60,710 nucleotides of DNA, from assembly GCA_049999805.1 (NCBI GenBank), contig JBNGIO010006294.1, positions 1 through 60,710 on the forward strand, written 5' to 3'. Of this stretch, positions 1-60,710 are shown one piece after another. The DNA is from Folioceros fuciformis. Lineage: Eukaryota. Below the pieces are notes generated by a model. It saw nothing but the letters and a program-made list of their open reading frames with translations. It had not been told where the DNA came from and did not search any database. Positions within the stretch are counted from its first letter, which is position 1, and each line of letters opens with the position of its first letter. Made by a program: the position numbers and the translations under genes.

Positions 1-1102
1 TAATTAATCTCGTCTTATTTTACTTATATCTTCTTTTCTTCTTTTTGAGTTTTTTTATTACTTTCTTTCTATTAAGAAAAATATATCTTTTCACTCTACA
101 AGACACCACTCATGCAACAAGTCATACATAATTTATATAAAATAAAAAATATTATTTTCAATCAATAGTAACATGATCCATTTTTGTTCCATCGTCTTTG
201 GTTTCTCCATAAGTTTTCAAAACTTGAAATTTACCTCAAATATGTAGACCACTCAACCAATCTCGCTTAGTGGGCTTAGCAGATATTATGTGTAAGTGAT
301 AATAAAATTATGAACATCATGCATTAAACATTGAAAAGTGTTGTTGGATATTCATGAACTCTATACTATTGTATAGTATATTTATTTTGAGATATTTATT
401 TATTTTTCCAATCATGACATCTTAGGGATTGTGGGTATTACAAGATTGATATTTGGAAAGCTAGTCCTCCTCTTCTCGGCTTTCGGGGCCTGTACGGGTC
501 TTTCCCTTCTCTTGTTTTGGGTATAGGAGATTTCTGGTCTCTTTATAGTAAAATATTCTCTTCTTTTGAGATATAAAAAATATGTAGTACATCTAACAAC
601 AGGACTTAAATCTCAGATTATATTTTGTTTTTTCATGTTTGAGAAGTCTCGATTCTAGAGCCTTATACTAGAATCTTCAGTTCTTTCTACCCATACCTTT
701 TTTGAATTGTACCTTAAATAATTATTAAGATACTCCACAAAATAAACTTAAAAAAAATATAACTCGTACAAAGTTATATTATATTTTAAGTAAACTGTTA
801 TGTGCATTATTGAATGGCCTTCCTGTATAGGTTTCCAGGTTTAGAGCGACAAATAGCCCCCCACTTTACACACGCCACCTCAAAATCGAGGCATCACTTT
901 GCCTGATGTTGAAAGTCGTTGTATTGACCCGGAGTCCAGAGGGTTAGATGGAATGATGCCTGTTAGCCCAGTAACCGTGGTCGAGGAATATTCCAAGGGT
1001 CTACAGAAACGAAGGAATCCTTGGCAGGGTGTGCAACTTTCTGTGAGCTAGTAGTTCAGGCTGACCAGGGATGATGCTACAAAGAAATTTCGAGCAAAGC
1101 TG

Positions 1103-3661
1103 TCAATGCCGGTCGTTACATGAACAGGACCCATCTCGGAATCGATGAACTCGGTGTGCGTCTCTCACGATGATCTCTCGATTCTCAAGGTGTGACATTA
1201 CCTTGGTGCTGCTGTGGCAATCGTTGCACATGCGAAGGCTTTTGGTCACCAGTAGAGGGGTACCATCCGGTGTGTTCAGCAGACCGTATGCCAAGGCTAG
1301 TTTCTCTGCATGCCCACACAGAGCATCCTCCTTCTCCTTCTCAGACATTTCCTTCAAAACCAAGTCTGTTTGTGGTACATGGCCTCCTTCCTCTTTCACC
1401 CTCAAGTTTACACTGCACAGCTTGGAGAAAATGTCGGGGCTTTCTTCCCCTACTGTGAACTCGTGAACCTCGTCTTTCACTTCTATGCATGCCTTGGCAG
1501 GCTTCTTGACAGCGCCTGCTACCTTCCTCCAGGTTTCAATCCTCTCCACATCCTGCCACCTGCCTGCGTTGGCATATATGTTGCCCAGCAGGACGTAAGG
1601 GCTGGCATCACCAGCGTCCAGTTCTACAAGGCGGTCGAAGCATCGCCTTCCACGAGCAACATCGCCATGGCTTTTGCAGGCACTCAGCAAAGCCGTCCAG
1701 CCCACAACGTCGTTCACGAGCGAAGTAGTTTGCAGCATCTGTTCAGCATCATCCAGTTGGCCTGACCGGCCAAGAAGGTCCACCATGCAACTGTAGTGCC
1801 GCTCGGACGGTTCTAACCCGTGATCCTCAACCATCATCCTGAAAAACTGCTGGCCCTCACGCACGAGGCCGGCATGGCTGCATGCCACAAGGAGACAGAT
1901 AAAGGATGTCTCATCTGGCTTAATACCTTGCAGGAGCATCTGTTCGAAGCAGCTGATTGCCATTTCACCCTCATTGTGTTGAGCATACCCGTTGAGCAGG
2001 GCCGTCCATGTCACCAGATCCCTTGTCGGCAACCTGGCGAACACATCGCGGGCCTCCTCCAAGTTTCCACATTTTCCGTACATGTCGACCAGGCAGTTCC
2101 CAATGGCTGCAACACCCTCAAGGCCTTGTTCCCGAATCTGAGAGTGGAGCTCCTTCCCTAGCTGCAAGGCTCCCACACTGGCACAAGCTTGAAGCAGGCA
2201 CACAAATGTTACATGATTGGCTGGAGTGATGCCCTCCTTTCGCATACGGGTGTACATAGCCAACGCATCCCGACAAAACCCCTGCCTTGTGTATCCCGAG
2301 ATCATGGCAGTCCATGTCACCACATCTCTCTTGGGCAATCTGTCAAACACGCTACGAGCATCCTCCAAGCTCCCACACTTGGCATACAAATTCACCAAGC
2401 AGTTACCTAGGACTGTATCCGCTTCCATGCCTCTACTCCGAACCTGCAAGTGAAGCTGCTTCCCCTGCTGCAGCGCACCCACGCTGGCGCATGCTTGAAG
2501 AAGGCACACAAATGTAACCTGATCGGCTGGATGCATCCCCTCCTGTTGCATCCTTTCATACAAAGCCAGGGCTTCTCGCCCCAACCCACGTTGAGCATAT
2601 CCTGCAATCAGAGCAGTCCATGTCACAACGTCTCGTCTGGGCAAACTGTCAAACACTTTCCGAGCATCAGCCACGCTCCCGCATCTAGCATACATAGTCA
2701 CCAAACTGTTGCACACAAACATATCGGCCTGAACAGGACTCGCCTGGAGATCAGCGTGAACCTCTTGGCCCGAATCCAGATCCTCTGCCGAAGCACAGGC
2801 CTTGAGAACTGCTGCAAACACATGGTTATTCGGCTCCACACTCGATTCTCGCATTCGCCGGTAAAGCTCCAGTGCCTGCATGGGCTGCCCGTGCTTGGCA
2901 TGTGCCAGTATGATGGACGACCACATATGGACAGTGGGCGCACTCACTTTGGTGAAGACCTGCATTGCATCCTCCAATTTGCCATACGAGGCATACATCC
3001 CGATCATGTGGGTCGCCAAGAATGCATTTCCCTCGTACCCACATTTGACAACAAAGGCATGAGCTTGCCTTCCACACACAAGATTTCCCTCTGCCATGCA
3101 CCTCTTCAGCACAAGATACAGCACACCCAGAGTCTCACCCGCACCACTTCCTTGCTGCACCAGAAGGTGCAACGCTTCAAGAGCATCACTCAGCTCGGCC
3201 TCTTCACACCGACGCCTCAGAGCCGCAACCATGCATTTCCTCTCTTCACCACCATCTCCTGCACCGAAGACAGGAGGCTCCCTCATCCCAACATCCCACC
3301 TGGCCAGTTGGGGATCCACCCAGGCTGGTTTGTTCGGGCTGTTGAGCCACAGCGCTTCCTTGGAGATCTTGTGCCTGAAGTCGGGATGGCGGGGGCCTTT
3401 CTTCCCCGTCCGAATGTCCCACCACTCGGAGGGGTCCGAGAAGAGGTGCTGCCATAGAACCTCCTGCCTCCCTCTCCGATCAATCCCCGCATCAGTGCAC
3501 GAGCCCACGCAAGACTCGCTCCTTGGCTTCACTGGCTGGATTGGGTTGGCTGACAACATGTTAGGCAGCCATGGCTGGGTGGCCAACGTGCGGGCATCGG
3601 CAAGTGCCGGATCCGGCGGCTGCAGGGCCAACGCCAGCTGCGGCTGGCGTTGCTGCTGCAT
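1103..3661 (-). CDS. PLS-class PPR protein with N-terminal OSB-like PDF motif and C-terminal E1-E2-DYW:KP domain ending in DRH (candidate organellar U-to-C editing factor)
   Basis: Intronless ORF with the first ATG at 3661. It has P/L/S triplets (DVVTWTALIAGY / VTFVCLLQACA / GNCLVDMYGKCG), KKPAKACIEV, ALCGHAEKLA and CNDCH, and ends CSCNDRH. Confidence 0.95.
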   Translation of the reverse strand: MQQQRQPQLALALQPPDPALADARTLATQPWLPNMLSANPIQPVKPRSESCVGSCTDAGIDRRGRQEVLWQHLFSDPSEWWDIRTGKKGPRHPDFRHKISKEALWLNSPNKPAWVDPQLARWDVGMREPPVFGAGDGGEERKCMVAALRRRCEEAELSDALEALHLLVQQGSGAGETLGVLYLVLKRCMAEGNLVCGRQAHAFVVKCGYEGNAFLATHMIGMYASYGKLEDAMQVFTKVSAPTVHMWSSIILAHAKHGQPMQALELYRRMRESSVEPNNHVFAAVLKACASAEDLDSGQEVHADLQASPVQADMFVCNSLVTMYARCGSVADARKVFDSLPRRDVVTWTALIAGYAQRGLGREALALYERMQQEGMHPADQVTFVCLLQACASVGALQQGKQLHLQVRSRGMEADTVLGNCLVNLYAKCGSLEDARSVFDRLPKRDVVTWTAMISGYTRQGFCRDALAMYTRMRKEGITPANHVTFVCLLQACASVGALQLGKELHSQIREQGLEGVAAIGNCLVDMYGKCGNLEEARDVFARLPTRDLVTWTALLNGYAQHNEGEMAISCFEQMLLQGIKPDETSFICLLVACSHAGLVREGQQFFRMMVEDHGLEPSERHYSCMVDLLGRSGQLDDAEQMLQTTSLVNDVVGWTALLSACKSHGDVARGRRCFDRLVELDAGDASPYVLLGNIYANAGRWQDVERIETWRKVAGAVKKPAKACIEVKDEVHEFTVGEESPDIFSKLCSVNLRVKEEGGHVPQTDLVLKEMSEKEKEDALCGHAEKLALAYGLLNTPDGTPLLVTKSLRMCNDCHSSTKVMSHLENREIIVRDAHRVHRFRDGSCSCNDRH

Positions 3662-3841
3662 TGCAATGTGCACTGGCTGGTTCCCGCAAATCCAGGTCTG
3701 ACACGTCTGTCCAGCAACCTGGTCTGATCTTAGAGGCCTGTCGGCCTCAGGAAACGTGCTTGGATCAAACTCTGTAGTGGAAACACTTCGGAACCCGTGA
3801 GTCTAGGAATCGAGATAAGGTCATTCTGGTCTGTCGTGGGC

Positions 3842-6800
3842 ATGGCTTTCTCCTCCGTGTCGTCAGTCTTGACATCTTCGACGCACGTAGCCTGTCAAAT
3901 TCTGGCAGAGTTGCATGCTCCCTGCCTTGCTGTCCCTGCTAGCCTGAGGCAGCCGGCGCAAGGATTTCGTCTGGGCCACAGTGACTTGTTTGGAGATGGT
4001 TGCACTGGGGCCTTCAAATGCAGTCACCAGAGTTCAGGTGGGAGGGCGAGGAACTGGGCCTGCCTGGCAAGACTGCGAGATGACGGGAACACTAAAGGTG
4101 GAGAATATTTCAGGGACGATGCTGCTAGCGAGAGTCTTACCTTCGACAGTTGGTTGGAGAGTACCTCTGTTGCAAAGAGTTCTCTGGTTGAAGACGGTGG
4201 AGGGCCACTCTCAGATGTCACAGACGTAAGGCCTGCCACCGGGCAGGAGGATAAGCAAGAGGATTGGGGATGGTCCGACTCTGGCACTGAGGTGCCAGCA
4301 GAAGCATCCACGTCGGGCAACGGGGCCAGGGACCGTGAGAAGGATGATAACGCAAGGTTTCGGATAAGAAATGGCCGCGAGGTAAGGATGCAGGACTTGC
4401 TATAATTGAGTGGTCTTCTGATTTGCCTCTGCCCCTTGGAGACTGGGTGTGGGGTGCCATCGGCTGTATGAGGTCTGATAAAGCATCACCTCAGTGCAGA
4501 TTTATGAGGAGAAGGCGTATTTGGTTGGAATTGAGCGTAAGGATGGCACCAATTCCGTATTCTCCATAACAGAGTCTCTTGCGGAGCTGGCACAGTTGGC
4601 TGACACTGCTGGGGTTGTTGTAGTTGGCTCCACATACCAGAGGTAGGTGCGGGTGGATGAGGATGTTTCTTGCCGTCTCGAACATGCTTTGTCCTAAAAC
4701 TCCCTCCAGGTTGGAGCATCCGAACCCGAAGACATATATAGGGTCTGGAAAGGTGGCAGATGTCAAGACAGCCATCCGTGCATTTGATGTTGAGACTGTG
4801 ATTTTCGATGACGAGCTATCACCAGGGTCAGTGGCCCAGGATAAGAATCTTTCTTTTGCCACCTGCGAGCTGCTCATGTTGGGGGTTCAGTATAACAGCA
4901 CGAGAATCTTTGTTTGAGATTGAGGAACAGTGTTCATTACAATGCAGACAGTTGAGGAACCTGGAGAAGGAATTTGGGAACGATGTGCGAGTCTGTGACA
5001 GGACGGCATTGATTCTTGATATTTTCAACCAACGAGCAGCCACTCGTGAAGCCTCGCTGCAGGTCCCCTTGCATCCTTGGTCTTGGGTTCTCCTTGGTGC
5101 TGCTCGTCTTCAAGGAATTTTAATGAACAATTGCTTCACAACATTACCTTGACTTCAGGTCGATCTGGCACAATTGGAATACCAACTCCCCAGGTTAACA
5201 AGAATGTGGTCACATCTTGAGAGACAGGCTGGAGGACTTGTGAAGGGTATGGGTGAGAAGCAGATCGAGGTTGATAAACGACTTCTCCGCACAAGGGTAG
5301 GGTGAAATACTTTCTGTATCATGTTTCTTCATTTGAGCGGACATTAAGACAGCGTCTTCATGGCATCTCCTTCGTTCTTAGAGGGTTGCAACTCATCTGT
5401 TTCAATGGTCGTCGTGCAGATAGCAGGTCTTAAGAAGGAGCTGGAATCGGTACGAGAGCATCGGCAGCAGTACCGTGATCGACGAGCATCAGTCCCCATT
5501 CCAGTCCTCTCACTTGTAACTACCGGATGACAGCTTGGCTTATGACATGAATGGGCACGCAGCAGCTTTAACACACGTGTACTGCCTGGCAGGTTGGTTA
5601 CACAAATGCGGGCAAGAGCACACTTTTGAACCGCTTGAGCAATGCAGGTGTGCTGGCTGAGGACCAGCTTTTTGCCACTCTTGACCCAACAACGAGGCGC
5701 GTTGAAGTATGACATTCTCCAATACTTCCTGTCTTTTTGGCAACAGCATAGTTGTCAATGTTTCGGCTTACCTGGGATACTTCAAGACACTGATTTCAAG
5801 ATACTTCCTCTCCAACGTATTCTCGTGTAGTTGCCAAATGGGAAGGAAGTTTTGTTCACAGACACAGTGGGATTTATTCAAAAGCTTCCGACACAGCTTG
5901 TAAGCAAAAGCCACAACCTACTGCCGTGCATGCTACAGGCCCAGAGGTGGAGCCACTTGAATGCTCTCAATGTTTACAATATAACAGACTTACTACACCT
6001 GTCTGCTGTCAGGTTGCCGCCTTCCGCGCCACTTTAGAAGAGATCAGCGATTCATCGTTGATGCTACACGTTGTAGATATCAGGTTGGTTGGTGTATAAT
6101 ATGGATCAATGTATTCTGGGTTCAGTAGCACCTTTTCAGTAACGTGGGTCATACCCTTGCATGGCTCTACTTGGCCGATGCAGCCATCCTATGGCAAAGC
6201 AGCAAATTGAAGCTGTAAGTAATATTCTAAATGAGCTCGACGTCAGTCACATTCCAGTCATATCCGTGTGGAACAAGGTGGGTTCCATCAAACCGGATAA
6301 TGAGCACTCTTGCCCTGCCTTACAAAGGTGATGGATGTCACATGTTATCTGACCTGTTCTTGTTATTCCTAGGTTGACAGGGCTGCCAATCCCAACGCCT
6401 GCAGAGCTGAGGCAGCTCGGAGAGGTAACGTGGTGTGCATATCAGCTCTCACAGGAGAAGGCATGGACGAGTTTTTCCAAATGATCGACAGCAAGATAAA
6501 GGTGACGTTTGATTTGAGCTGTAGCAGGAGCAAATGCGAAAGCGTTTGTGTCAGAGCATCTGAACGTTTGGAAGGTCCATGTACGCAGGATCTCCTGGTC
6601 AGGGTTCAGGCTGTGGTTCCCTACGGACAAGGGGAACTGGTTAACAGCATTCATCGATTAGGCATCGTGGAACAAGAGGTTAGGTTTAGGCATCTCTTGG
6701 TCCCTATTTGCACTACACGTGGACTGCTATGACAAGCTTTCGGTCTTGTGCAGGAATACATAGAGCAGGGAACGCTTGTCACAGCACACGTTCCATTGGC

Positions 6801-6849
6801 ACTCTCTAAACAATTGATGCCATTGCGGCAGCAGACTGTAAAGCTGTAG
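3842..6849 (+). CDS. HflX: Plastid-type HflX GTPase (multi-exon)
   Basis: GT-AG exons give [62 protein letters not shown] (P-loop), [18 protein letters not shown] and WNKVD. Stop TAG at 6847-6849. N-terminus is transit-peptide-like. Confidence 0.93.
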
Positions 6850-7027
6850 GTGATTGTGACAAACAAGTGTGCTCTGCGAGCACACTTGTTTATCACGTTT
6901 TGCACGACTTGAGTCCTTGTTAAGAGAAAGCAGGTTTGCAACAACCAGCAATTCTGATTTTGCGGCATGCGATGTGGAAACTCACCTGTGTCTCCGTGCT
7001 GCTATTAGCTTGTCGAACAACGGAGAG

Positions 7028-7116
7028 CAGCATTTGTTGACAATCAGTGGAGCTATCTCACCAGAGGGTTGACAGCATTTGTTGACTATCAGTGGAGCTA
7101 TCTTACCAGAGGGTTG
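7028..7116. repeat. 45-bp tandem duplication (x2) downstream of HflX
   Basis: cagcatttgttgac(a/t)atcagtggagctatct(c/t)accagagggttga occurs twice. Confidence 0.9.
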
Positions 7117-7560
7117 AGTGTGGAGGTACATGGGAATCCATTGTTGTGTTGTGAACATGGTTCGTTGTGGACGATCTATTGTTGCAAGGCTTGTAGTGAA
7201 TAGTACAACGTTGTACATGACATGTTGCGTAAGGTCAAATTGTGTTACATATTTTGGTATACAGAGATCAGTGCTGCCATGTCTGGGGTGCGACTAGCAC
7301 TGTGGACAATTACGCTTTCTAGTGTTCATTGAATGTACATGTCGATGTTGTGTAGATGACGCTGCAAAATTTCGTCATGCCCCATTCTTGTGATGCACTT
7401 GGGAAAAATTCAAACCTTTTCTCTGCTTCCTCCACATTTTCCTGCCCGCACTATGCTCACCCAATGGACGCAACTTCTGCTCACGGTTACGCTACGGGTT
7501 TGGAAAACATGCTTTACTACACTTCTGCACATACACTCGTTCACCTTGGCGAACGATACC

Positions 7561-9932
7561 CTACTCCATGTCCTTCATCTCCAGAGCGGGAGTCATCGTG
7601 AGTTTTTGATTCACAACGTCCTTCACTCTTTCCCGCAACTTTCGTCTCTGGTCGTGAATCCGCCGCAAGCCAGTCCCCACCACAACTGTGGAGTAAAGAC
7701 AGTGGGTGACCATTGGAGCCAATATATTACCAGTCTGTAAGCAAAAAAGGATATCAGCCATGGCTAAGTGGTGCACTGAAGTGCCTGAAGTGACAACCCC
7801 GTAGTCGGTCCTCTCTCAACGCAAAATACCGTACCTGAATCCATTCCACTCCCAGGTACAGGGCCAACAAAGCCTCCATAAGTGGGGAGTAAATCTTTCG
7901 TAACTGACGCCGCTCATACCAAACTGATACAAACAGACGACTGGTTAAAAAAGAGTTGAACGAAATCAGGCGGCAGATAGGATGGATCGTGCAATTTACA
8001 CACCCTCAACACGCTTCTTCAAGTCTCGTTTGCCTTGATTACTATGAGATATGATGTACTTCGGATCTGCTCAGCACATGTCCACATTTCAGGAACTGAA
8101 GGTTTTCGAAAGCAGGGAAGGACTTCTGAATCAAGGATGACGTCTACTTGAAGCACTACCTTTTGGGGAAGAGATGATATAGTACATGGATCCAATGAGA
8201 GATGAGGTGAGAAATGCTGCAAACCCTTGCGCAAATGGTACAAACAAGGGGATAAAGCCAGTCTGCGACCACAAAGCAGAACACTACAGGCATCAGAAAC
8301 AACTACCACACCGAGAAACCTAACGAAAGCAGAAAACACCGAAAACTTTTACCAGAGCTGCGACGCCTAGCACAGTTTCATCCACTCCTTCACTTCCAGT
8401 GATTTTCAGAGCGTGTGTGAGGCCGCCCTGGAGAAACACATCAAGGCAAATCAAGATCGTGCCGAATGACGAACAGCCGAGCCAAGACATGACAACTGGG
8501 AGAAACGAAATATGGACGACGTAGGTAAACCGACCAGGTACGAACCTGAATTGCCACCCGGAAGAACATCTCCTCTGAGAGTGCTCCCGTGGCAACCACG
8601 AAAGCAAACTGGTAGACGAGCCATGTCAGACGATCAGGCAGAAGGCCTACATGACTAGCCAAAGTGCAAAGATGCGCAAACATTTGAGAACCAAAAACAC
8701 CCGCAATAATCACATCATTACCTGCCAAGGGGACATCCCAGCGAAGAAATCCATAATCTCATTATCTTCGACATCTCGTATAGCTCTTGCGGCAGGCCAA
8801 TGTTTTACTACTTCGTCCTGCCACAGTTCGGACAAGTGAGAAGCCAGTTCGCGCAAGATCCAAGAGACTTTTAAATCAAACCAGATGGAGTCAAACATCA
8901 TACAAACCAAGTCCGTCACTCACCTCGAGGATGAAGAGTATGGCAGCCATCGGAGGAACGGCGTACCCAACCCCCTTCATTGCCATTTCGATGTCCAACT
9001 CAAAGCCACCCCAGCAATCGATTCCAATGACGTTGCACAGGATGTTGCCGGCCAGGGCCAGGCCACCATACATTACTAAAAGGCACAACAAAACACAAGT
9101 TACGCCACGCCCTGCTCGACTTGCACGAACGACAGCTACTAACCCTGTCGACGGCAGTCTCTTCCACACGACAAGCACCACCAGACAGCAGGTCGCAGCA
9201 CCCAAAGCTCACCGGCGGCATAGACCACTCTGAACGCCATGTTAATTTGTTCCCAGCTCGGATCGGCCTCATCGACGAGAGCAACCATGGGCTGGACTCT
9301 CCATTCCGCACCCTGCACGGTTCCACCGCCCACCTCAAAATCATCAGAAGTCTGACAACAACCCACCAATACCTCATTCCTTCCAACAGGCCATCGACGT
9401 GGGTCGCAATTCCCACAAAACTCACGTCCAATGCCCGCATGTCGCCCACGTCCCGCATATCCTGACCGCCTTTAGCTGTCATTTTCTCTTCTACCCGATC
9501 CGACCCCCTCCCCCTCAGGGCCCNNNNNNNNNNNNNNNNNNNNNNNNNNNNNNNNNNNNNNNNNNNNNNNNNNNNNNNNNNNNNNNNNNNNNNNNNNNNN
9601 NNNNNNNNNNNNNNNNNNNNNNNAGGCTCCCCGCCACTCTGCCTCCGCCCTTCCAGACACGCCACGGATTCCAGCCTCCCGGACACGGAGGCCATAGAAA
9701 GGGACTGAACGGCCCCGGACCAGCTCTTCCCCTTACTCCTGGGACTGCGCCAGCAGCTGGCCAGCCCCCCGAGATCCCTGGAGCAGCCAGAGGAAGAAGC
9801 CGCAAAGCACCTGTCGTGGATGCCGCCATTACTGCCTTGCTCAAAAGTTTTTTCGTCGAATGTGTGCTTGAAGCAGGAGCTGGGAGTGGCCACCAATGCT
9901 TCCCCCGCCACCACCACCCTACACAATGCCAT
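7561..9932 (-). CDS. SCO4: CAAX amino-terminal protease / CPBP-family membrane protein, SCO4-like (multi-exon; exon 1 interrupted by an assembly gap)
   Basis: Exons give MYGGLALAG...GYAVPPMAAILFILE, DEVVKHWPAARAIRDVED...FFAGMSPWQ, ALSEEMFFRVAIQ and TGNILAPMVTH. The start codon and the frame across the gap are uncertain. Confidence 0.75.
9524..9623. other. Assembly gap (100 N)
   Basis: Run of 100 N. Confidence 1.
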
Positions 9933-11663
9933 ATTCAGCTGGCCCGCAGACGGACCTTCACTCCTCCAATGCACCTAGTACCGGGTACTCTGACACCCGC
10001 CCAACATGCTTGTCTCCACTCCCCAGGCTTTCCTCCTGTCCCCAAATCCCACCTCTTACGAGCAGCATGCACTCCCTCACCCACGCTCCCAGTACAGTCC
10101 ACAACAAGACAAACACGCACCAGCTCCTCTGCGAGACCTGAATCTGGCGGCTCAGAGACGCCGGCTACTACTACTCTAATAACACTGATGCTGCAGCTGC
10201 TGCTGCTGCTACTGACGAGCTAAACGCTAAGAGAGCCCTGCGGAAAGGCAGCACGGCTGCAGGGATCTAGCGCAGTTTGTACCATCACCCCCTCCAGCTC
10301 CTCCAATAGCAGAGCTGGGAGGGCCGTAGTGTCAACCTGGTAACAAACGGGTCAGTCACACACGTTACCGAATAGTTAAGTGGTCCCATTAAGGGCCACG
10401 CGGCGGTGGATTTGGTTCGGGGCGGTGGAAATCGTCGATCGAAGAGGAGAGCAGCTTTATTTAAATCCTTTCCAAAGCGAGGTTGGGAGCATGTCCTATG
10501 TCGGGCGAGGCAGGCGCCGTGTTACCGAGGCGGACGCCCGCCACGTCCAGATAAGGAGCAGGCCAATGGGCGAGCCAGGCGAACGCCGGAAATCTTGACA
10601 GCCAATGGCTGGCTTTGGCCAGTTATCTGGTGCCAGCTTCCGTGTGTGTCGAGGCAAGGCAGGGTAGCGAAAGGCGAGGAAGGCGGGGCCGCGGCAGCGA
10701 CTGCGGGCCCTGCCGGACAGATAATTTGGCCTAGACAAAGATTTCGGTTTCGACAGCGTGTGAATTAGGGCATTCGCAGACGGATAGACTTGGCCTCACT
10801 TTTGGGCTTCCCCTGTTGATGTTGCGCCTGTCCTTGTCGTTCTTGTACTGCGAGTAGATAAGTACGCATCCACAACCTTGGGATGGGGGTGCACACGAGG
10901 AACGACTCCCAGGGCACCAGGGACGCTGCAGTGACTACTGTTAAACTGTTTCCTTGTCCTGTAGGGGCCCAGGCTTGCTTGCAGAGCATGTCTCTTCGAT
11001 GCCCTTCCAGAAAAGCTGAAACACGACAACGCATATCTCGTGGTCTTTGTTTTCGGACGTGTTCTTGGGTCACTAACATCCACAAGGCCGATGCGTCGGA
11101 ATTTACATTTTGGTGAGTTCGTACGCGTACGCCGGGCGGTATTCCTCTTTTCACTTCCCTGCAGGCCGGCGACGAGGGAGTGAGCTGTAGCACAGATCTA
11201 ATCGGCTGGAACCTTTGGATGCGACGCCTTGCCTTTCCGACGGGTGGGGCTGAGTTCTGGTTCACGTTAAGGGAATGTCTAGCTGGAGGCTTGTACTGGG
11301 TGACACTGTCAAACCTTTACTTTGATTTGCGTTGCTTTGCTGATGAGCACTGAGACGGTGAGGAGGGTAAGTGGTGGGCATCCAAATGCACACGGGCGTG
11401 GGCTGAGTGTGCTTGACAGAGGAGGATTACCGCAAACTCAAAGTTACCTAGTTACCTCGGTTCCGCACATCTTGTGATGGTTTAAGGGGTTCATGTCACT
11501 TTTGTCAGCTCATGGTGGATGTAGCGAGAAACCAAACCGTAGGGCAGTGGATGATGATTTGTACCGACCGCAGGTTCCACCCGGGTGAGCTACAAAGCCT
11601 CCTCGAGCATGGATACAGGCACATCTCCGTCCAGAAATGGGAGGACCATGTTGTCCAGCATCA

Positions 11664-11819
11664 CTCTTGGTAGTACTCGTTCCTACTCTTCCTGTCTGTC
11701 CTGCTGCCCCGTCTTGGACTTCTAACTCCTGCCTCTTCGTCTCTTGGTAGTACTATTTCCTACTCTTCCTGTCTGTCCTGCTGCCCCGTCTAGGACTTCT
11801 ATACTCCTGCCTCTTCGTC
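11664..11819. repeat. ~77-bp tandem duplication (x2)
   Basis: ctcttggtagtact...cctactcttcctgtctgtcctgctgccccgtc...actcctgcctcttcgtc starts at both 11664 and 11741. Confidence 0.9.
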
Positions 11820-13140
11820 CGGAGCCGGAGTCCTTTTTTCTACTTGGAGATGCTTACAGATATGAAGAATGAAGTCAATCTTGTTCGGTTAGAAATTTTG
11901 CGTCAGTGCAGAAGCAGAAACTGTTAGACTGAAATATACTACAAGGCAGCCATGCGTTGATGTCAGAAGTCCATAGAAAAGACTCCGATCAACTTGCTGG
12001 GCCAGTACCTCCACGGCAATGTGGTAGTGGCAGCCATGTAAGGAATCAGCCAGAAAGCGGCGATCTAGGCAGCCTGAAGCAGGCATTCATGGTTGCAAGT
12101 ACGACACACTACACTGCTAGAGCAGTCTGCGCAACGTAATGCTTCTGCTATTCTGAACCACTCCCGCACTGCTGCCGCTATTCTTGATTACTCTGGTTCC
12201 GATTTCACAACTGCTATCATACGAAAGTCTTTTGTATGTACTTTCAGCACGGGTCGCAGGAAGCGGCGCGCTTGTCACCGAGAAGAAGATTTTAGTTTGT
12301 GTCTTTCTTTAAAAATGGCCGAGGGCCCTACGAGCCTTCCCCCTGCGAACCTGTAGATATGGCAGACGACAAGGCCTTCCCTACGTAGGCCGGGCCCACA
12401 AGGCAGAAGGCCGAAGAGGCTTGCCTCTTACGGACGTGACGACAATCCCGCTCCGCTTCCTAGTTTCAACCTACTGAAGAGAATTGTGCTCCGCCGCAGA
12501 TGGTTTTTGAAGCCTGAAGAGAATCCTCCTCGACTTCTCGTCGTCCTGACATGGATAGTTTTTTAAGCCTGACGACAGTCCTCCACGACTTCTTTTCGTC
12601 GTGACACCATGTGAAGAGAAGCTGCAGTCGCTTGTGCCTGTGCCTCCAACTCAACCAGGACCCTGCAGTCAGTGATCAACAAGGTTGTTCCTACGGTGCA
12701 GCTTCTCACCGACATCCACGCCAATGTGAGAGTCGCAGATGGCCCCACCATGTAGACACATCTACACTATGTTAAGTGCATGCTACATGTCTCCGATCTT
12801 TAGACTGCATACCTGATGTCCCATCCACACAGTACACGGGTAATGCTCTTATTATTCTTAATCACAATGACATGTACACTTACATCTTTTGTACTTAGCA
12901 CGGGTTGGAGGGAGCGGTCTGACTCCTGGTCATTTTAATCTTCACAAAGATCACATAGAGGCATAGAAAAGAGAAATCAAAAGAGCAGGGTCATACCTTG
13001 GTTTCTTCTGGATTTATGCATCATTGATTTAAGTTGCGCTTTCTTGTAATTGAGCATGGCCAACTCACCAAGGACCCTTTACTATGTCAATATACCCTCT
13101 TTTGCTTGCAAAGTTATAGAATTGACCTTAGGCAAACACC

Positions 13141-13229
13141 TTCATTAATCCTTCGTTGTTTTCCAAGTAATTTATTAATTCTTCATTATTTTCCAAGTAA
13201 TTCATTAATCCTTTGTTATTTTCTAGTAA
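13141..13229. repeat. 30-bp degenerate tandem repeat (x3)
   Basis: Units resemble ttcattaatccttcgttgttttccaagtaa. Confidence 0.85.
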
Positions 13230-13515
13230 TGAGTGAGTCTTAACCTGTCATGGAGTGTTTACTTTACTTTCAAGGTTTGGTTTCTACTAGGTTGAATTTA
13301 GCATTCCAAAATACCCATATGCCTTTGAAGGGTGATAGGGCTGGCAAGTTACCTTCCCACCCTGAGGTTTGGTTGATAAACCAAAAGAAAGGTTGTAGAA
13401 GGTTAGCAAAGGTAACTACTAACAACAACAACACCTTTGGGAAATTTAAAAGCTTGATCCCAGCTCAATTAGCATCAAATAGAAGACGCATGATAAAGAC
13501 TTGCACATGATAAAG

Positions 13516-13604
13516 ACTTGTGGATGGAAAAACTTGAAGGAAGTCTTTGTGGATGGAAAAACTTGAAGGAAGTCTTTGTGGATGGAAAAACTTGAAGGAA
13601 GTCT
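13516..13604. repeat. 29-bp tandem repeat (x3)
   Basis: gtctttgtggatggaaaaacttgaaggaa, near-perfect copies. Confidence 0.92.
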
Positions 13605-14551
13605 TAGATGCCTTGTAGATTTAAGGTGAAATGAAGAGGAGGGATAGAGTAGCTAGAGCTCTTGCCAGAGTAGCTGAAGCTCTTGCCTTTGGGAGGTGTG
13701 AGCTTAACGCTTCATTTCATCCCATCCTAAGAGGCATAAGACATCTAGAAAATCCCTCCCATGAATCTTGGCGTTGTAACTCTTTGACAATCTAGAGCAT
13801 GTTCATCCACATCACCTCGGCCTTCCTTCTCTTGGCACCCAAGACTTCCTTCTCCACCCATGAGTCTTTATCATTTGTCAACCAGTATTTGCAAAGACAC
13901 ATACACTGTCGGTTGAGCTGGAAACAGGCTTTTACATTTCAAATAATGTGTCACTGATAGTAGTTACTTTTGCTAACCTTCTTGCACATGTTAAGTCTAC
14001 CACGAGGGTGAGAAGGCAACTTGCCGGCCTTATAGCCCTCCGGCACGTTGCCAGCCTTGTAGCCCTGTAGATGCTTAGAGGCATAAACGTAATTCAATTT
14101 GAAACGCTAAAATCTCTAATACAAAATAAGCATCCCAAAAACCTTGAACTTGTTTACCAACGGGAGGACACAGTACGTACTGACTCGAGCAAATTCAGTG
14201 TCTTACCCAAGGCAACCTCAGCCGCAGCCGCTGTTGAAGCACCACATTTAGAATGGTCGTGCCTGAACTCCCTAGCTCAAAGAGACGACGACAAATTGAA
14301 ATGTGTGACAACGGGGGAGCTCCCTGCAACCGTGCTCAAAGTACAAAACATGTAAGCGTATACGTTTTTATAGGATTAGTGATTGAAGGTAACTGGAGCA
14401 TTACACACAGAGCACTAGCTGTAGCTGTGCATGCCACATTCATGCAACCATGAATTTGGCATGCAGGATGAAGTCCAGGTGTACAGCATGCAGTTCCACA
14501 GTGTAGGTGACGAACTTGCCAGAATTGTGGGGCCATTGCCTTTTTTGGGCT

Positions 14552-14693
14552 CATTCCTTGCATCATCCATCCAGACCATACGGATTTTGTGCTGATTCAT
14601 TGCATCGACCATTCGGGCCGTTTGGATTTTTGTGCCGATTCCTTGCATCGACCACCCGGGCCATTTGCATTTTGGCCTGATTCCTTGCATTGC
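14552..14693. repeat. ~43-bp degenerate tandem repeat (~3.5 units)
   Basis: Recurring attccttgcatcgacca...ttttgtgccg units. Confidence 0.7.
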
Positions 14694-14724
14694 TGCGGCT
14701 GTGTGCCGAAACTACGAGAAAGGT

Positions 14725-15760
14725 AAGCTCCTTGATGTAATTTTCAACTGCGGAGAGGGCTTGACTTGTTCCACCTGCTACGGCAATACACTTCACCATC
14801 ACTATGTCAAATAGGCCCGTTCAGGTGGTGATTCTCTACACCACCTATCAATACATGCACTGCTTCCTCAGCCATTGTGTCCTCACATAATAGAAAGTTT
14901 GTACAGCGAGCCAGGTATGTACTTCGACCGACCGCCCACTCATCGAGTTGCCTCTTGCCCGGCACCGTCGTCCTCGTTTCCAGCAGCCGGGCTGGTTTGG
15001 CGGCGTCTGCCGTCTTCTGCTCATCCACCAACATCAGATTGACTGCTTGTGAACAAGGACAGGTGACGGTTCAGAGTCCCCGTGTATGGGTACGGCAATG
15101 CCACTCAAGCGTTCATGAGTGAAGGGGAGGACGACTCCCCTTGCCAGAAGAAAGCTTCTTGCACTCCCTGCGAATGGCATGCTCCGACTTGATGACCCAA
15201 CGTCAGCAGCACGCTCATCAGCGCAAGAGGTGATAGATACATCATCACGCTCAGCACGCACGACACCAAACATATGCCTATTGCGTATCCAATCCCCATC
15301 CTGAGCAATCCATTCCACCTCCAACTCAAGCGAGTTCCACGCTTTTAGCTCCATGAAGTGACACGATGTACAGCCAGCAAAGCTCAGTAACGGGCGGCAT
15401 GTTTCACCTGCAGCCGCTGATCCACCTCCCGGGAGACCAGATTCGCCATGGCAATGCCAGCTACCATTCCATCGGCTTTCGCCAGGAACTGGGCATCCAC
15501 TTCCACCTCGAGAGATGGTGGCCAAGCAGGTAGCATCACCTGCAGGCGGGAACTAACTAGGATATGCAGGGATCGTCATCTTGCTCAGTTGCTACGCTCT
15601 GAATCCACAGCAACAGAAAAAGACCTGGATCTCCCGCACCCGCGGCAAGGACCAGATTCATCACATGTAGTAGATACTACGTCGGGCCAACAGGAGGTAG
15701 AATGTAGGACCTGGGATACGAGGTCTTGGCTTGCTTTGCACCAATTGAAGCTGAACATCT
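14725..15760 (-). pseudogene. QPT: Quinolinate phosphoribosyltransferase (nicotinate-nucleotide pyrophosphorylase, QPT/NadC) pseudogene
   Basis: Collinear exon remnants: ILPPVGPT*YLLHVMNLVLAAGAGDPG, GDATCLATI/[fs]LEVEVDAQFLAKADGMVAGIA, VEWIAQDGD, ERLSGIA, ADAAKPARLLETRTTVPGKRQLDEWAV, VLIGGVENH/[fs]FDIVMVK..AVAGG. Stop at 15677-15679 plus frameshifts. I could not find the C-terminal exons. Confidence 0.88.
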
Positions 15761-16353
15761 GCTGCAAAGCGCGTACTAAAAGGTGGAGTGCCGCCTCCAG
15801 ACGGGTTTGAAATTCGAACCCGTTGAGGTGGTGATTCAAAGTTTGAATCACAATATCGGCGTTCCAACTTACAAATTGAGCACGGGGTTGCACTTCCGCG
15901 GACCAAACCAGACTTGGCGTAGCAATTGAGTCTGCTCTCCAGATCGGGAACCTACGAGAATGCGTCAACAATCGGGCCCATTCCTGTTGGTGGGAACGAC
16001 ACTGGGAAATGCACAAGCCTCTTGTTCGACTGATGAGCGCCTCCATCCCCGTGGACGAACGCTTTCCTTCCGTCTCCAAACCCTTAGAACGGGCAAAGGA
16101 TTGACCTAATCGAGGACCCTTGGAGAGGGCTAATGGAAGGAATGGCTGGACGAATATTTTGCCTAAACTACTTCCTCCCCATTGTCACGCAATCAAACCT
16201 AGTTGTCGCTGCTGCTTCGAGAAATTGCAGCCTCACACTGCACAAATTTCATAACCGCATACGGCAGACGAGACAATTCGCTCGGGAGCAACACGCAACA
16301 GGACTCCACCAAAAAATGGAGAAACTTAAACAATCGCTGAGAACATCGCTTCT

Positions 16354-19278
16354 TCAGAATTTCAAGATGGCTGCACCTCCGGAGGGCTTTGAAGCAAAGA
16401 GATACAGGTGGAGGTCGTCAGGTTTGATGGTTCCATTTTGGATTCGGGGCTCGTAATACTTCTCCTGCAAAACCAAGGGCTCTCTGTTAGGAAGCGTCTC
16501 ATCTGCCAAGTGGTGATCCATAAGGGGAGTAAGCATGCCTTCAACGCTGTCTCGAAGGAAGAAACATCCTTCTCCTTCACTAGAGCTACGACACAGCCTC
16601 CCCATCCTGCTCCAGTTAGTCTTGCACCCACTGCCCCGCTGGCCCGGCAGACGTTTACAAGTTCCTCTAGCTCGGGACAGCTGACAGAGCAACACCGGAA
16701 AGGGGTCAGAACCAGAGTTAACTTTCATGCTCGCGTGAGATATGCTTTGGGGAAAGAGTACCTGCACTCGTACAACTCGCTGCAGCTCGTGTGGCTCTTG
16801 TTCATAAGGTCACCCAGTCTCTCAAGGACGTCATCCTCACTAAGCACAACCACAGAGGTCACTGATAATTCTAGACGCTTGATCACAACATCAGTTCTGC
16901 CCAAGGAGGACACGCAGCATACGCAGTGCATACACAAGCTAAGTGATGCCGAGCACTACCTGCTACTTAGCTGAACTGCTTTTCGGAACAGGTGGACGCG
17001 CTCGGCTTCAGAATACACATGAGCTGCCCTCTAAAGTGTTGCCAGGGCGATTGAACAAAAGGATCATCCTCAGTCACGACAGAACCAGAGTTGGCCAAGA
17101 GGAGAATTACACTCTGGGACAGACACTATTGTCAAGGCTCACCTGGAAAAGCTTGAAGTTTTTTGCAGCTGATAGGACTGCTAGAGAGCTTGGTGACGAT
17201 GACATGATTGAATCAAGGCTTCTTCCCAGGATAGTTTCTAATTCTGCCCTGGTGTAAGGCTCCTCATGTAGGTTGTCCTGGTAGCAGTAGTCGAATATGA
17301 GGGCTGAAAACATCGTGAGGCAAGAACAGATTGATCGTGGGTGGTAAAGGACTTCAAACCTCATGGAGCCGCTGCTTACTTGAACTGCTAGAAGAGCTCC
17401 GCCAGTACCCCGTGAATCAGAATACGACACACAAAGGCCCTCCACATTCGAGAGTGTGTCCACTGACTTCACTACATCTTCAGCAGACATGCCTAGCTTG
17501 ACTCCTAGAACCATCTGATTCATTGTAACCGGAAATTCAGTGATAGCATCCAAAACTTCCACACAAGGGAGGGAGGGGTGATCACAACAAAAGTAATGTC
17601 ATCCAAAGTAGGATCCGACTTACAGCAGCTAGTCTACACTCGACAACCCGGTTGTTATAATTGGTAGCTGCAGTCACAGCCTTTTTAGATTCTGTGAGAG
17701 AATTGGCAATAACAAACGTGCCACCAGATGGAAGCACGACGTCACTGGCATGAATCGGATCAAAGTCAATCAACTTCGCGACACCTCGTCTGGCCATAAT
17801 GGAAATTGCCTATGGCAAAGACATCGACACAGTCTGTTACGAAAACAATCTGAGTTGTCAATGGAGTGACTTGAGAATGCATTGCATCCCACTCCTTCTC
17901 TTCCCACGAATTTAGTACTCAGAGAAAATTTCAGCTCCTGGTCCCTGACGAGTGCTTGAAATTCGAAACAAGGAACTGTAGTTACCTGATCCATGCCCCC
18001 TGATTGGGTACCAATATGGCGTTCACATTTGCACGCAAATTCTGCAATCTCTTTCTGCCCAAGAACATTATAACGAGCTGGTCAGAATAAGGAAGGAGGA
18101 CACGCTTCCTTGGCCTTCCTAGTATCATAACGTGGTGATCCCAAACCTTGCCACCATCACATTCGCTAACAAGCCTCAACATCTTTGGTATCCGTCCTAG
18201 CATACCTTTGTAATACAAAGACTGTGAACAGCTGATATCGAAACAACTGAAGCACACACTAGCGAAGACGAACTGGATAAGCCTGCTCCTGTGCATAAGC
18301 TGGCATGAAGGGGAGGAGGATGTAAGAGAGTGCACCTTAGTGAAACTGAGACCTAGCGCTGCCATAATTGCAATAGCAGAGGAGCAAACAATAGCTGCAG
18401 AGCTTGATAAACCAGCTCCTGCATGACTTGAATGCACTATGGCTCAGCTCAAATGCCCACGCCAAAACCAAAAGCACAAAACCCAAGAGCAGAAAAGACA
18501 AACCTCGAGGGACAATGCCATCGACCAACAAGTTCAGTCCCTCGTACGACCGCCCAAGATCCCTTAGCTGCTCAAACACTCCTATGTATCTACAGAAGAA
18601 AAGATGTCAGGAATACAGAATTCCAAACTCTGCAAGCACTGAAACGAGCATTTCCAGACGACAATACCAGTCGCTTACCCACACAGTACATAGTTTGCCC
18701 AAACATGGTTCCCTCGATCCACCTCCTACAATAGACCGCTGTTATACCTCTCAATGCATGGAGTCCTGTCGCAATTAATGCCAACAAACAAGGAATTTGG
18801 CGACAGCACGGTGCCCGCACACTAGGAGAGCCCCCACCTGAAGAGGATCTGCAGGAAAGGAATAACTCGGGAAGTCGTCAGCCTCAATGTTGGCCACATG
18901 CAGCTGCGGGATGTCTTCGTCAGAAAACCTGCGCCCGGTGGCCACGATGGTGTCATGGCGAATTGCCATCGGCAGCACCGAGTATCCCTCATAATCGATA
19001 TGCTCTCCGATCAAATTCACCCGCCCTGAACATCGCCACATCACAGGACCCCCTCAGACACGTAGAGGAACATGTCCAAACACGCATGCAGCATTGGTGG
19101 TGTGACAGGAAGCACCTGGCGCTCTAGCAAAGAGCTCAGGCTCCTCCCCGTACGTCTCCTGGAAGCTCTTCTTGAGAAATGCGTACCGCTCCTGCGCGGC
19201 TTCCAGCTCGGGCCCTTCCCCGTACACATCCTCCAGGCGCGTGAAGACAGGCACGCTCTCCTCCTCATCCGACGCCAT
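16354..19278 (-). CDS. GALK: Galactokinase (GHMP kinase, multi-exon)
   Basis: Exons give [70 protein letters not shown] and the end [12 protein letters not shown]. Confidence 0.95.
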
Positions 19279-20074
19279 GGCAGCGCAGACAAACAAACAG
19301 CCCGATCACAGCCCCAGGGAGCGTCCCAGGTCCGTGACAGCAGTCGCACAACTCATGAACCCAACGACGCGAGGCCCAAAACGGACGAATCGACACACCA
19401 GTTTTGCCGTGTATTCTGAATCGATAGAACAGGATTGCGACGAACACACGTCAGCCTTGGGGGGCTAACAATCCAGATACCCGACACAACCTTTCCTTGT
19501 TCCTTCCGTCAGAGGAGGCGCAAGCAGGAAGTGCACGCACTGCGGAGCACGGGCACGCAGAGTCAAGAACATGCGTCGAGTGGAAACTGACATCCATGAT
19601 GTGCCTGCTATTGAAGGCATTCACCGATAGGACGGACCCGCCCTTCTGAAGCCCCGGAATGCTTGACTTTCCGATTGCTCGGGGAACGTTGCCCTCTGCT
19701 GGCCGACCTCGGCACGCCTTTGCTTGAGCACAATTCCCAGCTTCCGAAAGTGGACACCGGGGCCGTCCAGCAATCGGATGGATGCATAGAGAAGATCGTG
19801 GTACGGAAGAGCATGGACGTACGGTACTCCCTGCCTGAGGAGGGAATAGGTCCAATTCCGTTGCCGTCCTACACGAGGCAGGATTTGTCGAGCCATTGCC
19901 GTCCCCTTACAGCTGGGAAGGGAAATCGGGTGTTCCTTCTCCAGTGTTGTCTACCTTTGGCATTGAAACGCACAGCTCCCGCCCGGCTCCGCAAGAGAGC
20001 AAATCAAGAATGAAGAAACACTACGATGACGGTTAGTATGAGGTTGCTGACGGCACTGCCAGTAAAAGCCACAG

Positions 20075-20229
20075 CAACCATTTCTCACGCTTCACCATGC
20101 TCTCCAGCTTCAGGTTTCCATCACAGCCATTGCAACCGCTTCTCATGCTTCCCACCCTCTCCAGCTTCAGGTTTCCATAATAGCGATGGCAACCATTTTC
20201 TCATGCTTCCCACCCTTCCGAGCTTCAGG
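20075..20229. repeat. ~57-bp degenerate tandem repeat (~x2.7)
   Basis: Units resemble gcaacc..ttctcatgcttcccaccctctccagcttcaggtttccat. Confidence 0.8.
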
Positions 20230-20414
20230 CTTACAGCACACGAACAGCATAAAACGCATTGCAGAAAAGGAAACTCCGCAACGATAAACCGCAAGCTTCG
20301 ACCTCAACAGAAGGCACTGCATAGGGCACGCCGGATGCCATCGAACCCAGTCTGCCTGCTCTATCGATTTCTCCTCCATTCTCAGGCCGGCGCTATCGAC
20401 CTCTCTTCCATTCT

Positions 20415-20560
20415 CTGGCCTGCAGGAGGCACCCAAATGTCACAGTATCATGTGGAACCATGGCTTCACCATCCATCGCCATTCAGGGCTTCCTTACCCA
20501 TGCCCTGGTGGGAGTACCCTGCTATCAGACCAGTCCACATCACCACTGTTCGAAATCCAT
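20415..20560 (-). pseudogene. PLS-PPR fragment
   Basis: Minus-strand VVMWTGLIAGYSHQGMGKEAL/[fs]MDGEAMVPHDTVTFGCLLQA, a P-L motif remnant abutting the putative Copia LTR. Confidence 0.75.
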
Positions 20561-20567
20561 AGGGTTT

Positions 20568-21782
20568 TGTAACAACACATCTGGACTAAGAATGCTGTAA
20601 GTATATCCCAGGATATATAGGATAATACCATGTTCCAATATTGTTTATCCATAACAAGGTATTGTCAGAAGGCTATATATGTATGTATATGCTATCAATC
20701 TAAATGTACTGAACCAGAGATAGATCTAGGGACTCACTGTTTTTAATATGGTATTAGAGCCTATGTTTTAGTCCCAAGTTCCTTGGTTTGGGAGCGGCCT
20801 GCATTGACTTGTGTAGGATTATCTTTGCTCCCTTTGTGTTGTGTACAGGGCCATGCAGACTACATGGGAGTCGCCTAGGCCGCATTGACTTGTGTTGGAT
20901 TATCTTTGCTCCCTTTGTGTTGTGTATAGTGCCATGCAGACTACATGTCTGTTGTAAGACCTTGTGCAAGTAGATGAAGCTTGACGTTAGTGCAGGGAAG
21001 TCATCCGAAAAGGACGGGAACATGGAGACACGTCTTCTCGAAACTCGTGTGGTGGAGAAGTTTGGAGGGAAAAACTTCACCTTATGGAATCTGAAGATGA
21101 AGATGCTTCTTATCAAGAAGGGAGTATGGAAGTTCGCTGACAAGGGTCTCGATGTTGCTCCCACAGAGAAAGACTTCGACAAAGATGGACAAGCATTAGC
21201 AACAATCTTGTTGAATGTCTCAGATGACGTTCTCTCTCAATTGAGCAAATGCGCAATGTCACAAGAAGCTTGGATCACGCTCTTGGATCACGCTCTGCTT
21301 TACATACGAAAAGAAAAATATGGTAAGTTCGATGCTGTTGGAACAACAACTTGCGAACTTCACGATGGCCGCAGGCGACACCATCCAGCAACATGTCAAC
21401 AAGTTTAAGACCTTAGTGGACCAAATGAAGGCAATGGACATCAAATTGACCGAGGAAAGGATCCTTGTGGTGTTGTTGTGTAGCTTACCACCAACCTACA
21501 AGCCATTTGTGTCGGCCTTCATGACAACGGCTGCGATGCAATCAAGCGACAAACCGCCGTCGTTGGATGAGGTGGTCGGATTGCTTTTGTAGGAGGAATT
21601 GGAGTTTTCAAACAAGAAAGAGAAGATTGATGACGCCATCCTTTTCACCAAGAAAGGCAAAGTTCAAGTCTAAGGACGAGTCCAAGTCTACAGACAAGAA
21701 GAAGAAGGATGGTAAGAGCTGTACGATGAAAGGATCTTGCTATTATTGCAAGAAGCCAAGTCATCACACCAAAGAATGGGTT
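20568..21782 (+). mobile_element. Truncated Ty1/Copia LTR retrotransposon (putative 5' LTR, PBS, disrupted gag)
   Basis: PBS TGGTATTAGAGC at 20749-20760 (one mismatch to the tRNA-iMet PBS). Gag reads FGGKNFTLWNLKMKMLL...LATILLNVSD...LLCSLPPTYKPF, with a frameshift near 21300 and a stop at 21590. The zinc knuckle CYYCKKPSHHTKE is cut off. The LTR start (TGTAACA, 20568) is tentative. Confidence 0.85.
20801..20947. repeat. 81-bp-period duplication in the Copia leader
   Basis: gcattgacttgtgt(a/t)ggattatctttgctccctttgtgttgtgta..gccatgcagactacatg at 20801 and 20882. Confidence 0.9.
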
Positions 21783-22699
21783 TGTATAATTTTCTTGCTA
21801 CCCTCTTGTCTATTTAGTCAAAAATTTAATCTTGAAGATGTAAATAAATGTATAATATTAATTAATAGTTTGTTGGAGATATTGTTGAAAAATTTTAGAA
21901 CCAACTCGTTGTATACAAATACTAATGTAATTAACCTTTGTTTTAGAGTGTCTCAAGTTGAATTGCGAACACTTATGTCCATTTTAAAGTTTTTTTGTAT
22001 TAGATTGAGTATGTTAACAATTTATAAAATATATTCAACAACTTCAGAGAAGGAATGGGTAGTATTGACCCTTGTATATTAGGTCTTCAGGAATTATGTT
22101 AGTTATATCTTATAATATTATTGTATGGTGAATGAAGATTTTCTAAACAAGATGGTCCACCTATTAAGGAGATAATTTGGGATGGTATTTTTAAAGCTTG
22201 GGAAGACCATCCTTTATGGTAGAATATACCAGATATTTATATTTATATATTATAATTTATTTTATTTTATTTTATTTTATTTTATTTAATATAATGACCA
22301 AGTTTAGCAGAAAAGGCACGATCCATGCTCTGTCTGGGCCTGAGAGTAACAAAGCTACTGACGACTGAAAAAACAGTCGTCGGTGCCGCAGCTGCACAAA
22401 GGTCGTCACTAAATTTTGTACCTTCAATCACATCCCTTAAATTGACCTTCTTACTATAGTTGCAAAAGTTTTCGGGGCATCAGCCCTAAACCTTGGGGTC
22501 GGACTGCATGAGCCGAGCATTCGACACCGATGACTCCAGCGTCGTCATCATCTCGCCGGCGTCCAGTTCCGAAAGCCGCAAGACGACGTCTATGGACGTG
22601 GACGCCACAATCGTGCTTGCGGGATGAGCCGCCGCAGCCACCACCCCGAGAGTGTAGCCCGTGTTGGTCCGCTGCAGCCCCAGCCTGTCCCCCCTGAAG

Positions 22700-23010
22700 C
22701 GTCCAGCAGGCCACTTCCGTATCTGTCCACTAGCTCTGGCCTGGTCGTTTCCATGCTGAGATCCTGCTCTCCTCACCTGCATCTCCTGTGCGTCCTTCCA
22801 CATCTGGGCCCCGGTTTATGTATTGGACATCAACACTTATGCTGCAGCATCTCCCTTGTCTCGCTTTATTGCTTCATGAAAAGCACGGCATCCCAACTCC
22901 ACGTTTTTCCACATTTGACGAGCACCCGACAAAGTGTGCCGAATTACAGCACTAGGCAGTACAGGGATGGCCCTTACCAGAGCTAGTGATTCATCTAGTC
23001 TGCCTGCCCC
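22700..23010 (-). pseudogene. PPR E1/E2 and WW-type PG-box remnant
   Basis: AGRLDESLALVRAIPVLPSAVIRHTLSGARQMWKNVELGCRAF...AAA*VLMSNT*TGAQMWKDAQEMQ../..KRPGQS*WTD is homologous to the C-terminus of the 41037-43910 PPR. Confidence 0.85.
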
Positions 23011-23412
23011 ACTCCTCCAACATTGTAAACGGAACCTCCTTCTTAATCACCTGACCTTCGCGGCCCGAAGCCAACCACGAGCATGCGTTGAAGAGTGTTG
23101 CAGGTGCCCATGCTACAATGCTCTGGGGCTGGTTCGGGTCCAGATGCAGGTGTAAGGTGAATGTGCCAACACTACTTCCTCCAGATGCGGTCCAGCGTCC
23201 AGCCTTGCTGTTCTGCTGCAATTTCGCACGTCCTGAGCACAGCCTAATTGCCCGCTGTTGGGAAGGTTTGAAGGCACTGCCGTGCACCGTCCAGGTCAGT
23301 CCACCAACCCTGGCCTGGCTGCTGTGGAGGCTGTGGGTTAGGGCCCGTAGCGAGGACGCGTTTGTCAGCGGCCTAGTCTTGTCCATGTACCTCCCACAGC
23401 TGTTCCTGGACT

Positions 23413-26400
23413 ATGGCCACAGCGAAGGCTAAAGCTTCTTTTCTTCTCTTTGCACGTCATTGGCTTTCAGGCAACACGAAACAAAGATGTGTGCGTACAG
23501 GGATCCCACGAGGAGCTCATTCTAACCTGATCTTAGGGAGTCGACCCCTGGCAAGCAAAGCCTCCAGGTGCAGAAGCGTTAGGAGCCCAGCTATTCCACT
23601 TCTGGAAACCTGTGTGGGTAGGGACAGGTTTACCAGCGATGGTCGTTGCCAGGAGCAGGAGCACCTGTGGCAACAATTCTTTCTGGAGCCTACCATGTGG
23701 TGGGACTACAGACGAGATAAGAAGAGCTTCCGTTCTCCTGACTTCCGGCGAAAGGGGTCCGGCGAGGAGCTGTGCTTAAGCGACGTATTCAAGCCAGCTT
23801 GGGTTGATGAGCAGCTCATTTCCTTGGATGTGCAGATGGGCCATTGTGCCAGTGGAAGGAGTCCAGCACTTCCACGTCCAATGGGACATGATGCCAGTGT
23901 AAGGAGCCCAGCAGTTCCAATTCGGATGGGCCGTGGTGCCTTTCCTTCCCAGTCCAGGTCTCAGGATAGGCCTGAACTTGGGAGGCGTGCAAGATCGAAA
24001 ATGGGGATTACTGCTGTTACCGTGGGCACGTTATGTCAACAGGGGAAGCTTTCTGAGGCCGTTGGAGCCCTGGAATCTCTGACGCTTGTAGACTCTCCCA
24101 TTTCTCAGTCAGCATTGTACACTGTACTGAAATTGTGTACAGCCAAGAAGGATCTGGTTGTGGGACGACGAGTTCATGACCTCATTATCAAACTTGGGTA
24201 TGAGTCGAGTACTTTCTTGGGGAACCATATCTTGCGCATGTATGCAGTTGGAGGTAGGCTAGAGGAGGCCTTGGATGTGCTTACCAGGGTGAGCAAACCG
24301 GATGCCTTCATGTGGTCTTCCATAATATCCGCATATGCTAAGCAAGGGAAACCTAATGAAGCCATACAACTGTATCATGAGATGCGGGGGTCAGGAGTTA
24401 AGGCGGATGCTCACGTCTTTGTAGCTGCCCTTCAGGCTTGTGCATTTGCTGCCGACCTTGAATTTGGCAGACAAGTGCACCACGATGTGGTGAGGAGTGG
24501 CATTCCTACTAACTTGATTGTTGGCAACTGTCTGGTGGACATGTATGCAAAATGTGGCCGACTGAAAGATGCACGCCAGGTTTTTGACAGCATGGCAACG
24601 AAGAATGTGGTTACATGGACCGCCCTGATATCTGGGTACGCTAAATGTGGTCAACTGGAAGAAGCACGCCAGATATTTGACAGGATGAACAGAAAGGATG
24701 TGGTAACGTGGAATGCTCTGATATCTGCTTATGCACAGCAAGGACGTGGCCACGAGGTCCTTCTTCTGTATGGACAAATGGAGCAAGAGGGCCTGATTGC
24801 AGCGGATCACGTTACTTTTTCTTGCCTTCTGAATGCCTGTGCTAGCACTGGTGCCTTACAGAAGGGCAGGCAGCTGCACTGTCAGATTGTGAGAAAAGGA
24901 CTGCTCGATGATGTAGTGTTGGGTACCTGCCTTGTGGACATGTATGCAAAATGTGGTGAACTGGAAGATGCGCGCCAGGTTTTTGACAGCATGCCCACCA
25001 AGAACGTGGTGACATGGACCGCTCTGATCGCTGGGTATGATAGGCAAGGACTCGGTCAAGAGGCGCTTGAGGTGTATGGACAAATGGAGGAGGGGGGGCT
25101 TATTTTGGGTGATGATGCGTCTTTTGGTTGTCTTCTCAAGGCCTGTGGAAGTACTGGCGCCTTGCAAAAGGGCAGGCAGCTGCACTCACAGATGGTCAAA
25201 AGAGGGTTGCTGGATAATGTTGTGTTGGGCAACTGCCTGGTAGACATGTATGCAAAATGTGGTGAACTGGATGATGCTCGCCAGGTTTTTAACGGCATGG
25301 CGACAAAGAATGTGGTGACATGGAATGCCCTGTTAGCGGGATATGTACAGCAAGGACTCGGCCAAGAGGCGCTTGTTGTGTATGAACAAATGGAGCAGGA
25401 GGGCCTGATTGTGTCTGACGATGTGACTTTTGCTTGCCTTTTGAAAGCCTGTGGAAGCAGTGGTGCATTACAGAAGGGCAGGCAGCTGCACTCGCAGATT
25501 GTGGAAAAAGGACTTGTGGGTAACTTAGTGTTGGGCAACTGCCTGGTTGACATGTATGCCAAATGTGGTGAACTGGAAGATGCTCGCCAGGCCTTCGATA
25601 GCATGAACACAAAGGATGTGGTGACATGGAATGCCCTGATATCTGGGTATGGTACTTGTGATGATAGTCAGAAAGCACTATCTCGTTTTGAGGAGATGTT
25701 AGGTGCCGGTATTCAGCCCAATGATGTTACTTTTACTTGCCTTTTAGTGGCATGCGGTCACGGAGGCCTGGTCCTAGAGGGTCGCAAGCACTTCGATTCT
25801 ATGGCAGAACAGTATGGCATCAAACCTAGTATTGAGCATTGCAACTGTATGATTGATCTCCTTGGGCGTGCTGGCCATTTAGACGAGGCAGAGAAGATGC
25901 TACTACAATGTGACGGCCGAAGTAATGTTGTTGGGTTGACGTCTTTGTTGAACTCGTGTAAAGGTCACGGGGACATAGAGAGGGCAAGGTGGTGTTTCGA
26001 AAGCCTTGTGAGGCTGGACCCCCAGCAGGCGTCCGCATATGTGCTCATGGCCAATGCCTATGCGGATGCAGGCAGGTGGAGCGATGTAGACAGGATTGAG
26101 ACTCAGAGAAGGGTAGCGGGAGCTAACAAGAAACCTGCATTGGCGACCATTGAGGTGAACAAGCAGGTACATAAATTTATGGTGGGAGAAAAGAGAGAGG
26201 ATATTGCTCTTAAGGTAGAGACCACGAATGCACGGCTGAAGCTGGAAGGGGGCCACGTCCCTCATACGCAGTTGGTATTGAAGCCACTGTTTGAGAAGGA
26301 AAAGGAAGATGCCCTTTGTGGGCATGCTGAAAAGCTAGCTCTGGCGTTTGGTCTGTTGAACACTCCGAGTGGGACACCTCTGGTGGTAACGAAGAATCTA

Positions 26401-26532
26401 CGTATGTGCAGTGACTGCCACAGCTCCACGGAGATCATGTCAAGGCTTGAACGAAGGGACATTGTGGTAAGGGATGGGTACCGAGTGCACCGATTCGCAG
26501 CTGGTTGCTGCAGTTGTCAAGGTCGACCATGA
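23413..26532 (+). CDS. PLS-class PPR with N-terminal PDF motif and DYW:KP domain ending in GRP (tandem copy 1)
   Basis: 1039-aa intronless ORF with an R/S-rich transit-like N-terminus, P/L/S/SS motifs, KKPALATIEV, GHAEKLA, CSDCH and CSCQGRP. Confidence 0.96.
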   Translation: MATAKAKASFLLFARHWLSGNTKQRCVRTGIPRGAHSNLILGSRPLASKASRCRSVRSPAIPLLETCVGRDRFTSDGRCQEQEHLWQQFFLEPTMWWDYRRDKKSFRSPDFRRKGSGEELCLSDVFKPAWVDEQLISLDVQMGHCASGRSPALPRPMGHDASVRSPAVPIRMGRGAFPSQSRSQDRPELGRRARSKMGITAVTVGTLCQQGKLSEAVGALESLTLVDSPISQSALYTVLKLCTAKKDLVVGRRVHDLIIKLGYESSTFLGNHILRMYAVGGRLEEALDVLTRVSKPDAFMWSSIISAYAKQGKPNEAIQLYHEMRGSGVKADAHVFVAALQACAFAADLEFGRQVHHDVVRSGIPTNLIVGNCLVDMYAKCGRLKDARQVFDSMATKNVVTWTALISGYAKCGQLEEARQIFDRMNRKDVVTWNALISAYAQQGRGHEVLLLYGQMEQEGLIAADHVTFSCLLNACASTGALQKGRQLHCQIVRKGLLDDVVLGTCLVDMYAKCGELEDARQVFDSMPTKNVVTWTALIAGYDRQGLGQEALEVYGQMEEGGLILGDDASFGCLLKACGSTGALQKGRQLHSQMVKRGLLDNVVLGNCLVDMYAKCGELDDARQVFNGMATKNVVTWNALLAGYVQQGLGQEALVVYEQMEQEGLIVSDDVTFACLLKACGSSGALQKGRQLHSQIVEKGLVGNLVLGNCLVDMYAKCGELEDARQAFDSMNTKDVVTWNALISGYGTCDDSQKALSRFEEMLGAGIQPNDVTFTCLLVACGHGGLVLEGRKHFDSMAEQYGIKPSIEHCNCMIDLLGRAGHLDEAEKMLLQCDGRSNVVGLTSLLNSCKGHGDIERARWCFESLVRLDPQQASAYVLMANAYADAGRWSDVDRIETQRRVAGANKKPALATIEVNKQVHKFMVGEKREDIALKVETTNARLKLEGGHVPHTQLVLKPLFEKEKEDALCGHAEKLALAFGLLNTPSGTPLVVTKNLRMCSDCHSSTEIMSRLERRDIVVRDGYRVHRFAAGCCSCQGRP

Positions 26533-27540
26533 GTAACGTTGGACTACGGAGAGCGCCAACGAATTAGAATTTTCTCTCTCAGATGTACATAAGACGGTGT
26601 ACTTGATATGGGAAAAGCCTGATTCAGCAAGGACAACCAAGGAAGACCCTAAAGTCAAGGTGCAAAGGAGCAAAGCTACCTGAAGTTATCTATTGCCGCC
26701 AAAACGTGGTGTGCAGGAAGAACGAAAACCTTGTAGATCAGAAAAGAAGAGGAAGAAGCGTCATCTGTTGTTGCCTCGTTGCCATCAAGGGGCCCTTGGA
26801 AGAGCAATCGAAACTCCCTGACCGAACTGAGATACGAAATAGCAAGCAAGCACCGCATGAGAAGGATAATAACAACCTTTCGTTAATTCTACGTAGGGTC
26901 ACGTGGAACCCTTGTTACGCGATCTGTGGTTAGTTACAGCAGGAAACTCCCACATGAACGGGTTTGTTAGGGCTGCAGTTCTAGACCAGGTCCCACCCTA
27001 ACCCTCTCTGTTGGAGGTCGAGAGGATTCAGTACTGAGCTCGGACGTATCCCCTGCGACAGAGTCGGAAACGCGAGGTGTTTGGACGAGTTCATGTTTGG
27101 CAAATCTTCGGACAAGACACAAGTGACTGTTTCTTGTTCACGCCCTATCAAGTTGTTCAACTTGGTAGAACCTCCTTCTTCAGCTGATCTCAGCAGCCCG
27201 AAATCAACCATGAGCATGCGTGGAAGAGGGCTGCAGGTGCCGATGACACAATTGTTCGGTGCAGGTTCACGTCCAGGTGTAGGTGTCAATGTCCAGTTAA
27301 GGTGCTGGTGTCAATACTACATCCTTCAGATGCAGTCCAGCCTTTCTATTATGCAGCAATTTCCCACGTCCGTAGCAAAACCCAATGCCCGCTGTTCAGC
27401 AGCTTTGTAGGCATAACCATTCTCCGTCCAGGTCAGTCCACCAACCCTGGCCTGGCTGCTGCGGGTTAAGGCGCGTAACGAGGACGCTTTTGTTAGCGGC
27501 CTCGTCTTGTCCATGCACTTCCGACAGCGCTTATTGAACG

Positions 27541-30500
27541 ATGGCCAACGCGCAGGCTAAGGCTTCTTTCCTTCTCCTCGCACGTTATTGGCTTTCAGGT
27601 GGAACCCGACGAATTGGTGGGTGTACAGGGATTCTACGAGGAGGTCATTCGAATCTGGGTTTATGGAGTCGATCCCTGGCCAGCAAAGCCGCCAGGGGCA
27701 GTAGTGTAAGGAGTCCAGCACTTCCAGTTCTGGAAAGGTATGTAGGTAGGGACGGGTTGTCCAGCGATGGTCGTTGCCAGGAGCAGGAGCACTTGTGGCA
27801 ACAATTTTTCCTGGAGCCTACCATGTGGTGGGACTATAGACGAGATAAGAAGAGCTTCCGGTCTCCTGACTTCCGGCGGAAGGGGTCTGGCGAGGAGCTA
27901 TGCTTAAACGATGTGTTTAAGCCAGCTTGGGTTGATGAGCAGCTCATTTCCTTGGATGTGCAGATGGGCCACGGTGCCAGTGGATGGAGTCCAGAACTTC
28001 CACGTCCAATGGGTCATGATGCCAGAGCAAGGAGCCCAGCAATCTCGAATCGGATGAGCCGTGGTGCCTCTCCTTCCCAGTCCAGGTCTCAGGACAAACC
28101 TGCACCTGGGAGGCGTGCTAGATCAGAAATGGGCGTCGTGACCGCTGTTCCCGTGAGCACGTTATGTCAACAAGGGAAACTTTCTGAGGCCGTTGGAGCC
28201 CTGCAATCTCTGGCTGACACAGACTATCCCATTTCTCCGTCTCTGTTCTACACCGTACTGAAATTGTGTACAGCCAAGAAGGATTTGGTCGCGGGGCGAC
28301 TAGTTCATAATCTCGTTGTCAAACATGGATATGAGTCGAGTGCATTCTTGGGGAACCATATCTTACGAATGTATGCTGTTGGAGGTAGGCTAGAGGAGGC
28401 CTTGGATGTGCTCACCAGGGTTGGTGAGCCGGATGCCTTCATGTGGTCTTCCATAATATCCGCATACGCTAAGCAAGGAAAACCTAATGAGGCCATTCAA
28501 CTATATCATGAGATGCGGAGGTCAGGAGCTAAGGCGGATGCTCACGTCTTTGTAGCTGCCCTTCAGGCTTGTGCATTTGCTGCTGACTTGGAATCTGGCA
28601 GACAAGTGCACCACGATGTGGTGAGGAGTGGCATTCCCATTAACTTGATTACTGGCAACTGCCTGGTGGACATGTATGCGAAATGTGGTCAACTGAAAGA
28701 TGCACGCCAGGTTTTTGACAGCATGGCCACAAAGGATGTGGTGACATGGACTTCCTTGGTATCTGGGTATGCAAGAAGTGGTGAACTGGAAGCTGCACGT
28801 CAAGTTTTTGACAGCATGAACAGAAAGGATGTGGTGACATGGACTGCCCTGATATCTGGTTATGCACAGCAAGGACGTGGCCACGAGGTGCTTCTTCTGT
28901 ATGGACAAATGGAGCAAGAGGGCCTGATTGTGGCTGACCGTTTTACTTTCGCAGGCCTTTTGAAGGCCTGTGGGATTACTGGTGCGTTGCAGAAGGGCAG
29001 GCAGCTGCATTCACAGATTGTGGAAAAAGGACTGCTTGATGACGTAGTGTTAGGCAACTGTCTGGTGGACATGTATGCAAAATGTGGTGAATTGAAAGAC
29101 GCACGCCAAGTGTTTGACAGCTTGTCCGCAAAAGACGTTGTGACGTGGACTTCCCTGATTGCTGGGTACTCTCAGCGAGGTCTCGGTCAAGAAGCGCTTG
29201 TTGTCTATGGACAAATGGAGGAGGGGGGTCTTATTTTGGCCGACGATTTTACTTTCTCATGCCTTCTGAAGGCCTGTGGAAGTACTGGTGCCTTGCAAAA
29301 GGGCAGGCAGCTGCACTCACAGATTGTCAATAGAGGACTGCTGGATAATGTTGTGTTAGGCAACTGTCTGGTAGACATGTATGCGAAATGTGGTGAACTG
29401 GATGATGCTCGCCAGGTTTTTAATAGCTTGGCTACGAAGAATTTAGTGACATGGAATGCCCTGTTAGCTGGATATGTACAGCAAGGACTCGGCCAAGAGG
29501 CGCTTGTTGTGTATGAACAAATGGAGCAGGAGGGCCTGTTTGTATCTGACGATGTGACTTTTGCTTGCCTTTTGAAAGCCTGTGGAAGCAGTGGTGCATT
29601 ACAGAAGGGCAGGCAGCTTCACTCACAGATTGTGGAGAAAGGACTGATGGATAACGTAGTGTTGGGCAACTGCCTGGTTGACATGTATGCCAAGTGTGGC
29701 GAATTGAAAGGTGCACGCGAGGCTTTTGACAGCATGCACACAAAGGATGTGGTGACATGGAATGCACTGATATCTGGGCATGGTACTTGTGATGACGGTT
29801 TCACAGCACTATCTTGTTTTGAGGAGATGTTAGGTGCCGGTATTCAGCCCAATGATGTTACTTTTACTTGCCTTTTAGTAGCATGCGGTCATGGGGGACT
29901 GGTCCATGAGGGTCGCAAGCACTTTAATTCCATGGTGGAACTGCATGGCATCAAACCTAGTGTTGAGCACTGCAATTGTATGATCGACCTTCTTGGGCGT
30001 GCTGGTCATTTAGATGAGGCACAGAAGATGCTATTGTTATGTGATGGCCAAAGTAACGTTGTCGGGTTGACGTCTTTGTTGAATGCCTGTAAAAGTTATG
30101 GCGACATAGAGATGGCGCGGTGGTGTTTTGAAAACATTGTAAAGCTGGACCCGCAGGAGGCGTCTGCATATGTGCTCATGGCCAATGCCTATGCGGATGC
30201 AGGTAGGTGGAGCGATGTAGACAGGATTGAAACACAGAGAAGGGTAGCCGGAGCTTACAAGAAGCCTGCATTGGCGACCATTGAGGTGAACAAGCAGGTC
30301 CATAAATTTTTGGTGGGAGAGAGGAGAGAGGATATTGCCCTTAAGGTAGAGAGCACGAATACTCGTCTCAAGCAGGAAGGAGGCCACGTACCTCATACAC
30401 AGTTGGTTTTAAAGCCACTTTTTGAGAAAGAAAAAGAAGATGCGCTTTGTGGGCACGCTGAGAAGCTAGCTCTGGCGTTTGGTCTGTTGAACACTCCAAG

Positions 30501-30663
30501 TGGGACACCTCTGGTGGTTACAAAGAATTTACGCATGTGCAGTGACTGCCACAGTTCTACGGAGATCATGTCAAGGGTTGAACAAAGGGACATTGTGGTA
30601 AGGGATGGGTACCGAGTGCATCGATTCGCAGGTGGTTGCTGCAGTTGTGAGGGTCGGCCGTGA
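27541..30663 (+). CDS. PLS-class PPR with N-terminal PDF motif and DYW:KP domain ending in GRP (tandem copy 2)
   Basis: 1040-aa ORF collinear with copy 1, ending CSCEGRP. Confidence 0.96.
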   Translation: MANAQAKASFLLLARYWLSGGTRRIGGCTGILRGGHSNLGLWSRSLASKAARGSSVRSPALPVLERYVGRDGLSSDGRCQEQEHLWQQFFLEPTMWWDYRRDKKSFRSPDFRRKGSGEELCLNDVFKPAWVDEQLISLDVQMGHGASGWSPELPRPMGHDARARSPAISNRMSRGASPSQSRSQDKPAPGRRARSEMGVVTAVPVSTLCQQGKLSEAVGALQSLADTDYPISPSLFYTVLKLCTAKKDLVAGRLVHNLVVKHGYESSAFLGNHILRMYAVGGRLEEALDVLTRVGEPDAFMWSSIISAYAKQGKPNEAIQLYHEMRRSGAKADAHVFVAALQACAFAADLESGRQVHHDVVRSGIPINLITGNCLVDMYAKCGQLKDARQVFDSMATKDVVTWTSLVSGYARSGELEAARQVFDSMNRKDVVTWTALISGYAQQGRGHEVLLLYGQMEQEGLIVADRFTFAGLLKACGITGALQKGRQLHSQIVEKGLLDDVVLGNCLVDMYAKCGELKDARQVFDSLSAKDVVTWTSLIAGYSQRGLGQEALVVYGQMEEGGLILADDFTFSCLLKACGSTGALQKGRQLHSQIVNRGLLDNVVLGNCLVDMYAKCGELDDARQVFNSLATKNLVTWNALLAGYVQQGLGQEALVVYEQMEQEGLFVSDDVTFACLLKACGSSGALQKGRQLHSQIVEKGLMDNVVLGNCLVDMYAKCGELKGAREAFDSMHTKDVVTWNALISGHGTCDDGFTALSCFEEMLGAGIQPNDVTFTCLLVACGHGGLVHEGRKHFNSMVELHGIKPSVEHCNCMIDLLGRAGHLDEAQKMLLLCDGQSNVVGLTSLLNACKSYGDIEMARWCFENIVKLDPQEASAYVLMANAYADAGRWSDVDRIETQRRVAGAYKKPALATIEVNKQVHKFLVGERREDIALKVESTNTRLKQEGGHVPHTQLVLKPLFEKEKEDALCGHAEKLALAFGLLNTPSGTPLVVTKNLRMCSDCHSSTEIMSRVEQRDIVVRDGYRVHRFAGGCCSCEGRP

Positions 30664-30929
30664 GGAAAATGGAAGTGTACCCAGAGGTGAAGTGTTTTCG
30701 CCAAGGAATTTGCCATTTTCTTTGCAGAGGTAATGCTCAGGGTTAATCCGTCCCTGTCCAAGCCGATACATGACCTTGACATTCCTCCGGCGAAAAACTC
30801 TAGAGACCCATTTATTTGGGCGATCGTTGCAACAGTCCTAAATCTTCAACCAGGGGCATCTCAAGTCCAAGGTTTCCAGCCATGAGTTGGTGTTCTCTCT
30901 GTTGCGTATCGAAGGAAAAGCCGTCTGAG

Positions 30930-31140
30930 CAGTGGGAAAGTACTGGCGCCTTATAGGAGGGCAGGCAACATCACTTGCTGATAACTTGAAAGAGGGACTG
31001 CTGGATGACATACTGGTGGGCGGCCTTCCTGGCGGACAAATTTGCAGAGAGCTGTGAACTGGAAGCTGCTGGTCTGGTGACGGCATGGCCTGAAAGGATG
31101 TGGGTTTCCTTGATTGTCTTGTATGCGGAACATGGTTGCA
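30930..31140 (+). pseudogene. Degenerate PLS-PPR fragment related to the GRP pair
   Basis: STGAL*EGRQHH.../GLLDDILVG/LADKFAESCELEAA...WVSLIVLYAEHG resembles STGALQKGRQLH..GLLDDVVLG..MYAKCGELEDA. Confidence 0.7.
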
Positions 31141-31815
31141 ACATGTGTTTCCACATGTTTTTTGAAATGTTCAAAATAGTAAACGGACGACACAACAACC
31201 TTTTGGTCTTTTTCACACTTTTATCCAACGTTTCAGGTTGAAGACTCTGCACATTCTACTTCCTCCCCATCCCGTCTTGGGAGTGTAGAGAATCGGATTG
31301 TGACGAACTCAGGTGCGCTTTTTGGTAACAAGTGAATCGTCTGGCACAGCTCAGACTCTAGCCTGTGATTTCCCAGAGCTGCACGTTGCGGCCTTCGATA
31401 TATTGAAATCCAAAAACTGGGATCACGCACGAGCAAGCACAGTGAACATCATGGTGGGGAAGAGCATGGACGAACGCGACTTGTTTCTTGAGAAGGTGCT
31501 CTAATTTCGTTGCCGATGCTCGCCGGGGCAGGGTTGTTAACCGTTTCTTCGACCTTGAAACGCACAAGTCCACGAATTCGATGATCGGGGCGATGCACAC
31601 TGCCAGGACAATTAGCGTTAGGTTGTTCAGGGAACTGGCCAGTACGAACCGTAGCAAACCGTCCCTCATGCTTCCCACACTTCTCAAATGTCACGAAGAG
31701 CTCTAAAATCCTTTGCAGGAAAGGAAAGTCTCCGATGATAAACCTCTAGTTTCCAACCAAAACGAAAGGCAGTGCATTCGGTACGCCGGAAGTGATCGAT
31801 TTTTGTGCCTGCGTT

Positions 31816-33416
31816 ATGGCTGCCTCCTCCTTCTCTGCCCTTTCTCCCAAGCAAGTTGCCTTCTTCAACTCTCAAGGTGTGTGATGTTCCTGGTCCCGGG
31901 TCCAAAGTTCGGAGCTGAAATTCTGGTAATTCTGGGCGTGAATTTCTGGTGCCTCTGAGGAGTAGGTTACCTTGTGCTGGAGGACTTTGCAAGTGGGGAG
32001 GAATGTGAATCCTTAATTCGGAGGATGGAGACTTTGGTGGACAACTTCGACCCCTCCATCATATCCATATTCACTTCGGACGACAAGGTTTGGGTTCACG
32101 TCCTTCGCTTGCTGGGTATGGTGCACAAAGTTATACGGGCTGAGCGGACGAGTGTGGTGTCTATTGTGCAGAAGAGCAGTCTGGACTCTTACTTTTGGGA
32201 CAGTGCCAACAACATTTCCTTCTTCTTCGAGGGTGAGGACCAGATTCTTAACTCGTCACGGCAGCTTACACCGGGGGTAACTAAACTGAGTTGTTTCGTG
32301 CTGGTGCAGAAAAGGCGTTTGATGAACAAGGTGTTCTCAAGCAGCCTAAGGCGCTGTCAATCAACAAAGTTGGTCACGGTACGCCGTGTGGATGCCTGGC
32401 AACTCTCTCTTCGTCATGCGTCGCTAGGTATCATTTCGTACTATATGCACTCCGTTGGCCATAACAACTCATTGGCTTGCTTGCTGCATGACCTACCATA
32501 GCTCTCCACGACCTTGATCCAGTGTTCCACGAATACAGCTACTCTGATGCTATTAAAGGTTTGCTAGCATCGTTGAGGTACAGGAAACCAGGACTCATCC
32601 AGTCCATGCACATATTCAAGGTGGGGGAGTTGCCGGCAAATGCAAGTGTATCCTTGGAGTGGCAGTTTGACTCACTCGATGTACTGTCCAGCAACCTGGC
32701 ATAGGCGGAGAGGTGGTTCCTCATCAAGACAGCACATTTTTGTACACCAACCCGTCGTCGTGCATAGGATTGTGGCAAGCTCTGGAAGATGCCAACGTGG
32801 ACAATGGCTGTCTGTATGTTCTGCCTCAATCGCACAAAGGTTTTTCAAGCACTGGTCTTCTTCTTGTACTTTCGTGGCCTTTGCCTCCTCTTCGGCTCCG
32901 TAACGTTCCTTTTTTTCTGAATCATACGCTCCGTTGCTCCAGATGGGCTTTCCAGACGGTTTATCCGAGACAGTCAAGGCCACAGGTTTGATAAGGAGTC
33001 CTCAGCGTATGAGAGCTAGAAGTTTATACCTCTTGAGGTCAAGGCGGGCTCCTTAGTACTACTGCACGGAGAGCTTGTACATAGAAGGTGCATTACGGTG
33101 GCTTTGCCCCAGAAAAACAGGGCCTCTTGTTGTATGTAGCAGAAGATAACTCCTTGTGTACTCCTGCAGTTCAGAAAACAAATCCGCTAAATCCAGACAC
33201 GCGTACAGTGTTCATGCGGTGGAGATGAATCGCTGCACATGGGCTGAGGATAACTGGTAAGTCAATCCAGTGCCAGCATGGGATACTTTGTTCGTCCAAG
33301 ACTTTTGACGGGCTTCATCTATGGGGCAGACGAGTCTGACCTTAACCTACACGTACAGGCTGCAGAGGAGTTTGGACTTTCCCCTGCAACCCATCAACCT
33401 AGACACGTCTGGTTGA
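31816..33416 (+). CDS. Phytanoyl-CoA dioxygenase domain protein (PHYHD1/PAHX-like) with an in-frame stop; possible pseudogene
   Basis: Exons give [83 protein letters not shown] and [11 protein letters not shown] at 33017-33019. Confidence 0.85.
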
Positions 33417-34003
33417 AGTTCAGCTCGTCATGCATTCTGAAACATTCTGATGAGATACAATTTAAAGAGCTGTATAGTGATGGCACGGAACGTGACCAGG
33501 GAAAGGACAATTGTCATAGAAGGAAGAGGCCCCAGGGGCATTGATGCAACCATGTGACTTCTTCAGAGACCCTCCTAAATGCCTCCATTGGTGGAGAGGA
33601 GGATCCTGCCAGTTGTCAGGCTGGGCACCCCCCCTAGTGAATTTTCTGGATTTCACCATCGTGTAAAAACGATACAGATTAGCTATGGTGCGAAAGGATG
33701 ACGACACCATCGTCTTCTAGGGCTAACACAAGCATCCTCGCGCTGTGTGCCAAGTGTGCTACCCTGCCCGCGGTGAAGGGAGGCCGCGTGGCGGTGAAAG
33801 GGTCATTTGCAACAGAGCTTGACTCCTGGAGGCCTGTACCGACTCCATTCAGACCAGCCGTTAATTGAGACTGGGGACTGCTCCCCCTTTGTTAAGGCAA
33901 CACTCCCGGGACATCCCAGGACCTGCGCTGACACAAGGAACGAGCTCAGGCATCAGAATTTCGGTGACTCAATTCTTCGTTGAAAGAGCTGGCGTGGAGA
34001 GCG

Positions 34004-36856
<2,853 letters not shown>

Positions 36857-37404
36857 TTTTCGATGTACATTACGTACTTTCTGGGCTAACGCAACTCAAA
36901 GGTTTGATTGATCACGAGCAAACCTCGAAGCTTTTACCGCATGGACATGGAAAGTTGTCAGCAGGTTATGTGGATGTGTTTCAGAAGAAGACAAAGTTTC
37001 CGAAAGGACCACGGAATCCGCACGAAATTGATCAATATCCATGTGTTCCCGAACTCCAGGGTGGATTTGGCGTACATCTGTTATTTAGATTCGGCTTGAC
37101 GATCGTGTGTGAGCGCCGTAGCCAGACGCTATGGTAGACTGCCGGAGTCTTTGAAATAAATTTGTTTGATCGTTTGTACTGCACCAGGAGCAGAGGACTT
37201 TCCGCGTCGTTATTGGGTCCAGTCAGGAGTTCATCTTGTGATCTCAGGTCTTCATACGAAAGGCATCGATGCGTTTGCGCATTATCGGTTCGGAATTTCG
37301 CAGCCACTCTCCGGTTTCACACCCAACTCGGGATCCAGACCGTTTGGGACTCCAGGAATGATGTGGAAACCCTAACACGTGGAAGTAGATATCACAGGAC
37401 ATGT

Positions 37405-38250
37405 CATGGCTTGTCGTCGATCATCGGAGTGTCAGCCATAGGATGAAAGCGTGGATGGCTGTCTTGACATTTGCCACCCTTCGCAACCCTAAGCATGTCT
37501 TCGGGTTGGGATGCTCCGATCTGGAAGGAGATACTGGACAAAGCAAGCATACTGGAGACAGCAAGAAACGTCCTCGCCCTTGTAAGCCTGCAAAAGGATC
37601 GCGCCTACCTCTGGTATGAGGAGCCAAGTGCAAAACAGCCTCAGCAGGGCAAGGCTATCGGCGAGCTCCGCAAAAGCTTCCGTCATGGAGCAAACGGAAT
37701 CAGTGCCATCCGTCCCCTCAATTCCAACCAAGTCCGCCATCTCCTCGTAAATTCGCGCTGAGCTGATGCAGATTCACACCACGTAAAGCCCATGGCACCC
37801 CACACCCAGTCTCCAAGCTGCAGAGGCACATCAGTAGCCCACTGCATGATAGCATACGCTGCATCCCTTCCCTCGCGGCCATTCCCAACCCGAAGCCTTT
37901 CGGGTTATATCCAAACGATGGTGCAGCCCTATATACGTCAGGTGTCGTGCAACAGTTACTTGCTCGTTTCACAAACTGTTTCCGGTAAAGAGATTGGGGA
38001 TGCTCGATCTCGTGTGGTTCGTCCTCTTCGTGGCAGCTCTCGCCAGGTGACAAGTTGTCGACCATTATTCTGCGAGCCTCGATCATGCGAACCCTCCAGC
38101 GGGACGTCAGGGCAAGTCCCACTGACTATCCAGATCTGCCAGCTGTCAGGATCCCTCCCTGCAGCAGCTCCTGGCAAGCGTGGGCAGGGAAAAGCCTTTG
38201 AGACGATATACACGCGTCAGCGTCGGACGGAGGGCTTCAAAGCCTAGAGA
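37405..38250 (-). pseudogene. Partial inverted, degenerate copy of the HflX 5' region (exons 1-3 with introns)
   Basis: The reverse complement matches ~4340-4820, including intron 1 (ggagactgggtgtggggtgccat). It translates as LVGIEGTDGTDSV..AELA and SEHPNPKTCLGLRRVANVKTAIHAF, with indels. The 5' extent is approximate. Confidence 0.88.
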
Positions 38251-38897
38251 AAATCAGGCACCTGAGGTCTATTCAGCTGGAGGCCAAGAGTGATCAAAGA
38301 CCAGCTGGACTCGCAGGAAATGGTGCCCTGTCGCAAGAGGAACAGAGCTTTGCGAGAGGAGGTGGCCCAAACACCAAGTAATTTCTTTCGTGAGATAGTT
38401 CTGGGTCAAATCCATCGAGGCCAGATGATAGCCATCTCCAGGAATTGTCGCATGCCGGAACGACCTGAGCAGGAACTTGATCGCAGCCTCAAGTATGTCG
38501 TACTTGGCTTGTCTACAGAGAACTGACAAGAAGCAAGGTGGAAAGGAGGCCTTGCGTTCGGGCCGAAACAAAGAAAACAGCAGAGCTCAGAGCTTTTGGA
38601 CCTCTGAACATCTACACCATGTAGACTCTGCCTTGGGCGAGAGCCCGGCTGCCATCCTTATCAACCCAAGGCTCCCAAAATTGCGTAAACATTGTACATA
38701 CTGACAATCAGCTAACTTCAAACCCCTATCTGAACTATATCTCAACCTTGCGAAGTCCAAATCAATTTGCCAGCCTTAGTTTTCCGGACCGGTAAAAGTC
38801 ACCTAATGAAAACGCCACTCAAAAAAGGGCGCCATTCTCACGCTTGAAAAGCCGGCAACCCTACTGATTCTGACCGGCTGTAGCGCAGCCTATGCCT

Positions 38898-39869
38898 CTA
38901 AGGAAAGAAGGACGGCTGGGTGAAACTTGATTGGACCTGCTGGGAGAAGGCTCCAGCAGGGGCCTGCTGCTGCTGAGAAAAGGCACCGGGAGCCTGCTGT
39001 GGGAAAGCAGCGGGAGTCTGCTGAGGGAAAGAGGCAGGGGCCTGCGGCAGGAAAGTGGGAGCAGCTGTTGGAATAGAGGCACCCGGAGAGTTGAATACAA
39101 TAGGAAACTTGGTGACCCGAGGCTTGTCTGCCAAGATGTTGCGCTGGACCTTGTCAATCTGGACCTTTGCCGGTGGATCTTCTCGCAGTTGCTCATCAAC
39201 GTAGTCAATGTTAACGTAGTATCCAACCTTCAGGAACTCCTGCCCAAGATAAGAACATGTCAACAGCAGGACGGTAACACCGAGAATATCTTCCTCTGGA
39301 ATTTTGTCATGTTGAGGGGGATCTGCCTGCATAATCACAAACGAGCCATAAGCGTCATGGACACAAAACCGACCACCATACCAGAAATCTCTGATCAACC
39401 CTACTTCCGGAAGCCAAAGTGTTTGTGCCTGCTGGCTGCGAAAACAAAGAACCACACAAGGAAGAAATATACCTGGAACACAAACCGGTAATTACCGATG
39501 TTGAGCGGACCAACCAGAACACTCTCCAACACCTGGTCATACTTCTCATCCTCGGCTGAGCCTACATAGATAAGCTTCCACTCCAAGTCTGCAAAGCAAA
39601 CAGAAAAGGATTGGACATGAGACCCCCCCAACAATCGTCCATCTCAACAGGCAACATCCTCCACATTCTGTGCACAAAACGCCCTCGACAATTTGACCTA
39701 AACCATTGTCGTGAACGCCACCAACCCAACCGAAGGAAAAGGCAAGGCACGGACACTCACCATCTTCCAGAGGCACGAGACACTCGTAAGATATCTCAAA
39801 CTGGAAAGGATTCTGGAACATTGAAGGGTTGTCCAGCACAGCGACATTGGTGACATTGATGGCACTCAT
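38898..39869 (-). CDS. ASF1: Histone chaperone ASF1 (3 coding exons)
   Basis: MSAINVTNVAVLDNP..FQFEISYECL; DLEWKLIYVGSAEDEKYDQVLESVLVGP; ADPP..DILGVTVLLLTCSY..VGYYV..RNILADKPRVTKF. Confidence 0.96.
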
Positions 39870-41036
39870 CTTGTCCCCCCAAACGAACCTCTCTACGTAG
39901 CAGAGACCAGCTACGAGTGTCACGGGAATAGGACACCACTTCGTGTGTTTTTAAGTTAAACACGAAGACCTCTTCTGCTTCGACTTCTGCTGCTGGAGTC
40001 GGGATTTGCTCTGCTGTTACGAGTCCCGCCACCGCATCCTGCCGTTAAGGCTGTAGCTCCGCTTCTACCGAATGTGCTAGCCTGGCCACGCCCACTCGCC
40101 TCTCAAGCCTGCAGGATAGCTAATACGTCCAACATATAATATGATGTACTCTTCTCCAGCCTCTCGTGTGTTGTACATATATAGCAAGAGATTTACATCT
40201 CGGTGTATAAATTAGGTCTTCCCAGACAAACTACATCACGCCAACTGATGAGGAAGGTCTCGGACACAGGGCTCGGTTCCTCGCTCCTCGAATCGGCCTT
40301 TCGCTCTCCCGGGTTTCCGAAATCTTGGGAAATCCGGCGGCCGGAAACACCCCCGTCTGCTATTCGCCGCCTTCAACTTTTCGTTGCTCAGCAAGCGACG
40401 CGCTTCTTCGGAGTCGTGTCGGTAGGCGTAGGACCACTGGAGTGCCTTACTTCTGTTGTTACGTTGTCAGCAAGAACTCTTAGAGACAAGAACAAGATGG
40501 GGTGGACCTAGATGGAATGAAGCCCCGTGGGGTCACAACCCTGGTGTTACGATGACGCTTTCAGTTTGTTACGAAGCGCAAACGTGATGTAGAACTTCTT
40601 TCAGTTGAACGTTCTGGAACCTGCAGGCTCAACTACCCAAGAATACCCCGGGCGAGAGCGTTTTGCATTTGCTTATCGACGGTTTCTGTGTCTCTGAAAG
40701 CTTCGGCCACCTTACCAATGCTGCTGGAGTTGCGTTCAGCCTAGCTGCGTTCGCATTTGCAGCTTGCAACAGCTTAGAACCCGCGTTAGGTGCGTCAGGG
40801 AGTGCAACACTCCACGAATATGCAAATAAAGTTTGTGAAGCTCCCAAGGCTAGCTGGAAGTGCGTGATTGGAGACTTGCGCGTTGCTGAGCAACCAGTGA
40901 CGACACTGGATTCCGGAGGGGAAGGGCAACTGCGTTCGCATTTGAGAACTGTACACAGTGCCTTGGAATGTCCCAAGTGACAGATTCGTTGGACATACAC
41001 CTGCGCATACACGCTCCGCGAGGCGTGCATTCTGGT

Positions 41037-43910
41037 TCAGCCTTGCTTCTCATCCCCAACCAGAAAGCTATGCACCAGTCCATCGTTGTCCGTCCACCAA
41101 CTCTGACCAGGCTGCTTCATTGCCCTCATTCTTGTCCTCCTCGCCTGAATTTCCTCCGCCTTCTCCCACATCTGGGCACCAACATATATGTTGGACATCA
41201 AAACATGTGCTGCGACGTCTTCCTCCTGCATCTTCACTGCTTCGCTAAAGGCAGTGCATCCCACCTCCACGTTGCTCCACTTCTGACAAGCACCCAACAA
41301 GGTATGCCAAACTGCAGCATCAGGCCACATGGGCATTGATCTTACTAAAGCTAGGGCTTCATCCAGCTGTCCTGCTCGCCCCAGAAGATCCACCATGCAT
41401 GTGTAGTGCTCCTCTGTGGGAGTGATGCCATACTCTCTGCTCATAGCCTTAAAGTCCTCCCATCCTCTCTCCACTAGACCCACATGACTGCATACAGTGA
41501 GCACACTAAGGAATGTGACGCCATCTGGCTGCATGCCATCCTGTTTCATGTTGTGGAACAAGTTGAAGACCACGTCAGTCTCTCCTTGACAACTGTAGCC
41601 CGCGATCAGCGCATTCCAGGTGACGAGGTTTTTCTCAGGAAGCGCATCGAACACCTGCTGCGCATCAACCATGCTTCCAGACTTTCCGTACATGTTAATC
41701 AAACTGCCAGCCACGAACAGATTGGCTTGAAGGCCTTGTTCTACAATCTGTGCATGTAGTTGCTTTCCCAGACACAAAGCTGCCACATTTGCACATGCCT
41801 GCAGAAGACACACAAACGTCATCGAATCAGGTACAGACATGCCTTCTTCAAGCATGGCACTATATACACGAAGGGCTTCCTGACCCATGCCCTGCTTCGA
41901 ATATCCTGCTATCAGGGCAGTCCACGTTACAAGATCCTTGTGTACAAGCCTGTCAAACATAATTTGAGCATCTTCCATGCTGCCGCACTTTGCATACATA
42001 TTCACCAAACTGCTGGCCACAAACACATCAGCTTCATGCTCTCCTCCTCTTATCTGTGTGTAAAGCTGATGCCCAAACTCCAGAGCTGGGGTGCCCACAC
42101 TTGCACATGCCTGCAGCAGGGACACAAATGTGACTCCGTTGGGTACAACGATGTCCTGTTCTTGCATAGCACGGTAGAGACGCAGAGCTTCCTGCCCCAT
42201 GCCCTGCTGGGAATAACCTGCTATCATGGCGTTCCACGTCACCACGTGTTTTTGGCCGAGGCCATCGAACACCCTCTGAGCATCCTCCAAGCTGCCACAC
42301 TTGGCGTACATGTTGACCAAACTGCTAGCTACAAACGTATCAACTTCAAGTCCCTGTTTTCCAATTTGTGCATGAAGCTGCTTCCCCTTCTCCAAGGCAG
42401 GGGCCCCAACGCCTGCACATGCCTGCAGGAGGCACACCAACGCCGTGGAATCCAGTACAACAGTGCCTTCCTTTTGCATGGCACTGTGAAGACGAAGGGC
42501 TTCCTGCCCCTTGCCTTGCTGGGAGTACCCAGCAATCAAGGTAGTCCAAGTAACCACATCTTTTTGACCGAGTTTGTCAAACACTCTCTGCGCATCTTCC
42601 AAGCTGCCACACTGTGCATACATGTTCACCAAACTGTTGGCTACAAAACCATGGGCTTCACATCCTAGTTCTCTGATGTGCGCATGAAGCAGCTTCCCCT
42701 TCTCCAACGCTGAGTTCCCCACACTCGCACATGCCTGCAGGAGGCACACAAATGTCACAGAATCAGGTACATGGATGCCTTCTTCCAGCATGGCACTGTA
42801 GAGACGAAGGGCTTCCCTGCCCAAGCCCTTTTGGGAATACCCGGCTATCATGGTGGTCCACGTGATCACATCTTTGTGACCAAGGCCGTCAAAGACTCTC
42901 TGAGCCTCTTCCAAGCTGCCACACTTTGCATACATGTCCACCAAGCAGCTGCAAACGAACAAATTAGGCTGCACATCACTCGCTAACACATCAGCATGCA
43001 CCTTCTGCCCAGTTTTCAAGTCTGATCGTCTTGCACAAGCCTGAAGGGCTGATACGAAAACATGACCATCTGGCTTCACACCTGACCTGCGCATCCTATG
43101 ATACAATCCTATCGCCTTCATGTCTTGTCCATGTTTGATATGCGCAGAGATGATGCCAGACCACGTGAAAGAATCCGGTTCGGAAATAGCTTCAAATGCA
43201 TCCATTGCGTCTTGCAGCCGGCCATGAGAAGCATACATTCGAAGAATGTGGAAGCCCAGAAACGTGTTAGAATGGTAGCCCTTTGCCACCGTGCAGGCGT
43301 GGACGCGGCGACCCAGAACAAGATCCTTGTTTACCACACATTTCTTCAGGACATGATACAAGAGAGATTTGGAAATGGTACGGTATGTCTGAACCAGAAC
43401 CTCCAAGGCCTCAACAGCCTCAGTGAGACGACCCTCGTGACAAAGCTTGCTCACGATTTCTGCCGTCACGCTACTACTGTCACCTGCAGGCCTACGAGAG
43501 TCAGGACCATCCCGTAAACTCCTGTCGGAGCCACAACCACCCATCCCCATGTCCTGATCAGCAGGGTGCACATCCATCCAACCCGGCTTGTAGAAGTCGT
43601 TCAACCAGAGGGCCTCCTGGGAGTGCTTAAGCCGGATATTCGGCAAACGCACACTCTCCTTCTTCTTCAGCCTGTTCCCACGCCCAAATGTTGGGTCCCC
43701 AACAACTTGTCGCCCACAACCCTTGCTGGTTGCTGTCTCTCCAACCAAACGAGCTCTTGGCTGACTTGCAAGGGTGCTGCACCTCCCGACTTGGTTGTGC
43801 GCCAACGGTGGGTTCTTCCAAGTCTGCCGAGCTGTAGCTCTTCCCACAACACTCGTTGCCCCAGCAGCCATAGCTCGCGGGAGCGCGTGCGGAGCTATGG
43901 CAAATTGCAT
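41037..43910 (-). CDS. PLS-class PPR protein, E1-E2-E+ with WW-type PG box and no intact DYW
   Basis: 957-aa intronless ORF with a long PLS array, ending KQPGQSWWTDNDGLVHSFLVGDEKQG*. Confidence 0.93.
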   Translation of the reverse strand: MQFAIAPHALPRAMAAGATSVVGRATARQTWKNPPLAHNQVGRCSTLASQPRARLVGETATSKGCGRQVVGDPTFGRGNRLKKKESVRLPNIRLKHSQEALWLNDFYKPGWMDVHPADQDMGMGGCGSDRSLRDGPDSRRPAGDSSSVTAEIVSKLCHEGRLTEAVEALEVLVQTYRTISKSLLYHVLKKCVVNKDLVLGRRVHACTVAKGYHSNTFLGFHILRMYASHGRLQDAMDAFEAISEPDSFTWSGIISAHIKHGQDMKAIGLYHRMRRSGVKPDGHVFVSALQACARRSDLKTGQKVHADVLASDVQPNLFVCSCLVDMYAKCGSLEEAQRVFDGLGHKDVITWTTMIAGYSQKGLGREALRLYSAMLEEGIHVPDSVTFVCLLQACASVGNSALEKGKLLHAHIRELGCEAHGFVANSLVNMYAQCGSLEDAQRVFDKLGQKDVVTWTTLIAGYSQQGKGQEALRLHSAMQKEGTVVLDSTALVCLLQACAGVGAPALEKGKQLHAQIGKQGLEVDTFVASSLVNMYAKCGSLEDAQRVFDGLGQKHVVTWNAMIAGYSQQGMGQEALRLYRAMQEQDIVVPNGVTFVSLLQACASVGTPALEFGHQLYTQIRGGEHEADVFVASSLVNMYAKCGSMEDAQIMFDRLVHKDLVTWTALIAGYSKQGMGQEALRVYSAMLEEGMSVPDSMTFVCLLQACANVAALCLGKQLHAQIVEQGLQANLFVAGSLINMYGKSGSMVDAQQVFDALPEKNLVTWNALIAGYSCQGETDVVFNLFHNMKQDGMQPDGVTFLSVLTVCSHVGLVERGWEDFKAMSREYGITPTEEHYTCMVDLLGRAGQLDEALALVRSMPMWPDAAVWHTLLGACQKWSNVEVGCTAFSEAVKMQEEDVAAHVLMSNIYVGAQMWEKAEEIQARRTRMRAMKQPGQSWWTDNDGLVHSFLVGDEKQG

Positions 43911-44262
43911 GAATTTCTATCAGCTTCATGAGCGGACAGTCGATGTCTGTAGAGCTCATCGACAACCGTGTCGCAACACGCATGGTGCTGTAGGTGACAC
44001 TTCTAGCTCGCTCAAGAAAGTGGGCTCTGTAAGACGGTTGTGTAAGAAGTAGCTGGTTTGAAGCATCTCAAATCCCGTCTGGGCACAGGGTTCTTACCCT
44101 TTCGAGCGCAAGAAGTCTGGTGTACTTGACCTTTGCCAGTATATCCATCGATAGCCAACTCAACTACGGGTCGAGTTAACTAACCTGCATCCAGGGTTGA
44201 AGAGGGGACAGGGTTTATGTCAATGGCGAGCAGGAGCTCAAGCAGCAGCAGCTGCTGCAGCG

Positions 44263-46226
44263 ATGGCGTCGCTTGCGCACTGCTCATCCGTGTCTGCAAC
44301 ATTCCTAGGGTGAGCAAATGCAATACCTAGCTGCCGGGCCAATTTTTGTTTCCGTCTGGAATGTGGGTTCATGGGCTTACAGTATCCGGCTACTCTGCAT
44401 TTCAGTTATGTCTCAGGGATCAGGGACAACGTGGAGACCGGGCGACGGTGGAGGTCAAGGTTATGTGGAGCGAATCCTCGTTCCAGACCCTCACTTTTCT
44501 GTCAGGCATTCCAGGTCCTTGACGATGAAGGGGAGCAGGCTACACAGCGGTGGGCAACTGGCTGGCAGCGCAGACAAATTGTTTTCGGAGGGGCTTCAGC
44601 CCTTTTGGCTCTTTCCAATGTCACAGATTCGGCTGATGCCGAATCTTCAGATGGTCAGTACGCGTATGATGGTTGGACTGGTGGTGTGTGGGCAATGTGG
44701 ACGGAGCATGTCTGACGCAGTTGATATGCAATGCACGCTGGTTTCTGATCCTTGATACTGGAACTTATGATATGATCTTCGTGGACCTTTCAGGACCTGT
44801 AATTGTGGACCCGTCAGTTGCTTCGCAGGTTGACGAGCTAAATGCTTGCTCCTATGTGTACCCAACGAGGTCACCTCGGGGTTCTCTGGGACTGAACTGG
44901 TACACCACTTTCCCGGAACACCGTGGGATTGTGCTATTTATCTCAGCATCTCCTCTGCCTGACATAAATTCGTGTGTTCCCAGGGTCGAATCAAGAAAGC
45001 CTGAGCGCTACTCCTCTGCTGCACCCCTGACACGTGAGTTTTGGTTTCACCGATGATCTGTCTTCCAGGGGGCTCTGTCTGACGATGTTTATGTGCTGTG
45101 GCAATAGCGGATGCACGTCAACGAATTGTCTCCGAGCGATTTGATTACAAAAACAACGTTGTCATATCTGTTGCGGTGAGTAGGCGATTAATCCTGCTGT
45201 TGGTGACAAAATGTTTGGCACCTAAGGTTAGGCATTTTTTTGAATCTGTCTGATTCCCGCGTCTTTCCTGTTGCACTGAACTCTGGATCAGATCGGCCCC
45301 CCAAACTTCACATTCTTGAAGTCAAAAGACTCGAGCACCTGGGATGCCAAAGATGTTGCTCGTTCGGTTCTCTCTGACAAATCTACTTCGGTATACATGC
45401 CTCGTACTCTCCTCCTGCGTGGCCTGTTCTACAAGGTTGTCTTCAACTAACACACGGTTCCACTGTGGCTACAGAGAATGACAAGTGGTCAGCGAGTGGC
45501 TGAAGTGGCGATTCTGGATACACACAGCCAAGTGGTATCCACACTAGACTATGATAACCTTCCCTCTGTTGCTATGGTGTTAGGCATTCTATTTTGCTTC
45601 AATGCATTGGAAGCAGGTAGTCTCCTTCCGTTCTCTTTCCCTTACCGGACCACAGGTCTATCAGCTCATCAATGCTGATGCTCCCACAGATTGATGGCGT
45701 GACGTATTGGTACTACGAATATCTGACACAGAAGTCGCCTACAACTGATGTAAGCTGTGTGGTGTGAAGGAACGCTTCGAAACTGGGCCTGTGTCATGAC
45801 TTCTTCACCTCACCAGAGCAATCGTATCTTTGGCAGGTGTACTCTGCAGATGTGTACCGACATTCCTTAGCTGCCACCGCCGAGAGGGAGGGTGAGTGAA
45901 AGTGTGAATCTAATGCTGCGAGTTCGGGTTCCTTGTTGCATCCCCATTTTCTCTGATGACTTTTGTGGTGGTGTTTGGGTCCAGGCTACTTGTACTCCAT
46001 AAACGCTTCCGCTCTCGATACACGATGGAACGCTGTACACCACATCAATCCTTCTGCTGTTGTATTGGGTTCTTGAGAGTCAGATGTTTGTGACTGGGTC
46101 TTTACTGCGTGATCTCGTCTCTTGCAGATGGGACCTCTGCTGAATGCGTGCGTGGAGTCATTCCGGTTAACTCCCCCGACAGAAGAATATGTCCCACCCT
46201 ACAAAGACCCATGGCGGTTTTGGTGA
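44263..46226 (+). CDS. PPD5: PsbP domain-containing protein 5 (thylakoid lumen, multi-exon)
   Basis: Twin-Arg signal (QRRQIVFGGASALLAL..ADA), then WVESRKPERYSSAAPL, DARQRIVSER, YWYYEYL and the end PPYKDPWRFW*. An alternative start at 44223 is possible. Confidence 0.88.
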
Positions 46227-47166
46227 CGAAGAGTTAACCTCCGTCTTCAAGAGAGAAGACTCCATCCCATGTGTTTTTTCATAGTAAAACCTTCATGTCC
46301 CGACCAAGGTTTGAAGAACTTCGGTTCTCTTGGACCAGGAGAACTAAATTTTTCTGCCTTGTGATGAAAGACATTCATTGCCTCCTACTTGCGAGGATGC
46401 CAGGTGCGGGACACGACGAAAACCTTGAAACTGTGGCGGCTGACGGCTGCGATCGAATCAGAAAGGAATGTGCAATGCTCCACACCTGTGTCGCCTGTCC
46501 CTTACAATACAACAAGAAGACGTGTTGTTCAAATACGCTCCCATCTATCTTCACCGGGCGTGTGGAGAACAGACCGGGCCCAGTAAACGGGGTAGGTGGG
46601 CCACTGGAGAGCACAGAGTAAGGGGGCTGACCGCGTCCAAGCAGAGCAGCAGCAGGACGTCAGGTCCGCACGCCTCTAGGCTGGACACAGACACGGTGGT
46701 CTTATCGGTCTTGGTGGAAGTCCGGGCATCGCCGTTGCCAATTTGCATTCGCCATGCACCCAGTGTAATCCAGTCCCTGCCATCTCGAGCTGCCTTCATA
46801 GGCATCATGTGGTTGGTCATGCCATGCCACCCAGGGGCGGCTGGCCTAGTGTCGGCAGATAGGACATCGGTCTGCACACAGTCCAGTCAAGGGTGGAAGT
46901 GGTTATTTGGCTCCCGCAACTCTTCCGATCGTAGTGGATTGTGGTCAGCCGCTAGACTTGGTCCGCAAACGAGACGTGTGCGAGAAGCCGCAATTTGGAC
47001 AGCCTCGCGGAAGCTGTGGCCCGCTTGCCGTGCTGTAAGGCGATAAATCTCCAGGGTTGGCTGGCATGGAGGAGGCGCTGGTTGCAACCCACGTTCGCCC
47101 AGCGCTCCTCTGCCTCCAGAACTGTGGAGTGTATGCATGCACTGATTTGTTGCAGCGTCCGCAAGG

Positions 47167-50003
47167 ATGCTGGGAGATGTTGCCGTTTGGTGCTGGGGGC
47201 AGCGACGCGCAGGCTGGAGGCTATGCGTGCACGTGATGTTGCTGGCCTTGATGGCCATAGGGGACGTGGAGGGGGCGTCTCCGGCGGAGGCAAGCGCGCT
47301 GCTCCAAGTGCAGGCCGCTCTCCACGATCCGCAGGGGGAAATGCGGTCGTGGGTGCAGGGTTCGGATCCCTGCGCGTCGTGGTGGTGGGGAGTGACCTGC
47401 AGCAGCAATGCGGTGGTGGGCTTGGACCTCAGCAATGCGGGGCTGTCGGGTAGCATCTCCCCCGCCATCGGGATGCTGTCCAGCCTGCAGAGCCTGAACC
47501 TGAGCAGCAACCGGCTCACGGGGGGCTTGCCCCCGGAGCTGGGCAACCTCACACAACTCTCCACCCTGAGGCTGGAGGAGAACGGACTCTCGGGAGCCAT
47601 ACCCCAGCAGCTGGCCAACCTCGCCCGCCTCACCAACCTTTTTCTGTCCCAGAACAGCTTCACCGGCCCCATCCCGCCCGACCTCCTCAACATCTCCTCC
47701 CTGGTGGAGGTGGAGTTGTGCAGCAACGGGCTCACTGGCGAGCTGCCCGCCGCGGTGGGATCGCTGCCCAACCTCAGCATTCTGGCCGTGTTCGGGAACG
47801 CGCTCACGGGGAGTTTGCCGCGGTCCTTCCGCTCGCCCGCTCTGTCGCGGCTGCTGGCCTTCGACAACCCGAAGCTGGGCGGCGTCATCCCCGGCGAGCT
47901 GTGCCCGGGGGGACACTCGCTCACGATGCTGGCGCTTTTCAACACCAGCGTGGCGGGGGCCATCCCCACCGACCTCGCCCACTGCACCTCGCTGCAGCGC
48001 CTCCGGATCGCAACCGGCTCCAAACTCGACGGGAACCTCCCCAGCTTCTGCCTGGAACCACAGCCGGACTTGAATTACGTGGAGCTCAGTGGCAACCGGC
48101 TCGTCGGCGGCATCCCTCCCAGCTTCGGGAGCTGCCCAGCGCTGCAAACGTTGAAGCTGGATGGCAACCAGCTGGTCGGGCCGCTTCCTGAGGAGCTGGG
48201 GAAGGCGACCAACCTCACGCTTTTGAACCTCTCTGGGAACCAACTCACCGGCAGCATTCCCCCTCAGCTCGGGGCTCTGTCTTCGCTTTCCAGCCTGGAG
48301 TTATCCGGTAACAAGCTCTCGGGGCCGGTGCCGCAGGAGCTCTTCACTGGCCTCTCCTCGCTGCAGACTCTCCACCTGAGTGACAACCAGTTGCAAGGGG
48401 AGCTGCCTGCATCCATCTCCGGGCTTAAGAGCGTGCAGCATTTGGACCTGGGGGGGAACAACTTGTCAGGAAGCATTCCCCCTGAGCTCGGGACCCTTGT
48501 TACCCTAATGTATGGGCTCAATCTGAGCCACAATGCGTTCAACGGAACCATCCCTGCCTCGCTGGGGAGTCTCGCCAAGCTGCAGAGTCTGGATTTGTCC
48601 TACAACAATCTGTCGGGCCGGATTCCAGCATCGCTGGGCGGCCTGCTAGCCTTGTCCTTCCTCAACCTCTCCTACAACCCCGGGCTCTCGGGCCCCATCC
48701 CAAACTCCCCGACATTCAACAAGTTCTCCCGATCTTCGTTTTTGGGGAATCCGGGCCTCTGCGGTTCCGTGCTTTCCGACTGCGCCGGGGACAGCGACGG
48801 CATCAGCAACAGCAGCAGCAGAAGAAGGAGCAAGGTTAACACTGGGGTGTTGGTCGGAGCCATAGTTGCCGTGGCTGTGACATGTGTGGGACTGCTCCTG
48901 GCTGTGCGGATTGGCATTGGCGGTACGTGGTCACGTCGTGCCAAGGGCCCGGGTCTTCTCCCGGATGAGTATCGGAAGTTCACATTCCAGGAGGTCATGG
49001 TCGCTACCAACAACCTGAGTCCCACGAACCTCATCGGGCAGGGAGGGTACGGCCAGGTGTACAAGGGTCTGCTCAACTCCGGGCAGGAGATTGCGGTGAA
49101 GACGATGAGAGTGAAGGAAGATGATCCCGGCCTGTTTCAGAGCTACTTGACGGAAATCCAGACGGCAGGTCAAGTCAGGCACCGTAACATCGTCAAGCTC
49201 TTAGGCTACTGCAAGCGCAAGCACACGGGGCTCATCGTTTACGAGTATCATCCCCTGGGTAGCCTGTGGGACGTCCTGTACAAGAGGAATGGGAATGGGA
49301 CGTACCTGGACTGGAAGATGCGCTACGAAATTGCCCTGGGCACTGCGCAAGCCATGTCTTACCTCCACTCGGACTGCGTCCCTCAGGTCCTGCACAGGGA
49401 TATCAACTGCAACAACATCCTTCTGGACCAGGACTTCGTTCCCCGTGTCACAGATTTCGGAGTTGCCAAGCTGGTGACTCCAGTGGACCGATCCACAGGG
49501 AAGATGGCAACCATGTCTGGCGTAACGGGATCTGTAGGCTACATTGCTCCTGGTGAGTCCCACCTACCTCCTGCTTGTGCTTTCTTTTCAAGGCTGTATA
49601 CACACGTACACAAGGGCTTGGGAATTTTGCTAAACCCCTGGCCTCGTGGTGGTGGTGTGTGGTCGCAGAGTACGCTTACACACTGAATGTGGGGGAGAAG
49701 AGTGATGTGTACAGCTATGGGGTTGTGCTGTTGGAGCTTCTCACGGGCAAGCAGCCTGTGGATCCCAGCTTCCAGGAGGGCATGGATTTGGTGCACTGGG
49801 TGAGGGACTGGCTCAAGAATAGTGACACCATCGATGTGGTGTTGGAGCAGGGGCTGCGAGAGGCCGTGCAATCCTCAGGGCCTGAAGCTCAGGAGATCGC
49901 CTCCACACTCAGCATAGCCATCCTGTGCACCAGTAACACCCCCTCTGACAGGCCCACCATGAAGAATGTAGAGAAGATGTTGCTCAAGCTCAAGGGGTGC
50001 TGA
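47167..50003 (+). CDS. Leucine-rich-repeat receptor-like kinase (subfamily XI-like), one intron 49553-49668
   Basis: Signal peptide, LRRNT (W..DPC..W.GVTC), plant LRRs, GNPGLCG, a TM helix and a kinase (GQGGYG, AVK, HRD, DFG, GYIAP|EYAYT, SDVYSYG). Confidence 0.95.
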
Positions 50004-51870
50004 GACCCGAATCTCATGGCCAGGAGCCCTTTCAATCAACCCGTCTGCTCAGATATTGCAACAAATGCTTCCGACTCGGCAGCGCCTTGTGAGACTGAAC
50101 TGTTGTCGATAACAAACAGCCTTCAGTTCCGGATATGATTTGGTGGATGATGCCATTACTAGGCGGAAGGCATTCGAATGCCTGCCAGTGCAAATGTTGT
50201 TCTAGCACTCCTTGCCCCAAGCGCCATTGCCGTTTTGTGAAGGGTCGGGAGAAGGAGCCGGGCGAGCCCGAACAGAATGTGGATCACGCGCCACCAACCC
50301 AAGCTGCAGCCAAAACACGGAATCTTGTCCCGAGGCGATGTGAATCTGACCAGCCTGTCAGCATCTTACTTGCGTGAAGACAAAGAGGTGAGAGACAATG
50401 GCCCGCAGAAGCTGGCAACACGGGTGATCGATTATGACATGGCTAAATCCTAAGTAGGTGCCAAGTAATATTTCGTTGAGAGAAGTGGAGTGGCTGGACA
50501 GACCAGACCGGCTGGGATATGTGGGTTTGCCACTCGCTGGTGCAACGGCCGCCCAACAAGGAGTCTCCAAATCTCATCTGCCCTTGTTTGTCTCTTCCAT
50601 CCATGTGTCTTGGGATGTGCAGTGGTAAACTAGGTTAAGCATGTCCGACAAATTTCGAGCATGCGGTACTGGTTGGGCATTGCAGAGGCACGATCATGCC
50701 GTCATCCTGCGCAGCCATCGCTGCAAGGGTTTGGGATTCTGGACCAATGCCATTTTGAGAATATTCTGTTGTCATACATGTCACCGTCTGTTTTCACCAA
50801 ATTTTTTAACAAAGGCCCGTGCATTTCCACGTCCTGCTTGCGTCAGATCACACTCGACGTCTTCAACCACCTTCGAAGAGTCGCAGCGTCGCAAGGATTT
50901 AGCCCAATGGCCCCACCATCAGACCATCGTGTTTCGGGCAGAGTCGTCGCCTACATCCACATTGTACACTGTATGTTCTCTGTGTCTAATCTTCGAAACA
51001 CGTGGACTCCAAGCGATGCCGGTTTGCTTAGAGTAAATCTTGCATTTCATCACTTCCGTTCCGATCTCACATTCACAAGGCCCAACCGGATGAGACGAGG
51101 CATTGGCAACCATAGCAACGAGCATGTACGTATAAAAGGATTAGGCAGGTAACAGGATTGGGAAAAAGTGTTATAACAAAGGCCTCGCCCTTCACTGAAA
51201 GCGTTGAGGGCCAAGACAAGTACTCGACATTAGGTCGAGTACAAATTCCACAAATACACACGTCAAGAAGTTTTCAAACCTGTTTAGCACGCTCAAATGT
51301 ATCCAGTTCGCCAAATGAAGCACAGGCTTCTGTTTGAAAAGCGTCCACAGCTATGTTTCTCCGCATAGAACTCTGAGCTCCATCACAAAGCTCCTTCCTG
51401 TCCTCCTCATGGAACTTGGGCTCCGCACTGCTTCCTCATCTTGGTCAAGGCAGACTGTTCATTCTTCAAGATAATCTGCCAACCCGCGTCTATAGTATAC
51501 CATCCCAAAGCTATATCACATTTCGATTTTGCAGGCTGCTGGACACCATTCCACAAAACTCCATGGTTGTCCTTATACTGAAATACATGAAGGGGTTAAG
51601 GGCCCAAATGATCCTCAGCTTGTACACTCGTCGACCTCATGTCCGGACGATGTACCACATATCCAACTGATTGATATCCTTTCCTTTCCAAGGTGGTTTC
51701 AGTTCAGCTTGGTCACCTTGGTGTGGCCTGTGCTCCTTTGCAGCGCAGGCCACCTGATGTGCCATGAAACTCTGCAACTCCACTTGGCGGACTAGAGGCC
51801 CATAGTGTTGAGCATGAGCATCCCTCCTTGTAGGATACTTGGTCATGCCCAGCAATGTCAGCGGTGGAGA

Positions 51871-53678
51871 TTAGGGGCTTTGAACTTTGAACTGCAAGTA
51901 CTGTGTCTCGTCCAAAACTGTGCTTCCCAGCCTTGTTGGTGGCCAGTACCTGACTACAGACCTCCCTAGAATATTCTTCACAGGAAGTGGACCCCTGCCA
52001 GGAAGTAACAGACTCAGTGCTTTTGTTGGTTACACCACAAGAAGAAAAAAACCATCACTGCAGAGCGAGTCCCACCAGACATGTGAGTCATAACTGTTGT
52101 TGCGGTTGTCACCCATCACGAACACGTAGCCACTGGGCACACTCTGCCACACCCTTGTTCAGGTTAGCACAGCATTGAGCTTAGCCTGGCTCGAAATTAG
52201 AAAGGGAGGAAGGCATCTTAGTCTAACCACGGGCCTCATGTTGTATGCTGGAGGCTCTGCAATGAAATCCTCCGTTTTGACAACTCCGTTCACCACAAGC
52301 TTTCCATCGTTCACCTGTTATTCACACCAAATAAATATTATTCTTCAAATCCAAGCAGAAGTGCTTTCCATCGTTCACCTGTTATTCACACCAAATAAAT
52401 ATTATTCTTCAAATCCAAGCAGAAGTGCTTGTTGAGCTCTCCGCGTGATGGGGCATACCTCCACCAGGTCCCCAGCTTTAGCAACAACTCTTTTGATGAA
52501 GACCTCACTTGCACTGTACCCTCTTGACTGAACAACAAAAATTTCGTCAGATGCCTAGAGCATAGCAAGCAGTTATAGCAGAAATCAGCTACGAATATCA
52601 CTTTCCACCTGTAGAACTTCGGGGGCCCTGAAAATGACGATATCATTGATGCTAGGACTTTTGAAATAATAGGACACCTGAGGCACAGAGAATGAAGTCA
52701 GTCTCAGCAGAAACTTAAGCCCCGATGTCAGTTAGTTGCCTACCACAAGCTGGAATTGACAAGTTGTCGACTGAAGCTAACCTTTTCCGCAATTATGCGG
52801 TCACCAACATCAAATGTAGGATACATCGAGAGGGAAGGAATGAAGCGAGGCTCAGCAATAAACCATCTGAAGCAGAGAGAAATTGCAAAGACTGCCAATA
52901 CTGTCTTTCCATCTTCTGCAGTGAAACTCATCCAGTCAGGCAACCAACTTATCTTCTGGCCACCTGCTTTAGAGTCCGCTCCTGCCACCTCTCCACCTTG
53001 CTTCTGAGAGATGGTAACATTCTGTGTCATTCCACTACCACCACCATCACCACCTCCACCATCACCACCACCACCACCGTCCACTCCCCTGCTGTCATCT
53101 CCAGAAAGAGCACTGCAAACCATAAAATGCCTAGACTGTTTGGAGTACCATGGAGCTTGAATGAACTCATGGCAAGGCAGCCACTTGGTAAAACTAGAGG
53201 CCAAGTAGCCTGGCATCTCAGCAACCTGAAACCTCAAGAGCAGAGTATCAGACCTGGAGATCCCAGGACAACCCGACCGAACTCTCCTTCCTTGACGAGA
53301 AGTTTTATGACTTGGCACGAATGTAGAGCGTGAGAAATTCAAGGAACCGCTGCATAGGAAGCCCTTGCGTAAAGAACGTGCCCGAAGAGAGTCAGCTTCC
53401 GCAGGAGCTACACAGGGACGGGGTGAACAAAGAGAGTCTTCTGCGAGTTTTTCCTTTGTAGATCTGCCTAAAGCACTGCAACCTGCAATCCCGTGTAGAA
53501 CCGGTCCCGTTCGACACTTGACAGGAAACTGGAACAGTAGTCTCCTGCCACTGACCAGCTTGAGAGCAATGTCTTCCCTGAAAGCACTTTCCCTGGAGTA
53601 GTCTCCAAGAGCAAAACCAGGTACTGAATTCTTCACAGGCAGCAGCGCAAGTGGACTCATGATCACAAAGGTACCCAT
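51871..53678 (-). CDS. Plastid type I signal peptidase (thylakoidal processing peptidase, Plsp1-like; multi-exon)
   Basis: Exons give [62 protein letters not shown] and [19 protein letters not shown]. The start codon is uncertain. Confidence 0.9.
52299..52430. repeat. Perfect 64-bp tandem duplication spanning an intron-exon junction
   Basis: gctttccatcgttcacctg...ccaagcagaagt at 52299 and 52363, followed by gctt microhomology. Confidence 0.95.
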
Positions 53679-54756
53679 GTTGACAAGTTTCTGCAACAGT
53701 CTCCACAAGGAGTGCAGTGTAGACAACAAAGAGTCTACCCACACAAAGCCGCAGAATTTGATTACGACATCTTGACAGCAAGCGTGTAACCTCTGTGGGC
53801 AGCGAGGAATGAGTCTGTCGAATCAAACAGACGTGCGGGCCAGAAAGCAAGCAAAGAATGGAGACTTCTATGTGTGCCCGGGTTGTGAGGTCCGGAGTTG
53901 CTGACAGTCAAGGGGTAGCAACAAGGACAAGCCGGATCTACCTTGGAATCAGCAAGACAAGGCAGAGCTCGCAGACACGTTAGCGAAGAGCAGTATGGCA
54001 ACAAAGACAGAGACGAGATAAGGGGGAGCAAGGTTATATGACAAATGTGCGGTGCCGGCTGCCCGCGAGCACCGCAAATCTTCAAAGCTTCCGCAACGGA
54101 TTGGGACACTCATTTGCCCAAGCTGGGAACGGGTTCGGCAGCCTGGGAGCCCTGTTCAAAAAGTCGGACTCCCAAGCTCCACACGTCCCGCAGTTGCCCG
54201 AGATGGCCTTGCTGCCGAGACGAGCAACTTCTGAAAGCTGGACCTATCGTCGAAACGGACAATAAGGATACGGTAGAGAGGTGAACAACACCAAATTAAG
54301 GGAAAAGATTTTACTGGCTGTCACGTCGGACATGCAGGGAAAGGTTGTTTTTCATTTTCTCCAGCGCTCCCGTGTCGATAACTTCTCAGATCGGGATCCT
54401 CGAAGGGTTAGTTAGCTTTTACTTTACACAACATGCAGTCTGTACTCAACCAGTTTTTAACTCCCGCCGGAGAGTTCGAACCCAGGAGAGATCTTCACTC
54501 GGCCGAGAGACGCGTGTTACTCGGCATGATGCTTTCAGATCTTCAGAGACGACGAGGCACCATGCCTACTCTTTTCTGACAGAGAGCAAAAATGTGGAGG
54601 CTGTAACCCTCGCATGAGTCATGACCACAGCCGAAGGAGACTTCCCCTGTCAAGGAGTGAGAGACTTCTCTACAAGTTTACTCAAATCACAGCTAAAATG
54701 CCTATCTAAATCCGCACCGAAACAATTGGAACAAACAAACTGAACCGGGCGACCAA

Positions 54757-57070
54757 CTAGCTAGAAGCCACAACTTTGTTCATCGCTTGCTGGACTGCTC
54801 GGGCGTATGTGTTATACTGGTAAGTCAGTGTAGCCTCCAACAAATCAGGCAGTGAAGTAGTTGGCTCCCAACCTGCAGCAGATATTACGGGATCAGCGGG
54901 CAGACCTTCGCAGAGTCATACGCTGACACAAATCAATAGTCTCGATTGTATACCGAGTTGTCGTTTTATGATTGTCATGTCTGGAATGCGTTTGTCACTG
55001 TCATCATAACCCTCACCATAAAAGTCCTTGGAGCTAACGTCCAAGGTAGGTACCTCCGGCTCTGGCTGCTTGCTTACTTTGCAGTAGATCTGTAATTGAA
55101 CAGAATTAGCCTGTTCCATTCACCCCTCGACTCCACAGGACTGGACAGAGGATCGTCAAGGAGGTACCTTTGTCATAAGGTTGGCGAGCTCCCTCACAGT
55201 TGCTTCGTTATCAGGGTTGCCCACGTTGAAAATGTGACCGTTTGCTTCCTCTGGATTCTCCTGGAAACTCGCAAAATTCAGATAAGTATATGCACAGCTG
55301 AATACTTGGCATTTATCAGGAAAGTATGGCAAGTGACACCAAACTAGTTGCTGAAGGAAAGGGTAGTATGACTAGTCTCACAATGATACGCAAGACAGCT
55401 TCAATAGCATCCTTGATGTACACAAATGTACGCTGCGACTTTCCCCCATCGACTAGCCTCAAAGGCTCTCCTCGCATCAAGTTCTGGACAAGGTAAATTT
55501 GGTTAGAAACAGGCACAAACAGCATATATGAGATACAGGACTCACTAGGCAGGTAAAGGCTGCTAAGGAGATTACAGTGCTGAAGCATGCTAGAACTCGT
55601 GGCACGCCTTCACTTGGCCCATCCACGCCCGGGATGAAGTCCATTCGGGGGCCAATCCAATTGAATGGTCTAACTATTGTAAACTTCAGATCATTTTCAG
55701 CACCCTCCGCTGCAAAACTCAAGTGTTCAAACCACAACTGGTCAGTGGCTCCACACGAAGTCCTTCAGAGGCAGATAACACTGATCACAGAAGATAGCAA
55801 CTCATACCGTAAATCACACGTTCAATCAACTGTTTTGCACAAGCATAAGACCAGCGTTGCTTTTCAATTGGGCCAAAGATGCAAGGAGATGCATCTTCCT
55901 TAAGGAGATAAAACCTTTCATCCTGTTGGAGACCAAAATGCCACGCTCAGCCACTGTGCTGATACCAGCTGGAAAGCAAATAAGTAAAGTGCTGACTTTG
56001 TCAGAAGCTTCATACACACAACACCGACAGCAAAAAGCGCCTTGATGTAGTAAGGGCTGCCACTCGACCCTCTGATAGATAGCCAGAGAATCCAACATAC
56101 ATGAGAGTAGACGGGACCGTTTGTCGTAGTCCACTGTGCTTTACCTTACGTAAGGGGCTGTCTTCTGGGAGAAAGCTCCCGATAGTCTTGCCATACACCT
56201 CACACGTTGAAAAATGGATCAAACGCTTCCTGTTATCAGTACAATGTCGGACCTGCCCCAATGCACAGAAGCAGGAGTCAGAACACGTGACTCTTGCCCC
56301 TGCAGACAGCTAAAACTGGCAACAACCCCGATTCCGGATACTCCATCTCCTGGGAAAAGAAAAGTTGCAGGGGCGACATTGTCCAAAGCAACGCCAGAGA
56401 AAAGTTCTAAAGGTCTTACCACTGGCAAGGCATCGTTGAAATTGCTGTAGATGGTATCAATAGGTCGAGTATTGTAGTCTGCTGGCGTGCAAATTGCAGC
56501 CAAGTTAACAGTCTGAAGCACAAGGCTATTCAGTAAGTAGTACGAAGCACACACTCGCAAACCCAGCGCAGCACCGTCAGAGTAGCAACCACATCACGGC
56601 CATGCAGGTCGAACATTCAAGACCACTGTGCTGGCGCCTCGAAGTCATGCTAAACATATCCAACAAGCCAGATCGCGGTCCAAGCAGCCTCGCACTCTCG
56701 GCGGCAAAACACACCCCTCAATTGCTCACTGGAACAGCAACACACGGCTACAGCTACACAGTAGATGAGGTTTCAAGCTCGTGAAAGAGAAATGAAGGAT
56801 TCTGACCACATCCGCCCTCTTCACGAGCCCCTCCAAACGAGGATCCTGCTTGATGTTGAGCTTGTAAAATTCAATACGTGTAGTCCATGGTTTGGAAGGA
56901 TCAAGCAGATGCTGAATCTTGTCGCTGTAGACATCGATAGCTATTACGTGGTGCTCTGTCTCCGACATAAGCCTCTCACAAAGGTGAGATCCAATAAAGC
57001 CTCCGGCACCAATGATGCACAGCTTCAGAGGCTTGATCTGCCGGCCCTGAAGATCAACTCGAGCGGCCAT
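54757..57070 (-). CDS. AXS: UDP-D-apiose/UDP-D-xylose synthase (multi-exon)
   Basis: Exons give MAARVDLQGRQIKPLKLCIIGAGGFIGSHLCE, NLAAICTPADYNTRP, LIHFSTCEVYGKT, RPFNWIGPRMDFIPGVDGPSEGVPRVLACF and FYGEGYDDSDKRIPDM. Confidence 0.96.
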
Positions 57071-58539
57071 GCCTGCTGCGCGAAAACTAAGCTGAAATTG
57101 AGACGGGGAAAGGAGAAATTGGCAAATGCGCGGCAAATTTTGGCGAGAAGAAAAGCAGTAGCTGCCTAGAAGGCAATGCGACGTCCGGACGACGAAAGCA
57201 CCCAGTCCGGCTTTAGAGTAAACGGAACAAAAAACCCGGACCCTTCGTACGGGAGAACCCACAACAGAAGCGCCGCGAGCGGGCGCGGGCGATTCGACAA
57301 CAAAAAGGCAGCACAGCGATGGCTAACCTCCGGCTGCGCGGTGCAGAAGAGAGAATTGAGCAACAGCGCAAATTGACGCCGAGCACTGACTGACTGACTG
57401 ACTCCAATGCTATCCCGCACAAAGCACAAGACGCAGCGAGGAAGACATGAGTAGAGAAGCAATGCAGCAGGTGAAGGGCAAAGGCAAACGGCGCAGGACA
57501 GAGTTGACGAGGAGGGACAGGCGGATGCCAGCCGTTCCAACGAGTTGCAGGACGCCGCAAGGCAGAGGAGCGGCAGCTGCGCTCCCTCGAAGTCAATGCG
57601 CAGAGGGCGAATGCAGGGCAGGAATGGCAGCGGCAACCGCAACGGCAGGCCACGAGCAGACTCTCGGGGCGGCGAAAGGGGCAGGCCTCGAACACGGAAA
57701 GCTCCAGGTCACAGCTGCCGCTGCGGCAGCCATACCTTATGCTGCTTCCGGAGTGCCAAGCGACGTCAAGCGTGGCTGGCACACCGCAAGCTACACAGTG
57801 AGAGGAGAGAGAGTGAGGCCAGGCTAGAGCACGAGACGGCCGAACACGCCACTACATGTACCTACATACCCATGCTAAACCATCTCGCATTAAACGCTAT
57901 CGGAATTCACGGGAATAGTCTCGCTTCTTCCCGCCCTCGGGTCTCTTTTTTGAGGCGTTTCATATTATTGGAAAAAATAAAAGTCTCATTTACTTCAAAA
58001 TGTGATGATATGAAATAATAAAAATTCTATTTATCACTAGTACGGAAAAAATCACTTGATCGCTTCCAATTTAACTTAGAAGTATAGAATCTTGTATTTT
58101 GCACACAAGGACCACATAGCCTTGATTTTTTTAGGCATATGTACCTACTTTTGAAAGCTTCATTCGCATCCAAGACAACAAAAACCGTATTATGTCAAAA
58201 TACCATATTATATCAAAATATTTTAAGATTATTTATTTTAAGGTGGAAAAAAAGTTTCAAACCCCAAATCTAAAATTATTGGAAACAACTTCAGACATGA
58301 AGCATTTCTAATAAAAGAAGATAATTTTTATTTATTTACAGTGTGCCATATCCATGGATGAGTAGTGTGATTTTGAAGGAATTACAATAGTCAAAATTGT
58401 GAATTACACATTACCTTAATCAAAATTATTAGCTACACCATAAGATCCTAGACCTTGATGAAGGCAAGGAGCTCACGCAAAAGGCAAGGGAGCATGATAG
58501 TAGATAAATTTCTTTTCCTTCATCTTCCCATAGGCTTCA

Positions 58540-58740
58540 TTGAAAGTAGGAGACATTAAGAAAGGCTAGAATGATTGAAGATGCTTTCTCATTCTCATGA
58601 ATATGCAAACATATTTGTTTCTGCACATTATGCAATGCCACTTAATGCTCAACACAAGTACATCTGGAGCATCCATTTCAACTCCAAACACTCTCTTCTT
58701 TGCTAGTTTAGGTAAGGCTATTCAATGGCAAAGGCTGCAC
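58540..58740 (-). mobile_element. Possible BED zinc-finger (hAT-like transposase) remnant
   Basis: Minus-strand IKWHCIMCRNKYVCIFMRMRKHL, flanked by stops. Confidence 0.35.
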
Positions 58741-58744
58741 TTGT

Positions 58745-59085
58745 AGCTGAACAACAAGATCTCTATGATTCATACTACAAGCCCTTGATCTCCATGATTG
58801 ATACTAGAAACCCTTGATTTGGCATTGAATTGTGAACTGTAATGTGAGGGAATGGACACCAAACTGTAGACCATTATGTGAGAGGATAGCTTAGAAGAGC
58901 TGAACAACAAGACCTCTATGATTCATACTACAAACCTTTGACCTCCATGATTGATACTAGAAACCCTTGATTTCGCACTGAATTGTGAACCGTAATGTGA
59001 GGGAATGGATTGAAAGAACCAAAACCTTAATTTTGCACCAAACTGTAGACCACAATGTGAGGGGATAGCGTGGAAGAGCTAACCT
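58745..59085. repeat. ~153-bp imperfect tandem duplication
   Basis: agctgaacaacaaga(t/c)ctctatgattcatactacaa...gtaatgtgagggaatgga occurs twice, and caccaaactgtagacca..atgtgag occurs twice. Shorter agctaacct motifs recur to ~59420. Confidence 0.85.
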
Positions 59086-60237
59086 TGACATATATGAAAT
59101 GTTCAAATAAGTAGTTGAGTACAGCAATACACATCCTTCATGAATAGCTTTGAACAGCTAATCCCAACACCTGTGAAATGCTCAAAGAAGCAGTAGTAGT
59201 AGCACACAATGTTGCGCAGTTTCAGGGAAGGGAATTGCTTGGAGGAGCTAACCTAAACGCTTGAGTTGAGGACGCTGATACAAATCTTTGCATTAGCTTA
59301 GATACAAATCTTTGGATTAGCTTAGAAGAGCTAACCTCAACATATATGAAATGCTCAAAGATGAAGTAGTAGCAAACAACGATACACAACCTTCCTGGAA
59401 TTGCTTGGAAGAGCTAACCTAGATGAGTGAATTATGCTCACAAGAGAAGTGGCAGAGGACAATAAAACATAATCTTGACCTAATAACATGACCACATTGT
59501 GTACATCTTCCATTGCTTCCAAGGCCGGAGGATGAGAGCAAGGCTCTCCATAGAATTGCTTTGTAACATTAGATGTCTCAAAGTCTTGCAGCTTGCAATG
59601 AAGATGATCATCCGCATACATTGAAGTGGTGGCGTTCTCTTGGCTCTTTCAGACAAAGGCGCTCTATGCTGCATGGACTGAAATCTTTCATCTTTTTACT
59701 ATTATTTTATAAAATAATAAATAATTATATACACTCGAGAGGGAAAAAGAGTCATACCGAGGAGGTAGAGTAGGTAGCTTACGTGATAAATCTCGAGAGC
59801 GTATGTACATGTATGCAATAGATATGTTGGTGCATGGAAGCGAAGGTGTGCGTGAACAGAAGAGGAAAGGAGAGAGAAAGAAAGCGGGCCGCGCCCCATC
59901 CTTTTATTCGTCGACTACAATACGCAACTCGCTCTTTTCTTCTGCGACCTCCGCCTCTTCCTCCGCCTTCTCATCTGCACCTGCCTGCTGCCTGCAGCCT
60001 GGTCTTTTGTGACTGCTGCGGTTTGCGCTCTCCTGTGCCCTGGCCGTGCTGGCGTCCATGGCGGTAGGGCACCACCGCCGCTTGCCGTGTGCCGTCAAAC
60101 AGCTCTGCGGGTTCGCTTCTGCGCTCTGAGGGTGGCCTCCAATTCATCGCTGCAACTCGTTCGGAATTGGCCTGCCCCTGGGGATCCCCACGGAATCCCT
60201 CAACAATTGTCCGTGAGTCTGAGGCCACGCTGCCACC

Positions 60238-60710
60238 ATGTCGTCACCAAGCAAGCGGCGGGAGATGGATGTCATGAAATTGTGAGTTATGGGGCTTTTA
60301 AGGTTGAAGTTTGCACTGTCACAACAAACTGGCTCTGCCTTCCTGCTCCCGGCACGCTTGCTGCTCCTAATTGCCGCACTTGGGGCCTGGGAGCGGCTGC
60401 TTGGTTGCTTGCAGCTCTCGTGTGTGTTGTTGGATGCGTGGCTGCCTTCTCAGGGCGCTCGTCCATGTGGCAGGATGATGAGCGACTATAAGGTGGAGAT
60501 GGTGAATGATGGCATGAGTGAATTCTACGTCGAGTTCCATGGCCCACGCGACAGTACGTTGCTTTTAACTCTTTAAAGACTTTGTGGCCGGAATGGATAT
60601 GTGAAACCCTCGAGGGACGCTGTTCTGACTCGTGTTTTCTGTTGTTCCTGTTTTATTTGTGAGCGAGCGTCCGTTTCTGCCCTGTTTGTTGTTGCTGAAC
60701 ATCTGGTGGG
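60238..60710 (+). CDS. Ubiquitin-conjugating enzyme E2, UBC4/5/6 (UBE2H/Ubc8-like), 5' part only
   Basis: [15 protein letters not shown] | [26 protein letters not shown]; the gene continues beyond the window. Confidence 0.92.

What the first reader, a model, noticed from the sequence alone, without database searches (positions are those of the whole stretch)
3293..3463. OSB-type PDF ssDNA-binding module fused to the N-terminus of a PPR-DYW:KP editing factor
Seen: upstream of the PPR array the protein reads EVLWQHLFSDPSEWWDIRTGKKGPRHPDFRHKISKEALWLNSPNKPAWVDPQL. Established: this closely matches the ~50-aa PDF motif (LW..F..P..WWD.R..K....PDF.HK...ALWL....P.W) of plant organellar ssDNA-binding proteins (OSB1-4/PTAC9), where it binds ssDNA. 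Canonical PLS-DYW editing factors have only a transit peptide before the PPRs. Inference: a PDF-PPR-deaminase architecture could tether the editor to nucleoid ssDNA or R-loops for co-transcriptional editing, act as a built-in RNA-unfolding cofactor, or allow action on ssDNA. I am not aware of a functional description of this fusion, but I could not check the literature.
Basis: partly seen in the sequence, partly recalled or inferred. Interest (0 to 1): 0.88.

Follow-up and report, generated by a model that had tools for sequence, protein, structure and literature searches.

The report
PDF domain fused to PPR editors
A small single-stranded-DNA-binding module known from plant organelle OSB proteins really is fused to the front of this RNA-editing PPR protein, and the same overlooked fusion recurs in many PPR proteins of mosses, lycophytes and ferns, whatever their editing type.

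Summary
Window 3293-3469 (minus strand) encodes a complete PDF motif at residues 69-127 of an 856-aa ORF (1103-3673). The rest of the ORF is a PLS PPR array, an E motif and a DYW:KP domain.

- **Homology:** 47-55% identity to the PDF repeats of OSB1/OSB2-type proteins. 682 library hits, including proteins named OSB3.
- **Structure and expression:** spliced-RNA-derived contigs cover it continuously with the PPR array. It lies behind a disordered presequence and folds as a confident mini-domain on a short flexible linker.
- **Selection:** between two tandem paralogues in the window it is the most constrained part of the protein (dN/dS 0.017).
- **Not KP-specific:** only 3 of 30 KP-type database proteins carry it. 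It also precedes PG-type DYW and E-type PLS proteins in Sphagnum, Diphasiastrum (17 clusters), Adiantum, Ceratopteris and Pteridium. A fourth PPR gene in the window keeps only a decayed relic.

Most likely it is an accessory domain that binds single-stranded nucleic acid. Whether the ligand is ssDNA or RNA is untested.

Pfam has no model that matches it, and my literature searches found no description of the fusion. I rate it a new variant of a known kind, of moderate to high interest.

The parts
1103..3673 (-). ORF of the PDF-PLS-E-DYW:KP protein (856 aa from GTG 3673; first ATG at 3661; stop codon 1103-1105). DRH variant: the protein ends CSCNDRH.
   Evidence: DRH and GRP variants as defined in PMC9478123
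3470..3661 (-). Presequence, residues 5-68. Predicted disordered, Q/P-rich, and less typical of a transit peptide than those of genes 2-4.
   Evidence: pLDDT <50 for residues 1-64; composition
3293..3469 (-). PDF mini-domain, residues 69-127
3251..3292 (-). Flexible linker, residues 128-141
   Evidence: pLDDT <50 for residues 128-141 in the full-length model
1670..3250 (-). PLS-type PPR helical array, residues about 142-668
   Evidence: Pfam PPR families; paired helices from H142 onward
1484..1669 (-). E motif (PF20431), residues 669-730. It includes the KKPAKA box (1490-1507) that stands where PG-type proteins have the PG box.
1112..1384 (-). DYW deaminase-like domain (PF14432), residues 764-854, with HAE, CNDCH and a DRH end
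23413..26532 (+). Paralogue g2: presequence, PDF (23653-23823), long linker, PLS-E-DYW:KP; GRP variant
27541..30663 (+). Paralogue g3, tandem duplicate of g2: PDF at 27781-27951; PLS-E-DYW:KP; GRP variant
41037..43910 (-). Paralogue g4: PLS-E protein with a PG box and no DYW. It keeps only a decayed PDF relic at 43569-43679 (PDF triad replaced by PNI; the N-terminal Trp-rich half is lost).
   Evidence: (i-E 6.8e-08, HMM positions 18-53)

Best explanation
The segment is a genuine PDF mini-domain, homologous to the ssDNA-binding repeats of plant OSB proteins. It was recruited to the N-terminus of PLS-class PPR proteins. In this gene it sits after a disordered presequence and before a flexible linker of about 14 residues that leads into the PPR superhelix, so it should be part of the mature organellar protein. 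It is not a feature of the U-to-C (KP) class. It marks a subfamily of PLS PPR proteins in seedless land plants that carry 1-3 N-terminal PDF domains with KP-DYW, PG-DYW or E-type ends. Shown here: homology, one-frame fusion, presence in RNA-derived contigs, a confident independent fold, strong purifying selection, and recurrence across lineages. Inferred: because the residues invariant in OSB repeats are the same ones invariant in PPR-borne repeats, the domain most likely keeps the OSB activity. That activity is sequence-independent binding of single-stranded nucleic acid, here acting as an accessory anchor next to the sequence-specific PPR tract. My split within this reading: about 40% it holds the factor on single-stranded DNA of the nucleoid (transcription bubbles, R-loops, replication intermediates), so that editing or RNA binding happens close to transcription. 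About 35% it contacts RNA 5' of the PPR footprint, adding affinity or keeping the RNA unfolded.
For: Homology: 682 phmmer hits, including proteins named OSB3. 7 of 10 top non-PPR hits have an SSB-like domain at E<=0.01, and 4 of those reach Pfam's cut-off. 47-55% identity to OSB1/OSB2-type repeats. PPR-borne and other PDFs share one consensus, W..l..nP..WwD.R..K..p..PDFkHK.....LW....P.WV (68 versus 629 domains). Invariant in 41 mixed repeats: W4 D16 R18 K21 P27 D28 F29 P46. Fusion and expression: one ORF. Contigs of run X1 are identical to the window and cover 815-2329 and 2597-4379 with no joint in 3293-3469. The same contig carries GT..AG joints over the neighbour's introns, so it derives from spliced RNA. 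Contigs of two related organisms (X2: 2301-3656; X7: 2302-3656) also bridge the PDF and the PPR array. They have indels only at 3523-3537, summing to 15 bases, which is in frame. Fold: AF2 on 41 repeats gives pLDDT 94.2 and pTM 0.77, helix-strand-strand-helix. In the full-length model the PDF has pLDDT 85-90, flanked by segments 1-64 and 128-141 with pLDDT <50. Selection, g2 versus g3: dN/dS is 0.017 for the PDF (11 synonymous and 1 non-synonymous change; dS 0.43, so no recent gene conversion). It is 0.55 for the presequence, 0.50 for the linker, 0.18 for PPR-E and 0.08 for DYW. Recurrence: 12 of the 150 listed hits and 20 of the 120 listed hits carry PPR arrays. All 37 stored PDF+PPR proteins have the PDF(s) N-terminal, in 1-3 copies. 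Named sources are Diphasiastrum, Ceratopteris, Adiantum, Pteridium and Sphagnum. Known activity: the PDF of AtOSB1 is reported sufficient for ssDNA binding, and OSB1/2 prefer ssDNA over dsDNA or RNA (passages of the reviews PMC6963530 and PMC4166229).
Against: There are no binding data for any PPR-borne PDF. The OSB biochemistry is known to me only through review passages, because the original paper (Zaegel 2006) is not held. The domain is dispensable in many relatives: 27 of 30 KP-type proteins lack it. By a crude test, 7 of the 10 with at least 70 residues upstream of the first PPR cap lack it. Gene g4 has let it decay. Designer KP editors without it are active in bacteria and human cells. 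The reported OSB preference for ssDNA over RNA argues against the RNA-helper sub-reading. Nothing here shows nucleoid association. The presequence of this gene is atypical (first acidic residue at position 17), and the mature N-terminus is unknown. Contigs cannot give the transcript strand, and X1's contig merges neighbouring genes. dN/dS rests on one paralogue pair and 57 codons.
Confidence: 0.65

Rival explanations
1. KP-specific cofactor: the PDF is a built-in helper needed for the U-to-C (amination) reaction of DYW:KP enzymes.
For: All 3 DYW:KP genes of the window carry an intact PDF. Both hornwort KP variants (DRH and GRP) are represented among PDF bearers.
Against: Only 3 of 30 KP-type proteins retrieved by the KP domain have it. 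It occurs on 6 PG-type DYW proteins (Sphagnum P0124; Diphasiastrum P0180, P0197, P0202, P0262, P0267) and on many E-type proteins. Designer KP proteins without a PDF edit U to C (PMC9478123 passages).
Confidence: 0.04
2. Protein-protein module: in the PPR context the PDF mediates oligomerisation or docking to another organellar protein (for example OSB, Whirly or the polymerase machinery) rather than binding nucleic acid.
For: It is small, Trp-rich, independently folded and on a flexible tether. AtOSB2 is reported to be a tetramer (PMC6963530 passage). The fold has no solved relative that could settle the matter.
Against: The conserved basic and aromatic set (W, W, D, R, K, PDF, K, W) is unchanged between OSB and PPR contexts. 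The only activity reported for it is ssDNA binding. Tandem arrays of 2-13 copies fit polymer binding better.
Confidence: 0.15
3. Disposable sequence: the segment is part of the cleaved targeting peptide, or a neutral relic of a past domain shuffle with no present role.
For: It lies near the N-terminus. In some database models it starts at residues 8-24. g4 shows that it can decay.
Against: dN/dS is 0.017 against 0.55 for the true presequence next to it. It has a confident fold, whereas residues 1-64 are disordered. The same invariant residues are kept as in the OSB repeats, which lie mostly in the C-terminal half of those proteins. It is retained from mosses to ferns.
Confidence: 0.05
4. DNA-directed action: the PDF brings the DYW domain onto single-stranded organellar DNA so that the enzyme modifies DNA bases.
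For: PDF binds ssDNA in OSB1. It is fused to deaminase-type domains here.
Against: 14 of the 20 PDF-PPR proteins listed show no DYW family, and one more (P0042) ends differently. The PPR tract still specifies an RNA-type target. No DNA activity of DYW domains appeared in the passages read.
Confidence: 0.03

Closest known systems
[quoted passage not shown]
   Same: The roughly 55-aa PDF repeat is the same: same invariant residues, 47-55% identity, occurrence in 1 to several copies, and organellar proteins.
   Different: OSBs have an SSB-like OB fold in front and carry their PDFs mostly in the C-terminal half (median relative position 0.71). Here there is no SSB domain, the PDF is N-terminal (median 0.13), and it is followed by a PPR array and a deaminase-like domain.
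Hornwort DYW:KP editing factors, DRH and GRP variants (PMC9478123)
   Same: PLS array, E motif, KPA box in place of the PG box, HAE active-site variant, CxxCH, and DRH (this gene) or GRP (g2, g3) ends.
   Different: The published description and the designer proteins start at the PLS array. No N-terminal PDF is mentioned in the passages I read, and most KP-type database proteins lack it (27 of 30).
Other PPR fusions with nucleic-acid-binding or accessory domains (RRM-PPR fusions; MORF, ORRM and OZ partners), surveyed in PMC13386178
   Same: The idea is the same: a general RNA/nucleic-acid or helper module is joined to a sequence-specific PPR tract.
   Different: That survey does not contain the words PDF or OSB (0 occurrences). 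PDF has no matching Pfam model, so architecture surveys based on domain libraries would miss it.

Membership tests
PDF motif (as defined for OSB proteins) | A motif of about 50 aa with the conserved Pro-Asp-Phe signature (PMC6963530 passage) | tested here: met
   PDF triad plus W4, D16, R18, K21 and P46 are invariant across 41 repeats from OSB and PPR contexts. Whole-library E-values go down to 1e-48 to proteins named OSB3.
PDF motif (as defined for OSB proteins) | Binds single-stranded DNA | not testable with these tools
   Reported for AtOSB1 only (review passages).
OSB protein family | SSB-like OB-fold domain preceding the PDF repeats | tested here: not met
   No PF00436 hit in P0002 at E<=1, while 7 of 10 top non-PPR hits have one at E<=0.01. 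The protein is therefore not an OSB; it only shares the PDF module.
PLS-class PPR editing factor | PPR array followed by an E motif and a DYW deaminase-like domain with HxE and CxxC(H) | tested here: met
   PF01535 4.1e-72, PF20431 2.3e-16, PF14432 2.6e-35. HAE and CNDCH are seen in the sequence.
DYW:KP subclass (hornwort DRH variant) | KP(A) box instead of the PG box; HAE instead of HSE; C-terminal DRH or GRP instead of DYW (PMC9478123 passages) | tested here: met
   KKPAKA, HAEKLA and a CSCNDRH end. g2 and g3 end in GRP.
DYW:KP subclass (hornwort DRH variant) | U-to-C editing activity at a defined organellar site | not testable with these tools
   No organelle transcriptome or assay is available here.

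The most novel reading that the evidence does not exclude
PDF-PPR proteins couple RNA editing and RNA binding physically to the DNA template. The PDF clamps the displaced single DNA strand of transcription bubbles or R-loops in organelle nucleoids. PLS factors of seedless plants would then meet their targets co-transcriptionally, a built-in accessory function in lineages whose editing factors act as single polypeptides. If so, adding or removing PDFs would tune editing efficiency and could improve designer C-to-U and U-to-C editors.
Probability: 0.2. Interest if true: 0.85.

Novelty: new variant of a known kind. Interest (0 to 1): 0.62.

Why it matters
PLS-class PPR proteins are usually described as a transit peptide, a PPR tract and C-terminal E/DYW domains. 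This finding shows a conserved, strongly constrained extra domain in front of the tract in many such proteins of seedless plants. The domain has a known nucleic-acid-binding pedigree. No Pfam family matched it here, and none of my three literature searches that joined the OSB/PDF terms with PPR or DYW, nor the search for 'PDF motif' alone, turned up a description of the fusion. That gives a concrete, testable handle on where and when editing factors meet their RNAs: on the nucleoid, or on free RNA. It also adds a small (about 57 aa), independently folding module to try on engineered RNA editors. Finally, it corrects the tempting idea that the module explains U-to-C chemistry.

Tried and rejected
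**Searches that returned nothing useful**
- Own genome: none is held, so no genome-wide PPRome count was possible.
- Pfam on the 57-aa segment: no family at E<=1.
- PDB by sequence profile: the best hit was E 0.87, to CP29, which I treat as chance.
- Foldseek against the PDB: 0 matches at E<=0.001; 12 at E<=10.
- VIA-align wide: best Z 2.3, with 10 of 48,161 chains at Z>=2. So the fold has no assignable solved relative, but this does not show that the fold is new.
- ESM Atlas on residues 60-140: no usable hit.
- Earlier findings of this scan: nothing by words, by sequence or by place.
- The first word-based homologue search on residues 55-140 found only 1 protein among 14 candidates. The profile search was needed to go further.

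**Literature**
- 'PDF motif' occurs in 5 papers. Three concern OSB and none concerns PPR proteins.
- 'PDF motif'/OSB1/pentatricopeptide: 14 papers, none relevant to a fusion.
- OSB plus DYW as whole words: 1 paper, where the match sits in a table of Arabidopsis PPR localisations (no OSB-PPR fusion in the passage shown).
- Two broader searches were also negative for this purpose, and one was noise.
- Zaegel et al. 2006 is not held, and I did not look for Gutmann et al. 2020 (recalled), so a mention in either cannot be excluded. Supplements were not consulted.

**Sequencing runs**
- No RNA holder is listed on record. The runs' kind is the tool's guess. What I report is only what the contigs cover and bridge.

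**Crude test**
- The N-terminal completeness test uses a PPR-like query, so it can match internal repeats. Its result of 3 of 10 is rough.

**Not attempted**
- I did not run complex prediction, because I make no protein-protein binding claim.
- I could not superpose the model on an OSB PDF model, because no tool compares two models directly.
Full report
**1. Observation**

It is residues 71-127 of a single ORF, 1103..3673 (-), 856 aa from a GTG, with the first ATG at 3661. Downstream, Pfam finds a long PPR array, an E motif (residues 669-730) and a DYW deaminase-like domain (residues 764-854). No Pfam family matches the peptide itself.

The C-terminal region has KKPAKA where PG-type proteins have the PG box. 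It also has HAEKLA, CNDCH and the end CSCNDRH. According to passages of PMC9478123, HAE is specific to DYW:KP proteins, and hornwort KP proteins fall into DRH and GRP variants named after their last three residues. This gene is therefore a DRH-type DYW:KP protein, and the window probably comes from a hornwort. That is an inference.

**2. Is it a PDF motif?**

Yes.
- phmmer with residues 60-135 against 1.84 billion representative proteins gave 682 hits at E<=1e-3, 206 at <=1e-10 and 24 at <=1e-30. The matched part of the query is the motif itself.
- Of 10 top hits without PPRs, 7 have an SSB-like domain at E<=0.01, and 4 of those reach Pfam's cut-off.
- Sources name some of the hits OSB3: Chenopodium quinoa, E 8.4e-48, and Euphorbia peplus, E 8.2e-24.
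- BLASTP of the 57 aa gives 47-50% identity to two repeats of an Arabidopsis thaliana 371-aa protein whose PDF stretch (as printed) is identical to that of P0220, named OSB2 by its sources. It gives 47-55% identity to four repeats of Eutrema OSB1.
- A mixed alignment of 41 repeats (22 from PPR proteins, 19 from OSB-type or other proteins) has invariant W4, D16, R18, K21, P27-D28-F29 and P46, and nearly invariant P11, W14, K32, L38, W39, W48 and V49.
- Consensus lines computed separately for 68 PPR-borne and 629 other repeats are essentially the same.

Review passages state that the PDF motif of AtOSB1 is sufficient for ssDNA binding, and that OSB1/2 prefer ssDNA to dsDNA or RNA (PMC6963530 and PMC4166229). 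The original paper is not held.

**3. Is it part of the gene product?**

The reading frame is continuous. Contigs of run X1 are identical to the window (0 other letters). They cover 815-1395, 1369-1691, 1663-2329 and 2597-4379, and show no joint within 3293-3469. The last contig continues into the divergent neighbour gene with GT..AG joints (4640>4708, 4825>4947 and others), so it derives from spliced RNA.

Two runs from related organisms give contigs that bridge the PDF and the first PPRs: X2 at 2301-3656 (75 other letters) and X7 at 2302-3656 (109 other letters). Their indels lie only at 3523-3537 and sum to 15 bases, which is in frame. Homology ends about 5 bases from the ATG.

Caveats: the runs' RNA status is the tool's guess apart from these joints. 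Contigs show no strand. X1's contig merges neighbouring genes.

**4. Anatomy**

AlphaFold2 on the 41-repeat alignment gives a confident mini-domain (pLDDT 94.2, pTM 0.77): helix 2-9, strands 14-16 and 29-31, helix 49-56.

In a full-length model (20-row alignment, mean pLDDT 84.7), residues 1-64 and 128-141 have pLDDT <50. The PDF blocks score 85-90, and the PPR superhelix starts at residue 142. The layout is therefore: disordered presequence, folded PDF, short flexible tether, PPR tract.

The fold has no significant match in the PDB.

Presequences of the paralogues g2, g3 and g4 have no acidic residue in their first 57-64 residues and are rich in R/K/S/T, as organellar targeting peptides are. 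That of this gene is less typical.

**5. Selection**

The window holds three more PPR genes.
- g2 (23413-26532) and g3 (27541-30663) are tandem duplicates. Each has a PDF, a long low-complexity linker, PLS-E-DYW:KP domains and a GRP end.
- Codon comparison of g2 and g3 gives dN/dS of 0.55 for the presequence, 0.017 for the PDF, 0.50 for the linker, 0.18 for PPR-E and 0.08 for DYW.
- The PDF figure rests on 11 synonymous and 1 non-synonymous change, with dS 0.43. The PDF is the most constrained part of the protein in this one pair.
- Against this, g4 (41037-43910, E-type with a PG box, no DYW) keeps only a decayed half-motif at 43569-43679 (i-E 6.8e-08, HMM positions 18-53; PDF replaced by PNI). 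The domain can therefore be lost.

**6. Distribution**

- Of the 150 proteins listed, 12 have PPR arrays by local phmmer.
- A profile of 14 PPR-borne repeats found 311 proteins at E<=1e-3 among the 8000 candidates scored. Of the 120 listed, 20 carry PPR Pfam families and 5 of these also carry PF14432. The named proteins among the remaining 100 are OSB1-4 or uncharacterised proteins, nearly all from flowering plants.
- Named PPR bearers: 17 clusters from Diphasiastrum complanatum, plus Adiantum capillus-veneris, Ceratopteris richardii, Pteridium aquilinum and Sphagnum compactum.
- In all 37 stored proteins with both features, the PDFs are N-terminal, in 1-3 copies. The median relative position is 0.13, against 0.71 in other PDF proteins.
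- The DYW-bearing ones from Sphagnum and Diphasiastrum are PG-type: xPG box (P0202 and P0267 have VRG and MAG instead), HSE (P0262: HSV), GDYW or RDYW end.
- Conversely, a search with this protein's KP region returned 90 proteins. Of 30 KP-type, 3 have a PDF (P0279 DRH, P0281 GRP, P0289 GRP). Of 60 PG-type (the named ones angiosperm), 0 have one.
- Many KP-type entries are N-terminally truncated. By a crude test, 10 have at least 70 residues upstream of the first cap-like match, and 3 of those have a PDF.
- On a quick tree of 279 repeats, the PPR/other label changes 12 times, against a mean of 44.75 (minimum 39) in 300 shuffles. Rows with more than 6 gaps, and rows 85% or more identical to a kept row, were dropped, taking 349 to 279. 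This fits one or a few old fusion events followed by PPR gene duplication. However, related sequences share labels and the branches are weakly supported.
- PDF repeats also occur in algal proteins (a Sanguina MAG and an MMETSP transcript), so the OSB-type context is probably the older one. That is an inference.

**7. Mechanism**

Shown: a conserved, folded, constrained PDF domain is tethered in front of PLS PPR tracts, independent of the C-terminal class.

Inferred: since the same residues are conserved as in OSB repeats, it most likely binds single-stranded nucleic acid without sequence specificity. I split this into two sub-readings.
- About 40%: it anchors the factor on nucleoid ssDNA, so the PPR tract meets RNA at the site of transcription. 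The reported ssDNA-over-RNA preference of OSBs supports this.
- About 35%: it contacts RNA 5' of the PPR footprint. This is consistent with its N-terminal position, because PPR tracts bind RNA with the N-terminal repeats at the 5' end (recalled knowledge).

Rivals:
- Protein-protein module: about 15%.
- Disposable presequence or relic: about 5%, contradicted by dN/dS and by the fold.
- KP-specific cofactor: about 4%, contradicted by the distribution and by active PDF-less designer KP editors.
- DNA-directed deamination: about 3%.

**8. Novelty**

No Pfam model matches the motif.
- 'PDF motif' occurs in 5 held papers, none about PPR proteins.
- Three searches combining the OSB/PDF terms with PPR or DYW terms found no description of the fusion; a fourth, on N-terminal extensions of PLS/DYW proteins, found none either.
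- A 2026 kingdom-wide survey of editing-factor domain fusions contains neither 'PDF' nor 'OSB'.
- The database entries are labelled hypothetical or plain PPR proteins.
- Subscription papers and supplements were not visible, so prior mention cannot be excluded.

I rate it a new variant of a known kind. The fusion is real and widespread, but it does not explain U-to-C editing.

Noticed in passing
window 23413-26532 and 27541-30663 (+): Tandem duplicate PDF-PLS-E-DYW:KP genes of the GRP variant. They are 86.5% identical in the PPR-E part with dS about 0.4. Together with the DRH-type gene at 1103-3673 and the E-type gene at 41037-43910, that makes four PLS PPR genes in 60 kb.
   Followed up: partly
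window 43569-43679 (-): A decayed half PDF motif in an E-type PPR gene that has a PG box and no DYW domain. It shows that the module can be lost after the fusion.
   Followed up: yes
window 3674-3800: The PPR gene and a multi-intron plus-strand neighbour (exons joined at 4640>4708, 4825>4947 and others) are divergently arranged, with very little DNA between them. Neighbour contigs start at 3699 or 3759 while the PPR ATG is at 3661. One RNA-derived contig of X1 runs across both genes.
   Followed up: partly
P0064 (1526 aa) and P0004 (1160 aa, Kingdonia uniflora): Other PDF contexts. P0064 has 3 PDF stretches ahead of a kinesin motor domain (PF00225, 1.8e-86), which may be a gene-model fusion. 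P0004 has 13 PDF stretches with a weak SSB match.
   Followed up: partly
window 47167-49686 (+): An ORF for an LRR receptor-like kinase (LRR families plus Pkinase, 4.3e-32).
   Followed up: no
window about 9400-9550: A run of 100 N (assembly gap) inside the window. ORFs across it translate as X.
   Followed up: no
window 1201: C in the DNA but T in most contig depth in all four runs laid (for example X1: 186 of 221). It lies close to contig ends (17-32 letters) within the DYW-coding region. It may be cross-mapping of paralogues.
   Followed up: no

Follow-up and report, generated by a model that had tools for sequence, protein, structure and literature searches.

Two tandem GRP-type editor genes of Folioceros fuciformis carry, after the transit peptide and before the PPR array, a fused, folded PDF domain derived from an OSB gene, as shown by homology, position and selection. 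The genes lie on contig JBNGIO010006294.1 (60,710 nucleotides; the window, that is, the whole stretch of DNA that was analysed), and the PDF module is fused to PPR editors in more than 100 genes of this genome.

Architecture of the tandem GRP genes and identity of the module

Paralog A (positions 23413..26532, + strand) is an intronless PLS-class PPR gene of 1039 aa and paralog B (27541..30663, +) a gene of 1040 aa with the same layout; both open reading frames end in GRP. The order in paralog A is transit peptide, PDF, linker, PPR array, E1/E2 and a DYW:KP domain. A basic, presequence-like stretch of 82 residues precedes the module, and residues 1-60 (23413..23592, +) contain 12 R/K and no D/E; by this composition the N-terminus is likely an organelle presequence of mitochondrial-like type. 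The modules occupy residues 83-139 of paralog A (23659..23829, +) and 27787..27957 (+) in paralog B, where the first-pass annotation had placed them, with exact translations and in frame within both open reading frames. A Pro/Ser/Arg-rich linker of ~65 aa (23830..24027, +) leads to the first PPR unit of the PLS array (24028..25782, +), in which the PPR code residues of the two paralogs differ in 5 of the 15 parsed motifs.

The DYW:KP domain (133 aa; 26128..26529, + in paralog A and 30259..30660, + in paralog B, ending in GRP) carries the KP box, HAE, CxxC, Lys88 and the terminal GRP in paralog A. The zinc site is HAE with CSDC, and the Lys falls at position 88 when counting starts from the K of KP, a numbering taken from excerpts of PMC11845758. 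With a PLS array, E1/E2 and a DYW domain with KP box, both paralogs belong to the DYW:KP editors. They fall inside the GRP clade (FastTree support 1.0), and among the sampled GRP genes paralog B is sister to paralog A (0.97). U-to-C editing by the pair is putative; the primary description of hornwort DYW:KP editors, with GRP and DRH subgroups, is reportedly that of Gerke et al. 2020. An upstream region of ~400 bp (23020..23412, +) was duplicated along with the gene (counterpart at ~27165-27540), which indicates tandem duplication at the DNA level. The contigs compared for expression were pile-ups of several paralogs, and those of run X1, with 0 differences over intergenic stretches, are probably DNA, possibly from the source sample, and were rejected as expression evidence.

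Its sequence identifies the module as a genuine PDF motif of the OSB kind. A profile built from 36 modules of the window and genome matched OSB3 of Cardamine (E-value 6e-45), Striga (3e-44), Cajanus and Amborella (4e-60), with pairwise identities of the module to OSB3 repeats of 35-50%. The ~50-aa OSB signature is present, with Pro-Asp-Phe and the W/D/R/K/LW/P-W positions, and the ten most conserved OSB positions are all kept (W4, W14, D16, R18, K21, P27-D28-F29, K32 and W48). The module is rich in aromatic residues (10 W/F/Y) and has a basic central loop; AlphaFold with an alignment predicted a confident compact fold (pLDDT 92), and a single-sequence run on residues 1-396 without an alignment gave pLDDT <50 for residues 1-198. 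The paralog pair has Cys at the Trp of the LW motif (Trp in 59/59 OSB modules and 62/70 hornwort modules) and Tyr for the Asn of WDNR (Asn in 86% of OSB modules), and in GRP modules a conserved His is often replaced by Arg, so nucleic-acid binding may be weakened or altered.

Other searches with the module returned no family from the Pfam library used (which lacks PF30937), no significant match among PDB sequences, no fold match above Z 2.9 or Foldseek match with E <= 0.001 (which has no bearing on whether the fold is new), no candidates in a word-based homolog search with paralog region 80-145, and no usable match among ESM Atlas features. In the ESM Atlas, the corresponding homologous stretch in a fern PPR is labelled PF30937, a family found there in three PPR clusters (127, 57 and 63 members) and one SSB/OSB cluster. 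This label is automatic: the architecture is visible in databases, and no description or test is implied.

Selection on the module

According to the first-pass annotation, the two modules differ at a single residue within diverged flanks and are under purifying selection, and both statements hold. Across the 57 aa, 12 of 171 nucleotides differ, one in each of 12 codons; 11 of these changes are synonymous and one is the S/N replacement. The conserved block extends slightly beyond the module, to residues ~76-144. Region-by-region Nei-Gojobori estimates between the paralogs gave a dS of 0.41 and a dN of 0.007 for the module (omega 0.02, far below 1), as against 0.34 and 0.19 for residues 1-82 (omega 0.57) and 0.25 and 0.13 for the fast-evolving linker (omega 0.51); the module differs from its flanks (Fisher P = 0.0004) and not from the DYW domain (P = 0.42). 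Omega is 0.20 in the PPR tract, 0.11 in E1/E2 and 0.08 in the DYW domain. When the 44 changed positions of residues 1-205 were shuffled, a 57-residue window with one change or fewer arose in 1 of 20,000 trials. Two other stretches, PPR residues ~636-700 and DYW residues ~942-1015, are equally conserved, so the constraint is like that on a folded domain and is not unique to the module.

The annotation had also raised gene conversion, and a recent event across the module is a highly improbable source of the likeness: a 53-nt identical run does lie at its 3' end, over codons 127-144 (the gene has seven such runs of 40 nt or more, this one included), but conversion over the module as a whole is rejected by the 11 synonymous differences among its 35 synonymous sites and a dS that is not depressed (0.41 versus a gene average of 0.37; P = 0.85 against the rest of the gene). 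Normal dS together with the low omega indicates purifying selection instead.

Constraint extends across the family. In 21/21 disjoint GRP pairs and 14/14 DRH pairs, pN was lower in the module than in the flanks; the set was limited to modules of at least 60 bits, a choice that favours such an outcome. Family-wide, module omega was 0.29 in GRP and 0.16 in DRH pairs (flanks 0.43-0.65), values similar to those of the RNA-binding PPR repeats.

Distribution of PDF-PPR fusions

The annotation's proposal of a family-level architecture, as opposed to a one-off fusion, is well borne out by the genome, where 115 of the 130 assessable GRP genes have an intact module (88%, the highest retention). Its further claim of a feature shared by DRH and GRP types stands as far as presence goes, but among the 64 DRH or other KP genes just 29 are intact, 5 are decayed and 30 lack the module. 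Nor is the module limited to these two types: it is absent from 6 of 6 canonical DYW genes, yet intact in 12 WW/E+ genes, which were picked for having it. Among the 22 WW genes sampled, 12 have neither a module nor a recognised remnant. Two such states occur in the window, an intact module at 3287..3466 (- strand; 55% identical to that of paralog A) in a DRH-type DYW:KP gene (1103-3661, -) and a decayed one (32 bits) at 43560..43721 (-) in a WW/E+ gene (41037-43910, -). All decay stages are present across GRP, DRH and WW genes, and a tree of C-terminal sequences mixes DRH genes that have the module with those that lack it. A hidden upstream exon was sought in 28 stretches (23 KP, 5 canonical; mostly ~2.3-2.7 kb, one of 0.6 kb) that took in 23 of the 30 module-less KP genes; positive controls were detected, and there was no protein match of at least 7 bits and no nhmmer match better than E 0.55.

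Outside hornworts, canonical PG/DYW PPRs (C-to-U type) carry the PDF in the mosses Ceratodon and Sphagnum and the clubmoss Diphasiastrum, a lycophyte; fern PPRs carry it too, and a lycophyte PPR and a fern-like PPR have as many as three copies. Given the canonical DYW PPRs and the WW/E+ genes, the module is no marker of U-to-C editors. Among the matches listed (the best 150 of 1,044 representatives), all named PDF-PPR fusions are from seedless plants. In a tree of PPR-borne and OSB modules (55 columns, 69 rows), GRP modules formed a clade (100/99) and hornwort and fern modules made up a group (93/93) that also took in one OSB row; the maximum-likelihood tree splits the PPR-borne modules, and a single clade of them is not rejected by the AU test (P = 0.27). 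A description of the fusion was not found in the open-access literature, a coverage that leaves out two key hornwort PPR papers. That the fusion recurs, in a hornwort genome as well as in mosses, a clubmoss and ferns, suggests that plant RNA editors have a helper module which has been overlooked.

Possible roles and relation to known systems

We consider it rather probable that the module sits next to the PPR array as an optional helper that binds single-stranded nucleic acid. Reviews, in the passages on AtOSB1, describe its PDF motif as sufficient for ssDNA binding and report binding for ssDNA, not RNA (PMC6963530, PMC6451138). By analogy with this OSB biochemistry, the PDF would bind single strands independently of sequence; the presequence would be cleaved after import, the PDF most likely staying on the mature editor via the ~65-aa flexible linker and raising efficiency with no part in catalysis. 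An efficiency role of this kind would explain both an unchanged PDF beside a diverging PPR code and frequent loss in the family. As to its substrate, the PDF could conceivably grip the transcript, or open it, on the 5' side of the PPR site; more speculatively, it might keep the editor attached to ssDNA of the nucleoid, or to the strand displaced where transcription takes place, leading to co-transcriptional editing.

Three observations count against a helper: the 30 non-GRP KP genes and 12 sampled WW genes without a module or recognised remnant, the Cys and Tyr at conserved OSB positions in the paralog pair, and the designer GRP-based KP2/KP3 proteins (Trx-His-PLS-DYW:KP constructs), which, in the portions of PMC9478123 that describe them, apparently lack a PDF and edit in E. 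coli.

It is unlikely that the PDF fold has lost nucleic-acid binding and instead docks editosome or nucleoid proteins (for example OSB, or E+ and DYW partners) or stabilises or solubilises the editor. The pair conserves the whole domain yet has substitutions (W to C, N to Y, H to R) where binding is likely to occur, which would fit such a role, as would intact modules on WW/E+ proteins that are truncated in their catalytic part; retention of the Trp in most hornwort modules and of the basic loop speaks against it, as does ssDNA binding being the sole PDF function reported in the review passages. A vestigial passenger, an ancient OSB-PPR fusion copied with retroposed PPR genes, weakly constrained (folding, aggregation avoidance) and randomly lost, would account for every decay stage and for the intermixed DRH genes, and retroposition drives PPR expansions (PMC13386178); it is improbable in view of the low omega in the pair and family-wide, the intact module in most GRP genes, and retention in up to three copies in lycophyte and fern-like PPRs. 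A cofactor specific to U-to-C editing, which would help complete reverse editing, for instance by releasing the Lys-RNA crosslink left unresolved by synthetic DYW:KP proteins, has very little likelihood: GRP genes do show the highest retention, the release step is still a question (PMC11332814) and designer KP proteins apparently lack the module, but the module is missing from about half of the DRH-type KP genes, no catalytic motif is evident, and such specificity is rejected by PDF on canonical editors of Ceratodon, Sphagnum and Diphasiastrum and on DYW-less WW/E+ genes.

For the helper reading, it is relevant that seedless plants are without MORF helpers (PMC13386178). PDF-PPR fusions might, on a doubtful but broader view, form an old built-in accessory system of organellar editors in these plants (hornworts, mosses, lycophytes and ferns), with an OSB-derived ssDNA-binding domain by which hundreds of editors are tied to the organellar nucleoid or to R-loops and edit co-transcriptionally; if so, DNA-maintenance and RNA-editing machineries would be linked and a part missing from synthetic U-to-C editors supplied. 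Editing-factor work, including the designer DYW:KP U-to-C tools as far as the cited portions describe them, takes the N-terminus as a disposable transit peptide, and at this end most GRP editors and many others carry a conserved domain of nucleic-acid-binding type. Should the PDF raise efficiency, localise editors to nucleoids or replace MORF/ORRM helpers, it would explain hyper-editing in seedless plants without MORFs, and a benefit to efficiency would make it a simple add-on for low-efficiency synthetic editors. Co-transcriptional editing and crosslink release become testable through the PDF.

OSB proteins (AtOSB1-4) combine an OB-fold with C-terminal PDF motifs and share with the PPR-borne copies a motif of ~55 aa, organelle targeting and possible tandem copies; in the PPR genes, by contrast, the PDF is N-terminal and joined to a PLS-PPR/E/DYW editor. 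The OB-fold family PF00436 was absent among the best 25 families for paralogs A and B (of 34 and 31), and genome-wide it had 3 matches, 0 of them in the window; the paralogs, in which no OB-fold was found, are PPR editors with a PDF and not OSBs. Hornwort PPR-borne copies are intronless, whereas in the genome's own OSB gene a 75-bp phase-0 GT-AG intron splits the PDF. With the hornwort DYW:KP editors treated in PMC9478123 the pair has in common the PLS array, E1/E2, KP box, HAE, CxxC, Lys88 equivalent and GRP terminus; the portions of that paper on these editors describe the PPR array and C-terminal domains alone, and in its text 'OSB' is absent and 'PDF' occurs just in file names. The main text of the survey PMC13386178 nowhere contains 'PDF', 'OSB' or 'SSB'. 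The RRM-PPR, MORF-PPR and RanBP2-PPR fusions of that survey likewise place an accessory nucleic-acid-binding or helper domain on a PPR editor, but they are rare, with single to few cases per lineage outside angiosperms, whereas the PDF fusion occurs in over 100 genes of one genome.

Selection on a PDF module in tandem GRP genes

The window is nuclear plant DNA, and the PPR classes in it (GRP, DRH and WW/E+) indicate a hornwort, judging by the class distributions given in PMC9478123 and PMC13386178. The tandem DYW:KP-type genes of this pair, paralog A (23413-26532, forward strand) and paralog B (27541-30663, forward strand), are both intronless and encode PLS-PPR/E/DYW products with the GRP C-terminal end. 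They originated by a tandem DNA duplication that also copied ~400 bp upstream, and are sisters among the sampled GRP genes (tree support 0.97). The first-pass annotation had described a 57-codon module (residues 83-139; 23659-23829 and 27787-27957) as conserved while its flanks drift, and this description was exact: of the 12 codons that separate A from B, 11 differ synonymously and one carries an S/N replacement. Comparison of the paralogs revealed an omega of 0.02 for the module; the N-terminal flank has 0.57, the linker 0.51, the PPR tract 0.20 and the DYW domain 0.08 (Fisher test, module versus flanks P = 0.0004, module versus DYW P = 0.42; permutation in residues 1-205, allowing for choice of the best window, 1 in 20,000). 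That the likeness instead reflects gene conversion is extremely improbable and was rejected, because dS was not depressed in the module (0.41 versus 0.37 for the whole gene) and its synonymous rate did not differ from that elsewhere in the gene (P = 0.85); the purifying selection proposed earlier is thus upheld. Separately, the last PPR triplets (~25340-25750 versus 29470-29880) share three identical runs of 64-74 nt, with low dS (0.11-0.17) in two windows, and local gene conversion is possible there, outside the module.

The comparison was extended to disjoint paralog pairs drawn from genes whose single module scores 60 bits or more (42 GRP, 29 DRH), an intact-only choice that inflates the module-flank contrast; module pN was lower than flank pN in 21 of 21 GRP and 14 of 14 DRH pairs. 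Pooled module omega was 0.29 (GRP) and 0.16 (DRH, with synonymous sites near saturation), close to that of the first PPR repeats (0.24 and 0.18), and flank values were higher (0.43-0.65).

Extent in the Folioceros genome

All 150 candidates scored in a genome-wide module search (out of 432) were significant, 118 of them in frames of at least 600 aa. A census of GRP genes began with 150 GRP-like DYW matches of 521 candidates, leaving out 13 in frames under 600 aa; 95 had a module match in the same frame by coordinates, and inspection of the remaining 42 sequences revealed 20 intact modules, 13 decayed ones scoring 10-60 bits (the highest of 2,140 shuffled null scores was 6.9), 2 DNA traces only and 7 loci kept outside the count because they met the end of a contig, contained N gaps or had a truncated frame. 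The module is therefore intact in 115 of 130 assessable GRP genes. Among 64 non-GRP KP genes, mostly DRH and drawn from the 68 best PF14432 rows (66 used), with a few lower-ranking rows and neighbours added, it was intact in 29, decayed in 5 and absent from 30; the upstream DNA of 23 of these 30 contained no module. Bearers and non-bearers intermingle on the C-terminal tree, which argues for repeated loss. None of six canonical DYW genes of the same genome, including one left open by the end of its contig, had a module. Of 22 WW/E+ genes picked by C-terminus, none had an intact module, 5 had a decayed one and 5 more had DNA remnants (E ≤ 0.002); 14 further loci picked for module matches (12 WW/E+, 2 DRH) carry intact modules of 82-99 bits. 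The window itself holds a WW/E+ gene without the DYW catalytic domain (41037-43910, reverse strand), with a decayed module at ~43560-43721. The module is thus widespread but optional and independent of DYW class; the family-level architecture noted for DRH and GRP stands, with a wider scope.

Some GRP genes carry tandemly duplicated modules (loci L021, L029, L009, L015, L136 and L145), one copy often decaying. The GRP N-termini at L011, L012, L017, L018, L023 and L030 are near-identical, and several of these loci have short frames or lie where a contig ends; the group may have amplified recently, or may reflect alleles or a collapsed assembly. Two further ORFs of the window read by eye as an LRR receptor-like kinase (47167-49686, forward strand) and as the first exon of a plastid type I signal peptidase (52740-53678, reverse strand).

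Identity and origin of the module

The module matched no family in local Pfam, and a profile of 36 modules retrieved 1,044 representatives (E ≤ 0.001), with OSB3 of Cardamine, Striga, Cajanus and Amborella among the named matches (pairwise identity 35-50% for the repeats that scored best). A Pfam scan of the 149 new representatives within the best 150 of the 1,044 found an SSB domain in many and PPRs in 7. Paralogs A and B retain the OSB positions of highest conservation, except for the usual Asn to Tyr and a Trp to Cys at a site that is Trp in 59 of 59 OSB and 62 of 70 hornwort modules. AlphaFold with an alignment gave a compact helix-strand-strand-helix model (pLDDT 92), for which a PDB comparison yielded no clear match; the ESM Atlas label PF30937 falls on the homologous stretch in four clusters (three PPR, one SSB). 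The PDF model of residues 30-100 of database protein P0021 aligned with two clusters of hypothetical phage proteins, each 187 aa long, at TM 0.64-0.66, below the naming bar, and by this modelled likeness a phage relative of the fold is possible. PDF repeats also occur in green-algal proteins of Sanguina and Astrephomene (P0047, with no SSB match; P0023 and P0029, with no precomputed Pfam family), and are annotated beside a kinesin motor domain in P0081 of Coptis, probably a gene-model merge.

The genome's own OSB gene (L188 5040-6140, reverse strand; contig C6415) comprises OB-fold exons and a single PDF, which a 75-bp phase-0 GT-AG intron interrupts. Two moss-type PPR-PDF proteins from the databases, P0193 and P0030, have at this point in the motif an insertion that opens with Val and closes with Gln, which we infer to be read-through of the OSB intron; if so, it would mean DNA-level capture of the PDF from an OSB gene and intron loss in retroposed hornwort copies. 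On a poorly resolved module tree, a single origin was neither recovered nor rejected (AU test, p-AU 0.27; 69 of 147 modules used).

Predicted role and distribution

The module is an OSB-type PDF, in frame and under purifying selection. Because residues 1-60 resemble a presequence and the module begins at 83, it would stay on the editor after import. The OSB PDF binds single-stranded DNA (reviews PMC6963530 and PMC6451138), and by analogy the PPR-borne copy may bind single-stranded nucleic acid. Its constancy while code residues differ in 5 of 15 PPR motifs between A and B fits a target-independent role, and catalysis appears not to depend on it, as designer GRP proteins with a stated Trx-His-PLS-KP layout are active editors in E. 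coli (PMC9478123). We regard a nucleic-acid-binding helper as the probable role, tentatively acting on RNA or, slightly less plausibly, on nucleoid single-stranded DNA. A protein scaffold is an unlikely reading, and a vestige unlikelier still; release of the U-to-C crosslink, a step left as an open question in PMC11332814, is very improbable.

Beyond hornworts, Diphasiastrum has PDF-PPR fusions (19 clusters plus one more) that hold between one and three modules and in several cases end in canonical PG...DYW, and others occur in Adiantum, Ceratopteris, Pteridium, Ceratodon and Sphagnum, the latter two with canonical DYW; no named seed-plant PPR fusion was found among the best 150 of the 1,044 representatives. 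E-type PDF carriers from ferns group with the hornwort KP clade in the C-terminal tree (FastTree 0.98). Listings and abstract openings of the open-access literature gave no description of the fusion, and term searches of PMC8330923 and bioRxiv 10.64898/2026.10.24.761589 yielded no passages. Gerke et al. 2020 and Gutmann et al. 2020 may mention the domain, and novelty could also be affected by the domain tables in PMC13386178 and PMC13393729 and by the PMC9478123 alignments. Taken together, the finding is real and the original inference holds beyond DRH and GRP; the PDF-PPR fusion is apparently an undescribed, new combination of known parts, though visible in current databases.
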